Source: Escherichia phage JLBYU08 | Reading direction: 5' to 3' (one strand) | Sequence record: OK272482.1 | Length of the DNA stretch: 64,000 nt | Part shown: piece by piece, positions 1 to 64,000 of the stretch | How the letters are laid out: each line of letters begins with the position of its first letter | Numbering within the stretch: position 1 is the stretch's first letter | Notes under the pieces: generated by a model | Databases searched by the model: none | What the model saw: the letters and a program-made list of their open reading frames with translations, nothing else | What the model was told of the DNA's origin: nothing | Program-made: the position numbers and the translations under genes

Positions 1-309
1 ATGTACAAGCATTCCAGAGATCTTGAAAAAGATGCTGTGTTTGGCGACCAGATGAAGGAGCTGATCAAACTTATAGGTAGAATGGAAGATAAGTTTGACA
101 CTAAAATCTACATCGATAGCAAGATCTTCAACCACAAAATATGGACAAATGTGTGTGTTGGGCTACATGGTGATAAAGATATTGTAAATTTGGTTGTAAT
201 AAAGTTCATAGTGTGGCAGAATAGGACTATACGTTATTCCGATCCACACTTACTTGTTTATCCTATAAAAGACCTACTACAGAAGGAGGACTGCAATGCC
301 GTTATTTAA
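1..309 (+). CDS. hypothetical protein (may be 5'-truncated at window edge)
   Basis: Open frame from position 1, co-directional with downstream genes; no recognisable motif. Confidence 0.35.
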   Translation: MYKHSRDLEKDAVFGDQMKELIKLIGRMEDKFDTKIYIDSKIFNHKIWTNVCVGLHGDKDIVNLVVIKFIVWQNRTIRYSDPHLLVYPIKDLLQKEDCNAVI

Positions 310-565
310 TCTTGCTAAACCTGTAGAAGCACACCAGTTTGATGGAAGCTCTTCATCAGTATCTGATCTGCAACGGTGGATTGATACAGGTGTGTTTACA
401 TCGTCACCTGTTCGGACCAGAGATATTCGTCGCATGTGTGAGCTTGTTGAGCCGTTTGGCAACTTGGTTTTGTACCAGGGAGATTGGTTAGTTGACTTTA
501 TGGGAGACTGGTTGGTAATGAGTAAAGAAGAGATGTTTAAAATTTTTAAGGAAGAGGCCGAGTAA
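296..565 (+). CDS. hypothetical protein
   Basis: 89-aa ORF, stop overlaps ligase start (ATGA-type coupling). Confidence 0.4.
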   Translation: MPLFNLAKPVEAHQFDGSSSSVSDLQRWIDTGVFTSSPVRTRDIRRMCELVEPFGNLVLYQGDWLVDFMGDWLVMSKEEMFKIFKEEAE

Positions 566-1848
566 TGCATCAAATCAAAACAACACTGTACGCACTGAAC
601 AAAGATGGCAGCTACCAACAGTGGAAAGTATTCACTGATGGCGAAAAGGTTATCGTAGAGTTTGGCAAGCTTGACGGTAAATTGCAGTACAAAGAGACGG
701 TATGTACACCTAAAAACGTAGGTCGTGCCAACGAGACTACAGCTGAGCAACAGGCCGAGCTTGAGGCTATCAGCAAGTGGGAAAAACAAGTCCGTCTGGG
801 GTATGTTGAAAACATGGAAGATTGCGAGCAGGGTGTTGATCTTTTACCTATGCTGGTGCATGACTACCTGAAGCGTGGCAAGGCACTTAAATTACCTTGC
901 TGGATCTTGCGTAAGTTAGATGGCCTTCGTCTGCTTGTTGTTTTCCAAAATGGTGAGCCTAAATTTATTTCCCGTGGTAATAAGTCCTACCCTATTCAAG
1001 GAAAGCTTTTAGAGCAACTTCGTTCTTTCCATTCTACCACTGGGATTAAACAACTTGATGGGGAACTATACATTCATGGTCTTCCTTTGCAGAAAATAGT
1101 GTCTCTTGCTAAACGGTGGCGCACACAGGAAGAGATTCAGGCCGAGATCGATAAAGACTATGAGGCAGATAAAAAACGCCGTCATGCAGCAATTAAGGCA
1201 GGCTTATCAACATACAAAAACTTCAACAAGGTAGATATTCCTGTCGATGTTGAGCCTGTTCGTGATGATTTGCGTTACGGTGGATACTGTAGCTACGATC
1301 TGGAGTATCACATTTTTGATATTCCTAGCGACAAGGTGTGGTGGGATCCAGAAACAGAGTCTGGACGCTGCAAGGATCTTATGGATGCAGAGGATACCGT
1401 TACCACTCTGATGCTTGATCATATCAAGGTTGTTGACGCAGAGCTTGCGTACACAGTTGATCATTGCGAAGAATCTGTTGGTATATTCATGTCCGAAGGA
1501 TATGAAGGTACTATCATGCGTAATTTCTGCGGTAAATATGAGTATGGTCAGCGAACATCTGAAGCATTGAAATGGAAAAAGTTCAACGACGCAGAGGTGA
1601 AAGTTATTGACGTTGAGAAAGATAAGAATGATGAAGGTGTTCTTATCTGTGTTGACAAGGAAGGTGTTGTTGTTAAAATGAAGATGAAAGGCACGCACGA
1701 GGAGCGTAGCTATGACAGGATGCAGGAAATGATCGGCAAGTTTGTCACCTTCAAATACCAAGCAAGGACAGAAGACAACAACTACCAATTCCCTGTCGGT
1801 ATCTGCGTCCGAAATGTTAACCCAGACACTTGGGAGGTGCTTGAATGA
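565..1848 (+). CDS. ATP-dependent DNA ligase
   Basis: Adenylation motif I KxDGxR (LRKLDGLRLL); size and layout like T4/T7 ligases. Confidence 0.85.
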   Translation: MHQIKTTLYALNKDGSYQQWKVFTDGEKVIVEFGKLDGKLQYKETVCTPKNVGRANETTAEQQAELEAISKWEKQVRLGYVENMEDCEQGVDLLPMLVHDYLKRGKALKLPCWILRKLDGLRLLVVFQNGEPKFISRGNKSYPIQGKLLEQLRSFHSTTGIKQLDGELYIHGLPLQKIVSLAKRWRTQEEIQAEIDKDYEADKKRRHAAIKAGLSTYKNFNKVDIPVDVEPVRDDLRYGGYCSYDLEYHIFDIPSDKVWWDPETESGRCKDLMDAEDTVTTLMLDHIKVVDAELAYTVDHCEESVGIFMSEGYEGTIMRNFCGKYEYGQRTSEALKWKKFNDAEVKVIDVEKDKNDEGVLICVDKEGVVVKMKMKGTHEERSYDRMQEMIGKFVTFKYQARTEDNNYQFPVGICVRNVNPDTWEVLE

Positions 1849-1971
1849 TGTAGGAAGGTTCAGTAGGTAACGGTAGCCAATTGAATGATGGTTTTCAATC
1901 GGCACCTACATAACCACACTGTGTAGTGTTGTTGATCGTGTTAGTTATGAGTAAACTGGAGAGTATGAAAA

Positions 1972-2442
1972 ATGAAACTTGATAAAAATGTTCAACGAAA
2001 AGCTTTCTTGGACATGATCGCATATTCGGAAGGCACAGATAATGGTAGGCAACCCACTAAGGATCGGGGATACGATGTCATAGTTGGTGGCAAGCTGTTT
2101 AGCGATTACAGCAAGCATCCAGGTGTGTACGTTAAGCTAAATGCTAAACTTACCTCCTCCGCTGCTGGTCGTTACCAGGTTTTGGAGAAGTTTGCTAAAC
2201 ACTACATGGAACAGTTAGGATTGCCAGATTTTGGCCCCGCCAGTCAGGACAAGATTGCGTTGCAACTGATCCGTGAGTGCAAGGCTCTCGCCGACATTGA
2301 CGAAGGGCGTATCCACGAGGCTATCCATAAATGCCGTTCCCGCTGGGCTTCGTTACCTGGTGCTGGATATGGTCAGCATGAACAGAAGATCGAGAAGTTG
2401 ATCGAGGTGTTTAAAAAGGCAGGCGGTGTTGTCCTTGATTGA
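1972..2442 (+). CDS. endolysin, lambda R-like lytic transglycosylase
   Basis: Blocks QRKAFLDMIAYSEGTDNGRQ, GYDVIVGG, AGRYQVL, WASLPGAGYGQ match phage lambda R almost residue for residue. Confidence 0.9.
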   Translation: MKLDKNVQRKAFLDMIAYSEGTDNGRQPTKDRGYDVIVGGKLFSDYSKHPGVYVKLNAKLTSSAAGRYQVLEKFAKHYMEQLGLPDFGPASQDKIALQLIRECKALADIDEGRIHEAIHKCRSRWASLPGAGYGQHEQKIEKLIEVFKKAGGVVLD

Positions 2443-2505
2443 TCATTGACATAACCACACGGACGTGGTATTGTTACCTCATAAAATGTTTAGGAGGGCT
2501 TAACC

Positions 2506-2712
2506 ATGAAAGATTTTCTGTTGGCAATTTTGTTCATGGTAGCATGTCTGTCCTGTGGTGTCGTGTTTGCAGGTGAAACAGCGTATCTTGTCGATGTATA
2601 TCGGGACAATGGTAAACGTATTTGCCTTTATGAGACAAGTCAAGGTGAGCTCTACGAGCTTGTGAAACAAGGTGAGGCAGGTTCCTGCCCTCGCACCCAT
2701 TTCTTTGAATGA
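2506..2712 (+). CDS. small membrane/secreted protein next to endolysin (holin or spanin candidate)
   Basis: N-terminal hydrophobic segment LLAILFMVACLSCGVVFAG; immediately downstream of endolysin. Confidence 0.4.
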   Translation: MKDFLLAILFMVACLSCGVVFAGETAYLVDVYRDNGKRICLYETSQGELYELVKQGEAGSCPRTHFFE

Positions 2713-2740
2713 GGGAGAACACGTGGAAGACGGACGTTTA

Positions 2741-3187
2741 ATGAAGTCTGAACGCAGGCTTATTGTGCAACTGATCCCAGAAACAGCTTGGTATAATAAC
2801 CTCCGAAACGCTGTGAAGAAGAGTGAGTGGGATAAGATACGTAAGAAGTGCTATAGAGAAGCCAACTACACTTGTGAGGTGTGCGGCGGTAAAGGCAGCA
2901 AACACCCAGTGGAGTGTCATGAACTTTACACTTTCGAAGAGGGAGTGATCCGGCTTGTCGGACTGATAGCACTGTGCCCGGATTGTCACACATCGGTGCA
3001 TCCTGGGTTAGCAAATATCCGTGGAAAGTATGCTCAGGCAGTTAATCAGTTGGCTAAGGTGAATAAGATCACCAAGAGTATGGCAGAGGCGTATTACCGA
3101 GACTGCTTTGCAGAGTGGCGTGAGCTTAGTAAAGTTCCAGAATGGAAGACTGACTTTTCGTGGATAGAGGGTTACCTTGATGGCTAA
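2741..3187 (+). CDS. HNH-like zinc-finger endonuclease
   Basis: CxxC ... H ... CxxCH arrangement (CEVCGG, ECHE, CPDCHTSVH); start chosen at ATG 2741 to avoid overlap. Confidence 0.5.
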   Translation: MKSERRLIVQLIPETAWYNNLRNAVKKSEWDKIRKKCYREANYTCEVCGGKGSKHPVECHELYTFEEGVIRLVGLIALCPDCHTSVHPGLANIRGKYAQAVNQLAKVNKITKSMAEAYYRDCFAEWRELSKVPEWKTDFSWIEGYLDG

Positions 3188-3470
3188 GAGACCTGTAAAA
3201 GAGAAATTCGATAAGACAGCTTTTGTATTCGATACACCTCTGGACGACATCATTAGAGGTATGCAATCATTGTATCGGAAGGCTGAATCTGAGCAGCTGT
3301 CGGAATCAGAACTTTACTGGCTCGGTTGGTGGGAGTTAAACCTGCCTAAAGCTGAAAGTTCTTCTCTGAGAACTGTTAAAACGTGCGCCCAAGAAAACGC
3401 TGCACTTGGAATCTACCACAAAAGGAAAAGATCAACAAAAAGCTCTCCAAGAAAGACTAAAAAGTCTTGA
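3177..3470 (+). CDS. hypothetical protein, basic C-terminus
   Basis: 97-aa ORF, lysine/arginine-rich tail. Confidence 0.4.
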   Translation: MMAKRPVKEKFDKTAFVFDTPLDDIIRGMQSLYRKAESEQLSESELYWLGWWELNLPKAESSSLRTVKTCAQENAALGIYHKRKRSTKSSPRKTKKS

Positions 3471-3496
3471 CAAAAGTGTTATTAATCTGATATTAT
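3467..3496 (+). promoter_or_regulatory. sigma70-like promoter (TTGACA-N18-TATTAT)
   Basis: Consensus -35 and -10 hexamers upstream of RBS AGGAG and ATG 3530. Confidence 0.55.
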
Positions 3497-3529
3497 CGGT
3501 CAGATATCTATAAACTAGGAGAACTAGAT

Positions 3530-3838
3530 ATGCTTAAAATTTTTATTGTTGAAGATAAAGATATTGTCCAGTTGTATGCAAACGAGAATCATAAAGGTAT
3601 GATTCTGAAGAAGGCAAGCAACCTTCATGAAAACACAATTCAACCTGGCGATGTAATTAAGATCTGTGGTTATATGATACCAGACTCCTTGATGAAAATA
3701 ACCCACCACTGGGGGTCTAATCCGTTCCTTTTTGAAAAGTATTGGGATGTTGAGTCACTTATTGCAGAGAGTGATGATGCATTCCATTACAGCATCCAAC
3801 CATCTTGCAGAATAACTAACAGGAGGGTCTTTGAGTAG
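3530..3838 (+). CDS. hypothetical protein
   Basis: ORF with RBS (ctaggagaactagatATG) downstream of promoter. Confidence 0.5.
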   Translation: MLKIFIVEDKDIVQLYANENHKGMILKKASNLHENTIQPGDVIKICGYMIPDSLMKITHHWGSNPFLFEKYWDVESLIAESDDAFHYSIQPSCRITNRRVFE

Positions 3839-4970
3839 AGAATATCCACTTATTGAGTCCATAGATTGTCTGGCTGATCTTCTTGAACCTGACGCTATAG
3901 TTTATTATGACTTCGATCAGGTTGCATATCAAGCTGCAGCAAGTTGTGAAAAAAGGACAATTGAGGTAACACACAAAGCCTCCGGACGTAAGAAGATGTT
4001 TAAAACACGAACAGAGTTCTGGGGGCGGCAGAAGAACACAGTTGGTGGTTGGTTAAAAGCTGAGAATACCAACCGTGAAGCTGCATGTAAAAAGGCTGGC
4101 AAGGAGTTTATTCCGTGGACACGAGAAGATTTCGATGTCTTGGATATCCAAACCCCTGATCCTGTAGAGAACTGCTTGCACACAATTAAGTGTAAAGCGA
4201 ATGCAGTCCTTAATTATCTCGGTATTCCGGAAGATCGGTGCGTGGGGGTACTTGGAGGCACAGGTAATTTCAGACTAGATCTTCCCATGCCGGAAAGATA
4301 TAAAGCCAACCGTAACAATACTCTTCGACCACTGCTGCTTGGAGATGCAAGACAGTATCTCCAAAAGCAGTATAATGCTCAAGTGATCAACGGTATCGAG
4401 GCTGACGACTGGTTAGCTATCCAGCAATTTGAAGGTTGGAACCACTACCAAAAAACAGGTAAGTTCAACAAGTTTATTATCTCTATTGATAAGGACCAAA
4501 GAACACTGCCGGGGCTTGTGTTCGATCCCATGCGAAACGATAAGGGAGATTTTGTAAGGGAAACCCCCATGCTGATCGATAACGGTATGGGGAACATCTT
4601 CATGAAGCCTAATGGAGAGGTTGGTGGTTACGGAATGCTGTTCTTCGGATACCAAATGCTGTGTGGTGACTCTGCCGACAATATCAAGCCGTATCAAGGA
4701 CTTATCGGTAAGGGTAAGTTCGGGGATGCCTCAGCATTCTACCTACTGTCTCAGTGCAGCACTCCAAAGGAGATGTGGGTGGCTATTATTGATCAGTACA
4801 AGAAGTGGTTCCCGAAAGGTGTTGTTAAGTATACTGACTTCAATGGTGTTGATCGTAGAATTTCCGTAGGTCAATGGATGAGTATAATTTTTGACTGTTT
4901 GTATATGAAGCGAACATTCAATGATCAAACAAAACTTGTTAACGTTCTTAGAAATGTTGGAGCAATTTGA
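3831..4970 (+). CDS. 5'-3' exonuclease / flap endonuclease (T7 gp6 / T5 D15-like)
   Basis: FEN-family acidic motifs GIEADDW, ISIDKD, CGDSADNIKP. Confidence 0.75.
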   Translation: MSREYPLIESIDCLADLLEPDAIVYYDFDQVAYQAAASCEKRTIEVTHKASGRKKMFKTRTEFWGRQKNTVGGWLKAENTNREAACKKAGKEFIPWTREDFDVLDIQTPDPVENCLHTIKCKANAVLNYLGIPEDRCVGVLGGTGNFRLDLPMPERYKANRNNTLRPLLLGDARQYLQKQYNAQVINGIEADDWLAIQQFEGWNHYQKTGKFNKFIISIDKDQRTLPGLVFDPMRNDKGDFVRETPMLIDNGMGNIFMKPNGEVGGYGMLFFGYQMLCGDSADNIKPYQGLIGKGKFGDASAFYLLSQCSTPKEMWVAIIDQYKKWFPKGVVKYTDFNGVDRRISVGQWMSIIFDCLYMKRTFNDQTKLVNVLRNVGAI

Positions 4971-5302
4971 TGACTAAAAATTCTGTAGATAGTGCAATTA
5001 TGGAAGCTGTTTTTGAGGATGATCATACAACAGGGACACTTAAAACAAAAAATACATTCGTTGTTGCCACAGGTATGTGGCGGTTGTATGAAGATGACAC
5101 CATTTCATACATCCTGTACACTGATGATTACGCAGATGACCGTGTATGGTCTGCTGTTTTAAAAGAGGATTGTGAACTGATTGAGGGCGAGCGGTTATGC
5201 ATGTTCACCAGTGTGGAAACAGATGTTAAGCTTTGCTCTCTCGTCTTGTTCAAAGATAAGGCTTATGCTCCTGATGAAGGAGAGGAGGATGAGGAAGTAT
5301 GA
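4967..5302 (+). CDS. hypothetical acidic protein
   Basis: 111-aa ORF, acidic C-terminus (EGEEDEEV). Confidence 0.45.
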   Translation: MMTKNSVDSAIMEAVFEDDHTTGTLKTKNTFVVATGMWRLYEDDTISYILYTDDYADDRVWSAVLKEDCELIEGERLCMFTSVETDVKLCSLVLFKDKAYAPDEGEEDEEV

Positions 5303-5928
5303 GAGAGCGTCTATTATCCATAGACCAGTCGTTGACACACACAGCTTGCGTTGTATGGGACGATGGAAAGCCTGTTCATAAGGTTGTGTTACGAACTCAA
5401 AGCTCATCTGCAAAAGAGAAGAAACCAGGGACGGTTTCTTTTGCAACAGCTGCTGAGCGTATTGACTGGATCTGCAAACAGGTCAGATATTATATCCACA
5501 CGCACGGAGTTGACACCGTGGTTATGGAAGGACTTTCCTTCGGATCTCGCGGGGATGCCACACGTGAACTGGCTGGGTTGTTTTACGGTCTCGAAGTTAT
5601 GCTTTGGGATGCTTTAGCTGATTGTGAAAATGACGGCCTGTTTAAGGTTCACACAGTGACACCAACAACTGCCAAAAAGTTTGCTCGTAGTCATCTTCCT
5701 GAAGAACTTGCTTTTGAGGAGAAGAAAAAGCTTGACAAAAAGACAGGTAAAGAGCATACTGTGAAGAAACCTGTTACGATGGATAAAAAGTTGATGGTTA
5801 AGGCCTGCGAAGTATCTGAACCAGGGTTCCTAGATGGGATCAATTTGGTACAAGGTAAGGCCGATCTCGCAGATGCTTATTGGATAGGCAGGGCGCATCT
5901 GGAGGGGTTATCGCAAAGCGTAAAATAA
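5299..5928 (+). CDS. RuvC-like Holliday junction resolvase (putative)
   Basis: N-terminal LSIDQSLTHTA (catalytic Asp), VVMEGLSFG (Glu), ADAYWIG (Asp) in RuvC-like order. Confidence 0.5.
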   Translation: MRERLLSIDQSLTHTACVVWDDGKPVHKVVLRTQSSSAKEKKPGTVSFATAAERIDWICKQVRYYIHTHGVDTVVMEGLSFGSRGDATRELAGLFYGLEVMLWDALADCENDGLFKVHTVTPTTAKKFARSHLPEELAFEEKKKLDKKTGKEHTVKKPVTMDKKLMVKACEVSEPGFLDGINLVQGKADLADAYWIGRAHLEGLSQSVK

Positions 5929-6485
5929 GAAAGAAAGCTGTCAAAGCCCCCGTTCATAGCGGGTGGCTAAAAGATTCTAAGGACATAGCCAACTTTCGAA
6001 AAGAATTGTCAGAGGAGCAGGATGGTCTTGATCCGATCTTGTGCGAGCCACTTCGTAAGCCTTGTTTAGATCATGATCATCTGACTGGTCGTTGCAGGGG
6101 TGTTTTGTCTCAGTGCACTAATACCTTTGAGGGGTATGTGCTTAAATACTGGATGAAATACTGTAACGAGTATACAGATTGCAGTTTATCAGAGGCGTTG
6201 CGCCGGATGGCTGACTATCTGGAGAAAGACTACAGCGACTTCCCGCTCCACAAAAACTACAGAGATGATATGACAAAGTTCTTGAGGAGATGCTCTAAAG
6301 CTACGATTATTGCACGAGCAGAATCAGATCTCAATCTTGTCATTAATCCAGAGTGCACCAAGCATGAGGCTATTGAGTCCTACATGCAGGAGTTTATAAA
6401 GAAAACTGAGGAGAGAGATTTCTATGGGGATGAAAAAGGTATTCAATCCTTGCGACTCAGTCCTGATCAGGATGAAATACCGTAA
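5880..6485 (+). CDS. recombination endonuclease VII family protein
   Basis: CLDHDHLTGRCRGVL..CTN..EG zinc/His motif typical of T4 endo VII; true start uncertain (overlaps upstream gene). Confidence 0.7.
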   Translation: MDRQGASGGVIAKRKIRKKAVKAPVHSGWLKDSKDIANFRKELSEEQDGLDPILCEPLRKPCLDHDHLTGRCRGVLSQCTNTFEGYVLKYWMKYCNEYTDCSLSEALRRMADYLEKDYSDFPLHKNYRDDMTKFLRRCSKATIIARAESDLNLVINPECTKHEAIESYMQEFIKKTEERDFYGDEKGIQSLRLSPDQDEIP

Positions 6486-6645
6486 CTGGAAAGGTGTTGT
6501 TGCAGATCGCTGCGTTACTGAGCCTAATTTATGGTTTGGCTCTACAGAGTATCATAAAGAAGAGCAGTGGTTGATGCATGCCTTTGATGTAGACAAGGGC
6601 GAATATCGTGACTTCGCTTTAAAAGACATTCTTCAGTTTTACTAA
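6424..6645 (+). CDS. hypothetical protein
   Basis: 73-aa ORF, overlaps endo VII 3' end in another frame; may be spurious. Confidence 0.3.
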   Translation: MGMKKVFNPCDSVLIRMKYRNWKGVVADRCVTEPNLWFGSTEYHKEEQWLMHAFDVDKGEYRDFALKDILQFY

Positions 6646-6651
6646 GGAATT

Positions 6652-7641
6652 TTGACGATGATGACAAAGTTAACTCTTGAGCAAATTTTAACACTAAAGC
6701 AGCAGGGATACACTAATAGACAAATTGCTCGTGAATTTTTAGGCCGTGAGTCACGTGAGAGTTGGATCCGACTACAGCTTAAACGTGCACAAGAGAATAT
6801 GTCAGAGATTGTAGGAGAAGCAACGGAGCGCTTCCTTGAAGAACACAAAGGAGCTAAAGTTTGGGTGTATGATACAGAAACATCACCAACAAACGGCTGG
6901 TTCTTTGGGCACTATAAGACCAACATTCAAACCTGCGGTATTGAAATTATGCCCTATATGCTAACTTTCGCAGGTAAGTGGTTAGACAGTCCTAGTGTGG
7001 TTGACTGCGCTCTTCCCGATTACAAAATGTGGGATGAGGATATTCACAATGACCTCGAATTGATTCAGGACTTGTGGTATTATCTGGATAAATGTGATGT
7101 CGCAGTAGCCCACAATTCAGGTTTTGACTGTGGGTGGGCAAACCAACGATTTGCATTTCACGGGTTGCCTCCAACAAGCCCATACAAAGAGGTTGACACC
7201 CTTAAAATGATCAAGAAGGCATTCCGTTTGAATGCAAACACTTTGGAGTATGCATGCAAATACTTCCAACTTGCCAGACAGAAACTGATTGACCACACAT
7301 TTGAAATGTGGATCAAGTGTGTTCATGGTGATCTTGAGGCGTTTAAACAGATGCGGGAGTACAATGTTGGTGATATCCTATCTCTGGAAGGCCTGTATTT
7401 GCTGGCACGCCCGTTTGCTAAGCAGCACCCCAACATGTCATTGTACTACCAGGATGAGGAGCCAAAAGTTCGTTGCCCACGCTGCGGTGGAGAACACCTT
7501 CACGAGGAAGAAGCTTTGGCGTATACTCAACTGAGTGCATTTAAAACATATCGCTGCGAAGGTTGTGGATCTGTTGTTCGTGACCGTAACAACATCCGTA
7601 CCAGAGAAGAAATGAAAAACACCCTGATTAAGATAATCTAA
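6652..7641 (+). CDS. DnaQ-like 3'-5' exonuclease with C-terminal zinc ribbon
   Basis: VYDTETS (Exo I), VAHNSGFDCGW (Exo II), C-terminal CPRCGG...CEGCGS. Confidence 0.6.
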   Translation: MTMMTKLTLEQILTLKQQGYTNRQIAREFLGRESRESWIRLQLKRAQENMSEIVGEATERFLEEHKGAKVWVYDTETSPTNGWFFGHYKTNIQTCGIEIMPYMLTFAGKWLDSPSVVDCALPDYKMWDEDIHNDLELIQDLWYYLDKCDVAVAHNSGFDCGWANQRFAFHGLPPTSPYKEVDTLKMIKKAFRLNANTLEYACKYFQLARQKLIDHTFEMWIKCVHGDLEAFKQMREYNVGDILSLEGLYLLARPFAKQHPNMSLYYQDEEPKVRCPRCGGEHLHEEEALAYTQLSAFKTYRCEGCGSVVRDRNNIRTREEMKNTLIKII

Positions 7642-7650
7642 TCAAGTATA

Positions 7651-7678
7651 GGGAGGCTTGCGCCTCCCTTTTCCTTTT
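7651..7678 (+). terminator. rho-independent terminator
   Basis: Hairpin GGGAGGC-TTGC-GCCTCCC followed by TTTTCCTTTT. Confidence 0.7.
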
Positions 7679-7687
7679 GGAGGCACT

Positions 7688-8506
7688 TTGAGCAAGAAAG
7701 AGTCCAACGACAAATATTACACAAACCCTGAGTATGCAGAATATCTTGTTGGTAAAGTAAAAGATAAGTATGGAAATTGTGCATACGTTGAGCCTTCTGC
7801 TGGAAGGGGTTCTTTTTCAAAACTATTTTCAGAGATACTGTCTTACGATCTAGTACCAGATCCTGAATTTGAAGGACCAACACCGTGCATTCAGGCAAAC
7901 TTCTTGGAGGTGCATCCCAAGGCAGATGTCTTCATAGGTAACCCACCATTTGGCAAGAATTCATCTTTAGCTTGCAAATTCTTTAACCATTGTGCATCAT
8001 TGCTAGAGCTTGGAGGGGCTATAGCCTTCATCTTGCCACGGACATTTGAAAAAATATTTTTTGCAAACAAACTGGACATGTCGATGCACCTTGTCTACAG
8101 TGAAAGGTGCCCTAAGAACTCGTTTCTACTTAATGGCAAACCTTATGACGTGCCGTGTGTTTTCCAAATTTGGGAGAAAAAGGCGTGCAACAGGGATCCT
8201 GTAGAGATTGGGGAGAATAAGTTATTTTCTTTTAGCACTCCAGATGACTACGACTTCTGTGTAAGACGTGTTGGGTATAATGCTGGAAAAGTATTGGGGG
8301 AGGATGACCCAAAATCTGAAGAATCAACATATTTCATAAAATCTTTAGTTGACGGTGTTGACAGAGTGTTTGCTGAATGCTATTCTTCTTTTCAAGAAGA
8401 AGCAGGTAAGACTGCCGGAATGAAGAGTATAGGTAAGAAAGAACTACAATACATTTTGGAGACTAGGTATGATCAAAAGCATAGACTTGACCAAAGAACT
8501 TACTGA
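7688..8506 (+). CDS. DNA N6-adenine methyltransferase
   Basis: Motif I VEPSAGRGSF then motif IV FIGNPPFG; start set at TTG 7688 after GGAGG (track start 7658 lies inside terminator hairpin). Confidence 0.6.
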   Translation: MSKKESNDKYYTNPEYAEYLVGKVKDKYGNCAYVEPSAGRGSFSKLFSEILSYDLVPDPEFEGPTPCIQANFLEVHPKADVFIGNPPFGKNSSLACKFFNHCASLLELGGAIAFILPRTFEKIFFANKLDMSMHLVYSERCPKNSFLLNGKPYDVPCVFQIWEKKACNRDPVEIGENKLFSFSTPDDYDFCVRRVGYNAGKVLGEDDPKSEESTYFIKSLVDGVDRVFAECYSSFQEEAGKTAGMKSIGKKELQYILETRYDQKHRLDQRTY

Positions 8507-8927
8507 TGCAAAAGCTTTTGGTGAGACAGCGGTACAAAGGGGGCAGGCGATGGGACTGGCACTACCTTTCGTATTAAAAGAGCACTTTACAGATTTTCAA
8601 CTTATCAAGGGTGATAAGGGAATGCTTATCCTGGAGCATAAGTTGAGTAAGAAACGCTATAAAGTTGTTTTTAATTCTAAAGCTCCAACAAAACTGGGAT
8701 TCAGAACTTACAATCTTAACCCATCCTACACTAAGGGTGTTGGAAGGGTAGAACAACAGCATTTCAGTGCCAGAGCTTCTTTAGCCCCTTTGATGCTAAA
8801 TTTCTCAGGGGTGGCTTTAGGATACCTTGATAAGAAAAGAGTTCTTCATGTCCGTTTAACAGACTTTGTAACGCTTCTAGCCAACAACGAGGTTGATGAA
8901 AAGGGACGTGTAAAAACAAACTTCTAA
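8469..8927 (+). CDS. hypothetical protein
   Basis: 152-aa ORF, no recognisable motif. Confidence 0.4.
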   Translation: MIKSIDLTKELTDAKAFGETAVQRGQAMGLALPFVLKEHFTDFQLIKGDKGMLILEHKLSKKRYKVVFNSKAPTKLGFRTYNLNPSYTKGVGRVEQQHFSARASLAPLMLNFSGVALGYLDKKRVLHVRLTDFVTLLANNEVDEKGRVKTNF

Positions 8928-8954
8928 TAACGCATAGTATGATTGGAGAACGCA

Positions 8955-9146
8955 ATGACACTAAAGTTAACAATTCCAGACAGCTTTTCAGAAGACTTTA
9001 TCCCAGAAATGATGGGTAAGATGCGATCATTGCTTGATCAGATCGAGGAAGCTGTTTGGGAAGACGATGCTGTAGTGGCTAACGAGCTGGTAGATAAGTG
9101 TAAAAGTATTATTGATGCAGTTGAAGAATACCACGGAGGTTTTTGA
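8955..9146 (+). CDS. hypothetical acidic protein
   Basis: ATG 8955 in frame with track ORF 8943. Confidence 0.4.
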   Translation: MTLKLTIPDSFSEDFIPEMMGKMRSLLDQIEEAVWEDDAVVANELVDKCKSIIDAVEEYHGGF

Positions 9147-9760
9147 TGGATATTATTGTTCTTAACGCCCCACCCAGCAGTGGTAAGGATCACATTGCAG
9201 ATCTCTTGTTGGAAGCTATTCCTAACTCACACCACCGTGAGGTTAAGGAGATGCTCTTCAGTGTGGCAATTAAGGCAGCTGGTGTAACTCCTCAACTCTG
9301 GAATGCACTTTATGACCGCCACTACAAAGAAGAGCCTTGCCCTTTCTTAATGATAGACGGCAAGCATGTTTCTCCGCGAGAATGGATGATCCATTGTAGT
9401 GAAAATCTGATTAAACCTATCTTTGGTGAAGATGCTTTCGGTAAAGCCGCAGTCGCATCTTTGAAGAAAGATTTCCCTAAAGGTAAAGGGGTTGTTGTTT
9501 ACTCCGATGGTGGATTCAAAGAGGAGCTGGCATGCCTTAGCGAGTACGCGTACAGCACAGGTGGAGATCTGTTGTTGTTCCGTATTCACCGTGTCGGATA
9601 TGACTGGGGAAATGATTCCAGAACCTATCTAAGTCTGGAAAAGAACGGAATAAAAGGAATTGAGTTCGATGTTGTAAACCCTGAAGGTGCACCTTGGGAA
9701 TGTGCATCGGAGATTGTGTGCAAGTATATTGATGCTAAAGAGGCCCAAGAAGAATGTTAA
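9143..9760 (+). CDS. P-loop kinase, dNMP kinase-like
   Basis: N-terminal NAPPSSGKDHIADLL resembles T4 gp1 LSGVKRSGKDTTADF. Confidence 0.5.
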   Translation: MMDIIVLNAPPSSGKDHIADLLLEAIPNSHHREVKEMLFSVAIKAAGVTPQLWNALYDRHYKEEPCPFLMIDGKHVSPREWMIHCSENLIKPIFGEDAFGKAAVASLKKDFPKGKGVVVYSDGGFKEELACLSEYAYSTGGDLLLFRIHRVGYDWGNDSRTYLSLEKNGIKGIEFDVVNPEGAPWECASEIVCKYIDAKEAQEEC

Positions 9761-10347
9761 TCGGTATTGATGTAGATTTGACACTGGTAGATTCAGGAAC
9801 AGCATGGTGGGAGTGGTTGGAGCGTTTATATGGTCCAGCCAGTAAGACAGTCACTAAACCTTCTAATGGGTTAATGTATTACGATCTGTCAAAGTATTGG
9901 CCTGATCGCCCCAAAGAAAACATCATAGGGCCTTTTGATTTCTGGAGTGACCCGTTCCTCTACGACTTTCTTAAGCCTGAAGAGGGGGCTATTGAGGTTA
10001 TGAAAGATTTGGTGGCTCGTGGTCACAAGCTTGCATTTATCTCGGTATGCAAGAAAGGTCACCTTGCATCTAAATCAAGGTTCTTAAAGCGTTGGACTAG
10101 TGATTTTATGGATCTGGACGATCACACCCAGGGTCACGGCTTCTACGCCACGCATTTCAAGGGAAATGTGGCTGTAGATGTTATAATTGACGACAGGCAT
10201 GAATACCTGAACCAATTCGCTTCACGCCCTGAAGTTATTAAAATCCTAAAAGATACGCCTTATGAGCAATTTGAGGAGTTAAAGGTTAGTGTTGACTATA
10301 CCGCTAATAGCTGGTATAAAATAGGAAAGTTTTTAGAAGGTATTTGA
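9754..10347 (+). CDS. HAD-superfamily phosphatase, 5'(3')-deoxyribonucleotidase-like
   Basis: HAD motif I GIDVDLTLV at N-terminus, IIDDR motif near C-terminus. Confidence 0.6.
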   Translation: MLIGIDVDLTLVDSGTAWWEWLERLYGPASKTVTKPSNGLMYYDLSKYWPDRPKENIIGPFDFWSDPFLYDFLKPEEGAIEVMKDLVARGHKLAFISVCKKGHLASKSRFLKRWTSDFMDLDDHTQGHGFYATHFKGNVAVDVIIDDRHEYLNQFASRPEVIKILKDTPYEQFEELKVSVDYTANSWYKIGKFLEGI

Positions 10348-10348
10348 A

Positions 10349-10549
10349 ATGGGCAGATGTTCTAAAGGTGGCGATCCTGTAGTCAGATACGGTGACTGGC
10401 TAGAGGTGTATGATCTGGGAGGTAAGCTGGTGTATGCCTCCAGGATCACCCAAGACATGTGCTCCGATATGTTCAACAGATACCTTGCATTTAAGGCCAA
10501 CATAAACCCAGACGAAATTTCCAAAATTAAAACAAGGAGAGCTAAATAA
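10349..10549 (+). CDS. hypothetical protein
   Basis: 66-aa ORF, stop overlaps thyX start. Confidence 0.4.
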   Translation: MGRCSKGGDPVVRYGDWLEVYDLGGKLVYASRITQDMCSDMFNRYLAFKANINPDEISKIKTRRAK

Positions 10550-11532
10550 TGCTAAAACTGTGCACTGCAAAGATCATTGCTGACAGCATTTCCGAGAAAG
10601 GTAAGCGCATCACAACTTTTGAGCTAGAGTATCCTCGAATTATTCACTCAGAGCTTATGACGCACCGAGTGTTCAGCCGAAACGCCATGTCTTCCCGTGC
10701 AGTGCCTGTCGGAAAGATGCTACAACAGATTGTGGAGAATCCGGCAATGCCAGTTCGCTTCGGTGTAAATAAGCGAGGAATGGAAGATGGTGGGGAACAC
10801 GATCAAAAGATCCGTGTAGAGTACACTGATATGGAGCTAACTCCGGAAGAGTTTTGGAAAGAAGCTGCAAAAAACGCCGCTTGGCATGCAGAGAAGTTTG
10901 CCCTTGCTGGTTACCATAAGCAAGTATGTAACCGCTTAGTGGAGCCTTTTCAGCGCATGAAAACAGTTGTAACAAGCACCGAGTGGAATAATTTTTTCCA
11001 CCTCCGTTGCTGGCACGATGCGGATCCTACGATTCAGATGTTAGCTAATTGTATGTGGGAGGCTCTTGTGAATAGCACTCCTGAAATCCTTAAACCGGGT
11101 CAATGGCACACTCCATATGTAGAGCACGTTTATTTGGACGGGGAGTTTAACTACGCTGTACGTGACACAGAAGGAAAGCTCTGCATTCTCGATACTAAAG
11201 AAGCTCTGTCTATCAGTGCTAGTTGCTGTGCACAAGTATCTTATCGAAATATTGACAGCACGTTTGAAAAGGCAGACAGTGTGGCTAAAAAATTGATTGG
11301 TGGGGATCGTATTCATGCAAGCCCTTACGAGCACCAGGCAACACCTATGGATCACGATAACGCAATGGAACGTTTAAACTACTACCTGTCTTCATGTGAA
11401 ATCACACAAGACATCAGTACTTGGCAGGAAGGTGTAACCCATCAAGACCGTGATGGTAAATTCTGGTCTGCCAACTTTTGTGGGTGGGTTCAGCACAGAC
11501 AACTGCTTAATAACCACTTCGTGAAAGGTTAA
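10549..11532 (+). CDS. thyX: flavin-dependent thymidylate synthase
   Basis: ThyX signature RHRxxxxxxxS (ELMTHRVFSRNAMSSRA). Confidence 0.8.
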   Translation: MLKLCTAKIIADSISEKGKRITTFELEYPRIIHSELMTHRVFSRNAMSSRAVPVGKMLQQIVENPAMPVRFGVNKRGMEDGGEHDQKIRVEYTDMELTPEEFWKEAAKNAAWHAEKFALAGYHKQVCNRLVEPFQRMKTVVTSTEWNNFFHLRCWHDADPTIQMLANCMWEALVNSTPEILKPGQWHTPYVEHVYLDGEFNYAVRDTEGKLCILDTKEALSISASCCAQVSYRNIDSTFEKADSVAKKLIGGDRIHASPYEHQATPMDHDNAMERLNYYLSSCEITQDISTWQEGVTHQDRDGKFWSANFCGWVQHRQLLNNHFVKG

Positions 11533-11561
11533 TCCTATCACAGCGATAGGTAACTTTTGTG

Positions 11562-11590
11562 TTGACTAATAGTATTAGATAATCTATAAT
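11562..11590 (+). promoter_or_regulatory. sigma70-like promoter (TTGACT-N17-TATAAT)
   Basis: Consensus hexamers in thyX-downstream intergenic. Confidence 0.55.
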
Positions 11591-11618
11591 AATGGCTCAC
11601 TTTGTTGGTGAGCCAGAA

Positions 11619-12092
11619 ATGGAGACAGATATGAGTAATGTTATGATTCCTAAAAAGACATTTATTTCAGTTACTTTGGATTTCCTATCTACCGTTCCCG
11701 GGTTTAACGTTCGCACACGAAACGGTCTCCGAGCTGCACTCTTTGCCGTAGGGTTTGATTTAAAAAGTATTGATGTTCTTCGTGGAAAAAACGTTCGATG
11801 CAAAAATAAGCCAACACATTATCGAAAGGCAGATGTATTTGCTGGTGTCATGCGTGCAGACTTTAGATACCCGCAAATGTATAACGGTGTAGATATTTTA
11901 GATGTGGATAAAGCACCTGGTGAGGCAATGCTTGTTCAAGATCTTCCGTATGATATTCCTGTAGAGGATCGTGTTAATGTAAGAAAGTATACAAAACAAT
12001 CTGAAAAGGCTGAAGATATTCATATTGTTGATGAACCTTTCAATTTTGAAGATCTGCATCGCCTGGAAAAATTATTCGGTATTGAAAGCTAA
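11619..12092 (+). CDS. hypothetical protein
   Basis: ORF; start set at first ATG downstream of promoter (alternative 11631). Confidence 0.45.
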   Translation: METDMSNVMIPKKTFISVTLDFLSTVPGFNVRTRNGLRAALFAVGFDLKSIDVLRGKNVRCKNKPTHYRKADVFAGVMRADFRYPQMYNGVDILDVDKAPGEAMLVQDLPYDIPVEDRVNVRKYTKQSEKAEDIHIVDEPFNFEDLHRLEKLFGIES

Positions 12093-12102
12093 GGTGGTGA
12101 AG

Positions 12103-12333
12103 ATGAGTCATAACTCCAAGTGGAAGGATCTTGGTTTTGCAAGTCGGTCAGAGTATGTTGGTTGGCTTTGGTTCAACGGCCTGACAAACGATATTAAAAT
12201 GTATGATGATGTTTATTATGACGAGTATACAGGCAAAATTATAAATATCTCTGTAGAAGAGGATACCTTTATCCAGCAAGATACTGATACCTGCCTTGAT
12301 AAATACGTTGATGAAGTGGAGGAAGCAAATTGA
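12103..12333 (+). CDS. hypothetical acidic protein
   Basis: ATG 12103 preceded by GGTGGTGAAG. Confidence 0.4.
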   Translation: MSHNSKWKDLGFASRSEYVGWLWFNGLTNDIKMYDDVYYDEYTGKIINISVEEDTFIQQDTDTCLDKYVDEVEEAN

Positions 12334-14645
12334 TCACCAAGGTAATTAAAAGCAACGGATGTGAAGTGGCATTCGATCCAGAACGTTTAAATAAGGCAGC
12401 TATTTTCGGTGACGACGGTAACGGCAATTGGTCACATATTGCACTGGATGCATACAAACGACTGTATGATGGATGTACAACCAAAGAAGTTAACCAAGCT
12501 ATCATAGACTCCTGTGTTAGCCGTAAAGACGAAGCACATTCCCGTATGGCTGGTCGTGTTCTTATTGGTCAGATTTATAAAGAGGCTTTTGGAGGGTTTA
12601 CAAAGATCCCTTCCTTACCATCATTTTACAACGACATGGTTGAGAAAGGGTATTGGGAGGATATGGGATATAGCTTTACCGAGCTAAACACTTTAGACGC
12701 TGTTATTGACCACAGTAAAGATCTCGGTTATGGCTATGCAGTCCTTAAACAGTTTCGCGACAAATACGGGATCAAGGATACTCTTAAAGACACCTTGTTT
12801 GAATCTCCCCAGATGATGTTTATGGGGATAGCAATGGCTGTCATGAAGAATATGCCGAAAGAACGTCGTATCAACGATGTTGTAAAATTATACACTTATC
12901 TGTCCGACTTAAAGATCAATGCCCCGACACCGTACTTAAACGGGCTGCGCACAGGTAAGACAGGGTATGCATCTTGTTGTGTAATAAAAGCTGACGATAC
13001 AGCAAAATCTATTGGTGTGGCACGTGAAGTTGCGTACACAATGACGGTTAACCAAGCAGGTATCGGCTACTATTTATCATCAAGATCTGCAGGTGATGGT
13101 GTTCGCGGTAACACTATTAAACACATGGGTAAGATTCCATATTATCGAGGTATTGATGCTGGTGTTAAGGAGAACAGACAACAATCACGTGGCGGTTCTG
13201 CAACAGTATCATTCCTTGCACTGGACCCGCAGATTGATGAGCTAATCCGTTTGAGAAACCCTATGACTGTTGCTTCAAAAAGAATCAACACCATGGACTA
13301 CTCCATCGGTATTAATAGGTCGTTTATCAACCGTGTGGCTAAGAATTTAGATTGGATGCTTGTTTCTTATAAGCACGCTCCTCAACTGCATGAGGGTATC
13401 TTCACCATGTCTATGGAGGAGTTCGATGCAGAGGTTGAGCGTATTGCTAAAGATGACAGTATTCCTAAGACATGGATCCGGGCTAGAGATCTTGCTGTTG
13501 AGCTGATCACGCAGCGTACTGAGGTGGGAAGGCTGTACGTATACTGGACAGATGAGATGAATAGACATACACCTTTTAAAGATGTGATCTATTCAAGCAA
13601 CCTGTGTGCAGAAATAGCCCTCCCGACAAAAGGCTATTCAGATATGCGTAATATCTTCAAGTACGATGTTGATGATGGTGAGGTTGCATTGTGCTTCCTG
13701 TCATCTCTTGTAGCTGGAAGGGTTACCCCAGAGGAGTATGAGGATGTTGCATACTACACGGTGCTTATGATTGACAATGTTATGGAAATCATGACATATC
13801 CGTATGAAAACATGGAGAGTACTGTTAAAAAACGCAGATCCATCGGGGTTGGCCTTACCAATGTTGCACATTTTATTGCCAGCCACAAGGTTACTTACGG
13901 ATCTCCTGAAAGTAAACAGCTTGTTCACGATCTTGCAGAACTTCACAGCTACAGCTTGCATAAGGCAAGTTTACGGTTGGCAAAAGAGCGTGGTGTCTGC
14001 GAGTGGATGTATAAAACAAAATATCCAGAAGGTTGGTTACCAATCGACACTTATAACAAAGAGGTCGATAGTGTGGTGAAAGATCCTTCTCTTAAACAGG
14101 ATTGGGAAGGGTTACGTAAAGAAATCATTGAAAATGGTGGGCTACGTAATAGCGTTCTTGAAGCATATATGCCTAATGAAAGCTCTTCGCTGGCAACAAA
14201 CACCACTAACGGGGTTTATCCTGTCCGTGAGCACATTATCTTTAAAAAGTCGCCACAAGGGCAGGTGCTGTTTATCGTTCCTGAATACGATGAGTTGAAA
14301 GAGTATTACACTTCGGCTTGGGACGTTGATACTAACGACATGATCGATATGTATGCTGTGATTCAAAAATTCACAGGTCAGGCAATCAGCGCGGATTTAT
14401 ACATAGACTACACCAAGTTGAAAGATGGTAAAATTTCAATGAAGGAGCAGCTAGGGTACCTTATCCGTGCCACTAAATTCGGGATGAAGACATGGTATTA
14501 TTTAAACTCTAGGGTTGGTGCTGGTGACTCCTTGGCAGAGGAACTTCATGCCAAGAAACAGGCTGAAGATGAAACCAGAAAGAACTATCCTTTGATTGCA
14601 GATAGTTCAGTTGAAGATCCGTATTGCGAAAGCTGTGCACTATAA
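12330..14645 (+). CDS. nrdA: ribonucleotide reductase class Ia large subunit
   Basis: ATP-cone at N-terminus, NLCAEI active-site block, C-terminal tail with Cys pair (CESCAL). Confidence 0.9.
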   Translation: MITKVIKSNGCEVAFDPERLNKAAIFGDDGNGNWSHIALDAYKRLYDGCTTKEVNQAIIDSCVSRKDEAHSRMAGRVLIGQIYKEAFGGFTKIPSLPSFYNDMVEKGYWEDMGYSFTELNTLDAVIDHSKDLGYGYAVLKQFRDKYGIKDTLKDTLFESPQMMFMGIAMAVMKNMPKERRINDVVKLYTYLSDLKINAPTPYLNGLRTGKTGYASCCVIKADDTAKSIGVAREVAYTMTVNQAGIGYYLSSRSAGDGVRGNTIKHMGKIPYYRGIDAGVKENRQQSRGGSATVSFLALDPQIDELIRLRNPMTVASKRINTMDYSIGINRSFINRVAKNLDWMLVSYKHAPQLHEGIFTMSMEEFDAEVERIAKDDSIPKTWIRARDLAVELITQRTEVGRLYVYWTDEMNRHTPFKDVIYSSNLCAEIALPTKGYSDMRNIFKYDVDDGEVALCFLSSLVAGRVTPEEYEDVAYYTVLMIDNVMEIMTYPYENMESTVKKRRSIGVGLTNVAHFIASHKVTYGSPESKQLVHDLAELHSYSLHKASLRLAKERGVCEWMYKTKYPEGWLPIDTYNKEVDSVVKDPSLKQDWEGLRKEIIENGGLRNSVLEAYMPNESSSLATNTTNGVYPVREHIIFKKSPQGQVLFIVPEYDELKEYYTSAWDVDTNDMIDMYAVIQKFTGQAISADLYIDYTKLKDGKISMKEQLGYLIRATKFGMKTWYYLNSRVGAGDSLAEELHAKKQAEDETRKNYPLIADSSVEDPYCESCAL

Positions 14646-14652
14646 TTTTAAA

Positions 14653-14672
14653 GGGGCTTCGGCCCCATTTTA
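14653..14672 (+). terminator. weak terminator/attenuator between nrdA and nrdB
   Basis: Hairpin GGGGC-TTCG-GCCCC then ATTTTA. Confidence 0.4.
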
Positions 14673-14683
14673 GAGGTAGAATA

Positions 14684-15772
14684 ATGGCTGTATTTAATGC
14701 TGAGAACACCGCTCATAAAACTGGTGACTATCCGCTGTTTCTGGGACAGCAAATGGGTATGTACGACTCTATCAACAAAAAATATCCACAACTGTTTGAA
14801 CTATACAAAAAACAAAAAGAGCAAGATTGGGCAGAGGATGAAGTGGATTTGTCGCAATCTATTTCAGATTTTGTAACATGCTCAAAGTCAACTTATGACG
14901 TGATGGTGCAGACCTTGATGTGGCAATGGGAGGCTGATAGCGTTGCGGCAAGATCGATCATCTGCCTCTTTTCACCATTCATCACTAATAGTGAGCTTTT
15001 CACTCTATTGATGAAACAGTCAGAGATTGAAGTTCTTCACGCACTAACTTACTCAGAGATTGTTAGACAATGCCTCCCCAATGCCCGTGAGATTATAGAA
15101 GAGATTCAGGAAAACCAAAACGTTCTGAGCAGATCCGGCGTTATTGTCAAATACATGCAAGAGCTTGAGGTTATTGGTGCAAAATACCGACTGGATCCTT
15201 CTAGTGTTGAAGAAGATATTGTGCGGAAATGCATTCTTAGAGCGCTTTTTGCACTTTTAGCCCTGGAAAGTATTGAGTTTATTGCAAGTTTTGCATGCAC
15301 TTTCGCAGTAGCTGAACAGGGTATTTTTGTTCAGGTGGCGCAGCTTGTTCAAAAAATCATGCTTGACGAAATGCTACATTCGAAAGGTGATTTTGCCATC
15401 ATTGATATCTTGCTTAACGATCCCGCATGGGAGAAAAGCTTCCTGGAGATAAAAGGGGAGTTAAAAGAGATTCTTGATGAAGTACGAACCAAAGAGTACG
15501 GTTGGAGTGACTATATTTTCAGCGAAGGAAGAGCGATTATAGGTCTTAACTCACCGTTGCTTAAAGAATGGGTTGACTATAACTGTTCACCGATTTATGA
15601 TTACTACGACATCGACAAAGACTTTGTGCCGCCAACAAAGGACCCGCTACCGTTTATGCAGGTGTGGATGAAACCTTCATTGCAACAGACGGCGAACCAA
15701 GAAATGTCGAACACTGACTACCGCGTCAACACAACTGTTAACGACGCTGAAGAAGAAATTTGGGAGTTTTAA
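14684..15772 (+). CDS. nrdB: ribonucleotide reductase class Ia small subunit
   Basis: Ferritin-like di-iron protein follows nrdA; RBS GAGG before ATG 14684; C-terminal acidic tail (EEEIWEF). Confidence 0.85.
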   Translation: MAVFNAENTAHKTGDYPLFLGQQMGMYDSINKKYPQLFELYKKQKEQDWAEDEVDLSQSISDFVTCSKSTYDVMVQTLMWQWEADSVAARSIICLFSPFITNSELFTLLMKQSEIEVLHALTYSEIVRQCLPNAREIIEEIQENQNVLSRSGVIVKYMQELEVIGAKYRLDPSSVEEDIVRKCILRALFALLALESIEFIASFACTFAVAEQGIFVQVAQLVQKIMLDEMLHSKGDFAIIDILLNDPAWEKSFLEIKGELKEILDEVRTKEYGWSDYIFSEGRAIIGLNSPLLKEWVDYNCSPIYDYYDIDKDFVPPTKDPLPFMQVWMKPSLQQTANQEMSNTDYRVNTTVNDAEEEIWEF

Positions 15773-15775
15773 TAT

Positions 15776-16054
15776 ATGAGCTGCGAAAAATCTTTTTTCA
15801 TCATCATTTACGGTAAGGATAACTGCCCACATTGTGTCAGAGCAAAAGAATTTGCAATCAGCAAAGGTCTGCCTTTTGTATATAAGACACTTGGCGAGGG
15901 ATACACAAAAGAAGAGCTTATTGAGAAGTGTAGTCCAATCGTCCCCAGAACGTTGCCGCAGATCTTCTTAGAAAGCGATCTTGACAGTATCCATATAGGC
16001 GGTGCCGACGATTTCATCTCTTTTGTTAAGAATGGTTTTGGAGAGAAAAAGTGA
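15776..16054 (+). CDS. glutaredoxin/thioredoxin-like redoxin
   Basis: CPHC active site in MSCEKSFFIIIYGKDNCPHCVRAKE; sits between nrdB and nrdD. Confidence 0.75.
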   Translation: MSCEKSFFIIIYGKDNCPHCVRAKEFAISKGLPFVYKTLGEGYTKEELIEKCSPIVPRTLPQIFLESDLDSIHIGGADDFISFVKNGFGEKK

Positions 16055-18174
16055 AAGTTGTAAAACGGGACGGTAGAGAAGAGTTCTATAACGGAATTAA
16101 GGTGATCAAGGCGGCAGAGTCCGCCTTACTTGAGTCTGGACATACTGAAGAAGAAGCTTACCGGATCGCTTGTGCGGTTAATGAAGTTGTTGCTAACAAT
16201 CTACCAACCGACCAGTGCACGATCTCTGTAAAAAATATCCATATCCTTGTTGAAGATGCTCTTATGGATATGGGTTTAAAATGTGCAGCCAGAGAATACA
16301 TCCAGTATAGACAGACAAGAGATAATAACAGAGAGGCAGGTGGAAAACTGCTTGCAGATATTAGTGGCTTCTTGGATCGAACTTGTGATGAATTTACAAA
16401 AGAAAACGCAAATAAGCCTACCAATCATGTACACACTCATCGTGACCTGCTTGCAGGCATCCTTAGCAAACACCTTGCATCAACACAGATCCTGCCAGAC
16501 CGTGTCTCAGAAGAGCACAATAAAGGCTTCATCCATGTGCATGATCTTGACTACTTGATCAGTCCGTTAACAAACTGTTGTTTGGTAAATTATCCAGATA
16601 TGTTGGAAAACGGATTCAACATTGGTAACGCCCATGTCAGTAAGCCGAAGTCAATAGGGGTTGCAACAACAATCCTTAGCCAAATCTCTAGTGCGGTAGC
16701 TAGTGCTCAATATGGGGGTCAGACTATGAGCCATATTGATCATTATCTGGCACAGTATGCTGAGGCGACTTATGAGAAGAACCTTAAATTTTGCCAGGAA
16801 CATTGGTTGCCAGATGCTGAGACTGTTGCAATGCAGATGACAGATAAAGACGTATTTGACAGCATGCAGACTTTACTCTATCAAATCAATACGTTAACTT
16901 CTGTCAACGGGCAAACCCCATTCATCACATTAAGTTTAGGTCTGGACACCTCAGTCTTTGGTAGAATGATTACCAAAAACTACTTGAAAGTCCACAAAAT
17001 GGGTCTTGGTGAAGAACGTATCACACCTGTGTTCCCTAAAGTGTTGTTCTTCCTAGAAGAGGGTGTCAACATGAACCCTGGAGATCCTAACTATGATTTG
17101 AAACGATTAGCTCTGGAATGCTCTGCAGAGCGGATTTATCCTGACTTTGTTTCTGTTCCACTAAATCGTAAAGTGACAGGCTCGACAGATGGTAAAGTAA
17201 CGAGCATGGGTTGCCGGAGTTTTCTTAGCAAATACAATGACTTGGAAACAGGCGAGGAGAAATACCTTGGCAGATTTAACTTAGGCGTTGTTAGCCTTAA
17301 TCTGCCAATGATTGCGGCAAAAGCTAAAACGGAAGGTGTTGATTTCTTTGCAGTTCTTGACGAATACCTAGATCTTGCATACGAGGCTCACCTTGTAAGG
17401 GTTGATCGTCTAAAAGGGACAAAGGCAGGGCAGAACCCTATCATGTGGTGTGAAGGCGCTCTTGCTCGCCTGGACCCTGAAGAGAGTATTGATAAACTCT
17501 TCTACGACGGGTACGCTTCCATCAGTATTGGGTATATTGGTGTGTATGAAACCTGTCAGATTTTGGGCAGGGAGGGTGACAAGGCTTTAGCTCTTGGAAT
17601 ACTTCAGCACATGAGAGATGCTTGTGAGAGATACAAGAAGGAAAGTAGACTAGCGTTTAGCTTGTACGGCACCCCTTCTGAGAGTCTATGCTATAAAGCT
17701 GCAACCTGTCTGGATCGTGAATATCCTGAAGTGTTGAAGCACGAGCATGAATATCTCACCAACAGTTTCCATCAGCCAGTATGGATCAATAGCTCTCCTT
17801 TTGATAAGTGGGAGTATGAGGAAGGTTTTGCTATGATCTCCTCTGGTGGCAACATCGGATACGTAGAGACACCAAATCTGAAAAAAAACTTAGATGCTTT
17901 GGAAGCTCTTGTTGATTTCGGATATAAACACATTATGTATTTTGGTATCAACCAGCCTGTGGATAAATGTCTCAAGTGTGGTTTCTCTGGTGAGTTCAGT
18001 GCAACAGCTAAAGGCTTTGTATGCCCAGAGTGTGGAAACCATGAAGAGGGAACGATCAGCGTAATTCGACGTGTGTCTGGATACCTTTCCAGTCCTAACT
18101 CTCGTCCTTACAATAAAGGTAAGCAAGCGGAAGTTATCGAGCGAGTTAAGCACTACGGAAGTTGTGGTTGCTGA
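16051..18174 (+). CDS. nrdD: anaerobic ribonucleotide reductase class III
   Basis: N-terminal ATP-cone, C-terminal glycyl-radical motif RRVSGYL and zinc ribbon CLKCG...CPECG. Confidence 0.9.
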   Translation: MKVVKRDGREEFYNGIKVIKAAESALLESGHTEEEAYRIACAVNEVVANNLPTDQCTISVKNIHILVEDALMDMGLKCAAREYIQYRQTRDNNREAGGKLLADISGFLDRTCDEFTKENANKPTNHVHTHRDLLAGILSKHLASTQILPDRVSEEHNKGFIHVHDLDYLISPLTNCCLVNYPDMLENGFNIGNAHVSKPKSIGVATTILSQISSAVASAQYGGQTMSHIDHYLAQYAEATYEKNLKFCQEHWLPDAETVAMQMTDKDVFDSMQTLLYQINTLTSVNGQTPFITLSLGLDTSVFGRMITKNYLKVHKMGLGEERITPVFPKVLFFLEEGVNMNPGDPNYDLKRLALECSAERIYPDFVSVPLNRKVTGSTDGKVTSMGCRSFLSKYNDLETGEEKYLGRFNLGVVSLNLPMIAAKAKTEGVDFFAVLDEYLDLAYEAHLVRVDRLKGTKAGQNPIMWCEGALARLDPEESIDKLFYDGYASISIGYIGVYETCQILGREGDKALALGILQHMRDACERYKKESRLAFSLYGTPSESLCYKAATCLDREYPEVLKHEHEYLTNSFHQPVWINSSPFDKWEYEEGFAMISSGGNIGYVETPNLKKNLDALEALVDFGYKHIMYFGINQPVDKCLKCGFSGEFSATAKGFVCPECGNHEEGTISVIRRVSGYLSSPNSRPYNKGKQAEVIERVKHYGSCGC

Positions 18175-18237
18175 TTCTTGACAAAAGCCACAAGGATGTG
18201 GCATATTATTGACACACAGTGAGCTAGGAGGTGCAGT

Positions 18238-18354
18238 ATGTCATCAGGTATTTATAAAATTTGCAAGTGCGGCTGTAGTTGTAATCTTCGTTGGTGCAAG
18301 GCACTAGACGATTTTATTTGGCATTGCCCTAAATGTGATGCGGAGTATCTATGA
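18238..18354 (+). CDS. 38-aa zinc-ribbon micro-protein
   Basis: Strong RBS AGGAGG 8 nt before ATG; CKCGCSC...CPKCD; stop overlaps nrdG start (ATGA). Confidence 0.45.
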   Translation: MSSGIYKICKCGCSCNLRWCKALDDFIWHCPKCDAEYL

Positions 18355-18824
18355 ACATTGCTGGATACACAGAAATATCTTACACCGAAGGACCAGGTAT
18401 TAGAACTGCCTTGTGGGTATCTGGGTGCCCACACGCTTGCCATGGTTGCTTTAATCAGGCATTTTGGTCAAAAGATAAGGGGAGGAAGTTCACTGAAGAA
18501 GACTTGCAAAAAATCTTGTCAGATTTAGATAACCCGTTTGTGTGCGGTATCTCTCTACTGGGTGGAGAACCCTTAGCATACTATAATGAGCCAGATATTA
18601 TTAGCCTGATGGAGAAAATTAAGGAAAAATTTGGTGACAAGAAAACTATTCTTGTATATACTGGGTTCACATTTGACCATATCTCTAGTGATGTTCTTAA
18701 ACTGGCTGATATCATCATTGACGGTAAGTATGTAAAAGATTTACCAACCAAGAAACCGTTCCGAGGCAGTGATAACCAAAGAATGTTTAAAAAAGTATCA
18801 GGCGGTTGGGTTCAGGTAGACTAG
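18351..18824 (+). CDS. nrdG: anaerobic RNR activating enzyme (radical SAM)
   Basis: CPHACHGCFN cluster motif; directly after nrdD. Confidence 0.85.
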   Translation: MNIAGYTEISYTEGPGIRTALWVSGCPHACHGCFNQAFWSKDKGRKFTEEDLQKILSDLDNPFVCGISLLGGEPLAYYNEPDIISLMEKIKEKFGDKKTILVYTGFTFDHISSDVLKLADIIIDGKYVKDLPTKKPFRGSDNQRMFKKVSGGWVQVD

Positions 18825-18827
18825 TTG

Positions 18828-18857
18828 TTGACAAAGCTTTGTTGAGTTGGTTATAAT
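18828..18857 (+). promoter_or_regulatory. sigma70-like promoter (TTGACA-N17/18-TATAAT)
   Basis: AGTTGTTGACA -35 context shared with promoter at 20219. Confidence 0.55.
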
Positions 18858-18886
18858 TGCCGTAATGAAAGCAGAGGAGGTGCCAA

Positions 18887-19000
18887 ATGGCTAAAAAAGC
18901 CTTGAAGAAGGCGTACAAGAAAGAGATTGCGCTTGAGCTTAAGAAAAAACACAAGCGCGAAAAGAAACATCATGAAGATGAAGAGGGGGTGCAACAGTGA
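18887..19000 (+). CDS. small basic protein (37 aa)
   Basis: RBS GAGGAGG before ATG 18887; MAKKALKKAYKK... Confidence 0.4.
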   Translation: MAKKALKKAYKKEIALELKKKHKREKKHHEDEEGVQQ

Positions 19001-19347
19001 CACAAGAACGTATCGATTTGGCTAATAAGTTTGTAGATCTCATTTTGCCACGGTTAGTTACTCAACATGCAGATGCTATTTCTACTAATCTTGATGGCTT
19101 ACGCCTAATGCTGAATCGCACAGATGACCCTCGTATTCGGGCTGATTTAGAAGCCTCTGCCAACAAACTGGAAAAGTTCTTGCAAGTAGACACGCAAGAA
19201 GCCTTGCACAAGATTATGGTGGAAGGTTTCTCTAAAGAATTTACCATTAAAGAGCTTAAGGAGCTGATCCACCAAGAAGAGATGAATATCCGAGTTCAGG
19301 CTGTTGCAAGCAGCATGGAAGCGGCTATTGAAAAACTGTTGCAGTAA
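18997..19347 (+). CDS. hypothetical protein
   Basis: 116-aa ORF, predicted helical. Confidence 0.45.
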   Translation: MTQERIDLANKFVDLILPRLVTQHADAISTNLDGLRLMLNRTDDPRIRADLEASANKLEKFLQVDTQEALHKIMVEGFSKEFTIKELKELIHQEEMNIRVQAVASSMEAAIEKLLQ

Positions 19348-19385
19348 AAGTACTTGGCACATCTCAATCTGAAAGGAGTCCCAAC

Positions 19386-20174
19386 ATGGGTCGAGCTAAA
19401 GAAACAAAACGCATGCGTGATGAAGCTAGAGAGGCTCGCAAATCTGATCGCCTGCGTAAGGCTGCTGAGAAATTTGCTGACGAAAGAGAGCACACCGCTC
19501 CAGCTCTCCGACCAATGAATAAGAAGCAGCAAAAGTATCTTGATTATCTAGGGTCACGTAAGATTATTATTGTAAACGGTGTGTTTGGATCCGGTAAGAC
19601 ATTCATGGCATCTGCATATGCAGGTGATCTTCTGCGTAAGAACGAGATTGATAAGATTATTGTTGCACGTCCTTACGTTCAGACAGGAAAGACTTCAGGA
19701 TTTAAACCTGGAAATGCAATGCAGAAACTGTGGCCCTATCTTCGAAGCATGATGGACACGATTTGTCGTCGTGTTGGCAAAGGTGCTTTTGCCGCAATGC
19801 TGGGAGACGGTCAGAACAGCCGTATCGAGATTTGTGAAGTTGAAAGCATTCGTGGTCGTAGTTTCGATGAGCGATGCTTTGTCCTGATTGACGAGGCACA
19901 GCAAACTAACCCTGAAGAAATGTTGTCAATTATCACAAGGATCTCTGATCAAGCCACCCTTGTAATTATGGGTGATAATAGCCAACGTGACATCCCTGGT
20001 AAATCTGGCCTTGCATGGGTGACGGATTTCTTTACTCGTCATCCAGATCCTGAGGTTGGAATGATCAGCTTTGATAGTCCAGACGATGTCGTTCGTTCTG
20101 GGTTGGGTCGTCAGATCGCACTCAATCTTATTGAGGATCGTGCAAATCATATTTGGACCCCTGTTTCCGAGTAA
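19386..20174 (+). CDS. phoH: PhoH-like ATPase
   Basis: Walker A GVFGSGKTF and PhoH-like layout. Confidence 0.85.
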   Translation: MGRAKETKRMRDEAREARKSDRLRKAAEKFADEREHTAPALRPMNKKQQKYLDYLGSRKIIIVNGVFGSGKTFMASAYAGDLLRKNEIDKIIVARPYVQTGKTSGFKPGNAMQKLWPYLRSMMDTICRRVGKGAFAAMLGDGQNSRIEICEVESIRGRSFDERCFVLIDEAQQTNPEEMLSIITRISDQATLVIMGDNSQRDIPGKSGLAWVTDFFTRHPDPEVGMISFDSPDDVVRSGLGRQIALNLIEDRANHIWTPVSE

Positions 20175-20218
20175 TACAGAAGGGTGGTTATTCCACCCTT
20201 AAATATCTAAAACAGTTG

Positions 20219-20247
20219 TTGACAAATAGGTAAGCTTTAGATATTAT
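20219..20247 (+). promoter_or_regulatory. sigma70-like promoter (TTGACA-N17-TATTAT)
   Basis: Consensus hexamers after PhoH stop and hairpin 20181-20199. Confidence 0.55.
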
Positions 20248-20275
20248 TATCGGACAAAACAGAGAGAAGGACAGT

Positions 20276-20587
20276 ATGGCTACAATACAAGAGAAACTGA
20301 ATAAAATATACTGCCTGTTTGTCTATAACGGCGAGACAATTTTGGCAAATAAGGGATCCAAGAATGTGTGGACCAAGGACAGCGGTGGTAATATAATTAA
20401 CTTAGCGTTGCTACGTGAGCGCCGACACAGATTCTTTATCGAGTCTCGAATTATTGAAAGCAGCACTTGCTACAGAACAGGCGATAAAGTAATTGTTGAC
20501 AATGATACGTGGTATGTGGTAGACTGGCAATCATTGAGTTGTGATGCTTCTGACAATCGTAAGTATTCCATAGTGATTGCTAAATAA
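20276..20587 (+). CDS. hypothetical protein
   Basis: 103-aa ORF downstream of promoter. Confidence 0.5.
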   Translation: MATIQEKLNKIYCLFVYNGETILANKGSKNVWTKDSGGNIINLALLRERRHRFFIESRIIESSTCYRTGDKVIVDNDTWYVVDWQSLSCDASDNRKYSIVIAK

Positions 20588-20647
20588 AGGTAAATGTGAA
20601 TCAGGTTTAAATAAATAGCTTTCAACTTCCAATATTAAGGATTTCTC

Positions 20648-21697
20648 ATGAATTTAACACCTCGCAGAACCATGGTACACGGCATGAAAGAAAAACAGAA
20701 CGGTTTCGAACCTATGAGTAATAAAATGTTTGGTATGCCGGGCGGTATCATGGAAACATACAGCTACCCAACACCTGTTGTTGACCACGTTCTTTATATC
20801 GACGATTTGGAAGACTTACAAGATCATATGTCTCGTCTGCAGACGATCCGTATGGCTCAGCCGGAAGAAAGCATTCGGGTGATCATCAATAGCACTGGGG
20901 GTTGCGTGCACATTGCAATGGCTTATCTGCAGGCATTCCGAGAGTCTCAGGCAAGCGTTGTTGCACATGCTGAAGGGATGTGCTGCTCTGCTGGAACAAT
21001 CTTATGGCTTGGTTGTAAAGAACGTACTGTGGCTCCGGACACAGAGTTTATGTTCCACTACTATCAAGGTGGCACTTATGGTAACGGTGTGAACATGAAT
21101 ACTCAGGTCAGCTACTGGAAAAAACGTTTTGAACGCCTGATCGAAAAATACTACGGTGGGGTGCTGACAGAAGATGAGATCGCATCCATCACAGCTGGTG
21201 GCGAAGTGTGGTTGGACGGAGAAGAGCTGGCAGCACGCACTGGAGCTATTATTCTGGATGAAGGCAACATACAACGCATCCAGAACGGACAAAAACCGAA
21301 AAATCTTCTGGCAAAAGGTGATGAAGAAGGCGTGTTAGGTGAAGCAGGTCTTCCGGAGATTCACCAGTGCACATCTTTAGATGAGTTAGTTCATGCTGTT
21401 GAATCTGCAAAAGCGGGTGGTTCGAAAGGTGATGTTCACACTGTGTTCCTGAATCTGCAGATGGAAAGTGGCGAGACCGTCAGAATTGCCCTGAGTGAGA
21501 TTACTTCAGAAGATCTGCAGAGATTCTCTGTCGTTGAACTTCAGGATATTCTGTCTCAATTGAAGACTACTCTGAACGGCGGTGAAGAGGTTAAGGTGAA
21601 AGATAAGACTCGCAAGCGTCTGGTGGACAATATTATTAAAACAGCAAAAGAGCTCAATGAAAAAATCCTGGGTGCAGGAATTGTCGAAGAAGCTTAA
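20648..21697 (+). CDS. ClpP-like serine protease with C-terminal extension
   Basis: GMCCSAGT (ClpP Ser block GQAASMG analogue) and FMFHYYQGG (His block); about 150 aa acidic C-terminal extension. Confidence 0.6.
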   Translation: MNLTPRRTMVHGMKEKQNGFEPMSNKMFGMPGGIMETYSYPTPVVDHVLYIDDLEDLQDHMSRLQTIRMAQPEESIRVIINSTGGCVHIAMAYLQAFRESQASVVAHAEGMCCSAGTILWLGCKERTVAPDTEFMFHYYQGGTYGNGVNMNTQVSYWKKRFERLIEKYYGGVLTEDEIASITAGGEVWLDGEELAARTGAIILDEGNIQRIQNGQKPKNLLAKGDEEGVLGEAGLPEIHQCTSLDELVHAVESAKAGGSKGDVHTVFLNLQMESGETVRIALSEITSEDLQRFSVVELQDILSQLKTTLNGGEEVKVKDKTRKRLVDNIIKTAKELNEKILGAGIVEEA

Positions 21698-21748
21698 ACA
21701 TTAATTCTAAAGCCCTCTTCGGAGGGCTTTTATGATCTGGAGATTTGC

Positions 21749-22282
21749 ATGACTTGTGCTAGAAAACCTGATGAACAACGTAACGCCTACGATGAGTATG
21801 TGACACCGGAGTGGTGTGCAGAAGGGCTGTATGACCTTATTCCGTTCCCAGAAGACTGGACCTACTTAGAGCCTTGCAGGAATAGTGCCTCAGGTGTGTT
21901 CTACTCCCGTATGCCGTTAGGATCTGCATGGGGAGAAATACAAGAAGGTGTTGACTATCTGAATACAGAATACAACCATGTTGACTGTATTATCACCAAC
22001 CCACCATACAGCCTGGCTCGTGAGTTTGTAGACAAGGCGTTGAAAGATGCTGACGTAGTTATTATGCTTTTGCGTCTTAATTTTCTGGAAAGCAAAGCCA
22101 GATTTGAATGGTGGCTTGATAATGCACCTACTACTGTGATCACAATATCTAAGCGTCCATCATTTCAATCAAACGGCAGAACTGACGGGCAAGCATATGC
22201 ATATTTTGTGTGGGATAAGAAAAACCGTTTAGACTTGCCGCCGTTTATGTGGTTGGCACCCCCAGAGGTAGACCTGAAATGA
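21749..22282 (+). CDS. phage-type DNA N6-adenine methyltransferase
   Basis: DCIITNPPYS catalytic motif in a small (177 aa) protein. Confidence 0.6.
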   Translation: MTCARKPDEQRNAYDEYVTPEWCAEGLYDLIPFPEDWTYLEPCRNSASGVFYSRMPLGSAWGEIQEGVDYLNTEYNHVDCIITNPPYSLAREFVDKALKDADVVIMLLRLNFLESKARFEWWLDNAPTTVITISKRPSFQSNGRTDGQAYAYFVWDKKNRLDLPPFMWLAPPEVDLK

Positions 22283-22563
22283 AAATGAGTGCTAAGGACA
22301 AATTACACCAGTTAGCGCTAAAACGCCCTGTAACGCTCCCTGACGAGCTTAACTCCATTTATGATGCGATTGTAGGGGAGATACAAAATAAAGCGTTAGC
22401 AGGCTTTCTGGGGTGCGGATTTTCGATAAATCTACCCTCGCATCTCTCAGATTACTTCCCGCACATTGTTGGAGATTTAAGGGCAGGAGGTCTGCAGGTA
22501 GATGTTGTTGGCATCTCCCCAGAGAAAAATAATACGGTTGCCTACTTGACAGTAACCTGGTAG
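22279..22563 (+). CDS. hypothetical protein
   Basis: ATG 22279 overlaps MTase stop (ATGA). Confidence 0.45.
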   Translation: MKMSAKDKLHQLALKRPVTLPDELNSIYDAIVGEIQNKALAGFLGCGFSINLPSHLSDYFPHIVGDLRAGGLQVDVVGISPEKNNTVAYLTVTW

Positions 22564-22599
22564 TTGTGTATTGTTGTTTTCAACAAGAGGGGGTCATTT

Positions 22600-22839
22600 A
22601 TGTACAAGTCATTTTCAATCTACTCAAGACAGGCGAAACACTACACAGAGATCCTGATCACTCAGAAAAAATCTGTGGAAGGTGAGTGGGAATATCACCA
22701 TAAAATGTTGCGTCCAGACTGGGTTTTTGATAGACTTATTGCTATGATCCCTCTCGGAGAAGTATACCCTCTGACAGCCCATCGCGATGCTTGGGATTTA
22801 ATTGATTACATAGATTCATTTAAGGAGCCTAGATTATGA
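22600..22839 (+). CDS. hypothetical protein
   Basis: ATG 22600 after GAGGGGG. Confidence 0.45.
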   Translation: MYKSFSIYSRQAKHYTEILITQKKSVEGEWEYHHKMLRPDWVFDRLIAMIPLGEVYPLTAHRDAWDLIDYIDSFKEPRL

Positions 22840-23234
22840 AGATTGAGATTACTAAAGAAGGTAAGAAAGTGTCCGGCAACTATGCAACAGTAATTCGGGA
22901 TTTAATGTTTGAAGCCACCAAGATCGGTACATCTAAAGTTGGTCAAACTGTTAGTGTGAAAAGTAATATCTCCACAGGAGAGAAGGTATTCATTGTGGTC
23001 AAAGGGCAGGATCCCGTGGAAGGAACAGTGGGCCGAGGTGGCTACCTGTGCATTTCTGAAGAGCCGCGTATGTTAGTGGCTGACGCTACTATGGGTGGGA
23101 AACGTGTGTGCGAGGCGGATGAGGTAATGATTATCCAACCTGTTGATCCAGATGACCCAGCAACTTGGGTGGTAGGAAATGAAATCTTCTCTTTAGAAGA
23201 GTTATCCTTCCCAGCACCGCGCTCTGTTCAGTAA
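22836..23234 (+). CDS. hypothetical protein (MKIEIT family-like N-terminus)
   Basis: 132-aa ORF; N-terminus MKIEITKEG resembles the small acidic paralog family. Confidence 0.45.
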   Translation: MKIEITKEGKKVSGNYATVIRDLMFEATKIGTSKVGQTVSVKSNISTGEKVFIVVKGQDPVEGTVGRGGYLCISEEPRMLVADATMGGKRVCEADEVMIIQPVDPDDPATWVVGNEIFSLEELSFPAPRSVQ

Positions 23235-23271
23235 TAATTTATCTTACCAGGGACGGTAGGTAGGAGGTAGC

Positions 23272-23505
23272 ATGAAAGTTAAATTTCTTACAGATTTAGG
23301 GTACCCTTCCTTGGTTGACTGTGTTGGTAAAATTGTGGAAGCAAAACGGCTATCTGCAAACGAGAATGTTGTCCTGGTTAAAGGGAAGGATTTACTAGCT
23401 GCAGGTGCAGAGTCTGGCAGGATCTCTCCTGATTATATGTATTACCTATCTTTAAGTAATCTGCCAGAGCGAGGCGGTAAAGGCCTTGAAGTTGTGGAGG
23501 AGTGA
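23272..23505 (+). CDS. small acidic protein, MKVK paralog family
   Basis: MKVKFLTDLGYP...GKDLLAAGA...EVVEE; same pattern as 26922 and 27139. Confidence 0.5.
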   Translation: MKVKFLTDLGYPSLVDCVGKIVEAKRLSANENVVLVKGKDLLAAGAESGRISPDYMYYLSLSNLPERGGKGLEVVEE

Positions 23506-23510
23506 CAGGT

Positions 23511-24047
23511 ATGCTTCTGATTAACTGGGAAGACCTCTATGGGGACAAAGACCCTGTTGCGTTTGTTGATCGTAGGTGGAGATACACTGAAGAACAACTG
23601 GCGGCAAAAAATTTAACTGCAAAACGCAGAAAGATCATCCAGTGCAAGTACAAATACGCACAGTTTGCTGCAAAAGTGTCTCCACAAATCGAGAGCTTTG
23701 TGCTTAAATTGTATGACGAGTACCTCAAATTCAAATTGGATTTTGTGCAGGTGTACCGTGCACAGGTACGACCAGATACCAACATATGTAGATGGAAGGT
23801 TGTTTGTGAAGGTAAAGATTTGCCGCTCAGCTTGACAATTGAGTGGCGTTATGGGTATCATGAGTGTGGTCTGTATGATATTTGGGATGTCATTGTAGAT
23901 CCTGCTAAGCATCTGAACACAGAGGAGCTGGAATATATCAATAAGGTTATTCTCGATATGTTTTTCAGCTACACACATGAAAACTCTGAGAAAGAACGGG
24001 ATAATTTTCTTGACACCCTCAGCGACCATTTGCAGTGTACAATTTAA
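23511..24047 (+). CDS. hypothetical protein
   Basis: ATG 23511 in frame with track ORF. Confidence 0.45.
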   Translation: MLLINWEDLYGDKDPVAFVDRRWRYTEEQLAAKNLTAKRRKIIQCKYKYAQFAAKVSPQIESFVLKLYDEYLKFKLDFVQVYRAQVRPDTNICRWKVVCEGKDLPLSLTIEWRYGYHECGLYDIWDVIVDPAKHLNTEELEYINKVILDMFFSYTHENSEKERDNFLDTLSDHLQCTI

Positions 24048-24065
24048 CCTACAAAGGGAGGACCA

Positions 24066-24293
24066 ATGAGTATAAATGTTGTGCTAATAGCTTACCTGGT
24101 AATGTCCGTTATAACAGCGGTATTCTTGACAGGTGTATGCATCGTGTCCAGACGAAGGGTGAAGTTTGATGATTTTATCACCATCATTACTGCTGCACCT
24201 TTTTGGCCTGTTGTTATCTTCATCGTAATAATGTGCCTAGTTTATTACTACAAGAATATCAGGAAGGAGAGTAGAGATGGAGACCGCACCTAA
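24066..24293 (+). CDS. small membrane protein (2 TM)
   Basis: Two hydrophobic segments. Confidence 0.45.
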   Translation: MSINVVLIAYLVMSVITAVFLTGVCIVSRRRVKFDDFITIITAAPFWPVVIFIVIMCLVYYYKNIRKESRDGDRT

Positions 24294-24512
24294 AACTATC
24301 TATACTGTTCTTAAAGAGATTGCGTTCTACGCAGATCTTAGCCAGGCACCTTTATGGGAAAAGAGCATGTATTTAAAATGGTGCGTTAATTTAGGGAGAC
24401 CTTCTAGTGTTTCAAGCCATGTTTATTGAGATGCTATCTGGGATATTGTTACTGGTAGCCATCTTAGGTGGTGCAGTTCTGATGTATAACTATCTTGAAA
24501 AAGGAGACAGCA

Positions 24513-24698
24513 ATGGCAAAAAATAAATCTTTAGAGCAGGCTGAAAACCTTCTCCACGAGCTGGTAAAGGAGTGGAAAGTTGAATACTTAGATTTTAATG
24601 CACGAGAGGGTGAAGATTATTGGCCTACGGAGCGCTCAGAGGGCGAATGGTATCAAGATTTCATAGAGTGGTTATATCAGACGTGCGATGAGGGGTGA
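24513..24698 (+). CDS. hypothetical protein
   Basis: RBS AAGGAGA before ATG 24513. Confidence 0.45.
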   Translation: MAKNKSLEQAENLLHELVKEWKVEYLDFNAREGEDYWPTERSEGEWYQDFIEWLYQTCDEG

Positions 24699-25156
24699 CG
24701 ATGTTTGTTAAATATGTAAAAACGTGCCTCAACAATCTTGGTAGAGAGCATTGGTACACCTTGCTTGAAAAAGGAGAAATTTTAACAAAATCTGGAAAGA
24801 TAACTTTAATACCCTTGGACGATAAAGACCCGTCACTACTTATCATAGATGATTACGTTACAGGTGTGTCGTACGAGGTCTCTGTGGGGAGGTTAATACG
24901 CAGATCTGGAGGTCCTTATGACCGAAGAGAGTATGTTTTCGATTCTATTACAGAGAAGGAAGATCCGTCTCTAATGTTTAGGATGGTAATCAGAGATATG
25001 AAATCATCTATAAATAGGATCGTAAAGGACATTAAGGAACCTTTTAGAGTAAAAGTTAAGAAGTTTTTCGATTCTAAGATTAACATACTCGCCGTTGCAC
25101 TAGGTGTAGTTCAACTTCTGTTAATTTTGCACTATTTTGGACTACTATTTAAGTAG
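24695..25156 (+). CDS. hypothetical protein with C-terminal TM anchor
   Basis: 153 aa; C-terminal hydrophobic segment. Confidence 0.45.
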   Translation: MTMFVKYVKTCLNNLGREHWYTLLEKGEILTKSGKITLIPLDDKDPSLLIIDDYVTGVSYEVSVGRLIRRSGGPYDRREYVFDSITEKEDPSLMFRMVIRDMKSSINRIVKDIKEPFRVKVKKFFDSKINILAVALGVVQLLLILHYFGLLFK

Positions 25157-25218
25157 TGGTTGAGATATGGCACAAAGGATGTGCCATAGTGAAATAAACT
25201 AAGAAAGAGGTAGAGAGA

Positions 25219-25566
25219 ATGCCAAAGATTAAAACGTTATTAATGTGGGTAGCTGTTTTAGCTTTTATAGGGTACTGGACTTGGGAAACTGAATTAAAAG
25301 ATATCGGATATACCAGTCTTGAGAGCAAGGCGTGCATTGGTATAACCGATGCATTCAGGCAAAATGCTATGGATCACGAATGTGTTGATGCAGATATAGA
25401 TGAGAAACTGTCTAAGGACAAGGATTTTTACCATGGGCATGCTTTGCTTGATAGTGGTGACACTGTAGAGTTCTGGTCGTGGTTCCGTGAAGATGGAACA
25501 ATAAAAACAGCAGTAAAGATCTCTAACAAAGAGTTAATGCTGTTGCAGCAGAAGGAGGCTCAATGA
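25219..25566 (+). CDS. hypothetical membrane-anchored protein
   Basis: N-terminal TM (LMWVAVLAFIGYW). Confidence 0.45.
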   Translation: MPKIKTLLMWVAVLAFIGYWTWETELKDIGYTSLESKACIGITDAFRQNAMDHECVDADIDEKLSKDKDFYHGHALLDSGDTVEFWSWFREDGTIKTAVKISNKELMLLQQKEAQ

Positions 25567-25850
25567 TCTGGATATCCTATACTGATGGCACCATGCTGTA
25601 TACTGCAGGTACCCGATATGAGGTTCAGGAGGACGATAAAAAATTTATCGTAAAAACATTTGACAAGGACGACAACCTTTTGCTAGAATTGACTTACAAG
25701 GTTGGAGAGGTATCCGATATCCAATTGGATTGTGGTCATAAAGATAATCCACTCAAAAAACCTGGAATAGGCAAGGCTTCAGAAGAACGTTTGTCTCGTA
25801 TTGCAGAAAGCGTTTCTCCCCAAAAATCTAAGAAGAGGAGTAGAAAATGA
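25563..25850 (+). CDS. hypothetical protein
   Basis: 95-aa ORF, overlapping stop/start with neighbours. Confidence 0.45.
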   Translation: MIWISYTDGTMLYTAGTRYEVQEDDKKFIVKTFDKDDNLLLELTYKVGEVSDIQLDCGHKDNPLKKPGIGKASEERLSRIAESVSPQKSKKRSRK

Positions 25851-26047
25851 GTGACAAAATTCTTAAATTTAATACCTACTATGAGAATGATTTGAACGAT
25901 CTGTATTATATAGTGCGTAGCGAAAACCCGAATGTAGTACTGTTTTGCCGAGAACCTTTCAAAGGAGAGGAGATTGAATCTACCATGAATGTGGATCAGA
26001 TTTCACACCTGCTGCTCCTTGGATCATTAAAAGAGGCAGTATTCTAA
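25847..26047 (+). CDS. hypothetical protein
   Basis: 66-aa ORF. Confidence 0.4.
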   Translation: MSDKILKFNTYYENDLNDLYYIVRSENPNVVLFCREPFKGEEIESTMNVDQISHLLLLGSLKEAVF

Positions 26048-26066
26048 ACCAGGATGGAGGGTTTTT

Positions 26067-26252
26067 ATGAAGCACTATTGTCTGTCTGGTAGGATGGGTG
26101 CAGATTGTGATTGGGTTTTCTTAAAACTTGTCAGTATTCGAGAGTTCATTCCAGAGGAAGAGCAAGAAAGTGAGCTGATGTCATGGATCAACCATTACGG
26201 TAACACTTTTCGGCATGTTAAGGTGGAAGAGTTGCCAAGCGAGGCTGATTGA
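26067..26252 (+). CDS. hypothetical protein
   Basis: 61-aa ORF. Confidence 0.4.
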   Translation: MKHYCLSGRMGADCDWVFLKLVSIREFIPEEEQESELMSWINHYGNTFRHVKVEELPSEAD

Positions 26253-26347
26253 CTATGATTGCATCAATATTAACGTTTATGGGTGGCGTGGCATTCGGAT
26301 TCATTGTTTGCCTGTTTATAGTGATTATGTCTATGCGAGGCTGAATT

Positions 26348-26641
26348 ATGAAACTTTTTGAGTGGTTTAAAAAGTTTAAATATAAAGCTGTAGCCATCGT
26401 GCCGTGGTCCATTCAGTGGGTGGACGATGATGGATTACCAATTCCAGGTGATAAAGACACGGGATACTGGATCATGCTTGAGAACGGGTTCGGTAAACGG
26501 AAATATTCCTGCACGGATACCTCAGGAGCATCTTTTAGGAGAATTCCTGGGTATAAATGTATGATTGTGTGGAAGATGTCTGGTGTACCTCCGGCCAATG
26601 CACAATATCTTACTACCAATCCAACCACAGAAGAGGACTAG
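26348..26641 (+). CDS. hypothetical protein
   Basis: 97-aa ORF. Confidence 0.45.
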   Translation: MKLFEWFKKFKYKAVAIVPWSIQWVDDDGLPIPGDKDTGYWIMLENGFGKRKYSCTDTSGASFRRIPGYKCMIVWKMSGVPPANAQYLTTNPTTEED

Positions 26642-26643
26642 TA

Positions 26644-26925
26644 ATGAAAAAGATTTGCGATACAGATGTGGAGTTCAAGGTGTGTAGTAAGGAGACCTAT
26701 TGGGAAGTGAGACAAAAGGTATATTTGTTTGGACTTATCCCATATTGGTCTAAATTCTACTGGGGAGCAGATGAATTAGGGAGATATGCCACCAAAGCTA
26801 TGGCGCTTATAGGTATAGCTGAATATATTGCTGCTAGGGACAGGGCTGGAAAAACCTGCTACTACACTGCTGACGAGATTCGTAACAGTGTTTACGTCCC
26901 ACAACCACCTGATGGAGACCGTTGA
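26644..26925 (+). CDS. hypothetical protein
   Basis: ATG 26644 right after upstream stop. Confidence 0.45.
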   Translation: MKKICDTDVEFKVCSKETYWEVRQKVYLFGLIPYWSKFYWGADELGRYATKAMALIGIAEYIAARDRAGKTCYYTADEIRNSVYVPQPPDGDR

Positions 26926-27149
26926 TGAAAGTTAAAGTTTTAGATTCAAGCTTCTATATTGGTCAGGAGCCTTTAGTAGGGAAAGTGTTTACTGCTGTCC
27001 CTAACGAAGATTACCCTGACCTTTTAAAAATAAAAGGGGCAGATCTTATTGCCGCTGGTGCATCTCAGGACTGCTTTGACAGCCAGTGGGACTACAACTT
27101 TGCCCTAGGTGAGGATGTAGAGATAGTGGAGGACGATCATGAAGGTTAA
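26922..27149 (+). CDS. small acidic protein, MKVK paralog family
   Basis: MMKVKVLDSSFYIGQ...LIAAGA...VEIVEDD. Confidence 0.5.
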   Translation: MMKVKVLDSSFYIGQEPLVGKVFTAVPNEDYPDLLKIKGADLIAAGASQDCFDSQWDYNFALGEDVEIVEDDHEG

Positions 27150-27393
27150 AATTCTTGATTCTAACGTCTACTTGGGGCAATCCTTCCTGAAAGGAAAGGT
27201 CGTCCCTGCGGTATACTTTGAAGGGTTGCCGTGGGATGATCCTGTGCGGCAACATCACAGTTATGTAGGCCACAACGTGGTGTTTATTTTAGGATCAGAC
27301 CTGATCACCGCTGGTGCACCTGAATATTATTTCGGGGAAGAGTCCTATTATGCCTTTGGGGTAGGGTCAGATGCAGATATTGTAGAGCTGTGA
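27139..27393 (+). CDS. small acidic protein, MKVK paralog family
   Basis: MKVKILDSNVYLGQ...LITAGAPE...DIVEL; paralog of 26922. Confidence 0.5.
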   Translation: MKVKILDSNVYLGQSFLKGKVVPAVYFEGLPWDDPVRQHHSYVGHNVVFILGSDLITAGAPEYYFGEESYYAFGVGSDADIVEL

Positions 27394-27405
27394 TGGGTAA
27401 CCGTT

Positions 27406-27804
27406 GTGAAAAATAAACTGTTCAAAGTTACAATGAAAATTCGCGGAGCTTGGAGCGTAAAGCAAGGGCGTATCCCAGAATTTGAGAAAGACTTCTACGT
27501 AGTCTCCACCTCGGAGGAGGCTGCATGCTGGCAGGCTGGCTATGCCTATGCAAGAACCTGGTACGAAGGATACCAGACTGGGGGCTATGACGGAGAAATT
27601 GTCAGCAAGGGTGTAGAAGAAATTAATGTGTTGACAAGTGAAAAAGTTTTTGTTATAGTGCATCCAGATTCCAGAGTGAAGCATTACTGGAATGCCAGAA
27701 CAAAAACTTGGACACCGTTTGCAGATTCTGCTACTCCACTTTTAAACCAGAAAGCTCTTGACTCTACCCCAAGTTATGGGGTTGTTGAAGAAAAGCTAAA
27801 CTGA
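27406..27804 (+). CDS. hypothetical protein, paralog of 29615..30010
   Basis: Shares HPDSRVKHYWNARTKTWTP versus HPHSNIAYYWDVLNNEWTP; GTG start assumed. Confidence 0.45.
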   Translation: MKNKLFKVTMKIRGAWSVKQGRIPEFEKDFYVVSTSEEAACWQAGYAYARTWYEGYQTGGYDGEIVSKGVEEINVLTSEKVFVIVHPDSRVKHYWNARTKTWTPFADSATPLLNQKALDSTPSYGVVEEKLN

Positions 27805-27821
27805 AACAGTGAGGTGTCACC

Positions 27822-28112
27822 ATGATGGATTTAATTCTAAATATTGATAACGCAGGAGAGTTTAAAGACGATGGTGTAACAAGCATGGACAAACCCTGCT
27901 CTGCTAAGGTTGACTCAAAATGGACCTATAAGTTTGATGGAGAGATCTTCGCAAATGATGAGAAGGTTGTAGATGCTGCAGCCATTTTGAACGCTCTAGG
28001 TTACGACCCTGTGAATTCTTTGATCAAGGATCCTGTTGAGTTTGCGGAGTATGTTCGAAAAATGGCAGATCTTGCTGTAGATATTTTAAAAACTATCGAC
28101 AACAAGCTATAA
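27822..28112 (+). CDS. hypothetical acidic protein
   Basis: 96-aa ORF. Confidence 0.45.
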   Translation: MMDLILNIDNAGEFKDDGVTSMDKPCSAKVDSKWTYKFDGEIFANDEKVVDAAAILNALGYDPVNSLIKDPVEFAEYVRKMADLAVDILKTIDNKL

Positions 28113-28117
28113 AACTG

Positions 28118-28146
28118 TTGACACAATGCTTCAGCTATAGTATTAT
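28118..28146 (+). promoter_or_regulatory. sigma70-like promoter (TTGACA-N17-TATTAT)
   Basis: Consensus hexamers immediately upstream of the HPF homolog. Confidence 0.55.
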
Positions 28147-28198
28147 TGTTTTCAAAGAGAGATGGTTGTTACTCTCTCTTCCTTAAAAGGAGCACGTT

Positions 28199-28516
28199 AT
28201 GCAAATTGAAATCACTGGCAACGTAGAAATCACTGAAGGTATGGTGTCTTTCATTTCCCACAAAATGTCTAAGCTGGAGCGTTTGCACCCCTCTGCCAAC
28301 TATGCACGTGTGAGTGTAAAAGTTGAAAATGATCACCAGGAAGTTATGGCGTTCATTTTTGACAATTCTGGAAAAGAAGTTATTGCCAAGGCTAAAGGCA
28401 GTGATGCTTACGAGGCAACTGACCGTATGGTAGATGTTGCAGCACGTCAGCTGGCTAAATGCGGTGGAAAGAAAGGTAAGGGGAAAGGCAAAGTAAAGAT
28501 TGACTTTGGAGAATGA
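28199..28516 (+). CDS. hpf: ribosome hibernation promoting factor / RaiA-like protein (S30AE family)
   Basis: MQIEITGNVEITEGM...KLERL...VKVEN...GKEVIAKAKGSDAYEATDRMVDVAARQLAK aligns along its length with E. coli HPF; own promoter and RBS AAAGGAG. Confidence 0.7.
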   Translation: MQIEITGNVEITEGMVSFISHKMSKLERLHPSANYARVSVKVENDHQEVMAFIFDNSGKEVIAKAKGSDAYEATDRMVDVAARQLAKCGGKKGKGKGKVKIDFGE

Positions 28517-28653
28517 GGTGCTACAATGGGTGTGATTAAGAAATTAGCCCCAAATGTAGAGATTGCATGCTTTGAAATTATGTTTGCAATCGCAGTTGTA
28601 GTTAATGTGTTAGGTTACGGCTATTAATATCAAATAATTGAGGAGACCTCTAA

Positions 28654-28923
28654 ATGAAAATTAAATTATTCCAAACTGAGCTGGCAGACAAAAATTGTGG
28701 ACTGGTTGAAGGCATGATTGTTGAAGCACAACCAGTGGACTATATGAAGGTGGTTCGTGATGCCCTAGGTGAAGGTTTTGATCTGATGGAGCCAGCTCTG
28801 CGAGAAGATGTTATCGAGATGGCTAAAAAGCACACACCTGAAGGTTTGGTGGTGTTTGTTGCACCGGGTAACGGAGAAGAGTTGATTGTAACTCCCGATG
28901 TGTATGAGATTGTAGAGGAATAA
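28654..28923 (+). CDS. small acidic protein, MKxK paralog family
   Basis: MKIKLFQTEL...YEIVEE. Confidence 0.5.
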   Translation: MKIKLFQTELADKNCGLVEGMIVEAQPVDYMKVVRDALGEGFDLMEPALREDVIEMAKKHTPEGLVVFVAPGNGEELIVTPDVYEIVEE

Positions 28924-29014
28924 TCCTGCTTGGATTAGCATACTTCCTCGCTAAGGAAGATTTGTAATTATTTGTGGGAAAGGAGTCCCAATCTCTTACC
29001 AGAGGTGATACTAT

Positions 29015-29278
29015 ATGATTGTTTATTTTAAAACTTCAGGTGGATACCCTGATTCTCAAAGCTTGATCGGAAAAACGTGCACAGCATACTCACCTCTTGA
29101 TGAGGAGGTAAGCGATATTTTACGAAATATGTATCGGATTGACCCCCAAGAAGCCTTTGATCAAAACCTTGTATTTGTCAAGGGCTCGGATATGAAGTCT
29201 TTGGGAGCATTCCCTGAAGCAGATGATGATGCCGTTTATTCGTTCATGACTCCTTTTGAAGCTATGGTTGTTGGGTGA
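29015..29278 (+). CDS. small acidic protein, paralog family
   Basis: ...FVKGSDMKSLGAFPEADDD...; related to 23272 and 26922. Confidence 0.45.
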   Translation: MIVYFKTSGGYPDSQSLIGKTCTAYSPLDEEVSDILRNMYRIDPQEAFDQNLVFVKGSDMKSLGAFPEADDDAVYSFMTPFEAMVVG

Positions 29279-29282
29279 TAAT

Positions 29283-29615
29283 ATGAAAGTACGCTTTATT
29301 GGTGAAACAATTCCTGTGCATCTCCGGTCGCCTGAGGATTCTGCAGATCTTGCATCTCAAAAGGCGAGAGGTTATGATAAGAAAGTAACCTCAACCGATG
29401 TAGTGCTTGAGGCTACTAGTCTACCTGACCCTGCTGCATTCTTTAATCATTATGGGTACTATTTCAGCAATCTGATGAATATCGGTGAGCTTGTGTTTAT
29501 TAGTGGTGGAGAAATTGTTAGCAAGCTTGGCGGCGATCCGGATATCTTTCATGAAACCTGTCCTTTTGCATTTGTGGTAGGTTCAGATGTGGAAGTTATT
29601 GAGGAGGTGCGGTAA
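29283..29615 (+). CDS. small acidic protein, paralog family
   Basis: MKVRFIGE...VEVIEEVR; ATG 29283 chosen. Confidence 0.45.
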   Translation: MKVRFIGETIPVHLRSPEDSADLASQKARGYDKKVTSTDVVLEATSLPDPAAFFNHYGYYFSNLMNIGELVFISGGEIVSKLGGDPDIFHETCPFAFVVGSDVEVIEEVR

Positions 29616-30010
29616 TGGTAAGCCTATACCGTGTTGAGTATAGCTCAGATACTGTATACAACGTAAGAAGCAAAGATCGCAGCGACAGAGTGCAAGAAAT
29701 GTATGTTCTTGCCGACAGTCCGTTATCTGCAGCGTTCAAGGCAGGGGCTCTTGCATCTCGTTGGAAATTTGAAGGTGGATCTTCCTATGAAGAAACCCTT
29801 GAAGATTCTGTTGTTATTTCTTCTGTAGAGGTTTCAGATGACTACGAAGGGAAAAAGTTCGTAATGCGGCACCCACACAGCAACATTGCGTACTACTGGG
29901 ATGTTCTGAACAACGAGTGGACCCCAGATCTTCAGAAGGCTACTGTGCTAACACCGTTTTTGGCAGATAAGTTCCCACCAGAAGGTAATTTATCCGCACT
30001 GTTTCAGTAA
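29615..30010 (+). CDS. hypothetical protein, paralog of 27406..27804
   Basis: Shared HPxS...YYW...WTP block. Confidence 0.45.
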   Translation: MVSLYRVEYSSDTVYNVRSKDRSDRVQEMYVLADSPLSAAFKAGALASRWKFEGGSSYEETLEDSVVISSVEVSDDYEGKKFVMRHPHSNIAYYWDVLNNEWTPDLQKATVLTPFLADKFPPEGNLSALFQ

Positions 30011-30089
30011 TTTTCTTGCACACAGGTGTTGACAACGCCAACCCTGTGTGAAATAATACCTTCATCTTAATAAGACAGGGGACCGATTG

Positions 30090-30347
30090 ATGAAGATTAA
30101 ATTGAAAAACCTTGAAACGGCAGAGATTCAGGACGGTGTTGATTTCCGTTCTAAAGATGGTGACATCTTAGAGGTAAATATTCCAACCTACGAGCTGATT
30201 AAAGGTTTTGGCAACGTTCCGGAAGAGGATATTACAGAAATTCTTATGATGTTGATTCTTGACGGAACTGTGTTTGTAGGTGAAGGTGAGAACGCTATTG
30301 CAATCCCAGGCCATTTTTATGAAGTAGTTGACGAAGAGGTGCTGTAA
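30090..30347 (+). CDS. small acidic protein, MKxK paralog family
   Basis: MKIKLKNLE...YEVVDEEVL. Confidence 0.5.
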   Translation: MKIKLKNLETAEIQDGVDFRSKDGDILEVNIPTYELIKGFGNVPEEDITEILMMLILDGTVFVGEGENAIAIPGHFYEVVDEEVL

Positions 30348-30698
30348 ATGAAAGTAGAAATTACCGGTTTTGATGTGAATGTGGTTCCGGAAGATATTTT
30401 AGCTAAACTTCCAGAAGGTTTTGGTAACGGCGTTGTGGTGGATGCTGTTCCTCCTACCAAAGACATTCTGCTGCAGTATGGTGTAGCAGAGGAAGATGTC
30501 GATAAAGTTCTTACAATGATGGCAATCGATCGTGTTGTCGTTGTTAAAGGTCTCGATAATTTTGAGAGTGATCCCCTGATTATTCGTGGAGATGACTACA
30601 AAATCATCGATAATGAAGGCCAAGAGTTCTATGAACCTTGTGCAGAAGATATTCTTAACTTATTACTGGAAGCAGGTACCGAAGAGGAGGACGAATAA
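30348..30698 (+). CDS. small highly acidic protein, paralog family
   Basis: MKVEITGFD...; C-terminal EAGTEEEDE. Confidence 0.5.
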   Translation: MKVEITGFDVNVVPEDILAKLPEGFGNGVVVDAVPPTKDILLQYGVAEEDVDKVLTMMAIDRVVVVKGLDNFESDPLIIRGDDYKIIDNEGQEFYEPCAEDILNLLLEAGTEEEDE

Positions 30699-31027
30699 TG
30701 AAGATTGACCCGTTACTGAAGGCTCGTGCAGAAAAAGCGTACACCATTAAGCTGACCAACCTGGTTCCTACTTGTCATCCAGATGTAGGTTGGCCTGAAG
30801 GTCTGGTAGAGGGGACTGTAACAGCTGCATACCTCCCTAACATCAAATACCTTATGGAAATCTTGGAGCTGGATGAGGAAACGGCAGAAGAGTTCCAGTT
30901 GGACATGAAACAAAGTGGGACTCTGGTTATTCACGGGTGGTATAATACTAAAGACGCAGAAGACCCTCTTGTAACTTCTAATCTGGCATATGAAATCTTA
31001 GGACCTTTGAACCTGGGGGAAGACTAA
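30698..31027 (+). CDS. hypothetical acidic protein
   Basis: 109-aa ORF. Confidence 0.45.
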   Translation: MKIDPLLKARAEKAYTIKLTNLVPTCHPDVGWPEGLVEGTVTAAYLPNIKYLMEILELDEETAEEFQLDMKQSGTLVIHGWYNTKDAEDPLVTSNLAYEILGPLNLGED

Positions 31028-31314
31028 TGAAAGATCTGGTTAAGATTAAGATTAAAGATACCAACGGCGAACTCAGCCATTTTGGAATTAATGATGGTGA
31101 CGAGCTGATCGCACACCTGCCTACCAAGGAAGTTGTAAGCAAAGCAGTTGCCGGAGAAGAAGATGCAATGCAGGCTGCAGGTGTGGATGAAAACTATGTA
31201 GCCATGTGCATGTGCCGAGACCAGGTTGTTCTGTATAAAGCGTATCGACCAAACGGAGCCACGGAGTGGCTTGTATTCCGACCCGAAGGATATGAAATCT
31301 TAGAGGCACTATGA
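31027..31314 (+). CDS. hypothetical protein
   Basis: MKDLVKIKIKD...YEILEAL. Confidence 0.45.
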   Translation: MKDLVKIKIKDTNGELSHFGINDGDELIAHLPTKEVVSKAVAGEEDAMQAAGVDENYVAMCMCRDQVVLYKAYRPNGATEWLVFRPEGYEILEAL

Positions 31315-31403
31315 TAAATCTTGCCAAGGTTGCAACGGCACTGTTAATTATTTGCTGGTCAGTAACCTTAACACTGTGTCTTGTATTTCAGTAAGGTGCT
31401 TAT

Positions 31404-31667
31404 ATGAACATCCTGATGTGGGTTGTAGCAGTGGCGTTTGTTGCATGTTTTTGCTGCTGGGTTGCGGTGAGGATTTCTGTAGCTACCCTTCGGAAGTTGG
31501 GGTTCTCAGAGTGGGATATTAATATCCTTTCTTTTCGCAATGAAACAATCTCAGCCGCCCTGCTCTGTAAGAAATTCAAGTGGGAACCTTGCGAGGTCAT
31601 GAACTATCTAAGAACGGGAGATATCCCTGAAAGATTTAAAAAAGTTCTTGACGACAAGGATAAATGA
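31404..31667 (+). CDS. small membrane protein
   Basis: N-terminal TM MNILMWVVAVAFVACFCCWVAV. Confidence 0.45.
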   Translation: MNILMWVVAVAFVACFCCWVAVRISVATLRKLGFSEWDINILSFRNETISAALLCKKFKWEPCEVMNYLRTGDIPERFKKVLDDKDK

Positions 31668-31822
31668 TAGTATAGTGACTAACAAGAGGTGAGGAATGAC
31701 TGATTTTACTGAAGCTTTAATGATGGCCTTGTCTGTTTTAGCGCTATCGGTGTGTTTTGGGGCGTTATTCACATCTCTGGTTAAAGTTTTACATACAGTA
31801 TTATTACCCAAGGAGCGCAGTA

Positions 31823-32074
31823 ATGATGAAGATTGACTTAAATGCCGGAGACCATGTTGTTGTCAAATGCATCGGAGATTATCTTGGATTCACAATCGGC
31901 AATACTTACGAGGCGGTAGTGGCGAAGGTTTACCATGATAAAGTCCTCAGTCTTGTATTTGACTGCGATGATGATGGGGATGACCGATACGTCTGTGAGG
32001 TGCTGGCACGAGACGATAGTGAAGACCAGAAATTCCTGGTTATTGAACTGAACGGTATTTTTGTAGAACGTTAA
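31823..32074 (+). CDS. hypothetical acidic protein
   Basis: RBS AAGGAG before ATG 31823. Confidence 0.45.
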   Translation: MMKIDLNAGDHVVVKCIGDYLGFTIGNTYEAVVAKVYHDKVLSLVFDCDDDGDDRYVCEVLARDDSEDQKFLVIELNGIFVER

Positions 32075-32102
32075 TTTAAAACAACATAAGGAGACTCTTA
32101 CT

Positions 32103-32408
32103 ATGGCTAAATCTAAAGTTGAACTGTTCACCTCTCTTCCTTCTGACACTGCAGAACGTGATCGCCTTCGCAAAACAATCGAAGAACTGGTGGAACTCCA
32201 ACTTCAGATTAAAGATCTGAAAGATGCCATCAAGGATATCATTCTTGTTGAGAAGCAGGATCATCTGTATTCTCCTAAATTCATCAAATCTCTGGTGGCT
32301 ACCGAGTTCGATATTCGATATGAGGCTGAAAAACGTCGAGCTAAAATCGAAGAAGAGGTTGAGCACATGTCCGAGGCAGACATTCTGTTCAAACGCTCTG
32401 TAGAATAA
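32103..32408 (+). CDS. hypothetical coiled-coil protein
   Basis: RBS AAGGAGA; helical, charged. Confidence 0.45.
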   Translation: MAKSKVELFTSLPSDTAERDRLRKTIEELVELQLQIKDLKDAIKDIILVEKQDHLYSPKFIKSLVATEFDIRYEAEKRRAKIEEEVEHMSEADILFKRSVE

Positions 32409-32463
32409 TGACAAAGAGAGGGGCTTGGGCCCCTCTTTTTACTATCTATGAAGGAGATTTGAG

Positions 32464-32790
32464 ATGGGTATACCGATCACTGTAAAAGAATTGAATGAAC
32501 GTGATGCAGGCGGTCTATGGCCTGCACGAAAAATACGCTGTGTCTACATGAAAGAGAATCTTGAACATCTTGATCAACAGATCAAGGTCGGTGATATTTT
32601 CGAGGTCTTCTATTCCAATCGTCGCAACTGGGAAACCATTCAACCTTCTGGTTTTGTTCTTGCCAAACTTGACACTGGAGAAGTGATTATCCCAGGGTTG
32701 GATATTGTCTTCGAAATTATCCAGGAGTGGGATCCGGATAAGATTAGATACGAAGAGTTATTCGGTAAAGGTATTATCAAACCTGCGTGA
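32464..32790 (+). CDS. hypothetical protein
   Basis: RBS GAAGGAG before ATG. Confidence 0.45.
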   Translation: MGIPITVKELNERDAGGLWPARKIRCVYMKENLEHLDQQIKVGDIFEVFYSNRRNWETIQPSGFVLAKLDTGEVIIPGLDIVFEIIQEWDPDKIRYEELFGKGIIKPA

Positions 32791-32798
32791 GGTGGATT

Positions 32799-33098
32799 AT
32801 GTCTACAAAGGCGGCTAAATACTCCTACATGCCATCAACCTCTGCAGAGGTAGACTTTAGTTTCGATGTGTTTCCACTGTTTGAGGTGGTTCTGGCATAC
32901 CCAACAATACTATCTACTCCCGAATCACTTGTGCCTGTTAAGTTGCAGAACGCTATGCATTCTATGCACTACAACAATAAATGTAGGCACAGATGGTGTC
33001 AGGACGGGGAAAAAGATCTGGATAGTTTGAGAGATTTTGACAGTCACCTTTTGACACCTTTCAGCTACTCCAACCTTGATAAGCCCTCGTGGGTATAG
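32799..33098 (+). CDS. hypothetical protein
   Basis: ATG 32799 in frame with track ORF. Confidence 0.4.
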   Translation: MSTKAAKYSYMPSTSAEVDFSFDVFPLFEVVLAYPTILSTPESLVPVKLQNAMHSMHYNNKCRHRWCQDGEKDLDSLRDFDSHLLTPFSYSNLDKPSWV

Positions 33099-33123
33099 CA
33101 AAATATCAAATTTAAGACACCTA

Positions 33124-33150
33124 GGACGCTCTGTGGCGTCCTTTTCTTTA
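33124..33150 (+). terminator. rho-independent terminator
   Basis: Hairpin GGACGC-TCTGTG-GCGTCC followed by TTTTCTTTA. Confidence 0.65.
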
Positions 33151-33311
33151 TCTAGTGCACGATTGCATACCTTGGACAGGTAATCTCATTACAGAGCGTT
33201 TAAGAGCTTTCTGCAAACAACTCCATATTTCGAGCGTAGCGAGAACGCACGTCCGTTTTGACCCAAATCACCATACGCTCGGATTTTAACCAAACCCTCG
33301 CGGCGTTTCTG

Positions 33312-33340
33312 TTGACACATTACCGCCCTCGTGATATTAT
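33312..33340 (+). promoter_or_regulatory. sigma70-like promoter (TTGACA-N17-TATTAT)
   Basis: Consensus hexamers. Confidence 0.55.
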
Positions 33341-33458
33341 CCACACATCGTTTAGAGAATATAGGATACACAATGAGAACATTGTCCGAAGTTTTAGTGG
33401 TGATCCTGATGATCATTACGTCCATAGCGGCTGTTGCCGGAATACTCACGGGTGGAAC

Positions 33459-33671
33459 ATGATCAACACACCTGTATCTGAAGAGACATTCAAAGAAGTG
33501 ACCATATGTCCCTTGGCTGAGCCAGGGAAAGAGGAAAACTTCGATTCTGAAGATTCTCCATCTTCGCTACAGGTAGATCCTGAGGCTGATGACCTGACGT
33601 GGGAGGACATCGTAGATATCTGGTTCTCTATTATGCCTGAGCACGAAGAGTTCAGGGGTGGTAGACTATGA
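33459..33671 (+). CDS. hypothetical acidic protein
   Basis: ATG 33459 downstream of promoter; track ORF start lies upstream of promoter. Confidence 0.4.
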   Translation: MINTPVSEETFKEVTICPLAEPGKEENFDSEDSPSSLQVDPEADDLTWEDIVDIWFSIMPEHEEFRGGRL

Positions 33672-33791
33672 AGCACCGAGCACACACAGGTTCCTCATGC
33701 TAAAGCATGGCCTGAAGAGGCAAACGTGCATAATTCCTGTGCATTGTGACGTATAAAACCCGTCCACACTCTCATTTTCAGAGGAGATTTC

Positions 33792-34007
33792 ATGAAGATA
33801 GAAATATTTGGTGGAGCTGACAACACTCGTGGCCTGATTTACCTTGAATTCGATGAATCATACCTGCCAGAGGTGTTAAATATAGACTCTGTTGCGGAGG
33901 CTTTGGGAGTAAACCCTAAAGAACTCCACTCTTGTGCTGAGATCGATGGTTGGGAAGAGACCATGAACATTGATTTCAGTGAAGTAGAGGATGAACCGCT
34001 GGACTGA
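33792..34007 (+). CDS. small acidic protein, MKIEI paralog family; last gene of plus-strand arm
   Basis: RBS AGAGGAGA; MKIEIFGGAD... Confidence 0.5.
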   Translation: MKIEIFGGADNTRGLIYLEFDESYLPEVLNIDSVAEALGVNPKELHSCAEIDGWEETMNIDFSEVEDEPLD

Positions 34008-35536
34008 CACACAATTAGCTGCCCGGCTAAAGTGCTGGAAGCACCTATAACACATCTTTCAACTAAATTTCCTACAACCACAATCACTTACCTCCCACAC
34101 ATGACTGTTTGCTTGTTTAGTGAGCAGTCATGCCTTGACATTCTTGCCTATCCTGATAAAATTAAGTTCTTCTCTTTTCTTTTACCGAGTAATTCGGGTT
34201 TTCTGTTCTCTTCGGTTTGAAGGGGTATGGAGATACACCTGAGTGAACAGGGTGAACAACCGAACATTTGGCTATGGCATTAGCATGGCGAAGCGGACGG
34301 GTGACGAAAGAGGGGCCGGAGGACACCAGTCACTGCCATATGATATATGGGTGATAACCTGAAGAGTCTGAATAAGTGTTTAAGTACCAGTCAGAGGAAA
34401 AGGTGAATGGTAGCCGAAGGGGGAGGGGGGGTTTCTTGTATCTTTAATTTGTATATTATGTATACACTTGTAAACCAATCTCATTTGAATTTGTTTACCA
34501 CACAAAGGGGATAGAGACAAATATTATCTATTAAACTTGAATTATTTATAGAAAATACCACAACACCACTTAAGTCTTTGATTTTACACACAAATCCTAC
34601 AGATATTCACCCTCCATATTTAACATACCTGTAACATATTCCATACCCTACCTGTCTGATCAATTCACCCAACCACACCCTCCATATTTTCCCTGTCTGT
34701 ACCACCCCTGCCCCGCCGGGAGTCCCGTCATATCTGGCTTTCCAGCAAATATCACACCCACAAATATCATTGCCTGAAGAGGGTTTCATCCCATAATACC
34801 TGCCTTACCTGAAGAGCGCTTCATATACCCCGTAAATTTTTTTAATTGACCTCCTCCCCGCCGCCGGAGGGGTCGGCTTTTCCCACACAGGCCTGAAGAG
34901 TCAGCCAGAAATATTTGAACAGGTCCAGTTATACCACGATTTTGACCTGACCGACAGGGAGGCCCGAAGGGTCTAGCTTTCAGCTAGAGTCCTTGCAGGA
35001 CCTACAGGAGCGCTGCCAGGCGGACGAAATGGGAATACTTCTCATTCTTATAACAATTCTCAAATATCAAGGCAGTGAGGCAAATTAATAGGTGAGGCCG
35101 TTCACATAGTGGCACAACATTTGCAATCTATTTTGTGTGGGGGAATGAGAATACATATCATTGTGAGAACCATTATCATTACGGGCAATTTAACATAATA
35201 CCCATTATACGCACCACTGACGATACATACAGGGATTGATAACATGGGTTACTGTTTACGCATATAACAATTATATTTCTTACTATTTGTGTGGGATATA
35301 GTTAGCAGCCGATAGATTAGATATTGACCTGCGGACTTCTGACCGTCTAGACGTCTAAACGCCCACACAACAAGGCTTATACATACATCGCTGAATGTAA
35401 ACAGGGCCGCAAAAATGCTACCATACCAGATTGTAAATTTTTCATGCAGCACTTGACAAAGAGGAGAAAAACTTGTCTGACACAATATGACATACTGGGC
35501 ACATTAAACACACTTTAGACTTAATTGACATGCCTG

Positions 35537-35660
35537 ACTGTTTACGCTGTCACTATTCACGCTATTACTATTCACTCCCTTTACTGTTCACGCTCTTACT
35601 GTTTACATGCTTAATGGTTTACATGCTTAATATACTGCATGTCTAATAGTTTACATAGCT
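35537..35660. repeat. iteron-like array, about 7 tandem copies of CT(G/A)TT(T/C)AC(R) with alternating 14/16-bp spacing
   Basis: ctgtttacgct / ctattcacgct / ctattcactcc / ctgttcacgct / ctgtttacatgcttaat / tggtttacatgcttaat / tagtttacatagc read directly. Confidence 0.6.
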
Positions 35661-36509
35661 AACTATTTATACAGATATGATAAGCCATGCCATTCGTTTG
35701 CATGTTAATAATTTATGACATAATATAAAAGCAGGGCAACTATTAGCAGATCTATAGTTGCCTTGCTTGTCATGTCATGATTAACTAAATACAAGGCAAC
35801 TATGATCTGATTAATAGTTTGCAGACAAACTATCACGGGGGTGATGGTTACTGCTTTTATATTATGTCGCGACTCCGTCGCGCCATGCCATTCGTTTGCA
35901 TAGTTGCCTTATTGTTACAGATAAAATAATTGTATTGTTAATTATTTCTTATCTTTCTCTTAGTCATCTAATGATTCCAGTTAGTATAGTAATGTACAGT
36001 AAACATTAGACGACTAAAGATTTATATGCTTATAATAACTTACAGTGACAATTTCGGACTGTTTACGAAAAATGTTGACACCTGAGCCGATTTATGTTAT
36101 GCAGTTTACACGAATAATTATTTTATGCAGGTATTGACTATTCCGTTATTCCATGGTTGGAATAAATACTTAGCAGTCTATAGAATGGTGACGCTACGTG
36201 AATTCTGGAATTTAGTGGCTATAGTTATACTCGATTTTTCACGTAGAACACGCTTTTGTTAGTGTGTAAGTGTATGACTTATAAAGATTTTTAGTTGTTG
36301 ACAAGATACTGAAGATATGCATCAGGTTAAATTTTGTGCAATAGCGGCATTACGTGCAATTTTGGGAGAGAAAACGGGCAAAAATGGCCTTGCTACCACA
36401 CAATGAAAAATTATGCAATAGTTATTTTCCATGTATATTTGTACAGTGTGTGGGATTAATGGCTAGTCAATTATTCCACTTGCCAGGTAGGGCCGTTTAT
36501 GGTAGGAGA

Positions 36510-36542
36510 AGAGCAGACAAAAAGAAAGGGGCCTAAGCCCCT
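36510..36542 (-). terminator. rho-independent terminator ending the minus-strand arm
   Basis: Hairpin AGGGGC-CTAA-GCCCCT; on minus strand followed by TTTCTTTTTGT. Confidence 0.65.
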
Positions 36543-36561
36543 TGATAATTCAGTTAAAAAA

Positions 36562-36981
36562 TTATAATGATTCGTATATTTCAAAAATCCGATTTGCCAG
36601 GTCGTTACGGTAGCGGAATTTTTCCTCACGTTTGATCATAAGATCTTTATAGCCGTACTCTTTAAGCACTTCATTAACTTTATGGCGGCATACTTTCATA
36701 TTATCCTGCGCGTCACCAATAAATCTGTTGCTATGGTGCATGGCTTTAATTTCTTCTTCCAGGACCAGGGCAACTATGCGGACCGGATCAAGCTGATAGG
36801 CGGTAACATCCATGCGGCATTGTAGACGGCTTTTAACGTCCGCCACCGGATATACTGCAACCTCTTCCCCGTCAACATTGACAATAATTAGTTTACCATC
36901 GATTTCGAATCCTTTCGCCGCCGGACCGTGACAAAAAGCGTTATCAAAGCTATATGCCGGATTATCAGATTTAATGTTCAT
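36562..36981 (-). CDS. hypothetical protein
   Basis: 139-aa ORF with RBS GAGAGG; promoter at 37033-37061. Confidence 0.5.
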   Translation of the reverse strand: MNIKSDNPAYSFDNAFCHGPAAKGFEIDGKLIIVNVDGEEVAVYPVADVKSRLQCRMDVTAYQLDPVRIVALVLEEEIKAMHHSNRFIGDAQDNMKVCRHKVNEVLKEYGYKDLMIKREEKFRYRNDLANRIFEIYESL

Positions 36982-37032
36982 GGTGTTTTTTTACCTCTCA
37001 GTTAATTTTCTTACAACTTCCCTTCAAAAAAG

Positions 37033-37061
37033 AATATAGCAAAACTGCCGATCCCTGTCAA
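37033..37061 (-). promoter_or_regulatory. sigma70-like promoter (TTGACA-N17-TATATT)
   Basis: Read on minus strand: TTGACAgggatcggcagttttgcTATATT. Confidence 0.5.
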
Positions 37062-37127
37062 CCAAGGATAGCATAATTTTTATGTGATCAAGGGGCTTTA
37101 TTGCCCCTGACCATGTAACTTGTTGTA

Positions 37128-37391
37128 TTATTTGTTGCTCATCCAGTTTTCCCAAGCTGCCTGATAATCTGCCTCACTACGGCGGATCTCTTCTTGTTCT
37201 TCAAGTCGGATCTCTTCTTCCAGGTACCCCAAGATGTCAGCCTTTTTGGTCTGGCGTAGCATCCAGTCATCTTTTTTGCGGGTAAAGATCTTATAAGCTT
37301 TCTCGCAAACCTCTTTTTTGCTACCTTTCTGGACTTCCAGAACACGATAAGCCATATATTGAACTAGTTTGAGCTGGTCAAGACGTTTCAT
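37128..37391 (-). CDS. hypothetical protein
   Basis: 87-aa ORF. Confidence 0.45.
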   Translation of the reverse strand: MKRLDQLKLVQYMAYRVLEVQKGSKKEVCEKAYKIFTRKKDDWMLRQTKKADILGYLEEEIRLEEQEEIRRSEADYQAAWENWMSNK

Positions 37392-37453
37392 GATGTTTTT
37401 CCTCTTTATGTGGTTTTTGTTTAGTGGGCCTTTTGGCCCGTGTCATTATCTTA

Positions 37454-37726
37454 TTACTTACGGCGGCAGAATTCAAGCGTTTTTAATTGATAATCTTCCT
37501 CAGCCTGGAGTACAACCGCCTCGATCATTTCGTTGGCATTGTTGAAGCCATACCCTTTAGCGAACTCATCCGCACCACCTTCGTGATCATGTTCTGCGTT
37601 CATCGCTTCCACGAAATGGAATTCAAGATTATTGAGATAAGGGCTTGATGTTCCGTCCTCTTTTTCGATGAGATCCCAAATAGCATTAAAACGTGATTCG
37701 ACTTCTTGATTAATCCAGCTTGACAT
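37454..37726 (-). CDS. hypothetical acidic protein
   Basis: 90-aa ORF. Confidence 0.45.
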   Translation of the reverse strand: MSSWINQEVESRFNAIWDLIEKEDGTSSPYLNNLEFHFVEAMNAEHDHEGGADEFAKGYGFNNANEMIEAVVLQAEEDYQLKTLEFCRRK

Positions 37727-37945
37727 AATGTTTTCCTCTCTTCTGGTTGTTGTGTGGGCACTTTTGCCCCTTCAAGATAAATGTTACCCCACCACCTGGC
37801 AGATGTCAACGGTTTTTATAGTTCTTATATGACAGGCAGGCCCGGTGATTGTCTCCCCCTGTTCCCAAGTGCCGCCCGTTTAATAAGAATAGCAAAAGGG
37901 GCCGAACAAGTCAACCCCCAAAATCAGTACCAAAACACTTTTTAT

Positions 37946-38257
37946 TTATACGGTCCGATCATTGGCCTTTGTCCAGGACCTGGCGATCCGTTTCCCGGTC
38001 ACCTGGAACGGAGACTGCATTGTGTGTAAGGAGTCCAGCGTAAGGGAGGACCGTTTACGGCGTATCTTCAGGATCGCTAACGTATTGTCCATCTCACGGC
38101 CAGGCCCTGGGCGGTATGGTGTGCCTCCAGCGTTAAGGTTGATGATCTCATGTATTGAGATCCGGCGTTGTTTTGCTTCCGCATCTTTGAAGATAGCCAG
38201 CGGAGGAGCTATGCGTTGCCGATACCAATCTAAAACGGTTGGCGTAATAGCGATCAT
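37946..38257 (-). CDS. hypothetical protein
   Basis: 103-aa ORF. Confidence 0.4.
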   Translation of the reverse strand: MIAITPTVLDWYRQRIAPPLAIFKDAEAKQRRISIHEIINLNAGGTPYRPGPGREMDNTLAILKIRRKRSSLTLDSLHTMQSPFQVTGKRIARSWTKANDRTV

Positions 38258-38445
38258 ATTTTACCCCCTATGTAGTCCGGTCGGTTTTTCTCTGTCATGC
38301 GCTTAAGCAATTCTTGCATATGGCTGATAGCTTGTAGCGTGTCTTCTTCCAGGCTTGAATCTACATAATCAGGATCGTCTATGACCTTTCTATGATTATG
38401 ATAACGCAGTACCGCCAATACCTTTCTAACTTGTTCAGTATTCAT
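38254..38445 (-). CDS. hypothetical protein
   Basis: 63-aa ORF. Confidence 0.4.
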   Translation of the reverse strand: MNTEQVRKVLAVLRYHNHRKVIDDPDYVDSSLEEDTLQAISHMQELLKRMTEKNRPDYIGGKI

Positions 38446-38461
38446 TTTACATCTCCCTTAC

Positions 38462-38752
38462 TTATTGTTGGCGGTTTACGTAAGCTTTACCGTTTACGGT
38501 GATGGGCAGATCTTCCAGGTCTGGATCTTCCTTAAGGTCGCGAGCAAGCTCACCGCACCGGATACCCTCAAATCCGTAGTACTCTGTTGTACCGTCATTA
38601 AAAGTTTTAGTGGCAAGGCATAAGCGATAAGTAACCCCGATTCGATTGACGGCATGAATATCCGTTAGATTAACCTCTTTTGCCAGCTCATTAGCCATTG
38701 CAGGCGCACTAAGTCCAACAACCAGGGCAACCACTGCGATCATCTTTTTCAT
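38462..38752 (-). CDS. secreted/periplasmic protein
   Basis: Signal peptide MKKMIAVVALVVGLSAPAMA. Confidence 0.5.
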   Translation of the reverse strand: MKKMIAVVALVVGLSAPAMANELAKEVNLTDIHAVNRIGVTYRLCLATKTFNDGTTEYYGFEGIRCGELARDLKEDPDLEDLPITVNGKAYVNRQQ

Positions 38753-38843
38753 TGTGTCTATCCTCTTTCTGCTACGTTTAAGGCGGCGGTAACCGCCTGT
38801 TTATGCTTTGTTGGTTAATTTTCGGGTATCGGTATAAATTAAA

Positions 38844-39059
38844 CTATGCTGTACGCTCAACTATAACAACGGTTTGGGGGATCTCCCCTTCCACCACTAG
38901 TAAGGCCTTTTTCTGCGTGATAGATATCTTTACCCGTTGCAGCGTGGCGGTGAAGTCTTTCATTTCGTCACGCGGTGTTTTAGTGCAGTACCAGATCTCA
39001 GGCTTGCCGATCTGTAAGTTGCGTAAAAATTCTGTTTTGCCTGTTTTGTTAGTGATCAT
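38844..39059 (-). CDS. hypothetical protein
   Basis: 71-aa ORF. Confidence 0.4.
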   Translation of the reverse strand: MITNKTGKTEFLRNLQIGKPEIWYCTKTPRDEMKDFTATLQRVKISITQKKALLVVEGEIPQTVVIVERTA

Positions 39060-39068
39060 TTGCCAACC

Positions 39069-39173
39069 TCACCCGATACCGTTGGAAGACAAGATCATAT
39101 TAGACATGGTTGCAATCAGGCCAATACCCAGGGCAATAACCAAGATCACTGCATCGATTAATTTCTGTTTCAT
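39069..39173 (-). CDS. 34-aa hydrophobic micro-protein (putative)
   Basis: MKQKLIDAVILVIALGIGLIATMSNMILSSNGIG; below ORF-track cutoff. Confidence 0.3.
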   Translation of the reverse strand: MKQKLIDAVILVIALGIGLIATMSNMILSSNGIG

Positions 39174-39250
39174 AGTGTTTATTCTCTTCTGTTAGTAACC
39201 TTATTCATGGGGCCGCTACCACAGCCCCAGGGTAAGGCGGCTATGTGCTT

Positions 39251-39496
39251 TTAGTGTTTCATTCCAACCATCGCGGCACGGATCGCCGTAGTGCTGTACT
39301 TGAAGCCGTCCGGGGTCTTATCTTGTCCGGTTAGCTCCAGAAAAAGCATCATATCCCGCGCCGCATCATTACGATCAGCATTAGCGTTAATAAATCCTTG
39401 GGCCAACCGGTACAATGACTCATCGTTATTAATCCAAAGGCTTACATTCCAATGAGTTTTGTTTTTGTAACCGTTATAACCTTTATTGCTTTTCAT
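39251..39496 (-). CDS. hypothetical protein
   Basis: 81-aa ORF. Confidence 0.45.
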   Translation of the reverse strand: MKSNKGYNGYKNKTHWNVSLWINNDESLYRLAQGFINANADRNDAARDMMLFLELTGQDKTPDGFKYSTTAIRAAMVGMKH

Positions 39497-39587
39497 GGTG
39501 TTTACCTCTTCTTTGTTCCGGGTGGCGGATCATTCCACCACCTTATGTATTATGCTTTGTTAGATGGTTGTTTGTTGTCAAACTATT

Positions 39588-39767
39588 TTAACGATAATCA
39601 TCGTACGCTTTATTAACCTGGCGAATATAACATTCAAAAGCTAGATCAATAGATTCATATTCACGGATATACTCACCATAGGAAACCACATACATTTCTA
39701 TAACTTCCTCATATGCGAGGAGAATAGAATCTAAGCCTACGATCTCGGTCTTTGCAATAATAGCCAT
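39588..39767 (-). CDS. hypothetical protein (59 aa)
   Basis: ORF just below track cutoff, preceded by promoter-like TTGACA and hairpin. Confidence 0.35.
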   Translation of the reverse strand: MAIIAKTEIVGLDSILLAYEEVIEMYVVSYGEYIREYESIDLAFECYIRQVNKAYDDYR

Positions 39768-39843
39768 GATTTTTTATCCTCTTTGTGGTTGGTGGGGCTT
39801 GTTGCCCCCTTTGATTTATATACTACAGTTTTATATGGTCATG

Positions 39844-40077
39844 TCAACTATTTTCAAAAAATTTTTCTGCTGTAATATTTTTCCCGGTAGGGTTCGCTAC
39901 TTTCAAAATTTTATCATGCACTGGACGCCCAAAAGAATAAGCGCCGTACACAGTGCACCAATAATCGCCGTCAGGCTGTACTATTACAGCCGCATAGGGT
40001 ACGCCTTTTTCGTTTTTGCTGACAAAATAGATCACGTTGCCATTAATAGCCTCGGCGCGTTTAATTTGTTCCATCAT
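39844..40077 (-). CDS. hypothetical protein
   Basis: 77-aa ORF. Confidence 0.45.
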   Translation of the reverse strand: MMEQIKRAEAINGNVIYFVSKNEKGVPYAAVIVQPDGDYWCTVYGAYSFGRPVHDKILKVANPTGKNITAEKFFENS

Positions 40078-40132
40078 GATGATTTGCCTCTCTTTATTTT
40101 CATAATTGGGGGCCTTTTCGGCCCCGCCAGGT

Positions 40133-40417
40133 TTATTTATTGATAGCGTGCAGCGGGAAAGGTACGCCAGGTTGATAGATAACTTTTACAACCTCATCAG
40201 AGCAAAAGAAATTACAAAATTCACCCTGATAAGCCTCATCCTCTTTTAATTCTTCATCAACATACTGGAAAAAGTAGTCAATGCTTGGATAATCCTGACC
40301 GGGATTATATTCAACCATGGTTAATAACAATTCTTGATCATTCCGTATGATATGCATACCAGCTTTTAAGTATTTGGCTTCCATTTCTACTACATCGCCA
40401 ACGGTAACAATAGCCAT
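40133..40417 (-). CDS. hypothetical acidic protein
   Basis: 94-aa ORF. Confidence 0.45.
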   Translation of the reverse strand: MAIVTVGDVVEMEAKYLKAGMHIIRNDQELLLTMVEYNPGQDYPSIDYFFQYVDEELKEDEAYQGEFCNFFCSDEVVKVIYQPGVPFPLHAINK

Positions 40418-40547
40418 GGTTTTAACTCCTATCTATCCGGTTAATGATTGGAGGCCTCACCGCCCCCGACACCCTTTATTATCCATATTGTAGGACTTGA
40501 TGCAAGTACTTCTTTAAAAATTTTTTAAGCGCCTTGGGGGCCGCTGT

Positions 40548-40587
40548 AACGCCAAAATAATAAAGGCTATGCAACCGCATAGCCTTT
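40548..40587 (-). terminator. rho-independent terminator
   Basis: Hairpin AAAGGCTATGC-AACC-GCATAGCCTTT; minus strand followed by ATTATTTTGG. Confidence 0.55.
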
Positions 40588-40622
40588 ATGTGATTATATC
40601 GCTGCAGGCCCTGCCAGGGACC

Positions 40623-40973
40623 TTATTTTGCATTCTTTCCTATATTGCCGCTACGGTACCAGCGTTTACGGTGAAAATGGTAATAATCACCATCGGCATT
40701 GAACATCAGATGATTTTCAATAACCAGCTTACGAAGGTGGGCCGGATCTTGTTCCATTCTTGCCAGATTCTGGCGGCTGTTACGTAAGCGGATAAATTCT
40801 ATATTCAGGCCGTTGATTGCAGCATGGATGTCAAAGTAACCACCTTTGAGACGTTCACGCATGGCGTTAAGCTCAACACAATATACAGATTTCTCACAAA
40901 TCAAGGTATTAGCCAGGGCGCGGACCTGGGCAAGGGGGTTAAGCTCATTAAGGTAATATAGTTTTACTTTCAT
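40623..40973 (-). CDS. hypothetical protein
   Basis: 116-aa ORF. Confidence 0.45.
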   Translation of the reverse strand: MKVKLYYLNELNPLAQVRALANTLICEKSVYCVELNAMRERLKGGYFDIHAAINGLNIEFIRLRNSRQNLARMEQDPAHLRKLVIENHLMFNADGDYYHFHRKRWYRSGNIGKNAK

Positions 40974-40990
40974 AAAATCACCTGCTGAAA

Positions 40991-41296
40991 TTAGTTTGAG
41001 AAAACATCGTTCACAATAGCGATCACAATGCCGCCCACCTTGTCACGGTCAACAATGCACAAATCACCATAGATCATGTGGTAGTCTGGATGATCTTTGA
41101 CGGAATAGTCGATAAGTGTTTTCTTGTCATCCAGCTTACTAACTTCCATTCTCATAACGATATGAGAATCATCAAAGGCATTATTCCGAAAAGTCATAAC
41201 CTGACCGCCAGGGCACCCGGTGATTTCCACCTCCACGCCGTCTACGATCTGACCATCAAAGAAATAAAGATTATTAGCCTGGATAAACATGATCAT
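40991..41296 (-). CDS. hypothetical protein
   Basis: RBS AAAAAGGAG before ATG 41296. Confidence 0.45.
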   Translation of the reverse strand: MIMFIQANNLYFFDGQIVDGVEVEITGCPGGQVMTFRNNAFDDSHIVMRMEVSKLDDKKTLIDYSVKDHPDYHMIYGDLCIVDRDKVGGIVIAIVNDVFSN

Positions 41297-41334
41297 TACT
41301 CCTTTTTGCACTGATTATTTTAACAAGGTTTAAA

Positions 41335-41378
41335 TTTACTTTATTGATGGCCCTGGAGTCAAGGCCATCTAAAAATAA
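41335..41378. repeat. 44-bp intergenic palindromic element, copy 1 of 3
   Basis: TTTACTTTATTGATGGCCCTGGAGTCAAGGCCATCTAAAAATAA. Confidence 0.7.
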
Positions 41379-41381
41379 ATT

Positions 41382-41582
41382 TTACAGGCCTACAATCTCT
41401 TTAATTCGTTTTACTGCTGCCTCAGCGCCTTGAGGGTAAAAATTATGGTAACCAATCACGCGAGTGATACTAATCGCCGTTTGATGATCTTCATAATCAC
41501 CTTTAAAGATTTCTTGACCGTCAATCAGCACGGCAATTTTTTCTTCTTTTTTGAAGTTAATAACGCGGATATTGTTGCTCAT
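41382..41582 (-). CDS. hypothetical protein
   Basis: 66-aa ORF. Confidence 0.4.
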   Translation of the reverse strand: MSNNIRVINFKKEEKIAVLIDGQEIFKGDYEDHQTAISITRVIGYHNFYPQGAEAAVKRIKEIVGL

Positions 41583-42063
41583 TTTGTTTCTCCTTTTGGA
41601 ACTTTGTCTATGCGGTGGGGAGTGTCTCCCCGTTGATTGTTATTATCCATATTCTGGATCGGATTGCAACACTCAGGGAGAAAAAAATTTGAAAAGTTAG
41701 GCCCCCATGATCGGGGGGCCGTTCTTAGTTACTTACAGCGATAAAGTACATCCCTACGCCTAGCAATATTTCAAGGGCGATAATCTCAAGCCATACCATA
41801 ACGCGGCGCACCTTATCGGTGCATGGCTTATCCTTGGTTGTCATCGTCTCCCCCTTTCCTTCTGGTAGTAGTGACGCGATCTACAATGGCCCCCAGGAGT
41901 CCTATCCCGACACACACCACAAGAAAAATTATCTCCGCTGTTGTTCGATCCATTGTTATAAAATTCCTCAAGATCAGGCCTGAAAATAAAGCGTTCGTTA
42001 TTGAATCCATCCCGCCAGGCGGCTGGCTTCAAATCTTCACTAAAGGGATTAATTAACGTGGCA

Positions 42064-42435
42064 TTATTTAAACGGCTGGTCCACATATTTTCTATTCCTC
42101 TCAAATAGGCGATCCGCCTCAGTTAAACAAATCTCATGGGCGTGATCTCTGGTTTTAGCTTCATCGAAAACCTGTTGTGCAAGGCTGCAACGTAGGGAGA
42201 CTGGAAGATCACTATAATAGGCGTTGACAAACGTTTGAGCGTCGTACAGGTCTGAAAATACTTTACCCTTTCTATTATTCCCCTTGTCAACAATTGCAAG
42301 GATAACCAATACAATAGTTGCAACCACCCCCAGGAAAATAGATATAATAAACCATAAAAAGGCGGATCTTCCCATCTTGCCAGCGATCCAGGCGTTAAAC
42401 AAGGCAACCAATACAGCCAAAATAATAAATTCCAT
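42064..42435 (-). CDS. membrane protein
   Basis: Two TM segments; RBS AAGAGG before ATG 42435. Confidence 0.45.
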   Translation of the reverse strand: MEFIILAVLVALFNAWIAGKMGRSAFLWFIISIFLGVVATIVLVILAIVDKGNNRKGKVFSDLYDAQTFVNAYYSDLPVSLRCSLAQQVFDEAKTRDHAHEICLTEADRLFERNRKYVDQPFK

Positions 42436-42499
42436 TCTATGTACCTCTTTTACAGTTCTGATTAACAATAAGGCGGCAAATATGCCGCCTGCTACCTGA

Positions 42500-42880
42500 T
42501 TAAAAATTATCGCCGTAAATCTTTCCGCTTTCTACCCATACCACCACGCGAGGCATACTATCCCACACGTCTTGTTTTAGATTGAGCGCGTGCAATTCTT
42601 CGGTGGTGCTCATACCGGGCACGGGCTGATTGTATACTGCAAAACGACCGCCTGCATAATCATAGGCCAGGGTTAAATCACACTGGATCATCTTTTTGAT
42701 CATGGTATTAAGCATGGCGTTAGCCGCATATTGATCACGTTTTAAAGGCAACTCTTTGATTAGTTTGCGATAGTTTTCGATATGGTCGCACACTGTTTCA
42801 CGAGGAAGATCTTTCATATCTTCACGGAATGTAACCAGGTTAAACATAACGGTGTCAATAGCCTTGGTAGTGTTTTTCAT
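42500..42880 (-). CDS. hypothetical protein
   Basis: 126-aa ORF. Confidence 0.45.
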   Translation of the reverse strand: MKNTTKAIDTVMFNLVTFREDMKDLPRETVCDHIENYRKLIKELPLKRDQYAANAMLNTMIKKMIQCDLTLAYDYAGGRFAVYNQPVPGMSTTEELHALNLKQDVWDSMPRVVVWVESGKIYGDNF

Positions 42881-42970
42881 GATGTTATCCTCTTTGTTTT
42901 GTGTTGGGGCAAACGTCTTGCCCCCTTGAGTTTTAATATAGCAGGTTTTTAGGTTATTGCAACACTTTAT

Positions 42971-43594
42971 TTATGAAAAAGTCATCTCACCATATTCATC
43001 GACATCAAACCGCCAATCATTGGCCTCGATAAGGCCGATCAGGTTTTCTGCGGTGAACTGTTCTAGATAGGCCTCCTCCAGGTCTACGTAAACCTTGCGG
43101 GATAGCTCCCGTACCGTCTCGGTGATCAGTTCTTCCAGGTCTTCCACTTTGTTTTCTTGTTTGGCGGTCAGATCTAGCCAAGTGGTATCAATGTACCCGC
43201 TTACAGTGTTTTCATGGCTGTAATGGCTGTACTTGTCGCGTTCAACACTGGCTGATAACTCGCCATCGTGCATTGTGCCGAACAAGTGACGAATTGATCG
43301 GAACTTGGTCAGGGCCTTTACTTTACGCAAAAATTTTTCTAAATCCACGTTTTCAGCACTGATTGACGCGCCGTCACCCTGGCACCAAAAGCCTGACCAA
43401 TGTACTTCGGTATCTTCAAGGCCATACTCTGGAAAAACATATTCTTTATAGTATTCAATTACACTTTCTGCAAAAAAGTTATCCCCGCTGTGTTCTTCTC
43501 TTTCGCGGACCATTTCAACGGCTTTTTCTTTTTGTTCGTCGGTCAGCACGTCGAAAGATAAATTGTAACCTGCGGTAATGTTAACGGTGGTCAT
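42971..43594 (-). CDS. hypothetical acidic protein
   Basis: 207-aa ORF; promoter and hairpin upstream. Confidence 0.5.
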   Translation of the reverse strand: MTTVNITAGYNLSFDVLTDEQKEKAVEMVREREEHSGDNFFAESVIEYYKEYVFPEYGLEDTEVHWSGFWCQGDGASISAENVDLEKFLRKVKALTKFRSIRHLFGTMHDGELSASVERDKYSHYSHENTVSGYIDTTWLDLTAKQENKVEDLEELITETVRELSRKVYVDLEEAYLEQFTAENLIGLIEANDWRFDVDEYGEMTFS

Positions 43595-43651
43595 GATATT
43601 TTCTCCTATTTTCTTTGTTAGTGGCGGGAAGTTTTCCCGCCTGTGTGTTTA

Positions 43652-43679
43652 AGTATACTTATTGAGGCTTACTTGTCAA
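43652..43679 (-). promoter_or_regulatory. sigma70-like promoter (TTGACA-N16-TATACT)
   Basis: Minus-strand hexamers followed by hairpin GGCGGGAAAACTTCCCGCC in the leader. Confidence 0.45.
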
Positions 43680-43929
43680 CACTATTTTTTAAATTATTGT
43701 GGCGCAAAATGTTTAAAATCTCCTCAACGTCATCAACACGGCGGCAATTTTTAAACGCTACCAATTGCCCCATGATTTTAATCACTGGGCGGCCTTGCCA
43801 GTGCCCTTGAATAAAGCGCGCCTTAACCTTATCGGTGGAACTATCCCGCCACCAAACGGCTTTATTATTGCAGTAGTAAAAATTATTTAGGACAACATCG
43901 ACTTTATCAAAATTTTTCAATTTACGCAT
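43669..43929 (-). CDS. hypothetical protein
   Basis: 86-aa ORF. Confidence 0.4.
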   Translation of the reverse strand: MRKLKNFDKVDVVLNNFYYCNNKAVWWRDSSTDKVKARFIQGHWQGRPVIKIMGQLVAFKNCRRVDDVEEILNILRHNNLKNSVDK

Positions 43930-44112
43930 GGCGTTTACCCCCCTTACTTCTCGCTTTGATGTGATTAGTATAGCTAACCTGTTGACGATGTCAATGATAT
44001 TTTTAACGCCATGAAACGGCCCTGGGCGATGTTTTCAGGTTAAAGGGGGCGATTGCATAGGTGGGGGCCTTTTTGGCGCTTACAGGGCCAACCAGGGGCG
44101 CTATTCGTAGGA

Positions 44113-44144
44113 TAGAAATAAAAAGCCCCGCACAATGGCGGGGC
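44113..44144 (-). terminator. rho-independent terminator
   Basis: Hairpin GCCCCG-CACAATGG-CGGGGC; minus strand followed by TTTTTATTT. Confidence 0.7.
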
Positions 44145-44152
44145 GTTGGTTG

Positions 44153-44374
44153 TTATTTGTCTTTATGGCGGTATCGTTCTGCCTGTCGTTCACGTTCCAA
44201 AAGTAGGCCGGGCAATTTACGATCATAATGATTACGCCAGATCTTCCCAAACCTTTTTGGCTTATTCAGTTTATTGTTACGCTGGCGGCGTTCTGGCAGC
44301 TCTTCGGAATCATGAGGGCGCTTTACAATTTTCTCGAAATTAATTTTCATATATTCCCCCCTTGCTAACTTCAA
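44153..44374 (-). CDS. small basic protein
   Basis: 73 aa, Arg/Lys-rich. Confidence 0.4.
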   Translation of the reverse strand: MKLARGEYMKINFEKIVKRPHDSEELPERRQRNNKLNKPKRFGKIWRNHYDRKLPGLLLERERQAERYRHKDK

Positions 44375-44693
44375 TATTGGCCTGAATAGCCCGGATACGG
44401 CGCTTTATAACTTCCTGATCTGTGTGGTCGTATCCCCAAAAGTCTACAATTTTTGCGCCCCCCGCCTCCAGGCGGTATAGTGTTTCCTGCATTTTGTAAG
44501 CCGGGATCGGTCGCGGTGTTACTTGGTCACCTTCTTTATTTTTATACTTTATAATATAATCTTCGTTATCGTTGAATGCCCAAAATGGATATTCTGCAAG
44601 GGCGGTACTTCCTCTTTCCTTTTTATCCTGGATCTTATTTACAATTAAAGCCGTAGCAATAGCGCCAATAATAAAACTTGCCCCGCTGATCAT
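44340..44693 (-). CDS. membrane-anchored protein
   Basis: N-terminal TM ISGASFIIGAIATALIV. Confidence 0.45.
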   Translation of the reverse strand: MISGASFIIGAIATALIVNKIQDKKERGSTALAEYPFWAFNDNEDYIIKYKNKEGDQVTPRPIPAYKMQETLYRLEAGGAKIVDFWGYDHTDQEVIKRRIRAIQANIEVSKGGIYEN

Positions 44694-44767
44694 GTACTTT
44701 CTCCTTTCATGGTGTTAATAAATTATCTTTATAGATGGCCCTGCAACCAGGACCACCGAAAAAATAA

Positions 44768-45013
44768 CTATTTCACAATGCCTACAAAACAGATCCCGCC
44801 TTCACCTATATAAGCAATATCGGTCACTTTATAACTTGTCAAGATCTGCTTATTTAGTTCATTAATAAAATCGGTCATTGCGTTGGTGTAGTTGTCTTCC
44901 GTGTCTAAGGCATAATCCCAGGTGTACACCTTTTTACGTCCGAAGCCTTTTACCATGATACGGGCGCTTTTGGTGTTGGTAGGGGCATAATATTTGGTGA
45001 TTAGTGCTGCCAT
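44768..45013 (-). CDS. hypothetical protein
   Basis: 81-aa ORF. Confidence 0.45.
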   Translation of the reverse strand: MAALITKYYAPTNTKSARIMVKGFGRKKVYTWDYALDTEDNYTNAMTDFINELNKQILTSYKVTDIAYIGEGGICFVGIVK

Positions 45014-45046
45014 GGTTTTAACTCCTATGCATTAGTTCAGTGTTAA

Positions 45047-45090
45047 CAGTATAAAGTTTACTTTATTGATGGCCCTGGTGTCAAGGCCAT
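45047..45090. repeat. 44-bp intergenic palindromic element, copy 2 of 3
   Basis: TTTACTTTATTGATGGCCCTGGTGTCAAGGCCATCTAAAAATAA. Confidence 0.7.
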
Positions 45091-45102
45091 CTAAAAATAA
45101 GC

Positions 45103-45444
45103 TTACTCGTTTTCTTCCAGCTCCGCAAGCTCTTCTTTTGCTTCTTCTAACTCTGTCTGTAATTCCTGGTATTCTTCATCGTCCTCAATATCCAGGCTGT
45201 CGATGTAGTCGCTAAATCCGCAGCGGTAAGCGATAGGATCTAGCTCCTTGAGGATACGCGACGGAAGAAAAGAAATGTTTCCGATCATAATTTCGCCGTA
45301 GATCTCGTCTAACCATTCATCATAGTTTTCGTCGTACTTGTCCTCGTCGATTTCAAAGTTATCGATCTTATTCTCAAGGTCTGCGATCTGTTTTTTCAGT
45401 TCAGCGATCTGCATAGCTTTTTCTGAGGCGGTCATAGTAGTCAT
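45103..45444 (-). CDS. highly acidic coiled-coil protein
   Basis: 113 aa, strongly acidic (DIEDDEEYQELQTELEEAKEELAELEENE). Confidence 0.5.
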   Translation of the reverse strand: MTTMTASEKAMQIAELKKQIADLENKIDNFEIDEDKYDENYDEWLDEIYGEIMIGNISFLPSRILKELDPIAYRCGFSDYIDSLDIEDDEEYQELQTELEEAKEELAELEENE

Positions 45445-45495
45445 GGTGTTTTTCTCCTTTTGTGTGTTCTGGGAAGTTTTCCCGTTTATGTGCTT

Positions 45496-45523
45496 ATTAT
45501 ATCGATTTAAGTTAGCTTGTCAA
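45496..45523 (-). promoter_or_regulatory. sigma70-like promoter (TTGACA-N16-TATAAT)
   Basis: Minus-strand consensus hexamers; hairpin GGGAAGTTTTCCC in leader. Confidence 0.5.
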
Positions 45524-45643
45524 TTAAAAGTTTAAGAAAAATTTTGCGACACCGTTGGCGCTACCCATCAACATTTGCGCCAGGATGTACCCAATGATGC
45601 AAACGATGATGGTTACCTTTGTGTGCTGGCGTGTAGTGCTCAT
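45524..45643 (-). CDS. 39-aa hydrophobic micro-protein (putative)
   Basis: MSTTRQHTKVTIIVCIIGYILAQMLMGSANGVAKFFLNF. Confidence 0.3.
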   Translation of the reverse strand: MSTTRQHTKVTIIVCIIGYILAQMLMGSANGVAKFFLNF

Positions 45644-45677
45644 CTTTAAGCCTCCTTTTCCGCTCAACTGTGGTTAG

Positions 45678-45721
45678 TTTACTTTATTGATGGCCCTGGT
45701 GTCAAGGCCATCTAAAAATAA
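45678..45721. repeat. 44-bp intergenic palindromic element, copy 3 of 3
   Basis: Identical to copy 2. Confidence 0.7.
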
Positions 45722-45723
45722 AC

Positions 45724-46119
45724 TCAATAAGTTTTTAGTACTTTCCCGTCCAATCTGTCAAGCTGGATCTCGATAGCTGCAGAAAACCTATTGTAAACCA
45801 CATCGCCCAGGGAGTCCAGCCAATCTATGACGTTATATACCTGCTCTTTATTCTTGCAAGTCCGGATCCGTTTCATTACGTAAGACGGATCAATATTAGC
45901 GCTCTCGTTGTTGTGGTCCTGCGCCTGGCCTGCTGCGCTAGTTATAGATTTTACAACCACCTGAAAGGGCTTTAAGGTGCCTTTTGCGTTCATCTCACGC
46001 GCTTTTGCGGCGCGGTTGTTATATGTTACACAACGGCGGCAAATGTTGACCAAATGCATATCAATAATTTTTTCATCGTTTGCCAGTTCGTTCATGATGC
46101 GGCGTACGTTCTTATTCAT
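45724..46119 (-). CDS. hypothetical protein
   Basis: 131-aa ORF. Confidence 0.45.
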   Translation of the reverse strand: MNKNVRRIMNELANDEKIIDMHLVNICRRCVTYNNRAAKAREMNAKGTLKPFQVVVKSITSAAGQAQDHNNESANIDPSYVMKRIRTCKNKEQVYNVIDWLDSLGDVVYNRFSAAIEIQLDRLDGKVLKTY

Positions 46120-46201
46120 GATCTTTTTCCTTTGTGCTGGCGGGAAACATTCCAGCCTTTTGTGTCTAGTTTACTTAAATTTTGCAGCGTGTCAATGATT
46201 T

Positions 46202-46600
46202 TTATTCGTGGGCGCATGTTACAATGTGTTTTTTATAGCCCAGGTGGTCAGCAAGTGCCGACAAAAACTCTTCTTCGTAGATCCAGCCGTCGGCAGTGAT
46301 CCCCATAGCATTTAATGCGCTCTCAAGTGCTGCGTTAGCTTTATCGTAACCGTGACCGCTCGCCTTGCCGCCAGTATAACCGTACTTATTGTTCTTGTTG
46401 TCGTGAATCCAAAACACGCAGTAGTGAGTGTTCCCGCTGGCGGCGGCATAATACCGGATCTCAGCTACTTCGTGCAAATTATTGTCATCGTCCAGGCCCA
46501 CCAGATTATAAGCCTTGTAAAATCCACGATCACGGCGGCAGTTCTTGACATCAGAAAAAGAAAAGTCTGCATTATCAAAATTAAAGGTAGTGGTTTTCAT
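46202..46600 (-). CDS. hypothetical protein
   Basis: 132-aa ORF. Confidence 0.45.
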   Translation of the reverse strand: MKTTTFNFDNADFSFSDVKNCRRDRGFYKAYNLVGLDDDNNLHEVAEIRYYAAASGNTHYCVFWIHDNKNNKYGYTGGKASGHGYDKANAALESALNAMGITADGWIYEEEFLSALADHLGYKKHIVTCAHE

Positions 46601-46664
46601 GATTTTATCCTCTTAGTGTCTTTTGTGCTTTTAGTGTATTTGGTGTCGGACTGTATGTCAATAC

Positions 46665-46862
46665 TTATTTTTTATTAAACCAGTGGTTGATCTGACCTTT
46701 TGTCAGGGCGCAACGATTAAGCTGTTGCAGGGTATAGCTATGACCGCGACGAAATTTATAAAGGCCTTGCCCGTTGTTGATGGTTACATCCACCCGGCAA
46801 ATCACTTGATTGGTGACCACCTGGCGAGTGTTGCGACGTACTTTGATCCCGTATGCGTTCAT
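46665..46862 (-). CDS. small basic protein (possible DNA-binding)
   Basis: ATG 46862 with RBS AAAGAGGA; first gene after the 47-48 kb gap. Confidence 0.4.
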   Translation of the reverse strand: MNAYGIKVRRNTRQVVTNQVICRVDVTINNGQGLYKFRRGHSYTLQQLNRCALTKGQINHWFNKK

Positions 46863-46912
46863 AAATTTATCCTCTTTACTGGTTAGTGCGGTGTTGTTCA
46901 CCTTGTAGGGTA

Positions 46913-46940
46913 ATAATACCATGATTAACCTTGTTGTCAA
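46913..46940 (-). promoter_or_regulatory. sigma70-like promoter (TTGACA-N16-TATTAT)
   Basis: Minus-strand consensus hexamers. Confidence 0.5.
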
Positions 46941-47257
46941 CGACTATTTTAAATTATTTTTATGATAGAATCCACCTGCCGTCCCCGCCAGGTTAACCAC
47001 CATTTTTCGTACTCTTCTTTATGTTCCAACGCTCCCGCCATAGCCTTTTCAACCAGGGCGATAGCCTCAGAGTCATTAATAGCTACATTTTCCAGGGGGG
47101 ATCATATCATTTTTGTACCTCCTCTTCAATTGTTACCTATCCTGTAGCATAGGCCCACCAGGTTTACAAGCCTTCATTCTCCCCTACCTGGTCAGTTAGG
47201 TCCTGCCAGGCTGGCCCCGCCAGGTGGCACAATATACCTATCGAAAGGACGGCAGGC

Positions 47258-47475
47258 ACCGGTGACGGGGGAGACAACCACCGGGGATGGGCGCTGCATA
47301 AAATGAGAACGGTTATCATTATCATTTAAAAATTTATGCAAAAAAAAAAATCCTTGCTTTCTTTGTCCTGTGTGATACTATAATAACAAGCCGGGGCAAC
47401 AGGGGCCGGGAGACAATCACCGGGCCTGCCCGTTATTCTGCAAACGAGAATGATTATCATTCAAAATTCTAAATG
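47258..47475. repeat. two about 75-bp direct repeats sharing core GGGAGACAAYCACCGGG and GAGAAYGRTTATCATT
   Basis: Copies at about 47258-47335 and 47399-47475; inverted core copy at 37838-37872. Confidence 0.55.
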
Positions 47476-47578
47476 AGAACTCCTCGCATTTAATAAATTT
47501 AATTAGCACGCTAATTACCCTCCGTAACAATTTACTATAAAATAGTATCCACTAAAATATTCCCATATAGAAATTTTA

Positions 47579-47761
47579 AAAATCCATTTCTGAAAACGAA
47601 AAATCGATTTCGTCCCCAAAAATTTCAGGTTGAGAGCCGGAACGATTTCCAGAAAATCCGATTCAGAAAACGAAAAACAGATCGAGTACTGAGAAATTTA
47701 TCGAGAAAAATTTTCAGAAAATCCAAGCCCTGAAATGAAAAGTAGATCGAGTACCTGGAAA
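47579..47761. repeat. degenerate tandem repeats (CAGAAAAYCC ... AGATCGAGTAC units)
   Basis: TTCAGAAAA(C/T) four times and AGATCGAGTAC twice at about 65-bp spacing. Confidence 0.5.
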
Positions 47762-48066
47762 GCTGCACCGCAACTTCAAGATAGCGGTTAGATTGTTACC
47801 ATAGAAGGTCAAGGGTAAGTGGAGGAAGTTCTAGTAGAGAGAGGTTAGCATGTGTGGGAAATCTATAATGGTGGCCTGGAATATGGTGCAAACGATAGGA
47901 TGAGTTATTCAGCTTGTCGCGCCTACTCTGAAAAATCCATTTTAGTTTTCGATCCATTTTCTGATTTTCTAAGAATTTTAAAATATCCAGCCCGGTGAAA
48001 TATCAAAAGGAGGAAATCCATTTTAGAAATCCCCCTTATACTTGATATGCCAGAAATTTTCAAGTA

Positions 48067-48396
48067 TCAGTTGTCTTTGTTTTTAGGTTTGTACATGCGC
48101 AGAGGTATGGTCTTTGTAACATTCCATTTCCTCAACCCTTCCCAGCTCCAGTTGTGGGCGTGGTATCCGGTTATGCATGCACTACTGGAGTGATCGTAAG
48201 CATAAGAGAACGCTAAGCGCACCAGGTGGGGCCAGTCCTTCCATGGTTGTGGACCGTAAGCTTTTCTCCAACACCGACACAAACTAAATGTCTCAAGGAT
48301 AGGAAGGATAACAAACCCATACACTGTCACCAAAATAGCCAGTGCAATGATTGTCAGGAATACATACCCTGCAGTTGAAATGATGATCTCTGTCAT
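48067..48396 (-). CDS. membrane protein
   Basis: N-terminal TM. Confidence 0.45.
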   Translation of the reverse strand: MTEIIISTAGYVFLTIIALAILVTVYGFVILPILETFSLCRCWRKAYGPQPWKDWPHLVRLAFSYAYDHSSSACITGYHAHNWSWEGLRKWNVTKTIPLRMYKPKNKDN

Positions 48397-48656
48397 TTGT
48401 CCTCCCCTTTCTTACGAATATAGATGTGAGATCCTGCCTGTATATAAATTTCTCGACCATCTTCTGCAAAGATATGAAATACACGATCACCTTCGTACTC
48501 GATACGAGATATTTTCATAATGGTCTTTCCACCTGGGATACGGATCTCGTCCCCCACAGCGATGTTCCATGCAGATTTAAGCTTAAACATCTGCACCTTC
48601 CTTTGGGAGCTCGAACTCTGGCATAGCCATATACGCCACAACAGGGTTGTAATCAA
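48393..48656 (-). CDS. hypothetical protein
   Basis: 87-aa ORF. Confidence 0.4.
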   Translation of the reverse strand: MITTLLWRIWLCQSSSSQRKVQMFKLKSAWNIAVGDEIRIPGGKTIMKISRIEYEGDRVFHIFAEDGREIYIQAGSHIYIRKKGEDK

Positions 48657-48828
48657 AGTAGAAATGACCGTTAATTATCCCAGTTTTGTGAGCATAGTCA
48701 CCAGATCCTGCAAGAACAACCTCGCAAACTCCGAAATCAACCTTGCCATTCTCATCTGCCATGGCTACAATATACTTTCCTAGAGGCATGTTTTTAACGC
48801 CGTCTACAAATGTCCACCCTTTGTTCAT
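48583..48828 (-). CDS. hypothetical protein
   Basis: 81-aa ORF, overlaps neighbour; start uncertain. Confidence 0.35.
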   Translation of the reverse strand: MNKGWTFVDGVKNMPLGKYIVAMADENGKVDFGVCEVVLAGSGDYAHKTGIINGHFYFDYNPVVAYMAMPEFELPKEGADV

Positions 48829-48849
48829 AACTTTATCTCCTGGACTTTC

Positions 48850-49182
48850 TTAAGGTAACCAGTAAACAATTTCGCCTTTCAGTTCCATGTCGTTACCGAC
48901 ATAGATTTTCCAGCCATCCATTTTAGCCACTGCAGGAGTGAAGTCCGAAGAACCACTAACCTCTTTCCAAGTCCCGTAGTCAGGTTGCCAGATATAGAAT
49001 CCACCTTCCTTGTCCCATGCTCCATATACCACATCGAGCAGGTTGCCCATTGCAACAATAGTAGGCCGTGGGAATAATACACCTACAGATGCACCACAAT
49101 TTCGGGTAGATTTTAAATTACAATCCCAAAAGATGTCTGCCAGTGTGGCGGCAATAGCTTTACGTCTTTCCAATGTTACCAT
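48850..49182 (-). CDS. hypothetical protein
   Basis: 110-aa ORF. Confidence 0.45.
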   Translation of the reverse strand: MVTLERRKAIAATLADIFWDCNLKSTRNCGASVGVLFPRPTIVAMGNLLDVVYGAWDKEGGFYIWQPDYGTWKEVSGSSDFTPAVAKMDGWKIYVGNDMELKGEIVYWLP

Positions 49183-49192
49183 GGCACGATAC

Positions 49193-49384
49193 TCACTTGT
49201 TGTTAAGAAGTTCTAAAACTTTCTGTTTTACTTTGTCAAGGTCTGTGGATTCAAAAACTGTACGATATCCCCAACTTTGCCCATAGGAGTGACTGCAATC
49301 CCCGTAGCACCATTGCTCAATTTGATAGTATTCAAGGAAGGGGTGCTGTCTAACTATGATACCATCCCGGTTAAAAATTACCAT
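49193..49384 (-). CDS. hypothetical protein
   Basis: 63-aa ORF. Confidence 0.4.
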   Translation of the reverse strand: MVIFNRDGIIVRQHPFLEYYQIEQWCYGDCSHSYGQSWGYRTVFESTDLDKVKQKVLELLNNK

Positions 49385-49447
49385 AATACATCACTCTCTG
49401 TTAGTTTATGCATATATTATACACTGCAGTTTTCAGATGTCAATCTT

Positions 49448-49699
49448 TTACAGGTTACTCCAGTATAATCGGCATTTACATTTTGGGCAATGAGGTTCTT
49501 TTATGTAATAACCATCAGTCTTTGGAACACTTTTTGGTGCAGTTTTAAGATTGTACCTGGTAAAACATCGGAAGCAGGTTACCTCTCCCACCTGTTGATC
49601 GTTGATCCACTCACCAGAGTAAAGCTCTTTCTTGTTTCTCATAATTCTCTCCCAAATCCTCTGCAATCTTATACCAAAATCTCCAGCCAGAAAGCACAC
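49448..49699 (-). CDS. zinc-ribbon protein
   Basis: CFRC ... CPKCKC Cys pairs. Confidence 0.4.
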   Translation of the reverse strand: MCFLAGDFGIRLQRIWERIMRNKKELYSGEWINDQQVGEVTCFRCFTRYNLKTAPKSVPKTDGYYIKEPHCPKCKCRLYWSNL

Positions 49700-49893
49700 G
49701 GGAACACCTTGAGGATTGAATCTTTACTTGGCTCGGAAGTTCTTTTTCCGTATGGTAGGTAGAAATACCCCCCTGCAGATTCGAATATAGCTCCTTCGGT
49801 TGTATCTACCACAGCAAGAATTAAGATTTTAGTCTCCACAGTGCTCTCCTCTCTTAGTTGTTGTGGAAACTATATCACCTCAGAAGATGGTCG

Positions 49894-50352
49894 TCAACAC
49901 TTTTTGTACTCTACTACAACCACATCAATATCTGTGGTTGCAAGATTAATTACATCTTCTACATGTTCCCACTTTAGACCGCCAATACCGCATCCAATTT
50001 TAGGAATGTAGAACGGCAATGACACACCTTTGAATACCTCGTTGACTCGCTCAAAACCTTTCATTATTGAGAAGTATTCAGCATTGGGCCCTGGGTAGAA
50101 CTGGGTATACAGGTTGATTCCATATACGACCCTGTTCTTGGCAAAATGCTCCCAACAAGAAAACATACCCAGCTTGTCCAGATTACCATAGGCAGTCTCT
50201 TTGTCGGCTGCCAGTGCTTGAGGGAACTCACGGGCAATATCTTTCGCTATGCCTGCACCCATTGTATGAAAGCAGTTACAACCGTGGATCAGGTGACCAG
50301 CACCGCTCTTAAAAAGGGAGATTAAATCTCCCGCTACAGTATCAATAATCAC
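49894..50352 (-). CDS. macro-domain protein (ADP-ribose binding/hydrolase-like)
   Basis: IHGCNCFHTMGAGIAKDI and IPKIGCGIGGL blocks fit macro-domain glycine-rich motifs. Confidence 0.55.
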   Translation of the reverse strand: MIIDTVAGDLISLFKSGAGHLIHGCNCFHTMGAGIAKDIAREFPQALAADKETAYGNLDKLGMFSCWEHFAKNRVVYGINLYTQFYPGPNAEYFSIMKGFERVNEVFKGVSLPFYIPKIGCGIGGLKWEHVEDVINLATTDIDVVVVEYKKC

Positions 50353-50767
50353 GGTATGTTAGCTCCTCTTCCGCAATTTCAAAAAACTCATCCCAACCTT
50401 GTGGCATATTTGAGTTGCCGAAGTGGCTTTCATAGTAAAGGTTCTCACCACTTGGGAGATAGAAATCTGTTACCTCGTAGAATCCACAATCGTCGCACTC
50501 GCCTTCTTCAAACTTGGCCTCAACCTTAATACCTAGGAAGGTGAAAAGTTTATGGATATCTTCAGTTTCGAACTCCCAGAAGATATTGTTTTCCGCATCG
50601 GTGTAGAACTGGATCAGCAGACCATTATCCAGTTTACCAAAATATTCTGTGAAGTAACTACCTTCCCAGAAATCTTTATGACAAATAATATCCATGCGCT
50701 TGCCCATGATAAAGGTGTGGGCGTTTTGGGCATCGTCACGAATCAGTTTTGGCATTTCATAGATCAT
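50342..50767 (-). CDS. hypothetical acidic protein
   Basis: 141-aa ORF. Confidence 0.45.
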   Translation of the reverse strand: MIYEMPKLIRDDAQNAHTFIMGKRMDIICHKDFWEGSYFTEYFGKLDNGLLIQFYTDAENNIFWEFETEDIHKLFTFLGIKVEAKFEEGECDDCGFYEVTDFYLPSGENLYYESHFGNSNMPQGWDEFFEIAEEELTYRDY

Positions 50768-50835
50768 CTTAGTTCTCCGGGTTCAACAGGTGGGGGTGCT
50801 ACAGGAAGATCATAAAACATAGCTATCACAGTCTC

Positions 50836-51033
50836 TTACACAGGAATTGCTTCAAACAGGCCGTTATCTATACCGTCCTTCAGATAGAGATTATATTCTA
50901 TGTCGGTATCTGTATAAAGGGCAGCATCCAGCATTCTATCTGTGAGTCCATCCATTGGGTGGAGAAACCACCACCCACGCCAGTCAAAGTAACAGCCTGG
51001 TGCATCTTCTCTTACACGGATTCGATAAATCAT
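50836..51033 (-). CDS. hypothetical protein
   Basis: 65-aa ORF. Confidence 0.4.
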   Translation of the reverse strand: MIYRIRVREDAPGCYFDWRGWWFLHPMDGLTDRMLDAALYTDTDIEYNLYLKDGIDNGLFEAIPV

Positions 51034-51129
51034 GGGCAGTGGCCTCCTGTTAGTTATACATCCCAGTTTTCTTCGTTCATCACGTCCTCCCGTTCTATGA
51101 AGTTATAATTGCACACCTTTCCACCTGTG

Positions 51130-51546
51130 TCAACAGAAAACTTCAACAAACTCTTCCACAGTTTTAATGTCGTGGGAAAAAGGTTTACGGCTATAACGGG
51201 CAATAGCACTATCAACCACCGCCCGGTACTCCAAATCTTCAGAATATTTCATGAAGCATTGCAGCGTCTCTGGGCAGATAGCTAAATAGCTCCACCACCC
51301 TTCTTCAGATTGGTAGTCGAATCCCATACTTTCCAACCATGAAGCATATACTCCTGCACCCTCAAGCCAGTGAGTATTTTCATCCAGAAACTTGTTAATA
51401 GACATGTGAGCTTCTAAGCATTTATCCAGCTCTTTTCCGTTAACCAGCCACGCACTGACCGTGGCGCATCCAAGGTCTACAGATTGAGTTGACAGGTTGT
51501 ATTGGTCATAGTTCTCAGGTTTAACAATGATATCTTCTAATGTCAT
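51130..51546 (-). CDS. hypothetical protein
   Basis: 138-aa ORF. Confidence 0.45.
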   Translation of the reverse strand: MTLEDIIVKPENYDQYNLSTQSVDLGCATVSAWLVNGKELDKCLEAHMSINKFLDENTHWLEGAGVYASWLESMGFDYQSEEGWWSYLAICPETLQCFMKYSEDLEYRAVVDSAIARYSRKPFSHDIKTVEEFVEVFC

Positions 51547-51608
51547 TTTTTAGATCTCCTTATACAAAAATGCCCCACCCTTTCGGGCAGGGCTATGTTA
51601 ACTAAATG

Positions 51609-52835
51609 TTAAAATGGGATGTCATCATCAAAGACGTACTGTGCTGGATTCTGATCCATTGGGTCATCTTCCGCATCATTTACAGGAGGAGCGTCTACAG
51701 TGTTTTGCTGTGGAGCTGCTTCCTGTTTGGCAGCCTGAGGTTCTTGATGGTCAGTGGACTCAGCACCGTTCTTGATCCAATCGTACAACGGCTCAGCTAG
51801 ATTAGTCAAGACATCTTTTGCTTCTGCAGTAATTGCCACTGCAAAATCATCAACTTTCGTTTTCTTGTCAATACGGCGACAAGCGTTCAACACCGCATTA
51901 CCGACACTGGCACCTACTTCATCTTCAGTTCGGTTGGTGGCTTGAGCATACTCTTTCTTAAGCTCAATGGTGACTACGTGCAGTGTTTTAGCCACGCCCA
52001 GTGGGTCGTCTACCTTAAACCCGCGATCCAGGATGATCTGCAACGCATTGATGCTATGCCCCGTTTCCACACCGATAGGGTCGTAAGAGGATTTACGCTT
52101 GCCACCAGAGCCTTGAGTGCCGTTCTCTGCCTTAGGGGGATAGGCCTTGAAACCACTGATAATGTTTCCGGTGTCTTTGTCAACAATGGCTGCAACACGA
52201 CCACCTACCACCAGGTCTTTAAGCTGCTCATCAGTTACAACCATAGCACCTTCGCCAATCTTGTGGTCATTAACAGTAACCACGTTGCCAACAATCTGAG
52301 TCACATCACCATAGATGCGTAAAACGTCCTGATTGGCATTCTGCTGAGGTTTCTGCTTCTGGCCTTGTGATTGTGCACCTTGTTGCTGTTTTTGCTGCTG
52401 AGTCGCTGCTGGAGCCTCTCCTGCACCCAGCTTAACCATCTTAGCCAGTGAGCCCTTGTAATAGGTCTTACCGTTATGCTCGTTTGCCTTCAAAGGGATA
52501 TTTACGATCCATCCTGGCGTTACGGTTTCCCACTTGTCATCAATCTTAACAGAGACAGAGTCTTGATGACCTGGTTTAAGCAGCTTATCACCCATGCTGA
52601 TCCAGACTTCTTCACCACCTTGAAGCAGGTTATCAGAGGAATCCAGTTCAGAAATCAGTAAAGAGATGGTGTGGCTGGATTCAATTTTCTTACCTTGCCA
52701 CACAGTGGTTTTAATACCTGTTGTAGGATCAGCACCTTTGATAGGCTTAATGCTAACACGTTTAATCATGCCGTGAGCCAGTAAAACAGTTTCACGCGGA
52801 TTCATTGGGTTAGCGAATTGTTGAATAACGCTCAT
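51609..52835 (-). CDS. ssDNA-binding protein-like, with bacterial SSB C-terminal tip DDDIPF
   Basis: Gln/Gly-rich linker, acidic tail ending ...FDDDIPF identical to the E. coli SSB tip; sits beside Pol A and primase-helicase. Confidence 0.5.
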   Translation of the reverse strand: MSVIQQFANPMNPRETVLLAHGMIKRVSIKPIKGADPTTGIKTTVWQGKKIESSHTISLLISELDSSDNLLQGGEEVWISMGDKLLKPGHQDSVSVKIDDKWETVTPGWIVNIPLKANEHNGKTYYKGSLAKMVKLGAGEAPAATQQQKQQQGAQSQGQKQKPQQNANQDVLRIYGDVTQIVGNVVTVNDHKIGEGAMVVTDEQLKDLVVGGRVAAIVDKDTGNIISGFKAYPPKAENGTQGSGGKRKSSYDPIGVETGHSINALQIILDRGFKVDDPLGVAKTLHVVTIELKKEYAQATNRTEDEVGASVGNAVLNACRRIDKKTKVDDFAVAITAEAKDVLTNLAEPLYDWIKNGAESTDHQEPQAAKQEAAPQQNTVDAPPVNDAEDDPMDQNPAQYVFDDDIPF

Positions 52836-53200
52836 TATTTATCTCCTTGTTCTTCGTTAGTGTTTGCCGTGTGTGCAAACCCTGCTTGAATTAATTTGTC
52901 CTGAACTTGAGCCAACAGGCCCATTGCAAAACTTGTGGTCCCAGAGAGGGCCATTAGCATATCTCGTTGTTGAGCTACCCAACCTAAGGCATAGTCCAAA
53001 CGACGATATTTTTCTTCTTCGCGCAGAGCCTGAAATAATTGTTCAGCCTCCGGTTGTTGTGTGAGCTCCTGAAGTCTTCCCATGAAAGAAGAAAGCACTA
53101 GCAAAAGAGACACTTGATCTTTACTTAACCCTAAGAAAAATTCTTGAGGTTGTTCTTGCTCGTTCATCGCAACCGACTCTTGATCGTTCATTTGTTCCAT
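52835..53200 (-). CDS. hypothetical acidic protein
   Basis: 121-aa ORF. Confidence 0.45.
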   Translation of the reverse strand: MEQMNDQESVAMNEQEQPQEFFLGLSKDQVSLLLVLSSFMGRLQELTQQPEAEQLFQALREEEKYRRLDYALGWVAQQRDMLMALSGTTSFAMGLLAQVQDKLIQAGFAHTANTNEEQGDK

Positions 53201-53283
53201 TATGGAATCTCCGATTTTATTTGAACAACATAGAAGGAGACACTATTTTAGCATCCCCTTCTGTAAATTACAATAGGTATTTG

Positions 53284-53529
53284 TTAGTCAATCACTTCAA
53301 AAGTTCCCCAATTCCCGTCCAGCAGGCAGGTGATCGGATCCCCATCGTCGTCAAAGATTTCAAAGTTCTCAGCATCCAGGATGTGGCCCTCGAACACAAT
53401 ACTTTCGTCGCCACCACCAGAAATAACAGCGTATTCCTTACCTTGAGTCAAGTTTTGACATCCTTTGCCACCAAAACCTACTTCAACACAACGTACTTTC
53501 TGTCCTGCGCGAGCAACTACTTCAGTCAT
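53284..53529 (-). CDS. hypothetical protein
   Basis: 81-aa ORF. Confidence 0.45.
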   Translation of the reverse strand: MTEVVARAGQKVRCVEVGFGGKGCQNLTQGKEYAVISGGGDESIVFEGHILDAENFEIFDDDGDPITCLLDGNWGTFEVID

Positions 53530-53546
53530 CTTAAGGTCTCCTGATA

Positions 53547-53867
53547 TTAATCGTCAAGTTCAAAATAGATTTTAACAGCTTCATCAAAGATTGGAATCCC
53601 GATGTTGTTGATAAGCTGCCAAACTACCATATCTTTGCCTGGGTCTGGGAGAATGTCAACCTTTCTCCATGCGCTGTATATCCAGTTTGGACCACCTTCT
53701 GCACTAACTGGCAGATTTTCACCAGCCTCCTGCAGATACTTATACAGCAAAAGATATTCTGGATACTCTAGAACACTGTCCTCTGTAGTATATAGCAGTT
53801 CACGGTATACTTTTAAGAACCCTGCTGGGGTGATGTTTTCAGTCTTCATTTGCTGCTTCTCCCGCAT
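53547..53867 (-). CDS. hypothetical protein
   Basis: 106-aa ORF. Confidence 0.45.
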   Translation of the reverse strand: MREKQQMKTENITPAGFLKVYRELLYTTEDSVLEYPEYLLLYKYLQEAGENLPVSAEGGPNWIYSAWRKVDILPDPGKDMVVWQLINNIGIPIFDEAVKIYFELDD

Positions 53868-54231
53868 TCATCAGATCTGCCATAGCGTCACCCACGAAGA
53901 GAACAACCACATCGTTTACCGCGTCAGCATCATCTTTGTTGACGTTGCTGAATTTAGGACACACAGCAATAATCATATAGACACCGTTACCAACCTGAAC
54001 TGTCCGTGTGGTGCACATCATGGTGGTATTTGTGCCTTCTTTGAAGGCGAAGCCTTGAAGACGCTCCTCTAAAGTGTTACCGGTAGATTTCAGAAGCGCC
54101 AGCTCGTCCAAGGCATAGATGATATCTCCGGAAGTTAGTGTTGCCTTGCCATCAGACACCATAATAACTCCATCAGCACCGTCAAGCTTAGAGGCTTCAA
54201 AGATATCAATATCCCAAATATTTTTCATCAC
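53839..54231 (-). CDS. hypothetical protein
   Basis: 130-aa ORF. Confidence 0.45.
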   Translation of the reverse strand: MMKNIWDIDIFEASKLDGADGVIMVSDGKATLTSGDIIYALDELALLKSTGNTLEERLQGFAFKEGTNTTMMCTTRTVQVGNGVYMIIAVCPKFSNVNKDDADAVNDVVVLFVGDAMADLMNAGEAANED

Positions 54232-54548
54232 GCTTCCTCGTCGTCTAAAGAGTTGAAGATTTCACCGAAGTATTCTAAGACTTCTAGCTCCCGTGTGGTG
54301 CAGAAAACACAGTCACCGTTGTCATCCTCGATAACGGCCTCTTTACCCAGCACATCTACTTCAAGTTTATCGTTCAACAGGACAGCCCCTGTGTAAACTT
54401 TGTCGGCTGTGCAGTCCCGAAAAGCAGAGTCTTTCTCCAGATAGTCTGGCTTAACCTTGGCTTTAATTCGTTGGTATTGTTTGGTCATTGCTGTGGTCCC
54501 CTTTCGTTTTGATAGGGCCATTATATTAGGCTCCATCACTGTTGTCAA
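54228..54548 (-). CDS. hypothetical protein
   Basis: 106-aa ORF. Confidence 0.45.
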   Translation of the reverse strand: MTTVMEPNIMALSKRKGTTAMTKQYQRIKAKVKPDYLEKDSAFRDCTADKVYTGAVLLNDKLEVDVLGKEAVIEDDNGDCVFCTTRELEVLEYFGEIFNSLDDEEA

Positions 54549-54551
54549 GTA

Positions 54552-54779
54552 TTAATGTTCAGGTTTTACAAAAACTACTTCATTAACAGTGCACCAGACA
54601 GAGTCTCCTTCATCATCTTTAAAGGTAAGGCACTGTGCTGAGTTTTCCAGCTCATCGATCTCTTCTTGTGATAAAGGGGCCCCTTCTTCCAGGAGGGCTT
54701 TTACCAGGGGGGTTCTCACAAAACTCTGCTTCATAAATTGCACCGACTGTGCAATCTTTAAAAGCTCGGTCATTTGCAA
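54552..54779 (-). CDS. hypothetical protein
   Basis: 75-aa ORF. Confidence 0.4.
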   Translation of the reverse strand: MQMTELLKIAQSVQFMKQSFVRTPLVKALLEEGAPLSQEEIDELENSAQCLTFKDDEGDSVWCTVNEVVFVKPEH

Positions 54780-54883
54780 CGCATTCTGACTTCAAAGTAA
54801 TTTTCATCTTGGCAGTCTCCTTAGTTATTTAAAAATCAACGCTCTGTTTGTGTGAAACATCTTATATCTAATCTTACTTCTTG

Positions 54884-55282
54884 TCAATGACTATTTTCAA
54901 TCAGCCACACAGGGTCGAGGTAAATTTGTTGGCGTGTTGCCCAATGACAAACTTCATTGTACATCTGAACCTCTTTGTCTGTCAATTCACGAATAGGCTC
55001 ATCTATACCCTCATTTTTGTGGTAATCCCAGTCGGCATCGATTTCCCACAGCCATGACTTGTTGTCACCACGCTTACGCACACAGAAGTCACCAGGACGG
55101 CCTGCCAGTGCATTTAAGAACTCGTTCTCTGCTCGCTCCTGAAGAATGCTAAGGAGCAAAACGTTAGAACATGACCGTAGAATATGCTTCAGCTCACAAT
55201 CATCAATCTCAACTTCAATACGCTGTTTGACTGTGTGAGTACCTTTTACTAACATCCTGCCTCCCCTATACAAACTCTGCAA
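54884..55282 (-). CDS. hypothetical protein
   Basis: 132-aa ORF. Confidence 0.45.
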   Translation of the reverse strand: MQSLYRGGRMLVKGTHTVKQRIEVEIDDCELKHILRSCSNVLLLSILQERAENEFLNALAGRPGDFCVRKRGDNKSWLWEIDADWDYHKNEGIDEPIRELTDKEVQMYNEVCHWATRQQIYLDPVWLIENSH

Positions 55283-55460
55283 GTGTTGTGTTGTTCACTG
55301 CACCGCAGTAAATGGAGTATCCCAGCCCATTAAAGTGCAGAAACCACGGCGTGCCGGAATTATCTTTCACGTAGACATCGCCGTTGCTTGTAAAGGGCCA
55401 ATATTCTTCACCAAGGGTGAAATACCTACTCATACCCTCAGCCAGATACTTTACTTTCAT
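55266..55460 (-). CDS. hypothetical protein, member of a three-gene paralog run
   Basis: GTPWFLHFNGLGYSIY block. Confidence 0.45.
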   Translation of the reverse strand: MKVKYLAEGMSRYFTLGEEYWPFTSNGDVYVKDNSGTPWFLHFNGLGYSIYCGAVNNTTLAEFV

Positions 55461-55684
55461 AGGCCCTCTTCAACAGCTACAAACTTGGCAAGCAGGGTGG
55501 TTCCGTAGATATGATACTCACCGTTTGCCAGATGGGAGATAAACCAGGCAATCCCTTCCTCGTCTTTAATCATCTTGTTTGCACGATTTTTATCGTAATA
55601 AACCTCGTAGGTCTTTCCTTCTTTAAAGAATGACAGGTCTGTCATCTTTTCTTCTACAAAGGTAGCTTTAACCAAAGTCGTCAT
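55457..55684 (-). CDS. hypothetical protein, paralog
   Basis: GIAWFISHLANGEYHIY block. Confidence 0.45.
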   Translation of the reverse strand: MTTLVKATFVEEKMTDLSFFKEGKTYEVYYDKNRANKMIKDEEGIAWFISHLANGEYHIYGTTLLAKFVAVEEGL

Positions 55685-55998
55685 TGATCGGTCTCCTTCT
55701 TGTTAAGTCTGAATACTGCAATAATAGCATTCCCAAGGTGCAGTGTCAAGTCATTTCCAAGATACCACAGCATCCCACGGTCATCTTTAATGAAAGGGTA
55801 ACAATCTGGTGCCTTCCAGACATTGTACACTTTCCCAACCTGAAAGAAATCAGGCCCTGTTGGGATTTTGGTGCCAGGCCACACTTGAGATACCTGAACA
55901 CACTCCACCTGCATAATAACAGGAATGGTCATGGATGTAAATGTTTTTGTTGGCTCTACTACCATAAAAGTCTCCTCTTTGCTCAACAACACTTCCAT
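55681..55998 (-). CDS. hypothetical protein, paralog
   Basis: GMLWYLGNDLTLHLGNAI block; start moved to ATG 55998 to clear Pol A exon 2. Confidence 0.4.
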   Translation of the reverse strand: MEVLLSKEETFMVVEPTKTFTSMTIPVIMQVECVQVSQVWPGTKIPTGPDFFQVGKVYNVWKAPDCYPFIKDDRGMLWYLGNDLTLHLGNAIIAVFRLNKKETDQ

Positions 55999-56014
55999 GT
56001 GTTGATAGTTTACA

Positions 56015-56368
56015 TTAGTGACAATCACCCCAATTACGACCACACAAGTATTCACCTGTGATCTGGAACGGGACTCCCATCATTTTAGAAGCTTGCCAGA
56101 AGCAATGTACCACCATTTCGCCCACAGGACTCCAGATAAGTTCAAGCTTTCCGTCATCGTTCAAGATAGGATCGTACACCGTGTTTCCGTCTCTGTCAAC
56201 CACTTCGTTTCCGTTTTCATCCTTGCGTGCCTTTTTGTACTTATGACCGTCGAACACATGAAGTTTGGCCTCCTGCTCTGCCTTAAATGCTTCCAATTCT
56301 TCAATTGTGTCGAAGGTGTACACAGTCTTATACTTCGGTGTGTCAGGTACTTGAAGCTGATATTCATC
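56015..56368 (-). CDS. DNA polymerase family A, exon 2 (C-terminal part including motif C Asp-Glu)
   Basis: Begins DEYQLQV and ends ...GEYLCGRNWGDCH, like the T7 gp5 C-terminus ...TEGKMGPNWAICH. Confidence 0.65.
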   Translation of the reverse strand, partial: DEYQLQVPDTPKYKTVYTFDTIEELEAFKAEQEAKLHVFDGHKYKKARKDENGNEVVDRDGNTVYDPILNDDGKLELIWSPVGEMVVHCFWQASKMMGVPFQITGEYLCGRNWGDCH

Positions 56369-56697
56369 CATCTGTTCAGGTAGGTCGTTAAGCTACCCCG
56401 CACCATTACGTGCATAGCCATACAGTTTCCTGTATGGATCGGACTACCTCACTGCCTTGGTAACAAGGCACCTCCCATTTCGACCGCACTTGCTGGCCTA
56501 CTCTACTCGCTTCTTCACACCAACCTATGTTGGAGCTATGCTTTCGATAGTCTCTGAACGTTCATCCTCTCGGATGCTTCGCTGCGGATTAGCATATTGA
56601 GCTTTTACCATACTCAGGTGTAAAAGTCAACTTAGCTTTCCCGTCAATTAAAGAGGTTATTCGACATAGATCACTCTATGAAGCCACAATGTTATTT
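56369..56697 (-). other. group I self-splicing intron (no internal ORF)
   Basis: Minus-strand core elements P AATTGACGGGAAAGC, Q AATCCGCAGC, R GTTCAGAGACTA, S GTAGTCCGATCC; exon 1 ends in U, intron ends in G; boundaries inferred. Confidence 0.7.
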
Positions 56698-59121
56698 ATG
56701 GTAATAGATAATACGACGGACACCTTCATCGTACCACCCACGCTTCACCATTTGGTGGTGCATGAGTATCCCAACTAAGTCACACAACGATGCACCACCA
56801 TTTTGTTGGTATGCATTAAGTAAAGAGTGTTTAGATCGGGTCCAGATGGCATGACCATCAAAAGAGTATATAAACTTCTTACCAGTTGCTTCCCAGAATT
56901 TCTCCAGATCCTCTTTACGCCCCTTAAGACCAGGGTTGGCATCCCAAAGCGCATCGATTACCCTTTGCCCCAACTCTGGAGAGATATCCAGCATGTCTGC
57001 AACTTTATCTTTTTGTGCCCCGTACATAACCCCATACGTGATAGGTTTACCGTCGTTACGGGACACCTCTCTGCCTGCTACTTTTGTATATGCCTCAGCA
57101 TTGTTTTGGTGTGCGTCCCCGTTACTTACAACATCATAATACAAGCCGTTGTCGAACTCAAAGGCACCCCAAGCCCCGATAAGCTGCTCTAAGTTGGACC
57201 CGTCAATACCGATCTCAAAGTATCCTGGAGGAACACCCCACAGACTACGCATCTCTTTACCCATAACCACTTTAGGAGATGGTTTAGGCATGTTTGCACA
57301 AATACTGTGTTTCTGTCGGGAAGTGTTTGTTAGCCCAGAACTTTTAGCAGGAAGCTTATGGTCAATCTTCAAACGTGGGTGATTAAGAAGACCAGTATCA
57401 ACCTTATCCTCCTTGATTGGATCAAGGACCGATCTGCGGTTTCGCAATGATAACCACAAGACGATATCTTTAGCCATCTCTCCGTTCAATTTTTCAAGAT
57501 TTGGGCATAGGTGTCCAAACGTATCTTTCAGCTGCGGAGAAGTAATAAGTGCTCTGGCTTTTCTACGTATTTTCCCGAATACTTCCTTTTTAATCCTTTC
57601 GGAGTTAGGAAAGCTTCGGAACTTGTGCACGGTTGTCTGAAACTTAGCATCAGTTTTGTTCCAGAAGTTGATAATCAGGTCACAATACTCTGACTCTAAA
57701 AGCTCGTCCATGTATGCATATACTCGTGCATCAACATCTGCATCAGGTAGAGCTTTCTTCTTGCTGTCTTTAGTTACATCCTTAGTTCTCCACATTGTCG
57801 GAAGCCAACCAGCACTGATCAGGTATCGCTTAATGTCGTCCTGATTGCTGATTTTCATAGGTATCTTGCAGTCCGGCATTCGCTTCTGCTGTAGATCACT
57901 TATTGCCTGATCCATCAGCTCTTTAGGTAAAGGTTGTGGTGTGGAAGTGCCCTTAATATAGCCTCTCAAGAAATCAGCCATCTTATCAGGGTCTTTGCAG
58001 CCCATCTCTTCACACCATTTTATCCCCATCTTGCTGACATCTCCTGTGGAGGTAAATGCTCGCTTAGGCGGGGCTTTGAACTCCAAAGCACTCATGTCCA
58101 CAGGATAGCCAAGCTTATCTTTTAACCATTTCCAACCATTGTTGGAGATTGTCCCATCTTGGTTAAACGGCTTTTCAGGGAACTTGGGCCGCTGAGACAT
58201 TGACAGCTCTTTTAAAGGAAGTTGAGGTTCAACACGATCAGCGATTTCTTTCATCCACGCATCGCAACGGTCACGTAAAGCAATAGCTCCATCTATGTCG
58301 AAGTATACACCCTGACGGGCCTGCAGCTCCATCAGGAAGTGCTGCAGCATGCCTCGACGTAGTGCGTTCTTCCAGGTGATCTTCTTGAACCCTTTCGGCT
58401 TCTCTTTGGCTGGATCGTACATAAAGTTCTGCATGTCAGATTTGCCGTAGAATACACCTTTTGATTCCGCTACCAGCTCTTTCCAGAGCAGCTCCTGGAT
58501 GATAACGTCCTCGAATACACGATCCACATACTTCCACAACGGAAGATCGCGCCAGTCATCAATTTGAACTTTCTGGTTACCAAGGGCGTAGCCCCATGCC
58601 ATAAGGCCGTGAGGACCAACAGGCTGCATTTTCTTAGTAACCGGGTTGAATACAGAGTCCGGACAACCTTTTGGTAAAGGGCGATCAGGCCACAAGATTC
58701 GGCTCATCGCCAACGTATCAAACAGGTTAACCTGGTGGTCGTTGATAGTCCCCATACATTTAGGATCACGGAACATATCAAAATGAATACCGGATAATCT
58801 CTCCATCAGCATAAAGTCATAACTGTAGCAGTTATGGCAGTTCAAAGCTGTTGGTGACCAGTCGGAATTGCCTGTAAGCCAACCCTCCAACTCTGAAAAA
58901 TCTGCTATGCGAACTTCAAAATCTTTATAAAAAGTTTTCTTTGCCAGAATAAAGTTCTTAGCCTTCTCTATATCCTCTTCGGAGTAGTGTGTGCGGTCAT
59001 TTAGAGGAAGGAACAGCATAAAACGGTTCTTATTCAGCTCTTTAAACAGGCCGCAGTGATAATAAAGATCTGGGTCTTCCAGCAAACCGGATGACTCAAA
59101 ATCGAACGACCACATGCTCAT
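56698..59121 (-). CDS. DNA polymerase family A, exon 1 (3'-5' exo and polymerase domains to the His of motif C)
   Basis: Exo I DFESSG at N-terminus, motif B KPITYGVMYGAQ; uninterrupted frame would stop 2 codons after the inferred splice site. Confidence 0.8.
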
Positions 59122-59179
59122 ATACAGTTCTCCTTAAAGGGGAGGTGGTTGTACTACCCCTCCCACTCTTTGTTAAACA

Positions 59180-61258
59180 TTAAAAAGGTGTTTCATCATC
59201 CTCAAAACCAGGGACCGGATCAGAGGATGGATCATCGTATTGGAGGTCTTCCTGCGTGTCAATAGGCTTGACAGTGGGTGTTACAACCTTATCAGCCACA
59301 ACCTTGCCCATAGGTGTTTCTACAACTGCATGCTCCTGATCCTCAAACATAGCCTGAGGTCTCCAAACAACCTCCCCACCTTCTCCGTCTGTGAACATCT
59401 GCATTTCTTTGTCCCAGTACCAATTACTGGCATCATAGAACTTACCTGTATGCGGATCCATAACTAAAGTGTCAGCAATACCTAAAGTTTTTGCTGGACG
59501 GTTTTTAAGACCTACCAGACGGACACGTCCACGAGAACGATCCACCATTTCTTCGGCCTCGACACCTATGACTACCCAACTCAACTGTTCAAGCCCAGCC
59601 GATCCTCGCAAATTCTCTTTTCGCACAGGATACCAGAAAGGTAATGGGTTACCATCCTTGTCCTTAGGGGGCACAATCTCTGTACGTTTGAGGTGAGCGA
59701 TCACCAAGATAAACACGTTAAACTGCTTACAAAACGCAGCCAGTTGGGTCATAGCCATGTCCAGTTCTTTTCGCTCATCCTTAACATTAAGCCCTGAAAT
59801 TACCATGGACAGGTGATCCAGCACAATATAACGACAATGGTACAGGCAAACCATTTGCTTAAGCTTGGTAATCAACTCGTCCACTGGAATAGACCCGAAA
59901 TGTTTGAACACTTTGATTTTTCCAGCTTTTGCCCATGATTGGTGAATCTCTGCGTGTTCTTGATCAGTTAAAAACTGGCTAGGATCTTCAACAAACTCTT
60001 TAACATCAAACCCTAACTGGTTTGCATACAAGGAGTTAATTGCTTCCTCTGGGTCCTCCTCAAGATGAATCATGCATAGACGATCATCCTCTTCATAGTC
60101 ATCGGCCTTCGGGCATGTCGGGTCCATTAGGTATCTTGCAATACAGTGTTCCAGTTTTTTAGCCACGGTTGTTTTACCGCCGCCTGATGGACCTGTAAGC
60201 ATTACAAGTGTCCCTTTGTGCAAGCCTTTTAGCATTTTTTGCAGTTTTGGGAACTCTGCACTGATATCTACCCCGTTGGAAGTCTTTTTCCGCAAAGACT
60301 CGATAGAGAAGTCTTCTAAATCCGACACAGCATCAGGCACATATTTAACAGGGTGCCGGAACATGTTGACAATATCTTCCAGCTTTTTAGCCTTCAGCAT
60401 GTCTCGGATATCTTTTACACCGTCAGGGTCATTTACTTCACCAGGGTATTCTACGTGGTAAACGTTATCAGCCATCAAAAATGCTGCGATATTGTGCGTG
60501 GCCTCAACACCTTTAATGACGTGTTTTTGCTTCTCTACCTCGTTAGCTGCATCGTTATCCATTGCCAGCACAACTGTTCCATAGCTACGGATAAACTTCT
60601 CATTGTTTGCAAAAGTATCTACTGCGTTTGCACATCCACAGTTAATTCCAACAAAAGGCAGGCAGGGTTTTCCTGCCAGATCACCACCGTTGATAACTGC
60701 GTCGATCCCGTCCTGGACCTCTTTAGCCCACTGCTTCACCTTTGCCGGGGCTTTAGCGTTGGTGAGAATCCCTTTTACTTGTATCTGATATGCAGCCTGC
60801 CATGCTGCAATAACATCACCTTCTCCCTCACAAACGTTAATCTGCTTACGGTTGTTGGAAGATGCACACAGCTTTTGACCAAACATCTGGGAGTTGGCCT
60901 TTACGATACCAACAACGGAGAAATGGCCCCTTTGCTCTTTAGGAATAGTCCAGTCACGCTTTTTGAAACCAGACAGATTTCCGTAGCGGTCGTAATATGG
61001 GAAATATGTTGCAGTGACTGTCACACCGTCTTCTTGGGACAATGCTGATCGCACACCAAAATATTGTGCAGCCATCAGACCGATATTTTGTTGTGGGACA
61101 GGGACAATTTTAGTATTTTCTAAAACAGTCTCTACAGTTTCAACTTCTTTTTCATCACGATAGTCTCGTTTCACACTTCCCCCACTTTTATACTTAGTTT
61201 CTTTCGGGTTTGGCTCACCGAAACGGTTGTATGCAGATGCCATAAATTTACTTCCCAT
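59180..61258 (-). CDS. DNA primase-helicase (T7 gp4-like)
   Basis: TOPRIM CEGEGD and MDNDAANE, Walker A LTGPSGGGKTT, Walker B IVLDHLSM. Confidence 0.85.
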   Translation of the reverse strand: MGSKFMASAYNRFGEPNPKETKYKSGGSVKRDYRDEKEVETVETVLENTKIVPVPQQNIGLMAAQYFGVRSALSQEDGVTVTATYFPYYDRYGNLSGFKKRDWTIPKEQRGHFSVVGIVKANSQMFGQKLCASSNNRKQINVCEGEGDVIAAWQAAYQIQVKGILTNAKAPAKVKQWAKEVQDGIDAVINGGDLAGKPCLPFVGINCGCANAVDTFANNEKFIRSYGTVVLAMDNDAANEVEKQKHVIKGVEATHNIAAFLMADNVYHVEYPGEVNDPDGVKDIRDMLKAKKLEDIVNMFRHPVKYVPDAVSDLEDFSIESLRKKTSNGVDISAEFPKLQKMLKGLHKGTLVMLTGPSGGGKTTVAKKLEHCIARYLMDPTCPKADDYEEDDRLCMIHLEEDPEEAINSLYANQLGFDVKEFVEDPSQFLTDQEHAEIHQSWAKAGKIKVFKHFGSIPVDELITKLKQMVCLYHCRYIVLDHLSMVISGLNVKDERKELDMAMTQLAAFCKQFNVFILVIAHLKRTEIVPPKDKDGNPLPFWYPVRKENLRGSAGLEQLSWVVIGVEAEEMVDRSRGRVRLVGLKNRPAKTLGIADTLVMDPHTGKFYDASNWYWDKEMQMFTDGEGGEVVWRPQAMFEDQEHAVVETPMGKVVADKVVTPTVKPIDTQEDLQYDDPSSDPVPGFEDDETPF

Positions 61259-62042
61259 TAATTCTGCTCCTTACTGCAGGCTCGTTTGCTAAGAATACGG
61301 CTTTTGCCCAGCCACGTGGTGTGAGGCTTCGGATCATCTTCGTTCTTGCACTCTTTCCACCCAGCTTGGCGTGTTGCATGGAATACCCGCTAACCGCGTC
61401 AACTATTTGCTGGACAGGTTTTGTGGCCGGGATTATAAATCCATTACCTATCCAGCCGCAAGTTATTTTTGGATAGGCATCACGTGGAGCTATAAATTCA
61501 GGAAACCAGGGGTTTACATCATCCTCCGGTAAATACCCGCCATAGTCAGAAGGGTGAAAACGGTAATCAGGTTTGCGCCACAGTGTGGACATAACACCCA
61601 CAGGATTCTCTACATGCCACGGGCAATCGTAAATCTCTCCCAACTCTTCTGCAACCCGAGCATCCTTTACAGCATTAATCTGGATCAGCGGGTCCTTAGC
61701 CAGCTTCTTCTTAAAGTGTGCAGCACCTGACACCGCTAAGTGGGTGCACGGAGGAAATGCAAGAACAAAGTCCGGAGCTGGGTACATGCAGAAAGTTTCC
61801 TGAGGGAACCATGGATCAATCCAATAATCTACATAGTGAATATTTGGATGATCGGTGATCACCTCTGCATAACTGCCGTGGTCAGCACCTTCTGCGTTAA
61901 AGCACAGGCACAGATATCCAGCTTTTGCCCAGTCAATGACTGCACCGCCAGATCCGTCAAATAGACTCCACACAACACCTTTGTGGTAGTGTTCTTTATA
62001 GATAAATTTCAATTTGCTGTCTCCTAATGCAAAAAGCCCCAC
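61248..62042 (-). CDS. DNA cytosine-C5 methyltransferase-like protein
   Basis: Motif I LFDGSGG, PC motif FPPCTHLAVSG, ENP motif VENPVG; short for a C5 MTase so assignment is tentative. Confidence 0.45.
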   Translation of the reverse strand: MGLFALGDSKLKFIYKEHYHKGVVWSLFDGSGGAVIDWAKAGYLCLCFNAEGADHGSYAEVITDHPNIHYVDYWIDPWFPQETFCMYPAPDFVLAFPPCTHLAVSGAAHFKKKLAKDPLIQINAVKDARVAEELGEIYDCPWHVENPVGVMSTLWRKPDYRFHPSDYGGYLPEDDVNPWFPEFIAPRDAYPKITCGWIGNGFIIPATKPVQQIVDAVSGYSMQHAKLGGKSARTKMIRSLTPRGWAKAVFLANEPAVRSRINGK

Positions 62043-62063
62043 CCTTTCGGGCAGGGCCTAGTG

Positions 62064-62546
62064 TTAAACCCGGATACCTATTGTATACTCGGTGGATACC
62101 AATGTCAAATCTAAATTTAAAATTTCTTGCATCTCATAGTATGCATCCAGGGTGAGATACATTTCCCCATCCTTTTCTACATACTTGTCAAGGTGTTTGA
62201 GGCACTTTGGATAACTATTAAGGGCAGCCTTTAGGCACTCAAACTCTGTGCTGTTGATGAATCCTTCCATCTTGGCTACCCGTTCTGGGGTAACGATAGC
62301 ACTGTAGTGAGATTTAGCTTCCTGAATGCAATGGGTCCAAGCATCAACTTTCTCTTCGAAAAGTCCGAAGAACTTCTTTTTGGTGAGCTTCAGATTCTTT
62401 AAGTGCTTAAGCACTCGGTTGCCGATCACAGATACATCACGAAACTTAAAGATCACTTTGTCAATATCCTCGCGGCCTATTTTTACAAAGCAAGCCTCGC
62501 ACATTTCAGGAGAGGCATAACCTACTTTCCACATAAAATCTGACAT
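62064..62546 (-). CDS. hypothetical protein
   Basis: 160-aa ORF. Confidence 0.45.
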   Translation of the reverse strand: MSDFMWKVGYASPEMCEACFVKIGREDIDKVIFKFRDVSVIGNRVLKHLKNLKLTKKKFFGLFEEKVDAWTHCIQEAKSHYSAIVTPERVAKMEGFINSTEFECLKAALNSYPKCLKHLDKYVEKDGEMYLTLDAYYEMQEILNLDLTLVSTEYTIGIRV

Positions 62547-62558
62547 AACACTCTCTCC

Positions 62559-62954
62559 TTATTCCTGAAAAGCAACGATATCATATGCACTTACCAATGA
62601 TTCCGGTGAAGAATGACTCCAGTCCAGGTTATCAGAGTATCCAGCGTGCTGTGCACCGCTACGTAGTTTGTATTTTACCCACTTACCTGGTGCAGGGTTT
62701 TCACCACCTTCCCATGCTTCCCAGTCTTCTGACAGGCCGTCCTGAGAGCAGTCATCCACTTCACTGATAATCTTAGGGTTTGGCACCAAGATCCCTGCAG
62801 GCTCCTCCTTCCGGATAAGTGTCCACACAGCGTAGGTGTCTGAGCAGGCGCATGATAGCAAAGTATATCCACTATTTAGAACTTCTGCAAGCTCTTTTTC
62901 AGCATCTTCCAATTTGGTTAAGTGGTATTGGATAATCTTCACACCTGTAATCAT
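62559..62954 (-). CDS. hypothetical protein
   Basis: 131-aa ORF. Confidence 0.45.
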   Translation of the reverse strand: MITGVKIIQYHLTKLEDAEKELAEVLNSGYTLLSCACSDTYAVWTLIRKEEPAGILVPNPKIISEVDDCSQDGLSEDWEAWEGGENPAPGKWVKYKLRSGAQHAGYSDNLDWSHSSPESLVSAYDIVAFQE

Positions 62955-63298
62955 CAGAAACCTCCCACTTCTTCAGCAAATGCAGCTGCTGTCGTCGCTG
63001 CATCCAGATAGGACTCTAGTTCACGAGCTGCACGTTTGTAAATTGAGTGGCGAATATCGTTTGGCAGTTGGTGGAAGTCCACCTCTTCACCGTTGCGGTA
63101 AACATGCACATCAGTGATCTGTCTAAATCCGTAATAGTCAACATCAGAATCACGGCACTCCGGGTCTGGCAACTGGACAACTGCCTGAGCTTCTACAGTG
63201 AACATATCGTCAAGTTCGAAATCGATTTCAAAAGTGTATGGTTTATAACGTTTCATCATTTGATTGTACTCTTTATTGATCAGACTTATCTTTCGCAA
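62954..63298 (-). CDS. hypothetical protein
   Basis: 114-aa ORF. Confidence 0.45.
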   Translation of the reverse strand: MRKISLINKEYNQMMKRYKPYTFEIDFELDDMFTVEAQAVVQLPDPECRDSDVDYYGFRQITDVHVYRNGEEVDFHQLPNDIRHSIYKRAARELESYLDAATTAAAFAEEVGGF

Positions 63299-64000
63299 TT
63301 AAGGTCGGGGCAAGTTTGTAATAACGGAAGCCACCACCACCTTGCCAGTTTACAGACTTAGAAATACCACCTTGATCTTCACCGTCGATCACTTTTTCCA
63401 AGCGCGGAATAATATGGGTATGACAATGATCACCTAGCTCGATTGAGATCCAACATCTTTTCATCTTGTGAGCTACAGCGGCGGTAGTTCCCGAACCACC
63501 GAATGAATCCAATACCAAATCACCTTCTCGCGTACACATTTCGAAAATCCGCTTCAAAAGCGCTTCCGGTTTTTTCCCATTTTTGAAACTAACGCCGCCT
63601 TCATTTGCTATTCCATTCCAACTAATGTCTGTCCAAACATCAGTTATCAGTTCCGCAGGTTGCATCTCACCATCAATTTCCAAAAGCCTGTTGGAGTAAA
63701 AGACCATTTGCCTACCATTTGCGATATAAAATCCTTCAACATCCTCATTTGGATGTACATAAACCTTATCTCTATCTTTCTTTGACTTCTCTATAGTTTC
63801 TTTTCTCTTTATTTTAGCACCACCACCAATTGCAACAGATTGAAATACACGTTCTGCATTATCAATTGCGAATTGTGCTAATTCATCATCGAATGTATTA
63901 GGCAGTTTTTTCTTGGCTTCTTTTGCATCTTTATAGCCATTGGCCTTTGCAAACGCATCGGCAATACCGCACCACGTCCAATTTTTATAATGGTCGTCCG
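63273..64000 (-). CDS. beta-class DNA methyltransferase (N4-C/N6-A), 5' end beyond window
   Basis: KPEALLKRIF...LVLDSFGGSGTT (motif I at C-terminus); frame stays open to position 64000. Confidence 0.6.
   Translation of the reverse strand, partial: DDHYKNWTWCGIADAFAKANGYKDAKEAKKKLPNTFDDELAQFAIDNAERVFQSVAIGGGAKIKRKETIEKSKKDRDKVYVHPNEDVEGFYIANGRQMVFYSNRLLEIDGEMQPAELITDVWTDISWNGIANEGGVSFKNGKKPEALLKRIFEMCTREGDLVLDSFGGSGTTAAVAHKMKRCWISIELGDHCHTHIIPRLEKVIDGEDQGGISKSVNWQGGGGFRYYKLAPTLIAKDKSDQ

What the first reader, a model, noticed from the sequence alone, without database searches (positions are those of the whole stretch)
28199..28516. Phage-encoded ribosome hibernation factor (HPF/RaiA) homolog with its own promoter
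The 105-aa product aligns along its length with bacterial HPF/YfiA: MQ-ITGN-EITE, KLE, VKVE, G-E-A-A-G-D-Y-A-D--D--ARQL-K. It has a consensus TTGACA-N17-TATTAT promoter at 28118-28146 and a strong RBS. A virulent phage carrying a ribosome-silencing factor suggests direct control of host translation, for example parking ribosomes or countering translation-targeting defences. The lysine/glycine-rich tail (GGKKGKGKGK) is not typical of E. coli HPF.
Basis: partly seen in the sequence, partly recalled or inferred. Interest (0 to 1): 0.8.

Follow-up and report, generated by a model that had tools for sequence, protein, structure and literature searches.

The report
Known phage copy of ribosome hibernation factor
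This is a real gene in an rV5-like E. coli phage that resembles the bacterial protein that puts ribosomes to sleep, but it was annotated in 2006, published in 2019 and tested once without a clear result, so only its actual job remains open.

Summary
Window 28199-28516 (+) encodes a 105-aa protein. It matches Pfam Ribosomal_S30AE (48.3 bits, cut-off 23.7) and TIGR00741 HPF/YfiA (45.9, cut-off 40.9). It is 43% identical to E. coli HPF, and its model has the beta-alpha-beta-beta-beta-alpha fold (rmsd 1.0-1.1 A to solved HPFs). The TTGACA-N17-TATTAT promoter and AAGGAG ribosome-binding site are there. Promoters this close to consensus occur 22 times in the window against about 1.8 expected.

It is not new. 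The window is a Vequintavirus (rV5-like coliphage), and the protein is 100% identical to rV5 gp144 (ABI79209). GenBank has annotated that gene, with promoter P144, since 2006. Mizuno et al. 2019 listed it as a phage HPF and expressed it in E. coli. They found it in crude extract but not in salt-washed 70S/100S ribosomes, and saw no effect on 100S.

What I add:
- The gene is under strong purifying selection (dN/dS 0.04-0.13).
- It forms an isolated lineage.
- 13 of 33 columns conserved in bacterial HPF/RaiA are changed, including rRNA contacts T53, K80 and K89.
- The Lys/Gly tail is predicted to be disordered and tolerates frameshifts.
- The published negative is weak, because host HPF and RMF were also absent from those ribosome preparations.

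Function remains inferred.

The parts
28118..28146 (+). Sigma-70-type promoter (TTGACA-N17-TATTAT), equivalent to P144 of phage rV5
   Evidence: It matches 11 of 12 consensus positions. It belongs to a family of 22 near-consensus sites against 1.8 expected. The same site is annotated as promoter P144 in DQ832317. It is conserved in 16 other phage copies. Activity has not been measured.
28156..28179 (+). Small hairpin at the predicted 5' end of the transcript (7-8 bp stem AGAGAGA/UCUCUCU)
   Evidence: Folding gives -10 to -12.5 kcal/mol. rV5-type copies have AGAGGG/CCCUCU, an A-U to G-C swap at one pair. The z-scores are weak (-1.0 to -2.7) and the hairpin is absent from the 64%-identity lineage. 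Its role is unknown; a 5' stabilising hairpin is a guess.
28187..28192 (+). Shine-Dalgarno sequence AAGGAG, 6 nt upstream of the ATG
   Evidence: Read directly from the sequence. GGA is invariant in 11 aligned copies.
28199..28465 (+). Codons 1-89: HPF/RaiA (Ribosomal_S30AE) domain
   Evidence: Pfam PF02482 E 1.8e-12, 48.3 bits against a cut-off of 23.7, residues 3-88. TIGR00741 45.9 bits against 40.9. E. coli HPF 2rql E 5e-12 over residues 1-89. AlphaFold2 pLDDT is 79-96 per 10-residue block over residues 1-90, with elements E2-7 H13-29 E33-42 E47-55 E60-67 H70-89. The top 36 Foldseek PDB matches are all HPF/RaiA/pY. dN/dS is 0.04-0.13.
28466..28516 (+). Codons 90-105 plus stop: Lys/Gly-rich tail GKKGKGKGKVKIDFGE
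   Evidence: pLDDT is below 50 for residues 91-105. Similarity to the RaiA tail (p 0.31) or the HPF tail (p 0.18) is not significant. Length and frame vary among phages: Murica 99 aa ...GKGKAK, APCEc02 ...GRKKGKGERQSKD, FV3 ...DFWD. The 64% lineage has YSKSKGIDKRTAKWDY. What is conserved is its basic character (5-6 K/R in the two tails counted).
28526..28627 (+). 33-aa ORF (rV5 ORF145), probably co-transcribed
   Evidence: Listed and annotated as hypothetical in rV5. It has no Pfam hit. tblastn finds no match to it in the 64%-identity lineage.
28654..28923 (+). 89-aa ORF (rV5 ORF146), probably co-transcribed, function unknown
   Evidence: Found. It has no Pfam hit. It is 60% identical and syntenic in the divergent lineage. 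Some GenBank records wrongly call it 'sigma 54 modulation factor'.
28943..28969 (+). Terminator-like hairpin plus T-rich run that may end the P144 unit
   Evidence: Pattern scan only, 6-bp stem. The number of such sites in the region equals chance (5 found against 5.0 expected), so this part is weak.

Best explanation
The gene encodes a phage-borne, single-domain ('short') member of the HPF/RaiA family. It is the already described gp144 of rV5-like coliphages.

Shown: family membership, the fold, purifying selection, and a near-consensus host-type promoter in the block of small early-region genes.

Inferred: host RNA polymerase transcribes it soon after infection. The protein then sits in the HPF/RaiA site of the 30S subunit, the channel between head and body that covers the A- and P-site tRNA and mRNA positions. 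It uses the retained contacts K25, R83, K87 and K91 plus new lysines (K59, K64, K66 and the tail). This would hold vacant host ribosomes as silent, nuclease-protected 70S monomers, in a RaiA-like manner.

It lacks the HPF-specific C-terminal contacts (K93, H95, R33) and the phage encodes no RMF partner. I therefore do not expect it to drive 100S dimer formation by itself. Because several invariant rRNA contacts are replaced, binding is probably weaker and more salt-labile than that of host factors.
For: Family and fold:
- Pfam and TIGRFAM matches are above curated cut-offs.
- The protein is 43% identical to E. coli HPF and 25% to RaiA.
- The HPF equivalog scores 55.8 bits against 17.6 for RaiA.
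- The model has the HPF topology, at rmsd 1.0-1.1 A to V. cholerae and E. coli HPF.

The gene is functional:
- dN/dS is 0.04-0.13 with dS up to 0.75.
- It is present in 118 phage records.
- A syntenic 64% ortholog exists in a divergent lineage.

Expression: the promoter belongs to a family of 22 sites against 1.8 expected, and it is conserved.

Contacts: K26, R83, K87 and K91 (E. coli numbering) are kept, while R17, R33, T53, H55, K80, K89, K93 and H95 are replaced. Net charge is +2 against -1 for HPF.

Other points:
- No RMF homolog was found in 50,697 phage records.
- Mizuno 2019 saw no effect on 100S.
- Host RaiA was absent from ribosomes only in cells expressing the viral protein, although it was present in their extract. 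That is consistent with competition for the same site.
Against: - The only direct test found no viral HPF peptides in purified 70S/100S ribosomes, although the protein was expressed. This negative is weak. Host HPF and RMF were also absent from all three ribosome preparations while present in the extract, and cells were harvested at the end of exponential growth.
- Thirteen of 33 columns conserved across bacterial HPF and RaiA are changed, including rRNA contacts T53 and K80, which are invariant in all 40 aligned Enterobacterales HPF and RaiA sequences. Ribosome binding may be lost or redirected.
- It is not obvious why a lytic phage that needs ribosomes would silence them.
- There are no expression-timing data.
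- The structural model was built on an alignment dominated by bacterial HPF/RaiA, so it leans toward their fold.
Confidence: 0.45

Rival explanations
1. Anti-hibernation competitor. The phage protein occupies the HPF/RaiA site mainly to displace the host's tightly bound RaiA or HPF, and its longer tail hinders RMF. It dissociates easily itself. Ribosomes of slow-growing or stationary hosts would then be released for phage translation rather than silenced.
For: - Several invariant rRNA contacts are replaced, which predicts weaker binding.
- The viral protein is lost from salt-washed ribosomes.
- Host RaiA was detected on ribosomes from the bS21 and bL12 strains but not from the viral-HPF strain, although it was present in that strain's extract.
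- The tail extends 10 residues beyond the end of HPF, as RaiA's tail does.
- The promoter is of the early host type.
Against: - The RaiA observation is a single, non-quantitative mass-spectrometry list.
- A weaker binder can displace a stronger one only by mass action.
- The tail has no significant similarity to the RaiA tail (p 0.31) and is predicted to be disordered.
- No change in the 70S/100S profile was reported.
- No infection data exist.
Confidence: 0.2
2. Canonical HPF function. Together with host RMF it promotes 100S dimers, shutting down and storing host ribosomes exactly as E. coli HPF does.
For: It is closest to Enterobacterales HPF: 40-45% identity, and 55.8 bits on the HPF equivalog against 17.6 for RaiA. 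GenBank records name it hpf.
Against: - The score is far below the HPF equivalog cut-off (55.8 against 125).
- The HPF-specific contacts R33 and K93 (E-site tRNA) and H95 (stacking on G693) are all replaced.
- No effect on 100S was seen on expression.
- No phage RMF exists, and host RMF is a stationary-phase protein (established knowledge).
Confidence: 0.12
3. Neofunctionalised RNA-binding protein. The HPF fold, which resembles a double-stranded-RNA-binding domain, has been recruited to bind another RNA or protein, such as phage mRNA leaders, tRNA or a host factor, and no longer acts on the ribosome.
For: - It was not found on ribosomes.
- 13 of 33 family-conserved columns are changed.
- Residues specific to and conserved in both phage lineages (G14, V16, H30-P31, D45-H46-Q47-E48, F54-D55, K59, K64, K66) suggest a new constrained surface.
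- Weaker fold matches include dsRBDs.
- An HPF with a second partner is known in S. aureus (PMC9522360, listed).
Against: - The core rRNA contacts R83, K87, K26 and K91 are kept.
- Changed contact positions also differ between the two phage lineages (F/R, V/T, A/V, G/S). That looks like relaxation rather than a new fixed interface.
- No alternative partner is indicated by any result here.
Confidence: 0.12
4. Decaying passenger gene with no current function.
For: One copy (phage YP-6) has a stop at codon 4. The tail is truncated or frameshifted in Murica and APCEc02.
Against: - dN/dS is 0.04-0.13 on the core.
- Copies are 94-100% identical in protein across 117 phage records.
- The gene is retained in synteny in a lineage whose neighbouring genes are only 27-67% identical, with one at 88%.
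- The promoter and RBS are conserved.
Confidence: 0.03

Closest known systems
Escherichia phage rV5 / V5 gp144 (ABI79209; RefSeq 'ribosome-associated translation inhibitor RaiA'), the phage HPF of Mizuno et al. 2019
   Same: The protein sequence is identical over all 105 residues (H39). The promoter position (P144), gene order and neighbours are the same. It is the same gene in a sister genome that is about 97% identical in DNA.
   Different: Only synonymous or flanking DNA differences (2 synonymous changes), and a slightly longer 5'UTR hairpin.
E. coli short HPF (YhbH; PDB 2rql, 6h4n, 4v8h)
   Same: It has the same single S30AE domain and topology, is 43% identical, superposes at rmsd 1.1 A, and has the same N-terminal MQ(L/I)xITG...VEIT motif. 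The rRNA contacts K26, R83, K87 and K91 are kept.
   Different: - It fails the HPF equivalog cut-off (55.8 against 125 bits).
- One residue is deleted at position 8.
- R17V, R33S, T53F, H55F, E60K, K80V and K89G are changed, and the C-terminal K93/H95 contacts are replaced by a longer, disordered Lys/Gly tail.
- It is not in the rpoN operon but in a phage early-gene block with a sigma-70 promoter.
- No 100S effect was reported.
E. coli RaiA / YfiA / protein Y (PDB 4v8i, 1n3g)
   Same: It shares the fold and family and has a C-terminal extension beyond helix alpha-2. I62 and K66 are RaiA-like residues. RefSeq names the phage protein RaiA.
   Different: It is only 25% identical. The RaiA equivalog scores 17.6 bits against a cut-off of 158. 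The tail is unrelated in sequence (p 0.31) and basic rather than acidic.
Other phage-encoded S30AE proteins (PHROG 8990; Cronobacter phage GAP32, Xanthomonas phage XaC1, Listeria phage records)
   Same: They are phage-borne HPF/RaiA domains.
   Different: They are distant in sequence. PHROG 8990 matches at E 1.5e-6, against 7.5e-71 for the gene's own PHROG 12469. They were not found by tblastn with the phage protein at 1e-5. Mizuno 2019 inferred separate acquisitions.

Membership tests
HPF/RaiA superfamily (Pfam PF02482 Ribosomal_S30AE; TIGR00741) | Significant profile match above the curated cut-off | tested here: met
   PF02482 scores 48.3 bits against 23.7, E 1.8e-12, residues 3-88. TIGR00741 scores 45.9 against 40.9.
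HPF/RaiA superfamily (Pfam PF02482 Ribosomal_S30AE; TIGR00741) | Beta-alpha-beta-beta-beta-alpha fold | tested here: met
   The AlphaFold2 model has E2-7 H13-29 E33-42 E47-55 E60-67 H70-89 with pLDDT 79-96 per 10-residue block over residues 1-90. The top 36 PDB matches are all family members, at rmsd 1.0-1.1 A. Caveat: the alignment used was mostly bacterial HPF/RaiA.
HPF/RaiA superfamily (Pfam PF02482 Ribosomal_S30AE; TIGR00741) | Conserved basic rRNA contacts of helix alpha-2 (K80, R83, K87, K91; plus K89 in HPF) | tested here: inconclusive
   R83, K87 and K91 are kept. K80 is changed to V (T in the second phage lineage) and K89 to G.
HPF/RaiA superfamily (Pfam PF02482 Ribosomal_S30AE; TIGR00741) | Thr53 / residue 62 motif contacting m2G966 | tested here: not met
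   T53, present in 38 of 40 bacterial sequences, is F52 here and R in the second lineage. Residue 62 is I, which is RaiA-like.
HPF/RaiA superfamily (Pfam PF02482 Ribosomal_S30AE; TIGR00741) | Binds the 30S decoding channel and blocks tRNA and mRNA | not testable with these tools
   The published test found no viral HPF in salt-washed 70S/100S ribosomes. Host HPF and RMF were also absent from those preparations, so the test is not decisive.
Gammaproteobacterial short HPF (NCBIfam NF007780 equivalog) | Equivalog-level score | tested here: not met
   55.8 bits against a cut-off of 125. Identity to Enterobacterales HPF is 37-43% in the alignment.
Gammaproteobacterial short HPF (NCBIfam NF007780 equivalog) | C-terminal and loop contacts specific to the 100S state (R33 and K93 to E-site tRNA, H95 stacking on G693) | tested here: not met
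   R33 is S32, K93 is G93 and H95 is G95. The roles are taken from Beckert 2018.
Gammaproteobacterial short HPF (NCBIfam NF007780 equivalog) | Promotes 100S dimers together with RMF | not testable with these tools
   Mizuno 2019 reported no discernible effect on 100S. No RMF homolog was found in any phage record.
RaiA / YfiA (NCBIfam NF007654 equivalog) | Equivalog-level score and the RaiA C-terminal tail | tested here: not met
   17.6 bits against a cut-off of 158. Identity is 25%. The tail similarity is not significant, p 0.31.
Long HPF (N-terminal S30AE domain plus C-terminal dimerisation domain) | Second, C-terminal dimerisation domain | tested here: not met
   The protein is 105 aa with only one Pfam domain. 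Residues 91-105 are predicted to be disordered.

The most novel reading that the evidence does not exclude
The phage protein is not a silencer but an anti-hibernation factor. It would be a fast-off competitor that evicts host RaiA/HPF (and, through its basic tail, RMF) from the ribosomes of slow-growing gut E. coli, so that the phage can translate in hosts whose ribosomes are parked. The hints are the remodelled contact surface, the salt-labile behaviour, and the disappearance of RaiA from ribosomes only in cells expressing the viral protein.
Probability: 0.18. Interest if true: 0.75.

Novelty: already known. Interest (0 to 1): 0.25.

Why it matters
Hibernation factors decide whether a starving bacterium's ribosomes are stored, protected or destroyed. 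Most natural hosts of gut coliphages are slow-growing. A phage copy under strong purifying selection shows that rV5-like phages gain something by touching this system, yet nobody knows what. The existence of the gene is old news. What remains of value is a sharper hypothesis: the contacts are rewired, binding is probably weak, competition with RaiA is possible, and 100S promotion is not expected. The one published negative experiment also lacked a working positive control. If the competitor model proved right, it would be the first viral factor shown to reverse ribosome hibernation, which is relevant to phage therapy against dormant cells.

Tried and rejected
- RaiA-like tail. Local alignment of the last 18 residues against the RaiA and HPF tails was no better than shuffles (p 0.31 and 0.18). 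Rejected.
- Phage-encoded RMF partner.
- Close bacterial donor. The exhaustive phmmer search of 1.84 billion representatives gave only the phage's own cluster. The next hits are at or below 45% identity and are ordinary HPFs, and P0123 is an Enterobacterales HPF with a frameshifted end. No donor was identifiable.
- IMG/VR scan for more copies. Only 2 loci came back, so I used GenBank phage records instead.
- Later functional literature. Eight full-text searches found only Mizuno 2019 and a re-mention in Mathieu 2020.
- 5'UTR hairpin as a regulatory element. There is one compensatory swap, but the z-scores are weak and it is absent from the divergent lineage. Left as a side note.
- Neighbouring genes as functional partners. 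They have no Pfam domains.
- 'Sigma 54 modulation', the historical name. It comes from the position of bacterial hpf next to rpoN and carries no evidence of sigma-54 activity for this phage protein.

Full report
**1.

AAGGAG sits at 28187-28192, 6 nt from the ATG. TTGACA-N17-TATTAT lies at 28118-28146 and matches 11 of 12 consensus positions.

In the 7-kb neighbourhood, the number of loosely promoter-like sites equals chance (15 found, 15.1 expected). Sites matching at least 11/12 are a different matter. There are 22 in the window against 1.8 +/- 1.3 in Markov simulations. All 12 on the + strand lie before 35 kb and all 10 on the - strand lie after 37 kb, which follows gene orientation. The site therefore belongs to a genuine family of host-type promoters. 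It is conserved in 16 other copies of the locus.

**2. What the window is**

DNA and protein searches identify the window as a Vequintavirus, an rV5-like lytic E. coli myophage.
- 117 phage records hold the 1.2-kb region. 116 of them are 90-99% identical and one falls in the 80-90% band.
- 118 records hold the protein. 117 of them are 94-100% identical. The exception is a Salmonella contig carrying the bacterial gene.
- The protein is 100% identical to phage V5/rV5 ORF144 (ABI79209).
- GenBank record DQ832317 calls it 'sigma 54 modulation factor' and annotates the 'Sigma70-type promoter; P144' at the equivalent place.
- Other records call it hpf, ribosome hibernation factor or RaiA.

**3. It is an HPF-family protein**

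*Profile and sequence matches*
- Pfam Ribosomal_S30AE: 48.3 bits (cut-off 23.7), E 1.8e-12, residues 3-88.
- TIGR00741 HPF/YfiA: 45.9 bits (cut-off 40.9).
- HPF equivalog NF007780: 55.8 bits, below its cut-off of 125. RaiA equivalog: 17.6 bits, below 158.
- phmmer against PDB sequences puts E. coli HPF first (E 5e-12, residues 1-89).
- Identity is 43% to E. coli HPF and 25% to RaiA. Against a panel of Enterobacterales proteins it is 37-43% to HPFs and 21-25% to RaiAs.

*Structure*
- An AlphaFold2 model built on a 43-sequence alignment has mean pLDDT 83.6.
- Its elements are E2-7, H13-29, E33-42, E47-55, E60-67 and H70-89, the beta-alpha-beta-beta-beta-alpha topology.
- Residues 91-105 have pLDDT below 50.
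- The 36 best Foldseek matches in the PDB are all HPF, RaiA, pY or long-HPF N-domains. V. cholerae HPF superposes at rmsd 1.0 A and ribosome-bound E. coli HPF (6h4n) at 1.1 A.

One caveat applies: the alignment fed to the predictor was dominated by bacterial family members.

**4. It is already known**

Mizuno et al. 2019 (PMC6375957) list rV5 ABI79209 and five sister phages as encoding HPF. They note that the coliphage sequences cluster among gammaproteobacterial HPFs.

They also expressed the rV5 gene from pBAD24 in E. coli NM522. Peptides of the viral protein were found in crude extract but not in sucrose-gradient 70S/100S ribosomes isolated under stringent salt, and the 100S peak did not change. 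Mathieu et al. 2020 repeat that their five rV5 phages carry hpf 'as already described'.

The 2013 rV5 genome paper predicts 33 host-type promoters and describes this region as 88 mainly small ORFs. Eight full-text searches found no later functional study. The library does not cover most subscription journals, so I cannot exclude one.

**5. What I can add about the gene**

*(a) Selection.* Across copies with dS of 0.12-0.75, dN/dS on the 89-codon core is 0.04-0.13. For example, the window compared with phage Aya has 24 synonymous and 5 non-synonymous differences.

*(b) Age and isolation.*
- A 64%-identical ortholog (P0004, 103 aa, also a clear S30AE hit) lies on 125-137-kb contigs.
- Those contigs are only about 73-76% identical in DNA to known Vequintaviruses, over about a third of the region.
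- Gene order is the same as in the window. Neighbouring proteins are 27-67% identical, with one at 88%.
- An exhaustive phmmer search of 1.84 billion cluster representatives found only the phage's own cluster as a strong hit. Everything else is at or below 45% identity. No recent bacterial donor can be identified.

*(c) The ribosome-contact surface is rewired.* I used the contact lists for Gram-negative HPF/RaiA (bioRxiv 10.1101/2025.10.07.680626) and for the E. coli 100S ribosome (Beckert 2018). I mapped them through an alignment of 24 HPFs and 16 RaiAs.

| E. coli HPF position | Contact | Phage residue |
|---|---|---|
| K26 | rRNA phosphates | kept |
| R83 | m4C1402 | kept |
| K87 | 16S rRNA | kept |
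| K91 | 16S rRNA | kept |
| Q29 | rRNA phosphates | R |
| H62 | m2G966 | I (RaiA-like) |
| position 8 | 16S A964 | deleted |
| R17 | role not stated | V |
| R33 | E-site tRNA | S |
| T53 | m2G966 | F |
| H55 | uS9 | F |
| E60 | uS9 | K |
| K80 | 16S rRNA | V |
| T/N86 | m3U1498 | A |
| K89 | 16S rRNA | G |
| K93 | E-site tRNA | G |
| H95 | stacks on G693 | G |

- Overall, 13 of 33 columns that are at least 90% conserved in all 40 bacterial proteins are changed.
- New lysines appear at 59, 64 and 66 and in the tail, so net charge rises to +2 against -1 for HPF.
- Positions that changed relative to bacteria often differ between the two phage lineages as well (F/R, V/T, A/V, G/S). That looks more like relaxation than a newly fixed interface.

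*(d) The tail.*
- It is predicted to be disordered.
- It has no significant similarity to the RaiA or HPF tails.
- It varies by indel and frameshift in an A/G-rich tract: Murica is 99 aa, APCEc02 is 101 aa with a different end, and FV3 and ECP32 have different last residues.
- Only its basic character is conserved.

*(e) Partner.* No RMF homolog exists in any of 50,697 phage records.

**6. Re-reading the published negative result**

The supplementary mass-spectrometry tables show the following.
- Host HPF and RMF are present in the crude extract of cells expressing the viral HPF.
- They are absent from all three purified-ribosome lists.
- The preparation therefore did not retain even the genuine factors, so the absence of the viral protein says little.
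- Host RaiA was detected on ribosomes from the bS21 strain (1 peptide) and the bL12 strain (score 137).
- RaiA is not among the 71 proteins on ribosomes from the viral-HPF strain, although it is present in that strain's extract.

This is one non-quantitative comparison. It is what competition for the shared 30S site would produce.

**7. Mechanism**

*Shown:* family, fold, selection and promoter.

*Inferred (confidence 0.45):*
- The gene is expressed early by host RNA polymerase.
- The protein binds reversibly in the HPF/RaiA site of vacant ribosomes.
- It holds them as silent, protected 70S monomers rather than promoting 100S, because the HPF-specific C-terminal and E-site tRNA contacts are gone and there is no phage RMF.

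*Rivals:*

| Rival | Confidence |
|---|---|
| Anti-hibernation competitor that frees ribosomes | 0.20 |
| Canonical HPF acting with host RMF | 0.12 |
| Neofunctionalised RNA binder | 0.12 |
| Decaying passenger gene (contradicted by dN/dS) | 0.03 |

**8. Verdict**

The finding is a correct reading of a real gene, but it is already known in databases and in the literature, including one experimental test. Interest is low to moderate (0.25). The unanswered question of what the protein does for the phage is real. The residue-level analysis and the control problem in the published experiment give a concrete way to address it.

Noticed in passing
window 56419-56707 (- strand): Group I catalytic intron (Rfam RF00028), 72.5 bits against a gathering score of 50, E 1.9e-16, matching the full-length model. 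I did not examine which gene it interrupts.
   Followed up: no
window ~34,220-36,350: A stretch of about 2.4 kb with almost no ORFs of 60 aa or more, at the point where genes and near-consensus promoters switch from the + strand to the - strand. It corresponds to the 'non-coding' box 104013-106618 reported for rV5. Its function is unknown; it might be an origin or a regulatory region.
   Followed up: partly
window 28156-28179: A 7-8 bp hairpin at the predicted 5' end of the hpf transcript. The window has AGAGAGA/UCUCUCU and rV5-type copies have AGAGGG/CCCUCU, one compensatory pair. The z-scores are weak and the hairpin is absent from the 64%-identity lineage.
   Followed up: partly
window 28654-28923 (+); GenBank KR698074, MN850578, MK883718 and others: Several records label the 89-aa ORF two genes downstream as 'sigma 54 modulation factor', although it has no S30AE or any other Pfam match. 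This looks like an off-by-one annotation slip that has been propagated. Other records label the real hpf as 'ATP-dependent protease La type I'.
   Followed up: yes
L017 (Escherichia phage YP-6, OQ376695.1) 401-412: This copy of hpf has a stop at codon 4 (MQI*). The record annotates a shortened CDS starting at Met15. This is either a natural knockout or a sequencing error.
   Followed up: partly
phage records MG0656xx ('Campylobacter phage', UNVERIFIED): Eighteen records named Campylobacter phage are rV5-like genomes that carry this gene at 97-100% protein identity. They are probably coliphages mislabelled by host.
   Followed up: no
L002-L005 (Logan/ENA contigs of 15-125 kb; P0004 also occurs on a 136,793-bp contig): A lineage of Vequintavirus-like phages that gave no hit for this gene in the GenBank phage collection searched. 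It is about 73-76% identical in DNA over a third of this region and has the same gene order. NCBI carries its HPF under E. coli protein accessions.
   Followed up: partly
P0122 (1160 aa): A 1160-aa protein in the representative library matches residues 35-81 of the query in 8 separate stretches. It appears to contain tandem repeats of the beta-sheet part of the S30AE domain. I did not examine it.
   Followed up: no

Follow-up and report, generated by a model that had tools for sequence, protein, structure and literature searches.

What function is served by the DNA that separates the two convergent gene arms of Escherichia phage JLBYU08? The window, a 64,000-nt stretch of record OK272482.1, belongs to a Vequintavirus, an rV5-like myophage of E. 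coli (megablast over the interval returned 121 Vequintavirus records at 86–96% identity). An earlier note had described the gap at 34010–36560 as a repeat-rich, ORF-free region between convergent arms, and had offered four roles for it: replication origin, packaging site, genome terminus or structured non-coding RNA locus. The description holds, and all of the elements named in that note were found. The same gap appears as a "non-coding" box between genes 163 and 164 in the rV5 paper (PMC3606486), and the rV5 locus is ~89–92% identical to the JLBYU08 gap. Conservation was measured mainly in 22 aligned genomes (clade A), and a distant, uncultured sister clade (clade B) served for wider comparison. 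A metagenome pattern search gave 51 matches, mostly chance, of which 11 were retained by nhmmer. The 139-aa neighbour protein as query found only three IMG/VR loci, two of them with unrelated or very diverged adjoining DNA. The features of the locus, including the homologue of a direct terminal repeat (DTR), are as follows.

33792–34007, plus strand: last gene of the plus arm, a hypothetical protein of 71 aa, annotated as a CDS in Murica, rV5 (ORF 163) and others
34135–34162, plus strand: sigma-70 promoter-like site (TTGACA, 16-nt spacer, TG-a-TAAAAT with extended −10), facing the DTR
34166–34431, plus strand: ultra-conserved block, with putative ends
34419–34431, plus strand: G5-A-G7 tract closing the conserved block; the consensus fold pairs it with a CU-rich 5′ leader (helix 1)
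34432–34600: AT-rich, less conserved spacer between G-rich and C-rich blocks (pairwise identity 90.1%)
34747–34769, plus strand: two AAATATCA boxes, 15 nt apart
34773–34900, plus strand: three CCTGAAGAG boxes, at 34773, 34808 and 34892
34853–34872, plus strand: GC-rich imperfect palindrome followed by TTTT, its stem variable between genomes
34910–35018: hypervariable left junction with ACAGGAGYGCTGCC repeats (gaps in 79% of columns, pairwise identity 86%)
35019–35477: homologue of the 459-bp DTR, from alignment to the Gotham repeat
35454–35477: right-boundary motif TTGACAAAGAGGAGAAAAACTTGTC with ACAA...TTGT half-sites, invariant in 22/22 genomes
35478–35536, plus strand: array 1, TGACAYAAT-type units of ~10–11 nt, starting at the first base past the putative right cut
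35537–35672, plus strand: array 2 (the "iterons"), ACTRTTYAC plus 6–7 nt, period 15–16 (TRF)
35684–35901: element between exact 20-nt direct repeats (35684–35703 and 35882–35901)
35902–36509: indel-poor AT-rich non-coding block of 608 nt (gaps in 1% of columns, identity 90.9%)
36526–36543, minus strand: intrinsic terminator-like hairpin closing the minus arm, labelled a terminator in the Murica and Alma records
36562–36981, minus strand: last gene of the minus arm, a hypothetical protein of 139 aa, equivalent to rV5 ORF 164

The arms end where the earlier note had placed them. The final plus-strand ORF, closing at 34007, is gene-like, with variable sites distributed 9/6/38 by codon position and an intact frame in 21/22 genomes. 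The minus arm closes with the terminator-like hairpin, read on the minus strand as AAGGGGCTTAGGCCCCTT then TCTTTTTGTC; in rV5, no terminator was reported between genes 163 and 164 (PMC3606486). Neither of the flanking small proteins has a Pfam match. ARAGORN found no tRNA or tmRNA genes in the whole window, and cmscan found no Rfam 15 match at E≤1 over 33000–37500.

Between the arms, 25 ORFs of 30–78 aa lie within 34010–36560, and none has a third-position excess of variable sites. The variable sites are flat over codon positions and most of the frames are broken in many of the 22 genomes; the ORFs at 34607–34789 and 35249–35485 are intact in 4/22 and 6/22, respectively. The 608-nt block at 35902–36509 has no ORF conserved among the 22 genomes. 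GenBank annotation might nonetheless be taken to mean that the gap consists of very small protein genes that annotation pipelines overlook. Records carry 2–16 "hypothetical proteins" here (13–16 CDS in MiataMamis, NHEP1 and PMBT16), and the 60-aa minus-strand ORF at 34607–34789, which has no Pfam match, is annotated in Murica and SophiaRose. Against this stand the codon-position pattern, the interrupted frames, and the ORFs of the conserved block, which are frame-shifted between clades A and B and are not kept between them. A small-ORF cluster was ruled out by the combined codon-position and intactness test across the 22 genomes, and we regard coding use of the gap as hardly credible.

The center of the gap corresponds to a known structure in close relatives. 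The annotated repeat_region of Gotham (1–459 and 136567–137025) aligns end to end with 35019–35477. The EdH4 record opens and closes with the same 459 nt, which map to 35019 and 35477; that of bov11CS3 begins at 35019 and finishes at 35018. Breaks in the ECP2309 and EcoIv14a_Aya records fall at query position 1468, equal to window position 35477. Read-based analyses have reported terminal repeats of 458–459 bp in Vequintavirus (PMC7471380, PMC6563267), and identity as the terminal-repeat locus is already known for close relatives. The boundary sequences (GGCGGACG... at 35019 and ...AAAAACTTGTC at 35477) are the same in Gotham, EdH4 and bov11CS3. Among the 22 genomes, the DTR has no indels and an identity of 93.8%, both of its boundaries are invariant in 22/22, and the DNA directly outside them is the most variable. 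The window holds the joined form, with a single DTR copy.

Because three independent GenBank records share these exact end nucleotides, the gap is read as the site of the genome termini and of the packaging cuts. By homology, JLBYU08 virion DNA would start at 35019 and end at 35477. The gap is very probably the concatemer junction of the Vequintavirus genome, the site where unit genomes are cut for packaging. Of the four roles first offered, genome terminus and packaging site therefore stand, a non-coding RNA is plausible for 34135–34431 only, and an origin was not demonstrated.

If the genome were instead circularly permuted and packaged by headful, the gap would amount to a zone of transcription termination that contains junk repeats, and the ends common to the records would reflect assembly convention. 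The rV5 genome was called circularly permuted (PMC3606486), and a 2026 paper gives a PhageTerm "headful" call for Vequintavirus BpE1AUH. These are the weaker data, the former coming from 3.6x Sanger coverage and the latter from a phage cocktail assembly. They are opposed by records from three groups with nucleotide-identical ends, by the exact 459-nt duplications at both ends in Gotham and EdH4, and by the Gotham authors, who explicitly set Gotham apart from their permuted phages (PMC7471380). A related Klebsiella phage, KPP-1 (Mydovirus, Vequintavirinae), has a 514-bp DTR that stands at 2x coverage and was typed T7-like with PhageTerm (PMC9862379). Boundary motifs are also kept across genera. 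Headful packaging is accordingly very improbable.

With the gap as a concatemer junction, virion DNA would carry the 459-bp segment at each end. Both DTR boundaries would be cut by a sequence-specific terminase (T7-type packaging), and the DTR would need to be duplicated by DNA synthesis, giving each daughter genome a copy. The 1.0 kb left of the DTR would then be the subterminal DNA of the right genome end, and the 1.1 kb on its other side that of the left end. These flanks are non-coding because both gene arms head for the ends and stop there. Their cis-elements, comprising the AAATATCA and CCTGAAGAG boxes, the two arrays and the large inverted repeat, may be binding or structural sites with candidate roles in end recognition, repeat duplication or end protection.

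Motifs at the two boundaries recur across genera. The left boundary has YYA before and GRCRGRC after the cut position, while the right has TTGACAA, a purine-rich spacer and TTGTY immediately before it. The right-boundary motif is a candidate right-end cleavage signal, and it has counterparts in KPP-1 (TTGACAAGGAGAGAGAATTGTGT, at the reported DTR end) and in clade B (TTGACAAAAAGAGCGTAATTTGTT). A promoter scan also placed a leftward promoter-like site over this motif, from 35459 to 35430 (TTGTCA, 18-nt spacer, TACAAT). A third AAATATCA box lies within the DTR at 35062–35069, 43 nt from the left cut. The box is found 42–44 nt inside the left boundary in KPP-1 and clade B, and KPP-1 also has a pair just outside. 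CAAATATCA has three copies in the region and one elsewhere.

The left flank is a mixture of fixed and unstable sequence. The CCTGAAGAG repeat, which the earlier note had counted three times, is present four times in the gap (34358, 34773, 34808 and 34892). Window-wide there are seven copies, one of them at 33711 and all on the plus strand, versus 0.48 expected. The copy at 34892 (CCCACACAGRCCTGAAGAGTCAGCC) is kept in 22/22 genomes and in clade B, and KPP-1 has the related GACCTGAAGTGTCAGCC. Next to these boxes, the GC-rich palindrome reads CCTCCCCGCCGCCGGAGGGG, as first reported, and is possibly a plus-strand terminator; its region shows stem variants and, in some genomes, a 68-nt insertion. 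The left junction carries a 50-nt three-hairpin cassette in JLBYU08 (34960–35009) and terminates in an invariant GCTGCCA just before the left cut. AT-rich stretches are also present as described, with a GC content of 28% at 34500–34599 and 25–31% at 35900–36099. CCCACACA has 10 copies versus 2.0 expected, six of them within 34094–36454.

The right flank opens with the two arrays. Array 1 varies in copy number among genomes, and clade B has an analogous array at the same place built from another unit (AGGCATAC x3). TTGACA hexamers in 35450–36310 were tried as −35 boxes and set aside; they come without an acceptable −10, and copies of the TGACA repeat core are the better reading. The tandem array that had been called iterons was recovered by TRF at 35537–35656 with a period of 15–16. 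Its GTT[TC]AC core ranges from 0 to 7 copies among the 22 genomes, with none in V18 and one each in RudolfGeigy and LL12. Gaps occupy 95% of its columns. Array 2 was rejected as a conserved iteron array on this core count and on its pairwise identity of 66% among the 22 genomes.

Beyond the arrays, the element at 35684–35901 contains a perfect 18-nt inverted repeat (arms 35717–35734 and 35851–35868) and four GGCAACTAT sites. GGCAACTAT has six copies versus 0.55 expected, and ACTGTTTAC has four copies in the region and none elsewhere. No variation is seen in the inverted-repeat arms among 21 clade-A genomes. Clade B and KPP-1 have equivalents that are also perfect, of 17 nt and 21 nt respectively, with a different inner sequence. 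Across these three lineages (clade A, clade B and KPP-1), the inverted repeat is kept by compensatory change. In FV3 the whole element is missing and the direct repeat is in one copy; since FV3 is a viable phage, the element cannot be essential. The 608-nt block that follows contains an island at ~36190–36305 conserved with clade B, with a hairpin CTACGTGAA...TTCACGTAG.

The best-conserved DNA lies on the other side of the DTR. Mean pairwise identity over 34110–34431 is 98.7%, versus 94.6% for the adjacent gene. The ultra-conserved block is present at 95–99.7% identity in 118 phage records and is the best-conserved part in common with distant clade B. A second IMG/VR pattern scan found no third clade with the block, and blastn found no homologue in E. 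coli genomes, so at blastn sensitivity the block does not mimic a host RNA. The promoter-like site upstream scores 11/12 with TG and is 99–100% conserved in the 22 genomes. Clade B has a promoter of its own at the same position (TTGCAA, 17-nt spacer, TG-c-TATAAT). The G tract at the far end is G5AG5-7 in clade A and G5-6 TA G5 in clade B.

RNAalifold predicted a consensus structure with 42 pairs, eight of which are changed on both sides, all from the single clade A/B split. In this fold, which was predicted from the same alignment on which paired cells and double changes were counted, 99.5% of cells are paired, compared to 52–59% with slid partners, and the slid controls gave 0–3 double-changed pairs. 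The alifold energy is −31.8 on the plus strand and −13.1 on the minus strand. The single-sequence fold of 34165–34445 (z-score −1.4 on the plus strand, −0.3 on the minus) is uninformative alone. Because a conserved sigma-70 promoter is joined to a strand-specific consensus fold, 34166–34431 is a candidate for a ~265-nt structured non-coding RNA or a replication RNA primer. The host-type promoter would drive a constrained ~265-nt transcript towards the genome end, and this transcript would most likely be a structured non-coding RNA, or an activator or primer of junction events. No transcriptome of any Vequintavirus was found in the literature. We tentatively propose that 34135–34431 may encode an undescribed ~265-nt RNA, common to Vequintavirus and clade B, that acts in replication priming or concatemer-junction processing via its closing CU-leader/G5AG7 helix or an R-loop. 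If true, end formation in a large myovirus would have an RNA component.

A broader reading makes the whole gap mainly a non-coding RNA locus, in which the 34135–34431 unit is joined by another RNA whose fold is built on either the 18-nt inverted repeat or the 36190–36305 island, and the DTR merely lies in between. The promoter, the 98.7% identity and the strand-specific fold are in keeping with it, as are the indel-free 608-nt non-coding block, the hairpin at 36197–36249, conserved with shifted sequence, and the long-range inverted repeats that stay perfect despite sequence differences in three lineages. However, perfect Watson–Crick inverted repeats fit DNA cruciforms or protein sites equally well, and the element that carries them is missing in FV3. 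The lack of Rfam families at E≤1 and of expression data in the literature on the group also speaks against such a locus, which would leave the exact record ends at 35019 and 35477 unexplained. We consider it unlikely.

Replication might also begin in the gap or in part of it, and such an origin may coexist with a terminus function. In one version, the arrays right of the DTR are iterons for an initiator beside AT-rich DNA. In another, the G-rich transcript of the promoter forms an R-loop and primes the leading strand at the AT-rich 34432–34600. The former draws on arrays with conserved cores (GACAY, GTTYAC) that adjoin AT-rich DNA (GC 30–32% at 35600–35799 and 25–31% at 35900–36099), and the latter on the order of a strong conserved promoter, a G-skewed 265 nt ending in G5AG7, and DNA of 28–37% GC. 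In T7 and T4, origins combine a promoter with AT-rich or unwinding elements. The rV5 genome encodes a T7-like PolA and a primase-helicase of the gp4 type (PMC3606486), and clade B has three consensus DnaA boxes (triple TTATCCACA) within 45 nt of its predicted repeat. In JLBYU08, however, DnaA-box-like sites are not enriched, with 189 matches to TTWTNCACA at ≤1 mismatch versus 164 expected window-wide and no cluster in the gap. The arrays are also the least conserved DNA in the region, with the core falling to zero copies, and their 15–16-nt period does not phase sites on one helix face. There is no adjacent initiator gene, as judged from the absence of a conserved gap ORF and of Pfam matches in the flanking proteins. 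Cumulative GC skew does reach its maximum at ~34000, but this turn coincides with the switch in transcription direction, to which the rV5 authors tied their own skew change at 104425–105475 (PMC3606486). An origin or terminus cannot be separated from the direction switch by GC skew. A literature search on replication origins in this phage group found nothing relevant. An origin here, in either version, is therefore possible but doubtful.

The concatemer-junction reading adds new anatomy to the known repeat. Hypervariable indel zones abut both DTR boundaries, and the "iterons" resolve into two copy-number-variable arrays running from the right cut. The perfect inverted repeat and the promoter-plus-RNA-like block at 34110–34431 are likewise new. 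In practical terms, the start point of many Vequintavirus records is arbitrary, and in some the gap has been populated with as many as 16 spurious "hypothetical proteins". Fixing the ends at 35019 and 35477 would allow consistent annotation and orientation of therapeutic-candidate phages, and the map shows which DNA to keep intact when such genomes are rebooted or modified. The cross-genus boundary motifs, the arrays beginning at the cut and, most of all, the block with 98.7% identity are leads that bear on end recognition and duplication in a large short-DTR myovirus, processes that are poorly understood outside T7.

Compared to its closest relatives, JLBYU08 carries the same element as the terminal repeats of Gotham (459 bp) and of EdH4 and HdK5 (458 bp) (PMC7471380, PMC6563267): 35019–35477 can be aligned base for base to the annotated repeat, and the boundary sequences are identical. 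Those reports give the repeat length only, without the gene-arm position, boundary motifs, arrays or conserved block; the ends were reported there, whereas in JLBYU08 they are assigned by homology. The rV5 box between genes 163 and 164 is the same locus and is likewise ORF-free between convergent transcription units, but the rV5 genome was treated as circularly permuted and the box was given no function (PMC3606486). KPP-1 likewise has convergent arms, a gap (1.8 kb) holding the DTR, and similar motifs at the left and right boundaries. Its AAATATCA box lies 44 nt in from the left cut, and 311 nt past the right cut comes a perfect inverted repeat of 21 nt. In contrast, the two regions give no overall BLAST alignment, and KPP-1 is without the 34110–34431 block, the GACAY array and the GTTYAC array.

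T7 has a 160-bp direct terminal repeat and T7-type packaging at the concatemer junction, and processing in T7 and T3 has been linked to a nearby hairpin and to transcription running towards the junction. The JLBYU08 locus resembles T7 in its short exact repeat, which would occur once per concatemer junction and be cut at fixed sites, and in the ~1–1.5 kb of non-coding DNA around it, where promoters and short arrays of repeats are found. The two sequences are not similar, and JLBYU08 is a ~137-kb myovirus with host-type promoters. Its gene arms converge on the junction rather than start from it, and its arrays are outside the repeat, not inside.

Iteron origins (lambda ori, P4 ori/crr and plasmid iterons) have comparable tandem direct repeats with a conserved core and adjoining AT-rich DNA, and the GTTCAC core of array 2 recalls the P4 type I repeat TGTTCACC. 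The JLBYU08 arrays differ in their 15–16-nt period, in a copy number that goes down to zero, in having no adjacent initiator gene, and in beginning exactly at the putative terminase cut site. Transcription-primed origins (T4 oriF/oriG, the T7 primary origin, ColE1 RNA II and mitochondrial CSBII) are alike in their promoter, G-rich transcript and AT-rich DNA, and human CSBII has a tract of the same form as G5AG7. JLBYU08 departs from them in its consensus fold: there the G tract is base-paired to the 5′ leader, as it would be in a stand-alone RNA.

The gene-free gap between the convergent arms (34010–36560) matched 121 phage records by megablast, all Vequintavirus (rV5-like E. coli myoviruses), at 90–96% identity; whole-interval blastn alignment gave 86–93%. 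Its rV5 counterpart, 104016–106617 between ORF 163 and ORF 164, was drawn in the rV5 paper as a grey "non-coding" box that "contained no ORFs" (PMC3606486), so an ORF-free gap between convergent arms is already on record. That paper also expected bidirectional terminators between genes 163 and 164, which were not found, and ascribed a GC/AT-skew change at 104425–105475 to the change in transcription direction (PMC3606486).

The ends of related genomes fall within this gap. In a distant-mode search, four records (Gotham, EdH4, ECP2309 and EcoIv14a_Aya) have an alignment break at query position 1468, and two (bov11CS3 and bov25_3) have alignments beginning at 1010. The Gotham repeat_region, annotated at 1–459 and 136567–137025, was placed at window 35019–35477 when both record ends were aligned. 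The last 459 nt of EdH4 equal its first 459 nt, and its ends map to 35019 (GGCGGACG...) and 35477 (...AAAAACTTGTC), while the unit-length bov11CS3 record opens at 35019 and closes at 35018. The corresponding publications agree, reporting terminal repeats of 458–459 bp in the genus (PMC7471380, PMC6563267). On this evidence 35019–35477 is identified as the direct terminal repeat (DTR), which makes the gap the concatemer junction, as settled through homology to read-based determinations in relatives; in the window the ends are joined, leaving a single DTR copy. The genome terminus or packaging site proposed in the earlier note is thereby borne out. Contrary reports are that rV5 is circularly permuted, from 3.6x Sanger data (PMC3606486), and a PhageTerm "headful" call for a phage assembled out of a cocktail.

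Mean pairwise identity and features across the gap and its borders

33792–34007, plus strand: last plus-arm ORF, control gene; 94.6%
34110–34431: conserved block; 98.7%, minimum 95%
34432–34600: AT-rich segment; 90.1%
34601–34909: box region; 93.2%
34910–35018: left junction; 86%, 79% of columns gapped
35019–35477: DTR; 93.8%, virtually no indels
35478–35683: right-junction arrays; 66%, 95% of columns gapped
35684–35901: direct-repeat-bounded element; 92.5%, large insertions in some genomes
35902–36509: non-coding block; 90.9%, almost no indels
36526–36543, minus strand: terminator-like hairpin beyond minus-arm ORF 36562–36981
36562–36981, minus strand: last minus-arm ORF, 139-aa gene

The ORF at 33792–34007 and the hairpin at 36526–36543 confirm where the earlier note had ended the two arms. 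In an alignment of 22 genomes (the window, 18 GenBank vequintaviruses, Gotham and one IMG/VR contig), the control gene had 9, 6 and 38 variable sites at codon positions 1, 2 and 3 and kept an intact reading frame in 21 of 22. The 25 ORFs within the gap all lacked a third-position excess, and the majority were interrupted in most genomes. The gap is therefore truly non-coding, in agreement with the earlier view that it held no convincing ORF. By the same test across the 22 genomes, the 2–16 "hypothetical proteins" that some records annotate there are spurious. The 139-aa gene is missing in Alma, nomo, FV3 and SYGMH1 (genomes L008, L009, L010 and L023), where a 264-bp gene comes first. Its homologues in two IMG/VR contigs adjoin very diverged or unrelated DNA, which suggests a mobile or exchangeable gene. 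About 19 GenBank "UNVERIFIED Campylobacter phage" records (MG0656xx, such as MG065644) are ordinary E. coli-type vequintaviruses by sequence, and their host labels are probably wrong.

Both DTR boundaries are invariant, and each is directly adjoined by one of the two most variable zones. To the right lie two arrays: array 1, of TGACAYAAT-type units of ~10–11 nt, starts at the first base past the right cut, and array 2, the "iterons" of the earlier note, consists of ACTRTTYAC plus 6–7 nt. Their cores are kept, unit number and sequence vary between genomes, and the GTT[TC]AC core occurs 0–7 times per genome. To the left are ACAGGAGYGCTGCC repeats and hairpin cassettes present or absent by genome, including a 50-nt three-hairpin cassette at 34960–35009 in the window phage. 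Cassettes of 33–50 nt, carried by some genomes and lacking in others, sit at that site in the window, in the inverted-repeat loop of rV5, MG065644 and two further genomes (L020 and L022), and just past the first direct-repeat copy in SYGMH1. One of them (AACAYCCTYGAGACGARGGCTATGC...GAGTTTA) is found at different places from genome to genome, which would fit mobility or copying through template switching.

The repeats for which the gap had first been noted are real and above chance, and its AT-rich stretches (25–31% GC) were likewise confirmed. CCTGAAGAG has seven copies in the window against 0.48 expected, all seven on the plus strand. One lies at 33711 and four, where three had been counted, within the gap (34358, 34773, 34808 and 34892); two outside the terminal region, at 9976 and 17476, are also on the plus strand. 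CCCACACA has 10 copies against 2.0 expected, GGCAACTAT six against 0.55, and ACTGTTTAC four inside the gap and none elsewhere. A tandem array of period 15–16 spans 35537–35656.

The best-conserved part of the gap carries, at 34135–34162, a sigma-70 promoter that is close to consensus and has an extended −10 (promoter-scan score 11/12 + TG). Clade B, an uncultured sister clade represented by IMG/VR contigs of 121–141 kb and several metagenome contigs, aligns at this position with a promoter-like TTGCAA, 17-nt spacer and TGcTATAAT; the promoter is thus kept despite differing sequence. The 265 nt downstream, to the G5AG7 tract at 34419–34431, are 95–99.7% identical in 118 phage records and are the best-matching part between clade B and clade A (the Vequintavirus genomes, including the window). 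ORFs in the block are frame-shifted between the clades. The RNAalifold consensus of 13 non-identical sequences has 42 pairs, with a closing helix in which the G tract pairs with the CU-rich 5' leader, and with a long-range helix of UAUGGCA with UGCCAUA that becomes UAUCGCA with UGCGAUG in clade B. Both-sided changes occur in eight pairs, all from the one split between the two clades, and 0–3 pairs have double changes in controls with the 3' partners slid 1–3 columns. Paired cells amount to 99.5% versus 52–59% in the slid controls, for a structure predicted from the same alignment. The consensus energy is −31.8 kcal/mol (42 pairs) on the plus strand versus −13.1 (24 pairs) on the minus strand, a bias that fits the many G-U pairs and the promoter direction; the single-sequence fold z-score is only −1.4. 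The promoter and strand-biased fold make the block a candidate for the structured non-coding RNA locus earlier suggested, although it has no Rfam match; nor has it an E. coli homologue. With about even odds, the block is read as a probable RNA gene or else as the source of a transcript that would act in cis at the junction.

A 20-nt exact direct repeat (35684 and 35882) encloses a perfect 18-nt inverted repeat with arms invariant across 21 clade-A genomes. In clade B and in KPP-1, a Klebsiella phage of Mydovirus, the outer part (GACAYAATA) is kept and the inner part changed, with the arms still perfectly complementary. By this comparison the compensatory evolution is real across three lineages and points to a stem in RNA, single-stranded DNA or a cruciform. 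FV3 (NC_019517) has one copy of the direct repeat, GCCATG(A/C)CATTCGTTTGCAT, and lacks all that lies between the copies at window 35684–35901, with the GGCAACTAT sites and the inverted repeat among the missing parts; either the direct repeats mediated a deletion, or FV3 shows the site as it was before an insertion. Judged by its absence from FV3, the element is dispensable, not being essential for a viable phage.

The clade-B non-coding region is collinear with the window and much diverged. Its boundary motifs match (GGTATTA/GGCAGGCG and TTGACAAAAAGAGCGTAATTTGTT/, the slash marking the cut), which predicts a DTR of ~670 bp. The predicted right cut is where an array built from another unit (AGGCATAC, three copies) starts, and the inverted repeat has a perfect 17-nt counterpart in the corresponding position. 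An island at 36190–36305, within the 608-nt, nearly indel-free non-coding block, is conserved with clade B (72% over 119 nt); it holds the string TTATAAAGATTTTTAGTTGTTGACA and a hairpin, CTACGTGAA...TTCACGTAG, where clade B has TGAAAAA...TTTTTCA. In clade-B contig 3300045988_159287 (L004:6418–9918), the stretch at query 767–864 has matches in HNH homing endonuclease genes from unrelated phages of Salmonella, Escherichia and Pectobacterium, which suggests a homing-endonuclease insertion in the gap.

A non-coding gap containing a 459-bp DTR is already known for rV5-like phages. In the literature we found no account of end placement relative to the gene arms, cross-genus boundary motifs, hypervariable arrays adjoining the cuts, the covarying inverted repeat or the ultra-conserved promoter-plus-RNA-like block. 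These are leads for phage-packaging specialists, none so far a surprising mechanism, and the annotation of many records is corrected.

The relatives' end positions, conserved boundary motifs, absent coding signal and conservation landscape can be set within a scheme drawn from T7-type packaging. Replication would yield concatemers with one DTR per junction, and terminase would recognize the junction and cut at 35018/35019 and 35477/35478. Strand-displacement or fill-in synthesis would then duplicate the DTR, so that both virion ends carry it. The best candidates for recognition sites are AAATATCA, at a fixed distance from the left cut, the CCTGAAGAG boxes, and array 1, beginning directly at the right cut. 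Array 1 stays in place from clade to clade although its unit sequence changes, a pattern expected of sites that co-evolve with a DNA-binding protein, for instance the small subunit of terminase. Packaging in T7 and T3 needs transcription into the junction; here both arms are transcribed towards it, and the conserved promoter would add a dedicated transcript aimed there.

A replication origin in the gap could coexist with the terminus function. The arrays are, however, the least conserved DNA and sometimes absent, no initiator gene lies next to the gap, and DnaA-box-like sites are not enriched in the window gap. GC skew, suggested earlier as a check, is confounded with transcription direction. 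Clade B offers the strongest hint that replication proteins may act at the junction in some relatives: on the L004 reverse strand (~4531–4575), three consensus DnaA boxes (TTATCCACA) in direct orientation lie within 45 nt inside the predicted terminal repeat, a cluster absent from the window's own region. In a variant reading, the order of promoter, G-rich transcript and AT-rich DNA would form an RNA-primed origin, resembling T4 oriF/oriG, ColE1 and mitochondrial CSBII. The G5-A-G7 tract, whose G-run length varies between genomes, seems to share its form with conserved sequence block II (CSBII) of human mitochondria, where a hybrid G-quadruplex terminates primer transcripts. That the block encodes a new, conserved RNA with a part in priming or in forming the ends seems to us possible but less likely than not.

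The packaging-junction reading finds a parallel in KPP-1, typed as T7-like, with a 514-bp DTR at 116316–116829 determined by 2x coverage and PhageTerm (PMC9862379). With its plus arm stopping at 115981 and its minus arm resuming at 117757, KPP-1 too has its DTR inside a ~1.8-kb gap between convergent arms. BLAST gives no overall alignment of the two gaps. A leftward promoter-like site at 35430–35459 (minus strand; TTGTCA, 18-nt spacer, TACAAT) overlaps the right-boundary motif of the DTR and has a KPP-1 counterpart (L025 ~3484–3516; TTGTCA, 18-nt spacer, TACAAA); from its right-end copy in virion DNA, transcription would run inwards along the genome, in antisense to the plus arm. The left boundary is CTGCCA/GGCGGACG in the window and GTGCTA/GACGGACA in KPP-1, and the right is CTTGACAAAGAGGAGAAAAACTTGTC/T and CTTGACAAGGAGAGAGAATTGTGT/T. 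A AAATATCA box lies inside the left cut, 43 nt from it in the window and 44 nt in KPP-1. Both have AATGAGAAT-type palindromes and a similar block inside the DTR (ATTTAACATAA...TTATACGCAC in the window). Past the right cut, a perfect inverted repeat starts 240 nt out in the window (18 nt) and 311 nt out in KPP-1 (21 nt). By these sequence comparisons, the terminal-gap architecture is conserved in the subfamily.

Follow-up and report, generated by a model that had tools for sequence, protein, structure and literature searches.

Promoter-hairpin cassettes in a small-gene region of an rV5-like coliphage

We analyzed a 64,000-nt stretch of Escherichia phage JLBYU08 (OK272482.1), hereafter the window, in which the list of open reading frames and tblastn of the coding sequences of phage Murica define an island of 29 small minus-strand genes, encoding 34-207 aa, at 36562..46862. 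The window comes from a Vequintavirus (rV5-like coliphage) with 94-95% nucleotide identity to phages isim, LL12, and Murica; nucleotide comparison yielded 302 records matching the region, and in these three phages the island genes are annotated throughout as hypothetical proteins. We named the genes by rising coordinate and set their starts via tblastn with the Murica coding sequences as queries (85-100% identity): g1 (36562-36981), g2 (37128-37391), g3 (37454-37726), g4 (37946-38257), g5 (38254-38445), g6 (38462-38752), g7 (38844-39059), g8 (39069-39173), g9 (39251-39496), g10 (39588-39767), g11 (39844-40077), g12 (40133-40417), g13 (40623-40973), g14 (40991-41290), g15 (41382-41582), g16 (41725-41844), g17 (41841-42086), g18 (42064-42435), g19 (42500-42880), g20 (42971-43594), g21 (43669-43929), g22 (44153-44350), g23 (44340-44693), g24 (44768-45013), g25 (45103-45444), g26 (45524-45643), g27 (45724-46119), g28 (46202-46600), and g29 (46665-46862). 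An excess of substitutions at the third codon position backs coding in 26 of the 29, with a weak signal in g8, g16, and g17, and a Shine-Dalgarno motif precedes 28 of them; on both points an earlier, sequence-only reading of this DNA, which had counted about 30 small genes, was right. Intergenic sequence makes up 21.5% of the island.

Strict promoters (TTGACA-N16-18-TAnnnT) occur 11 times on the island minus strand, compared to a mean of 0.21 and a maximum of 2 in 300 dinucleotide shuffles; when 10 or more of 12 positions had to match, there were 12 sites, compared to 1.9 in shuffles. All of the strict sites are intergenic; their density is about 1 per kb, and the remainder of the window has 0.26-0.41 per kb. 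About five further genes have a near-consensus promoter (TTGCAA, TTGCAT, or TTGACT). Among seven relatives, 2.7% of positions differ in the promoter hexamers, compared to 7.2% in spacers and 8.3% in flanks. The four promoters that the sequence-only reading gave as examples lie exactly where it placed them (37033-37061, 43652-43679, 45496-45523, and 46913-46940); it overlooked that the region is already known and annotated in a known phage genus with its promoters predicted, nine of the 11 exact ones being in the list of the 2013 rV5 paper. Its statement that a promoter of its own precedes nearly every gene went too far: a convincing promoter is missing for 13 of the 29 genes, with seven (g4, g5, g7, g13, g16, g17, and g22) translationally coupled to the upstream gene (intergenic gap below 25 nt) and four (g2, g6, g8, and g11) having only a hairpin. 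The monocistronic layout with strong sigma-70 promoters that it described is largely present, with conserved hexamers, but a quarter of the genes are operonic, which it had missed.

The order of promoter, hairpin, and ribosome site that it reported is found in eight or nine genes; in five or six others the hairpin overlaps the -35 box, and three promoters have no hairpin. These last belong to g21 (43967..43994, TTGACA-N16-TATACT), g28 (46633..46661, TTGACA-N17-TACACT, rV5 P195), and g29 (46913..46940, TTGACA-N16-TATTAT with TG extension, corresponding to rV5 P195A); at g29, relatives keep the hexamers while the spacer is replaced almost entirely. The g20 cassette (43623..43679) consists of TTGACA-N16-TATACT (43652-43679, rV5 P185), 10 nt, and the hairpin GGCGGGAAAACTTCCCGCC (43623-43641), already cited as a leader hairpin in the sequence-only reading, followed by ACTAACAAAG, a ribosome site, and the ATG at 43594. 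The same order is seen at g10 (39794..39847: TTGACA-N16-TAGTAT at 39820-39847, rV5 P174, 11 nt, hairpin GGGGCAACAAGCCCC at 39794-39808, broken in five of seven relatives), g12 (40450..40505: TTGCAT-N16-GATAAT at 40478-40505, 10 nt, GGGGGCGGTGAGGCCTCC at 40450-40467), g15 (41617..41669: TTGCAA-N16-GATAAT at 41642-41669, 10 nt, GGGGAGACACTCCCC at 41617-41631), and g19 (42906..42962: TTGCAA-N16-TATATT with TG extension at 42935-42962, 10 nt, GGGGCAAGACGTTTGCCCC at 42906-42924). At g25 (45471..45523), a perfect TTGACA-N16-TATAAT (45496-45523, rV5 P192) precedes the weak hairpin GGGAAAACTTCCC (45471-45483) by 12 nt; this cassette and the g20 leader are paired in one repeat family, D10. The g27 cassette (46139..46195) has TTGACA-N16-TAAACT (46168-46195, rV5 P194) and the imperfect hairpin GGCTGGAATGTTTCCCGCCAGC (46139-46157), and the proximal g3 promoter (37781..37809, TTGACA-N17-TAACAT, rV5 P168) is followed after 11 nt by GGGCAAAAGTGCCC (37756-37769). 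Upstream of g9 (39521..39581), the hairpin GGTGGTGGAATGATCCGCCACC (39521-39542) is strong, and the promoter is doubtful, its TTGACA (39576-39581) lying 21 nt away from the best -10 candidate, CATAAT.

The gap between the -10 box and the hairpin is 10, 10, 10, 10, 11, 11, and 12 nt in seven cassettes. The composite of promoter and hairpin is observed six times, compared to 0.18 in shuffles; on the minus strand, no part of the 64-kb window outside the island has it. In all nine leaders tested, the predicted fold has 3-5 free nt, one hairpin, and 25-35 unpaired nt that include the ribosome site and AUG. Fold z-scores are -4.5 for g9, -3.9 for g20, -3.15 for g19, and -3.1 for g15; five of the nine folds are not significantly stabler than shuffles (+0.3 to -1.4). 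Across seven relatives the leader hairpins show 3 compensatory changes, 13 one-sided changes that preserve pairing, and 20 that break a pair; individual hairpins are not under strong constraint.

The five or six cassettes whose hairpin loop holds the -35 box include copies of a 49-nt repeat, D1. Copy 1, upstream of g14 (41333..41381), has the hairpin GATGGCCTTGACTCCAGGGCCATC with the -35 box of TTGACT-N18-TAAATT in its loop; copy 3, upstream of g24 (45055..45103), places TTGACA-N18-TAAACT in the same way, with variation among relatives confined to the loop, and copy 4, upstream of g26 (45676..45724), is 98% identical to it. A degenerate copy upstream of g23 (44721..44769) has retained the hairpin and lost the -35 box. 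The g1 promoter (37033..37061, TTGACA-N17-TATATT with TG extension, rV5 P164) also has its -35 box inside the loop of a hairpin (37046-37073), and the distal g3 promoter (37886..37919, TTGACT-N17-TATTCT with TG extension) is embedded in a hairpin, GGGGGTTGACTTGTTCGGCCCCT (37897-37919); TTTG comes directly after this hairpin, which doubles as a terminator-like element after g4. The hairpins that have no promoter, before g2 (37426..37439, GGGCCAAAAGGCCC), g6 (38781-38798), g8 (39208-39229), and g11 (40109-40125), end 28-34 nt ahead of the ATG.

The island closes with a hairpin and T-rich tail (AAGGGGCTTAGGCCCCTT TCTTTTTG, 36526..36543), and other hairpins with T-rich tails lie at 40560-40589, 41700-41720, 42471-42490, and 44125-44144, all on the minus strand. 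These are the rV5 elements t164, t177, t181, and t184, except that 44125-44144, the only one with a perfect T-run, has no entry in that rV5 table. The downstream arm of a conserved inverted repeat (23-29 nt) lies at 37829..37857 and has partners at 47408-47436 (93% complementary) and 47267-47285.

Comparison with six relatives (93-95% identical) shows that every indel inside the island is a whole gene: g1, g4, g9, and g13 are missing in some relatives, and others have extra genes between g2 and g3, g5 and g6, or g8 and g9. A small repeat-length change is seen at 47213-47229, upstream of the island. The g1 crossover falls within two GGGGC..GCCCC hairpins, that of g9 within a shared leader and ribosome-site motif, and the insertion between g2 and g3 is bordered by a 28-nt leader repeat. 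The g4 deletion has its left breakpoint at 37897 in three relatives; the g13 and g4 deletion junctions show microhomology or replaced sequence only, with no module homology. The same module, more regular, is present at about 14 of 24 genes in phi92 and also occurs in the 381-kb jumbo coliphage WPEC5; gene order differs between the window and phi92. An insertion in Mangalyan is 92% identical over 299 nt, including the leader, to the phi92 gp243 cassette, and the two genomes barely align outside it. These alignments show relatives gaining and losing genes by whole cassettes, with some crossovers falling within shared motifs, and one cassette has moved between subfamilies. In part, the clean whole-gene limits of the indels could be due to selection against damaged neighbors and not to targeted recombination.

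Every one of the 29 products belongs to a PHROG of unknown function. In line with the sequence-only reading, some are acidic (g25, 45103..45444, pI 4.05; g3, 37454..37726, pI 4.40), g6 (38462..38752) has a signal-peptide-like N-terminus ending in AMA, and five have strongly hydrophobic segments. Its claim that recognizable domains are lacking was nearly correct; two products pass Pfam thresholds (DUF7249 and Phage_1_1), neither informative. PADLOC and NCBIfam gave no match for any island product, the confident AlphaFold models of g20 and g9 matched no solved structure, and no product has a host-directed function predicted by PHROGs, PADLOC, NCBIfam, or structure matching. Our inference is that these small products, whether acidic, basic, membrane, or secreted, most likely are dispensable and act in host interaction, exclusion, or counter-defense; a role in host takeover or anti-defense, as first proposed, is likewise putative.

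We think it likely that the island, at the far end of the leftward arm of non-structural genes, is the accessory small-gene ('hyperplastic') region of this rV5-like phage; large lytic phages ordinarily have such a region. One compact plan is seen ahead of about 16 of the 29 genes: an upstream stop in A-rich AAAATAG, a consensus host sigma-70 promoter, a short GC hairpin, an unstructured CA-rich spacer, and a strong Shine-Dalgarno with ATG. Host RNA polymerase would transcribe them without a phage factor and therefore probably right after infection. A 5'-terminal stem-loop protects E. coli mRNA against 5'-end-dependent RNase E/RppH decay. In the main class, assuming the usual start site, the hairpin would lie about 2-4 nt from the mRNA 5' end, at that protective position, with the ribosome site left unpaired, and the same hairpin may form a protective 3' end on read-through RNA of the upstream gene. 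A second class carries the -35 box in the hairpin loop. Since the cassettes share motifs of 20-50 nt (GGGGC/GCCCC-type stems, the CA-rich leader with ribosome site, and the D1 repeat), they also function as short-homology patches; the comparisons show that genes are acquired, lost, and exchanged as whole units at these, both inside the genus and across unrelated lineages of coliphages.

The hairpins might instead be mainly terminators or attenuators that insulate cassettes from upstream read-through and stop early run-on, rather than mRNA stabilizers, a possibility we regard as doubtful but serious. Four to six island hairpins are T-tailed, four being terminators predicted in rV5; a scan found 27 terminator-like sites versus 11.9 expected; D1 hairpins belong to the 3' end of the preceding gene and are not part of the transcript from their own promoter; and PeSL stem-loops, originally read as terminators, lowered read-through in reporter assays (PMC2839356). 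However, the eight or nine leader hairpins come after the promoter of their own cassette, where efficient termination would cut short the transcript of the gene itself; these hairpins mostly have CA-rich rather than T-rich tails, with no U-run (ACTAACAAAG, AACACAAAAC, and ACCAACCACA), and the fixed 10-12 nt spacing from the -10 box is unexpected for a terminator. The two roles are compatible. It is improbable that the inverted repeats are DNA operators through which a phage-encoded dimeric repressor shuts early promoters at the middle/late switch, even though they occupy the classical operator position (about +3 to +22), a GCGGGAA..TTCCCGC stem type recurs in the window, phi92, and WPEC5, and rV5 has no known mechanism for altering promoter specificity. 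That stem is a generic hairpin, single in more than 120 unrelated viral contigs; loops range from 3 to 6 nt, and stems vary widely (GGGGC, GGGGAG, GGCGGG, GGGCA, GGTGGTGG) with pairing kept, which marks a structure rather than a sequence-specific site. The stems include G-T pairs, which pair on the sense strand only and would be A-C mismatches on the other.

Least probable is late expression of the island, or virion or assembly proteins as its products, the sigma-70-like sites then being non-functional look-alikes. Such sites do occur throughout the rV5 genome, including structural regions, and our literature search found no transcriptome of an rV5-like phage. Yet the hexamers are selectively conserved, promoters are 2.5-4 times as dense as in the remainder of the window, the late-promoter motif of rV5 shows no enrichment in the island, and none of the island's rV5 homologues (genes 164-195) is in the rV5 virion proteome. 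The island adjoins the replication genes without a break, as the distal end of a leftward arm with rIIB, helicase, primase, and DNA polymerase. This context fits non-structural, probably early expression driven by host RNA polymerase.

Beyond the promoters already predicted in rV5, our analysis adds the GC hairpin 10-12 nt after the -10 box in eight or nine cassettes, which would place it about 3 nt inside the inferred 5' end of the mRNA, ahead of the unstructured CA-rich leader and the strong ribosome site; the second class with the -35 box in the loop; and cassette-wise gain and loss, with the same module in phi92 and a jumbo coliphage. The sequence-only reading had overlooked that the repeated cassettes look like PeSL-like recombination modules. 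There is precedent in Certrevirus, where sigma-70-like promoters are concentrated in a 'likely early' region of small ORFs (PMC7344957). The definition and functions of PeSLs in T4-type phages provide another (PMC2839356): the cassettes of promoter, hairpin, and ribosome site at about half of the 29 genes match these shuffling cassettes.

The region around the island (36500-47000) matches 302 phage records, and for 65 of them the match extends over 80% or more of it, with a nucleotide identity of 92-95%. The top matches, the Escherichia phages isim, LL12, Murica and rV5 variants, all belong to the genus Vequintavirus, and in all annotated relatives the region is a single-strand run of 26-30 genes labeled "hypothetical protein". 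In LL12, the genes for rIIB, a helicase, a cytosine methyltransferase, a primase/helicase and DNA polymerase A lie farther upstream on the same strand; these genes are separated from the island first by about 22 further small genes and next by a non-coding ~1 kb. Comparison with LL12 also shows that the island ends at a ~2.5-kb non-coding stretch where two convergent arms meet. In the rV5 genome paper this region is the end of transcription unit "10-1-238-164", beside a box labeled "non-coding" (PMC3606486).

A tblastn search with Murica proteins delimited 29 minus-strand genes (g1 to g29, from low to high coordinate) between 36562 and 46862, encoding products of 34-207 aa, and so bore out the island of about thirty small genes described by the sequence-only reading. 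Coding is supported by an excess of third-codon-position substitutions in 26 of the 29 genes among six relatives, the exceptions being g17, g8 and g16. A Shine-Dalgarno motif precedes 28 of the 29, and the string AAAGAGGAtAAaAtC-ATG, seen in the alignment and in the D5 repeats found at the ribosome site, is common to many. The g17 reading frame (41841-42086) is an annotated CDS in relatives; its substitutions by codon position are 13/9/12, with no third-position bias, and the same is true (7/9/11) of an alternative frame at 41828-42010 that would encode a peptide with one transmembrane helix. Probably g17 does not encode a conserved protein, or the gene is in decay. Just beyond the island, the minus-strand homologue of isim_29 (58 aa; 46949-47110) begins ATG ATA TGA, the third codon being an in-frame stop, beside a C6 run; judged by this sequence, it is in this phage either a pseudogene or a gene with its start codon elsewhere. 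No tRNAs were found in the window, and Rfam gave no match over 33.5-49 kb at E values up to 0.1.

Within the island the minus strand carries nine TTGACA-N16/17-TAnnnT sites and two with an N18 spacer, 11 strict promoters in all, where 300 shuffles that preserve dinucleotides gave 0.21 on average and never more than 2; sites with at least 10 of 12 consensus positions number 12, compared to 1.9. All 11 strict sites are intergenic, and intergenic DNA makes up 21.5% of the island. Their density is about 1 per kb, against 0.26 on the plus strand at 1-34 kb and 0.41 on the minus strand at 47-64 kb. Across seven relatives, promoter hexamers diverge at 2.7% of positions, spacers at 7.2% and flanks at 8.3%, and at the g29 promoter the spacer is almost wholly replaced while the hexamers are kept. 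Because the hexamers are conserved more strongly than their surroundings, we take the island promoters to be real features under selection.

All four promoters that the sequence-only reading had picked out as examples were found where it placed them. Its statement that nearly every gene has such a promoter stands for the 11 exact sites and about five near-consensus ones, in which the -35 box reads TTGCAA, TTGCAT or TTGACT and the -10 box matches at 5/6 positions; for the remaining genes it is too strong. Seven genes are coupled to their upstream neighbor by a gap of less than 25 nt, four have a hairpin without a promoter, and g9 has a TTGACA at the wrong spacing. The observation of the island is thus real and overstated. 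Over the whole window, TTGACA is in excess on both strands (47 and 40 copies, with ~16 expected per strand), and sigma-70-like promoters are seen throughout, at 1-34000 on the plus strand and 47000-64000 on the minus strand. The window-wide TTGACA agrees with the rV5 authors' account of host-type promoters spread over that genome (PMC3606486).

As an observation the promoters are not new: the region is known and annotated, and sites were predicted in 2013. Nine of the 33 promoters predicted for the 138-kb rV5 genome are orthologous to island sites (Kropinski et al, 2013; PMC3606486), namely P164, P168, P174, P185, P186, P192, P194, P195 and P195A of Table S4, as are the terminators t164, t177, t181 and t184 to island elements. 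That table lists, one by one, the counterparts of these island elements; a fixed promoter-hairpin spacing, a repeat with the -35 box in a loop, cassette-wise indels and a likeness to promoter-early stem-loops (PeSLs) do not appear in the paper (PMC3606486). What the present analysis adds is the fixed geometry of promoter and 5' hairpin, the -35-in-loop repeat, and the proposal of PeSL-like shuffling modules in several coliphage lineages.

Two classes of cassette, by which we mean the intergenic unit from upstream stop codon to ATG, recur in the island. Class A is found at g3, g10, g12, g15, g19, g20 and g25, and less cleanly at g27 and g9. Its first part is the stop codon of the upstream gene, which sits 2-6 nt ahead of the -35 box in A-rich sequence, in many cases AAAATAG; an A-rich or AAAATAG-type stretch with TAA or TAG lies at this distance 5' of the -35 box at g9, g10, g20, g21, g27, g28 and g29. 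A GC hairpin of 5-8 bp begins 10-12 nt past the -10 box, followed by a CA-rich tail (e.g., ACTAACAAAG), the Shine-Dalgarno and the ATG, 24-34 nt past the hairpin. Most class A cassettes have a purine 7-8 nt past the -10 box, and if transcription started there the hairpin would sit 2-4 nt from the 5' end. When folded, each of nine predicted leaders gave 3-5 free nucleotides, one hairpin, and 25-35 unpaired nucleotides containing the ribosome site; fold z-scores range from -3.1 to -4.5 in four of the nine, and in the other five they do not reach significance. The composite element, a promoter followed by a hairpin 6-14 nt past its -10 box, is found six times, compared to 0.18 in shuffles, and on the minus strand of the window it is confined to the island.

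In class B, the -35 box lies inside the hairpin loop. Four members, at g14, g24, g26 and, in degenerate form, g23, are copies of a 49-nt direct repeat, D1; the same arrangement is built from different sequence at g1 and at the distal g3 promoter. Among relatives, nearly all variation in D1 falls in the loop, and the stem is constant save for one change that preserves a wobble pair. We also considered D1 as a wider mobile element; this was ruled out, since in IMG/VR its hairpin pattern is found only in rV5-like contigs. Overall, 8-9 cassettes have their hairpin downstream of the -10 box and 5-6 have it overlapping the -35 box, the g1 hairpin, with its -35 box in the loop, having also been scored as upstream. 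Stems are of the types GGGGC/GCCCC and GGCGG/CCGCC.

What might these hairpins do? A stem-loop at the 5' terminus protects E. coli mRNAs from 5'-end-dependent decay, and the stem-loop of the ompA 5' UTR was reportedly described as such a stabilizer by Emory, Bouvet and Belasco in 1992. Like the ompA leader, class A leaders would have a stable hairpin a few unpaired nucleotides from the 5' end, then an accessible ribosome site; unlike in ompA, the 5' ends in the island are deduced from promoter geometry. Given that a constant spacing to the -10 box and a ribosome site left unpaired match this known design, class A hairpins are most likely 5'-terminal stem-loops that would shield the mRNA from 5'-end-dependent decay. 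On transcripts that read through, the same hairpins could equally well form a protected 3' end. They are not good candidates for efficient termination, because they stand downstream of their own promoter and have no U-run. Hairpins with T-rich tails that resemble intrinsic terminators number only four to six (36526-36543, 37897-37919, 40560-40589, 41700-41720, 42471-42490 and 44125-44144, the last with the only perfect T-run); these would split the island into a handful of blocks.

The hairpins might also be read as operators for a repressor. This is unlikely, since stem sequences vary between cassettes with pairing retained, and some stems use G-T pairs, which leave pairing on the sense strand only. 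How strongly the putative protective stem-loops are constrained is a separate matter. Among the seven relatives, 3 changes are compensatory, 13 are one-sided with pairing retained and 20 break a pair, and the g10 hairpin is lost in five of the seven; the pair-breaking changes and the g10 loss are, on these alignments, evidence against strong constraint. Covariation was set aside as proof of the structures, the seven relatives being too little diverged and the signal mixed. The distribution of GCGGGAA-N3-5-TTCCCGC was likewise discarded as a tracer: it occurs in more than 120 unrelated viral contigs, mostly once each, and is an uninformative, generic GC hairpin.

Compared with six relatives that are 93-95% identical to the window, the differences inside the island are whole-gene events only, with seven cassette indels in all. 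g1 is missing in APCEc02, g4 in three relatives, g9 in two and g13 in three; their natural loss shows, at the level of the genomes compared, that these four genes are dispensable. APCEc02 has unrelated sequence in place of the g8-g9 stretch, and Mangalyan retains g9 with an extra cassette beside it. Extra genes in relatives lie between g2 and g3 (72 aa), g5 and g6 (a 44-aa membrane peptide) and g8 and g9 (64 aa). Several junctions fall in the cassette motifs: the g1 junction lies within two GGGGC..GCCCC hairpins, the g2/g3 insertion has a 28-nt leader repeat at its borders, and the g9 junction lies within a shared leader and ribosome-site motif with a 32-nt overlap, so that the g9 leader hairpin now stands 5' of g8. 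At g4 and g13 the junctions offered no more than microhomology, or the sequence had been replaced. In Mangalyan, the inserted gene comes with a complete class A cassette, which over 299 nt that take in the leader shares 92% identity with the cassette of gp243 in phi92, a phage of a different subfamily; transfer of a cassette between subfamilies is thus documented, and recent. The gp243-like cassette aside, the island shares only three genes with phi92 at the nucleotide level, in a different order.

The same design recurs elsewhere. In the equivalent island of phi92, about 14 of 24 genes have TTGACA-N17-TAnnnT, then ~10 nt (..ATCACATAG), then a hairpin such as GGCGGGAAATGGTTTCCCGCC or GGGCGGCAATAGTGCCGC, with ribosome site and ATG after it. 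WPEC5, a 381-kb phage, uses the design with TTGCAA-N17-TATAAT, and carries homologues of g9 (two copies) and g20. At 2355-4636 of the WPEC5 locus the g20 homologue (203 aa, ~60% identity) adjoins a homologue of g9, a DUF7249 protein, and the second DUF7249 copy lies 1.8 kb off; this proximity suggests that the two families may travel together. Relatives of g9 itself make up more than 350 clusters, spread over rV5-like, phi92-like, jumbo and other phages. We also noticed that the 139-nt "intergenic" space upstream of phi92 gp245 (3324-3462 of that locus) holds an unannotated ORF of ~34 aa, encoding a small membrane peptide, MLEKIFTVVIVGLALSVGLVATMANMILSSHGIG, homologous to g8.

A broader and more doubtful reading is that the module of promoter, 5' hairpin, CA-rich leader and ribosome site is an "expression-cassette standard" shared by otherwise unrelated E. 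coli myoviruses, which may include Vequintavirus, the phi92-like Justusliebigvirus, jumbo phages of ~350-380 kb and T4-type phages; taken as a whole, we hold this to be possible and on balance improbable. If it were true, host polymerase would express any small gene so carried at once, short-homology recombination in co-infection would move genes between phage families, and the result would be a pan-phage market of early accessory genes.

The products fit the earlier description of acidic, secreted and membrane proteins. Six have a pI below 4.6 (g3, g10, g12, g14, g20 and g25), g6 has a signal-peptide-like N-terminus, five have strongly hydrophobic segments (g8, g16, g18, g23 and g26), and several others are very basic. 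Pfam recognizes only DUF7249 in g9 and Phage_1_1 in g22, and all 29 products fall in PHROGs of unknown function. PADLOC and NCBIfam gave no match, sequence searches of the PDB gave none either, and the AlphaFold models of g20 (pLDDT 86.6) and g9 (pLDDT 88.5) have no structural relative in the PDB. Across Pfam, PHROGs, PADLOC, NCBIfam, PDB and the AlphaFold models, a known or predicted host-directed or counter-defense activity was found in no product; the literature searched yielded nothing on DUF7249 and no time-resolved transcriptome of a Vequintavirinae phage. Only gp30-64 and gp133 were found in the rV5 virion proteome, and the rV5 late-promoter motif TGGTAAAATA is not enriched in the island. 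Together with the neighboring replication genes, these two observations lend indirect support to a non-structural role. That the island would be an early region of host-interaction or counter-defense genes is a reasonable proposal, and an unproven one.

Several non-coding elements adjoin the island. An element of 23-29 nt, GGGAGACAATCACCGGGCCTGCC, occurs at 37829-37857, 47408-47436 and 47267-47285. It lies upstream of the island, and an inverted copy with 93% complementarity is found between two promoters in the DNA separating g4 from g3. All seven Vequintavirus relatives checked conserve both arms, and the element is absent from the phi92 and WPEC5 loci. If both arms were transcribed the RNAs would be complementary, and the pair 37829-37857/47408-47436 is possibly an antisense RNA pair that regulates part of the island. 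The ~1.1-kb non-coding stretch from the island to the next gene cluster (46950-48060) contains three degenerate ~57-nt repeats (47566-47761) and many iteron-looking AATGGATTTT and GGATTTTCTG motifs; at 47213-47229, just upstream of the island, a repeat unit of 48-50 nt varies among relatives. This stretch could be an origin or a regulatory array. On the other side, the convergent arms meet at a non-coding, AT-rich gap of ~2.5 kb (34050-36560), which corresponds to the box labeled "non-coding" in the rV5 paper. Tandem repeats lie in this gap at 35537-35656, and inverted repeats of 18 nt, perfectly matched, at 35717-35734 and 35851-35868. The phi92 island adjoins the right direct terminal repeat, and the phi92 position equivalent to the gap is the physical right end, with a 343-bp terminal repeat; by this analogy, the genome terminus may lie in the gap. 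At the nucleotide level, nothing in the window matches the right terminal repeat of phi92.

The island is ordinary: some 300 sequenced phages have it, and the prediction of its promoters dates from 2013. In practice it is of use as a defined set of 29 genes, taken as dispensable and probably expressed early, that are candidates for toxicity, superinfection-exclusion and counter-defense screens in a genus found in phage-therapy and biocontrol studies. The cassette anatomy yields testable rules, and a hairpin ~3 nt from the 5' end with an unstructured leader is a possible compact, natural expression part.

In general layout, the island resembles known early regions. The host-takeover module of the Bacillus phage SPO1, the T5 pre-early region and T7 class I each comprise ~20-30 small genes, mostly of unknown function, with a strong host-type promoter at each or nearly each gene, near a genome end. 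The phi92 equivalent likewise lies at a terminal repeat, and g22 carries the T7 gp1.1 domain (Phage_1_1); apart from this gp1.1-like domain no homology to these regions is known, and the likeness is one of layout. The island gave no sign of host shut-off activity, of a place within a terminal repeat or of DNA entry in steps. Morons of lambdoid phages, like the island cassettes, are genes that enter a phage genome singly, each with a promoter and a terminator of its own; in contrast to the clustered island genes with their repeated-family flanks, morons are scattered and lack a shared flanking motif.

The closest likeness is to the PeSLs of the T4-type phages RB49, phi1, PST and nt-1 (Arbiol et al, 2010, PMC2839356; Comeau et al, 2014, PMC4122927). 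In RB49 and phi1 these are defined by an AT-rich stretch with a stop, a sigma-70 promoter, a G/C stem-loop that can take any of five registers, a ribosome site and an ATG; they are enriched in variable orphan-gene regions, with crossovers within the motif (PMC2839356). The parts of the island cassettes come in the identical order, from the AT-rich upstream stop to the Shine-Dalgarno and ATG. The cassettes have the AT-rich stretch with its stop codon, sigma-70-consensus promoters (11 exact, ~5 near-consensus), G/C-rich stem-loops in variable register (past the -10 or over the -35 box) and AAAGAGGAtAAaAtC-ATG at the 3' end, and they sit in a variable orphan-gene region, as seen in the island-only composite, the 29 function-less PHROGs and the seven indels. 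Among the six relatives, the g1, g9 and g2/g3 junctions fit the PeSL pattern of indels bounded by the motifs, where crossovers fall in the stem-loop or in the stretch from the -10 box to the ATG, and the g4 and g13 junctions do not. The cassettes also differ from PeSLs: their commonest register, with the hairpin 10-12 nt past the -10 box, is a minor class in phi1, their promoter and terminator roles are predicted from sequence, and their host phage is one of the Vequintavirinae. No homology of their sequence to RB49 was noticed; compared with RB49 PeSLs by the published definition, they fall outside the RB49/phi1 family, and we class them as PeSL-like analogues because the phage is a Vequintavirus, not T4-type. 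The literature searched, whose coverage was incomplete, held no description of PeSLs outside T4-type phages. The shared anatomy and the junctions provide evidence that the cassettes may act as PeSL-like shuffling modules across several coliphage lineages, and the modular-shuffling idea of PeSLs may extend to at least three more of them.
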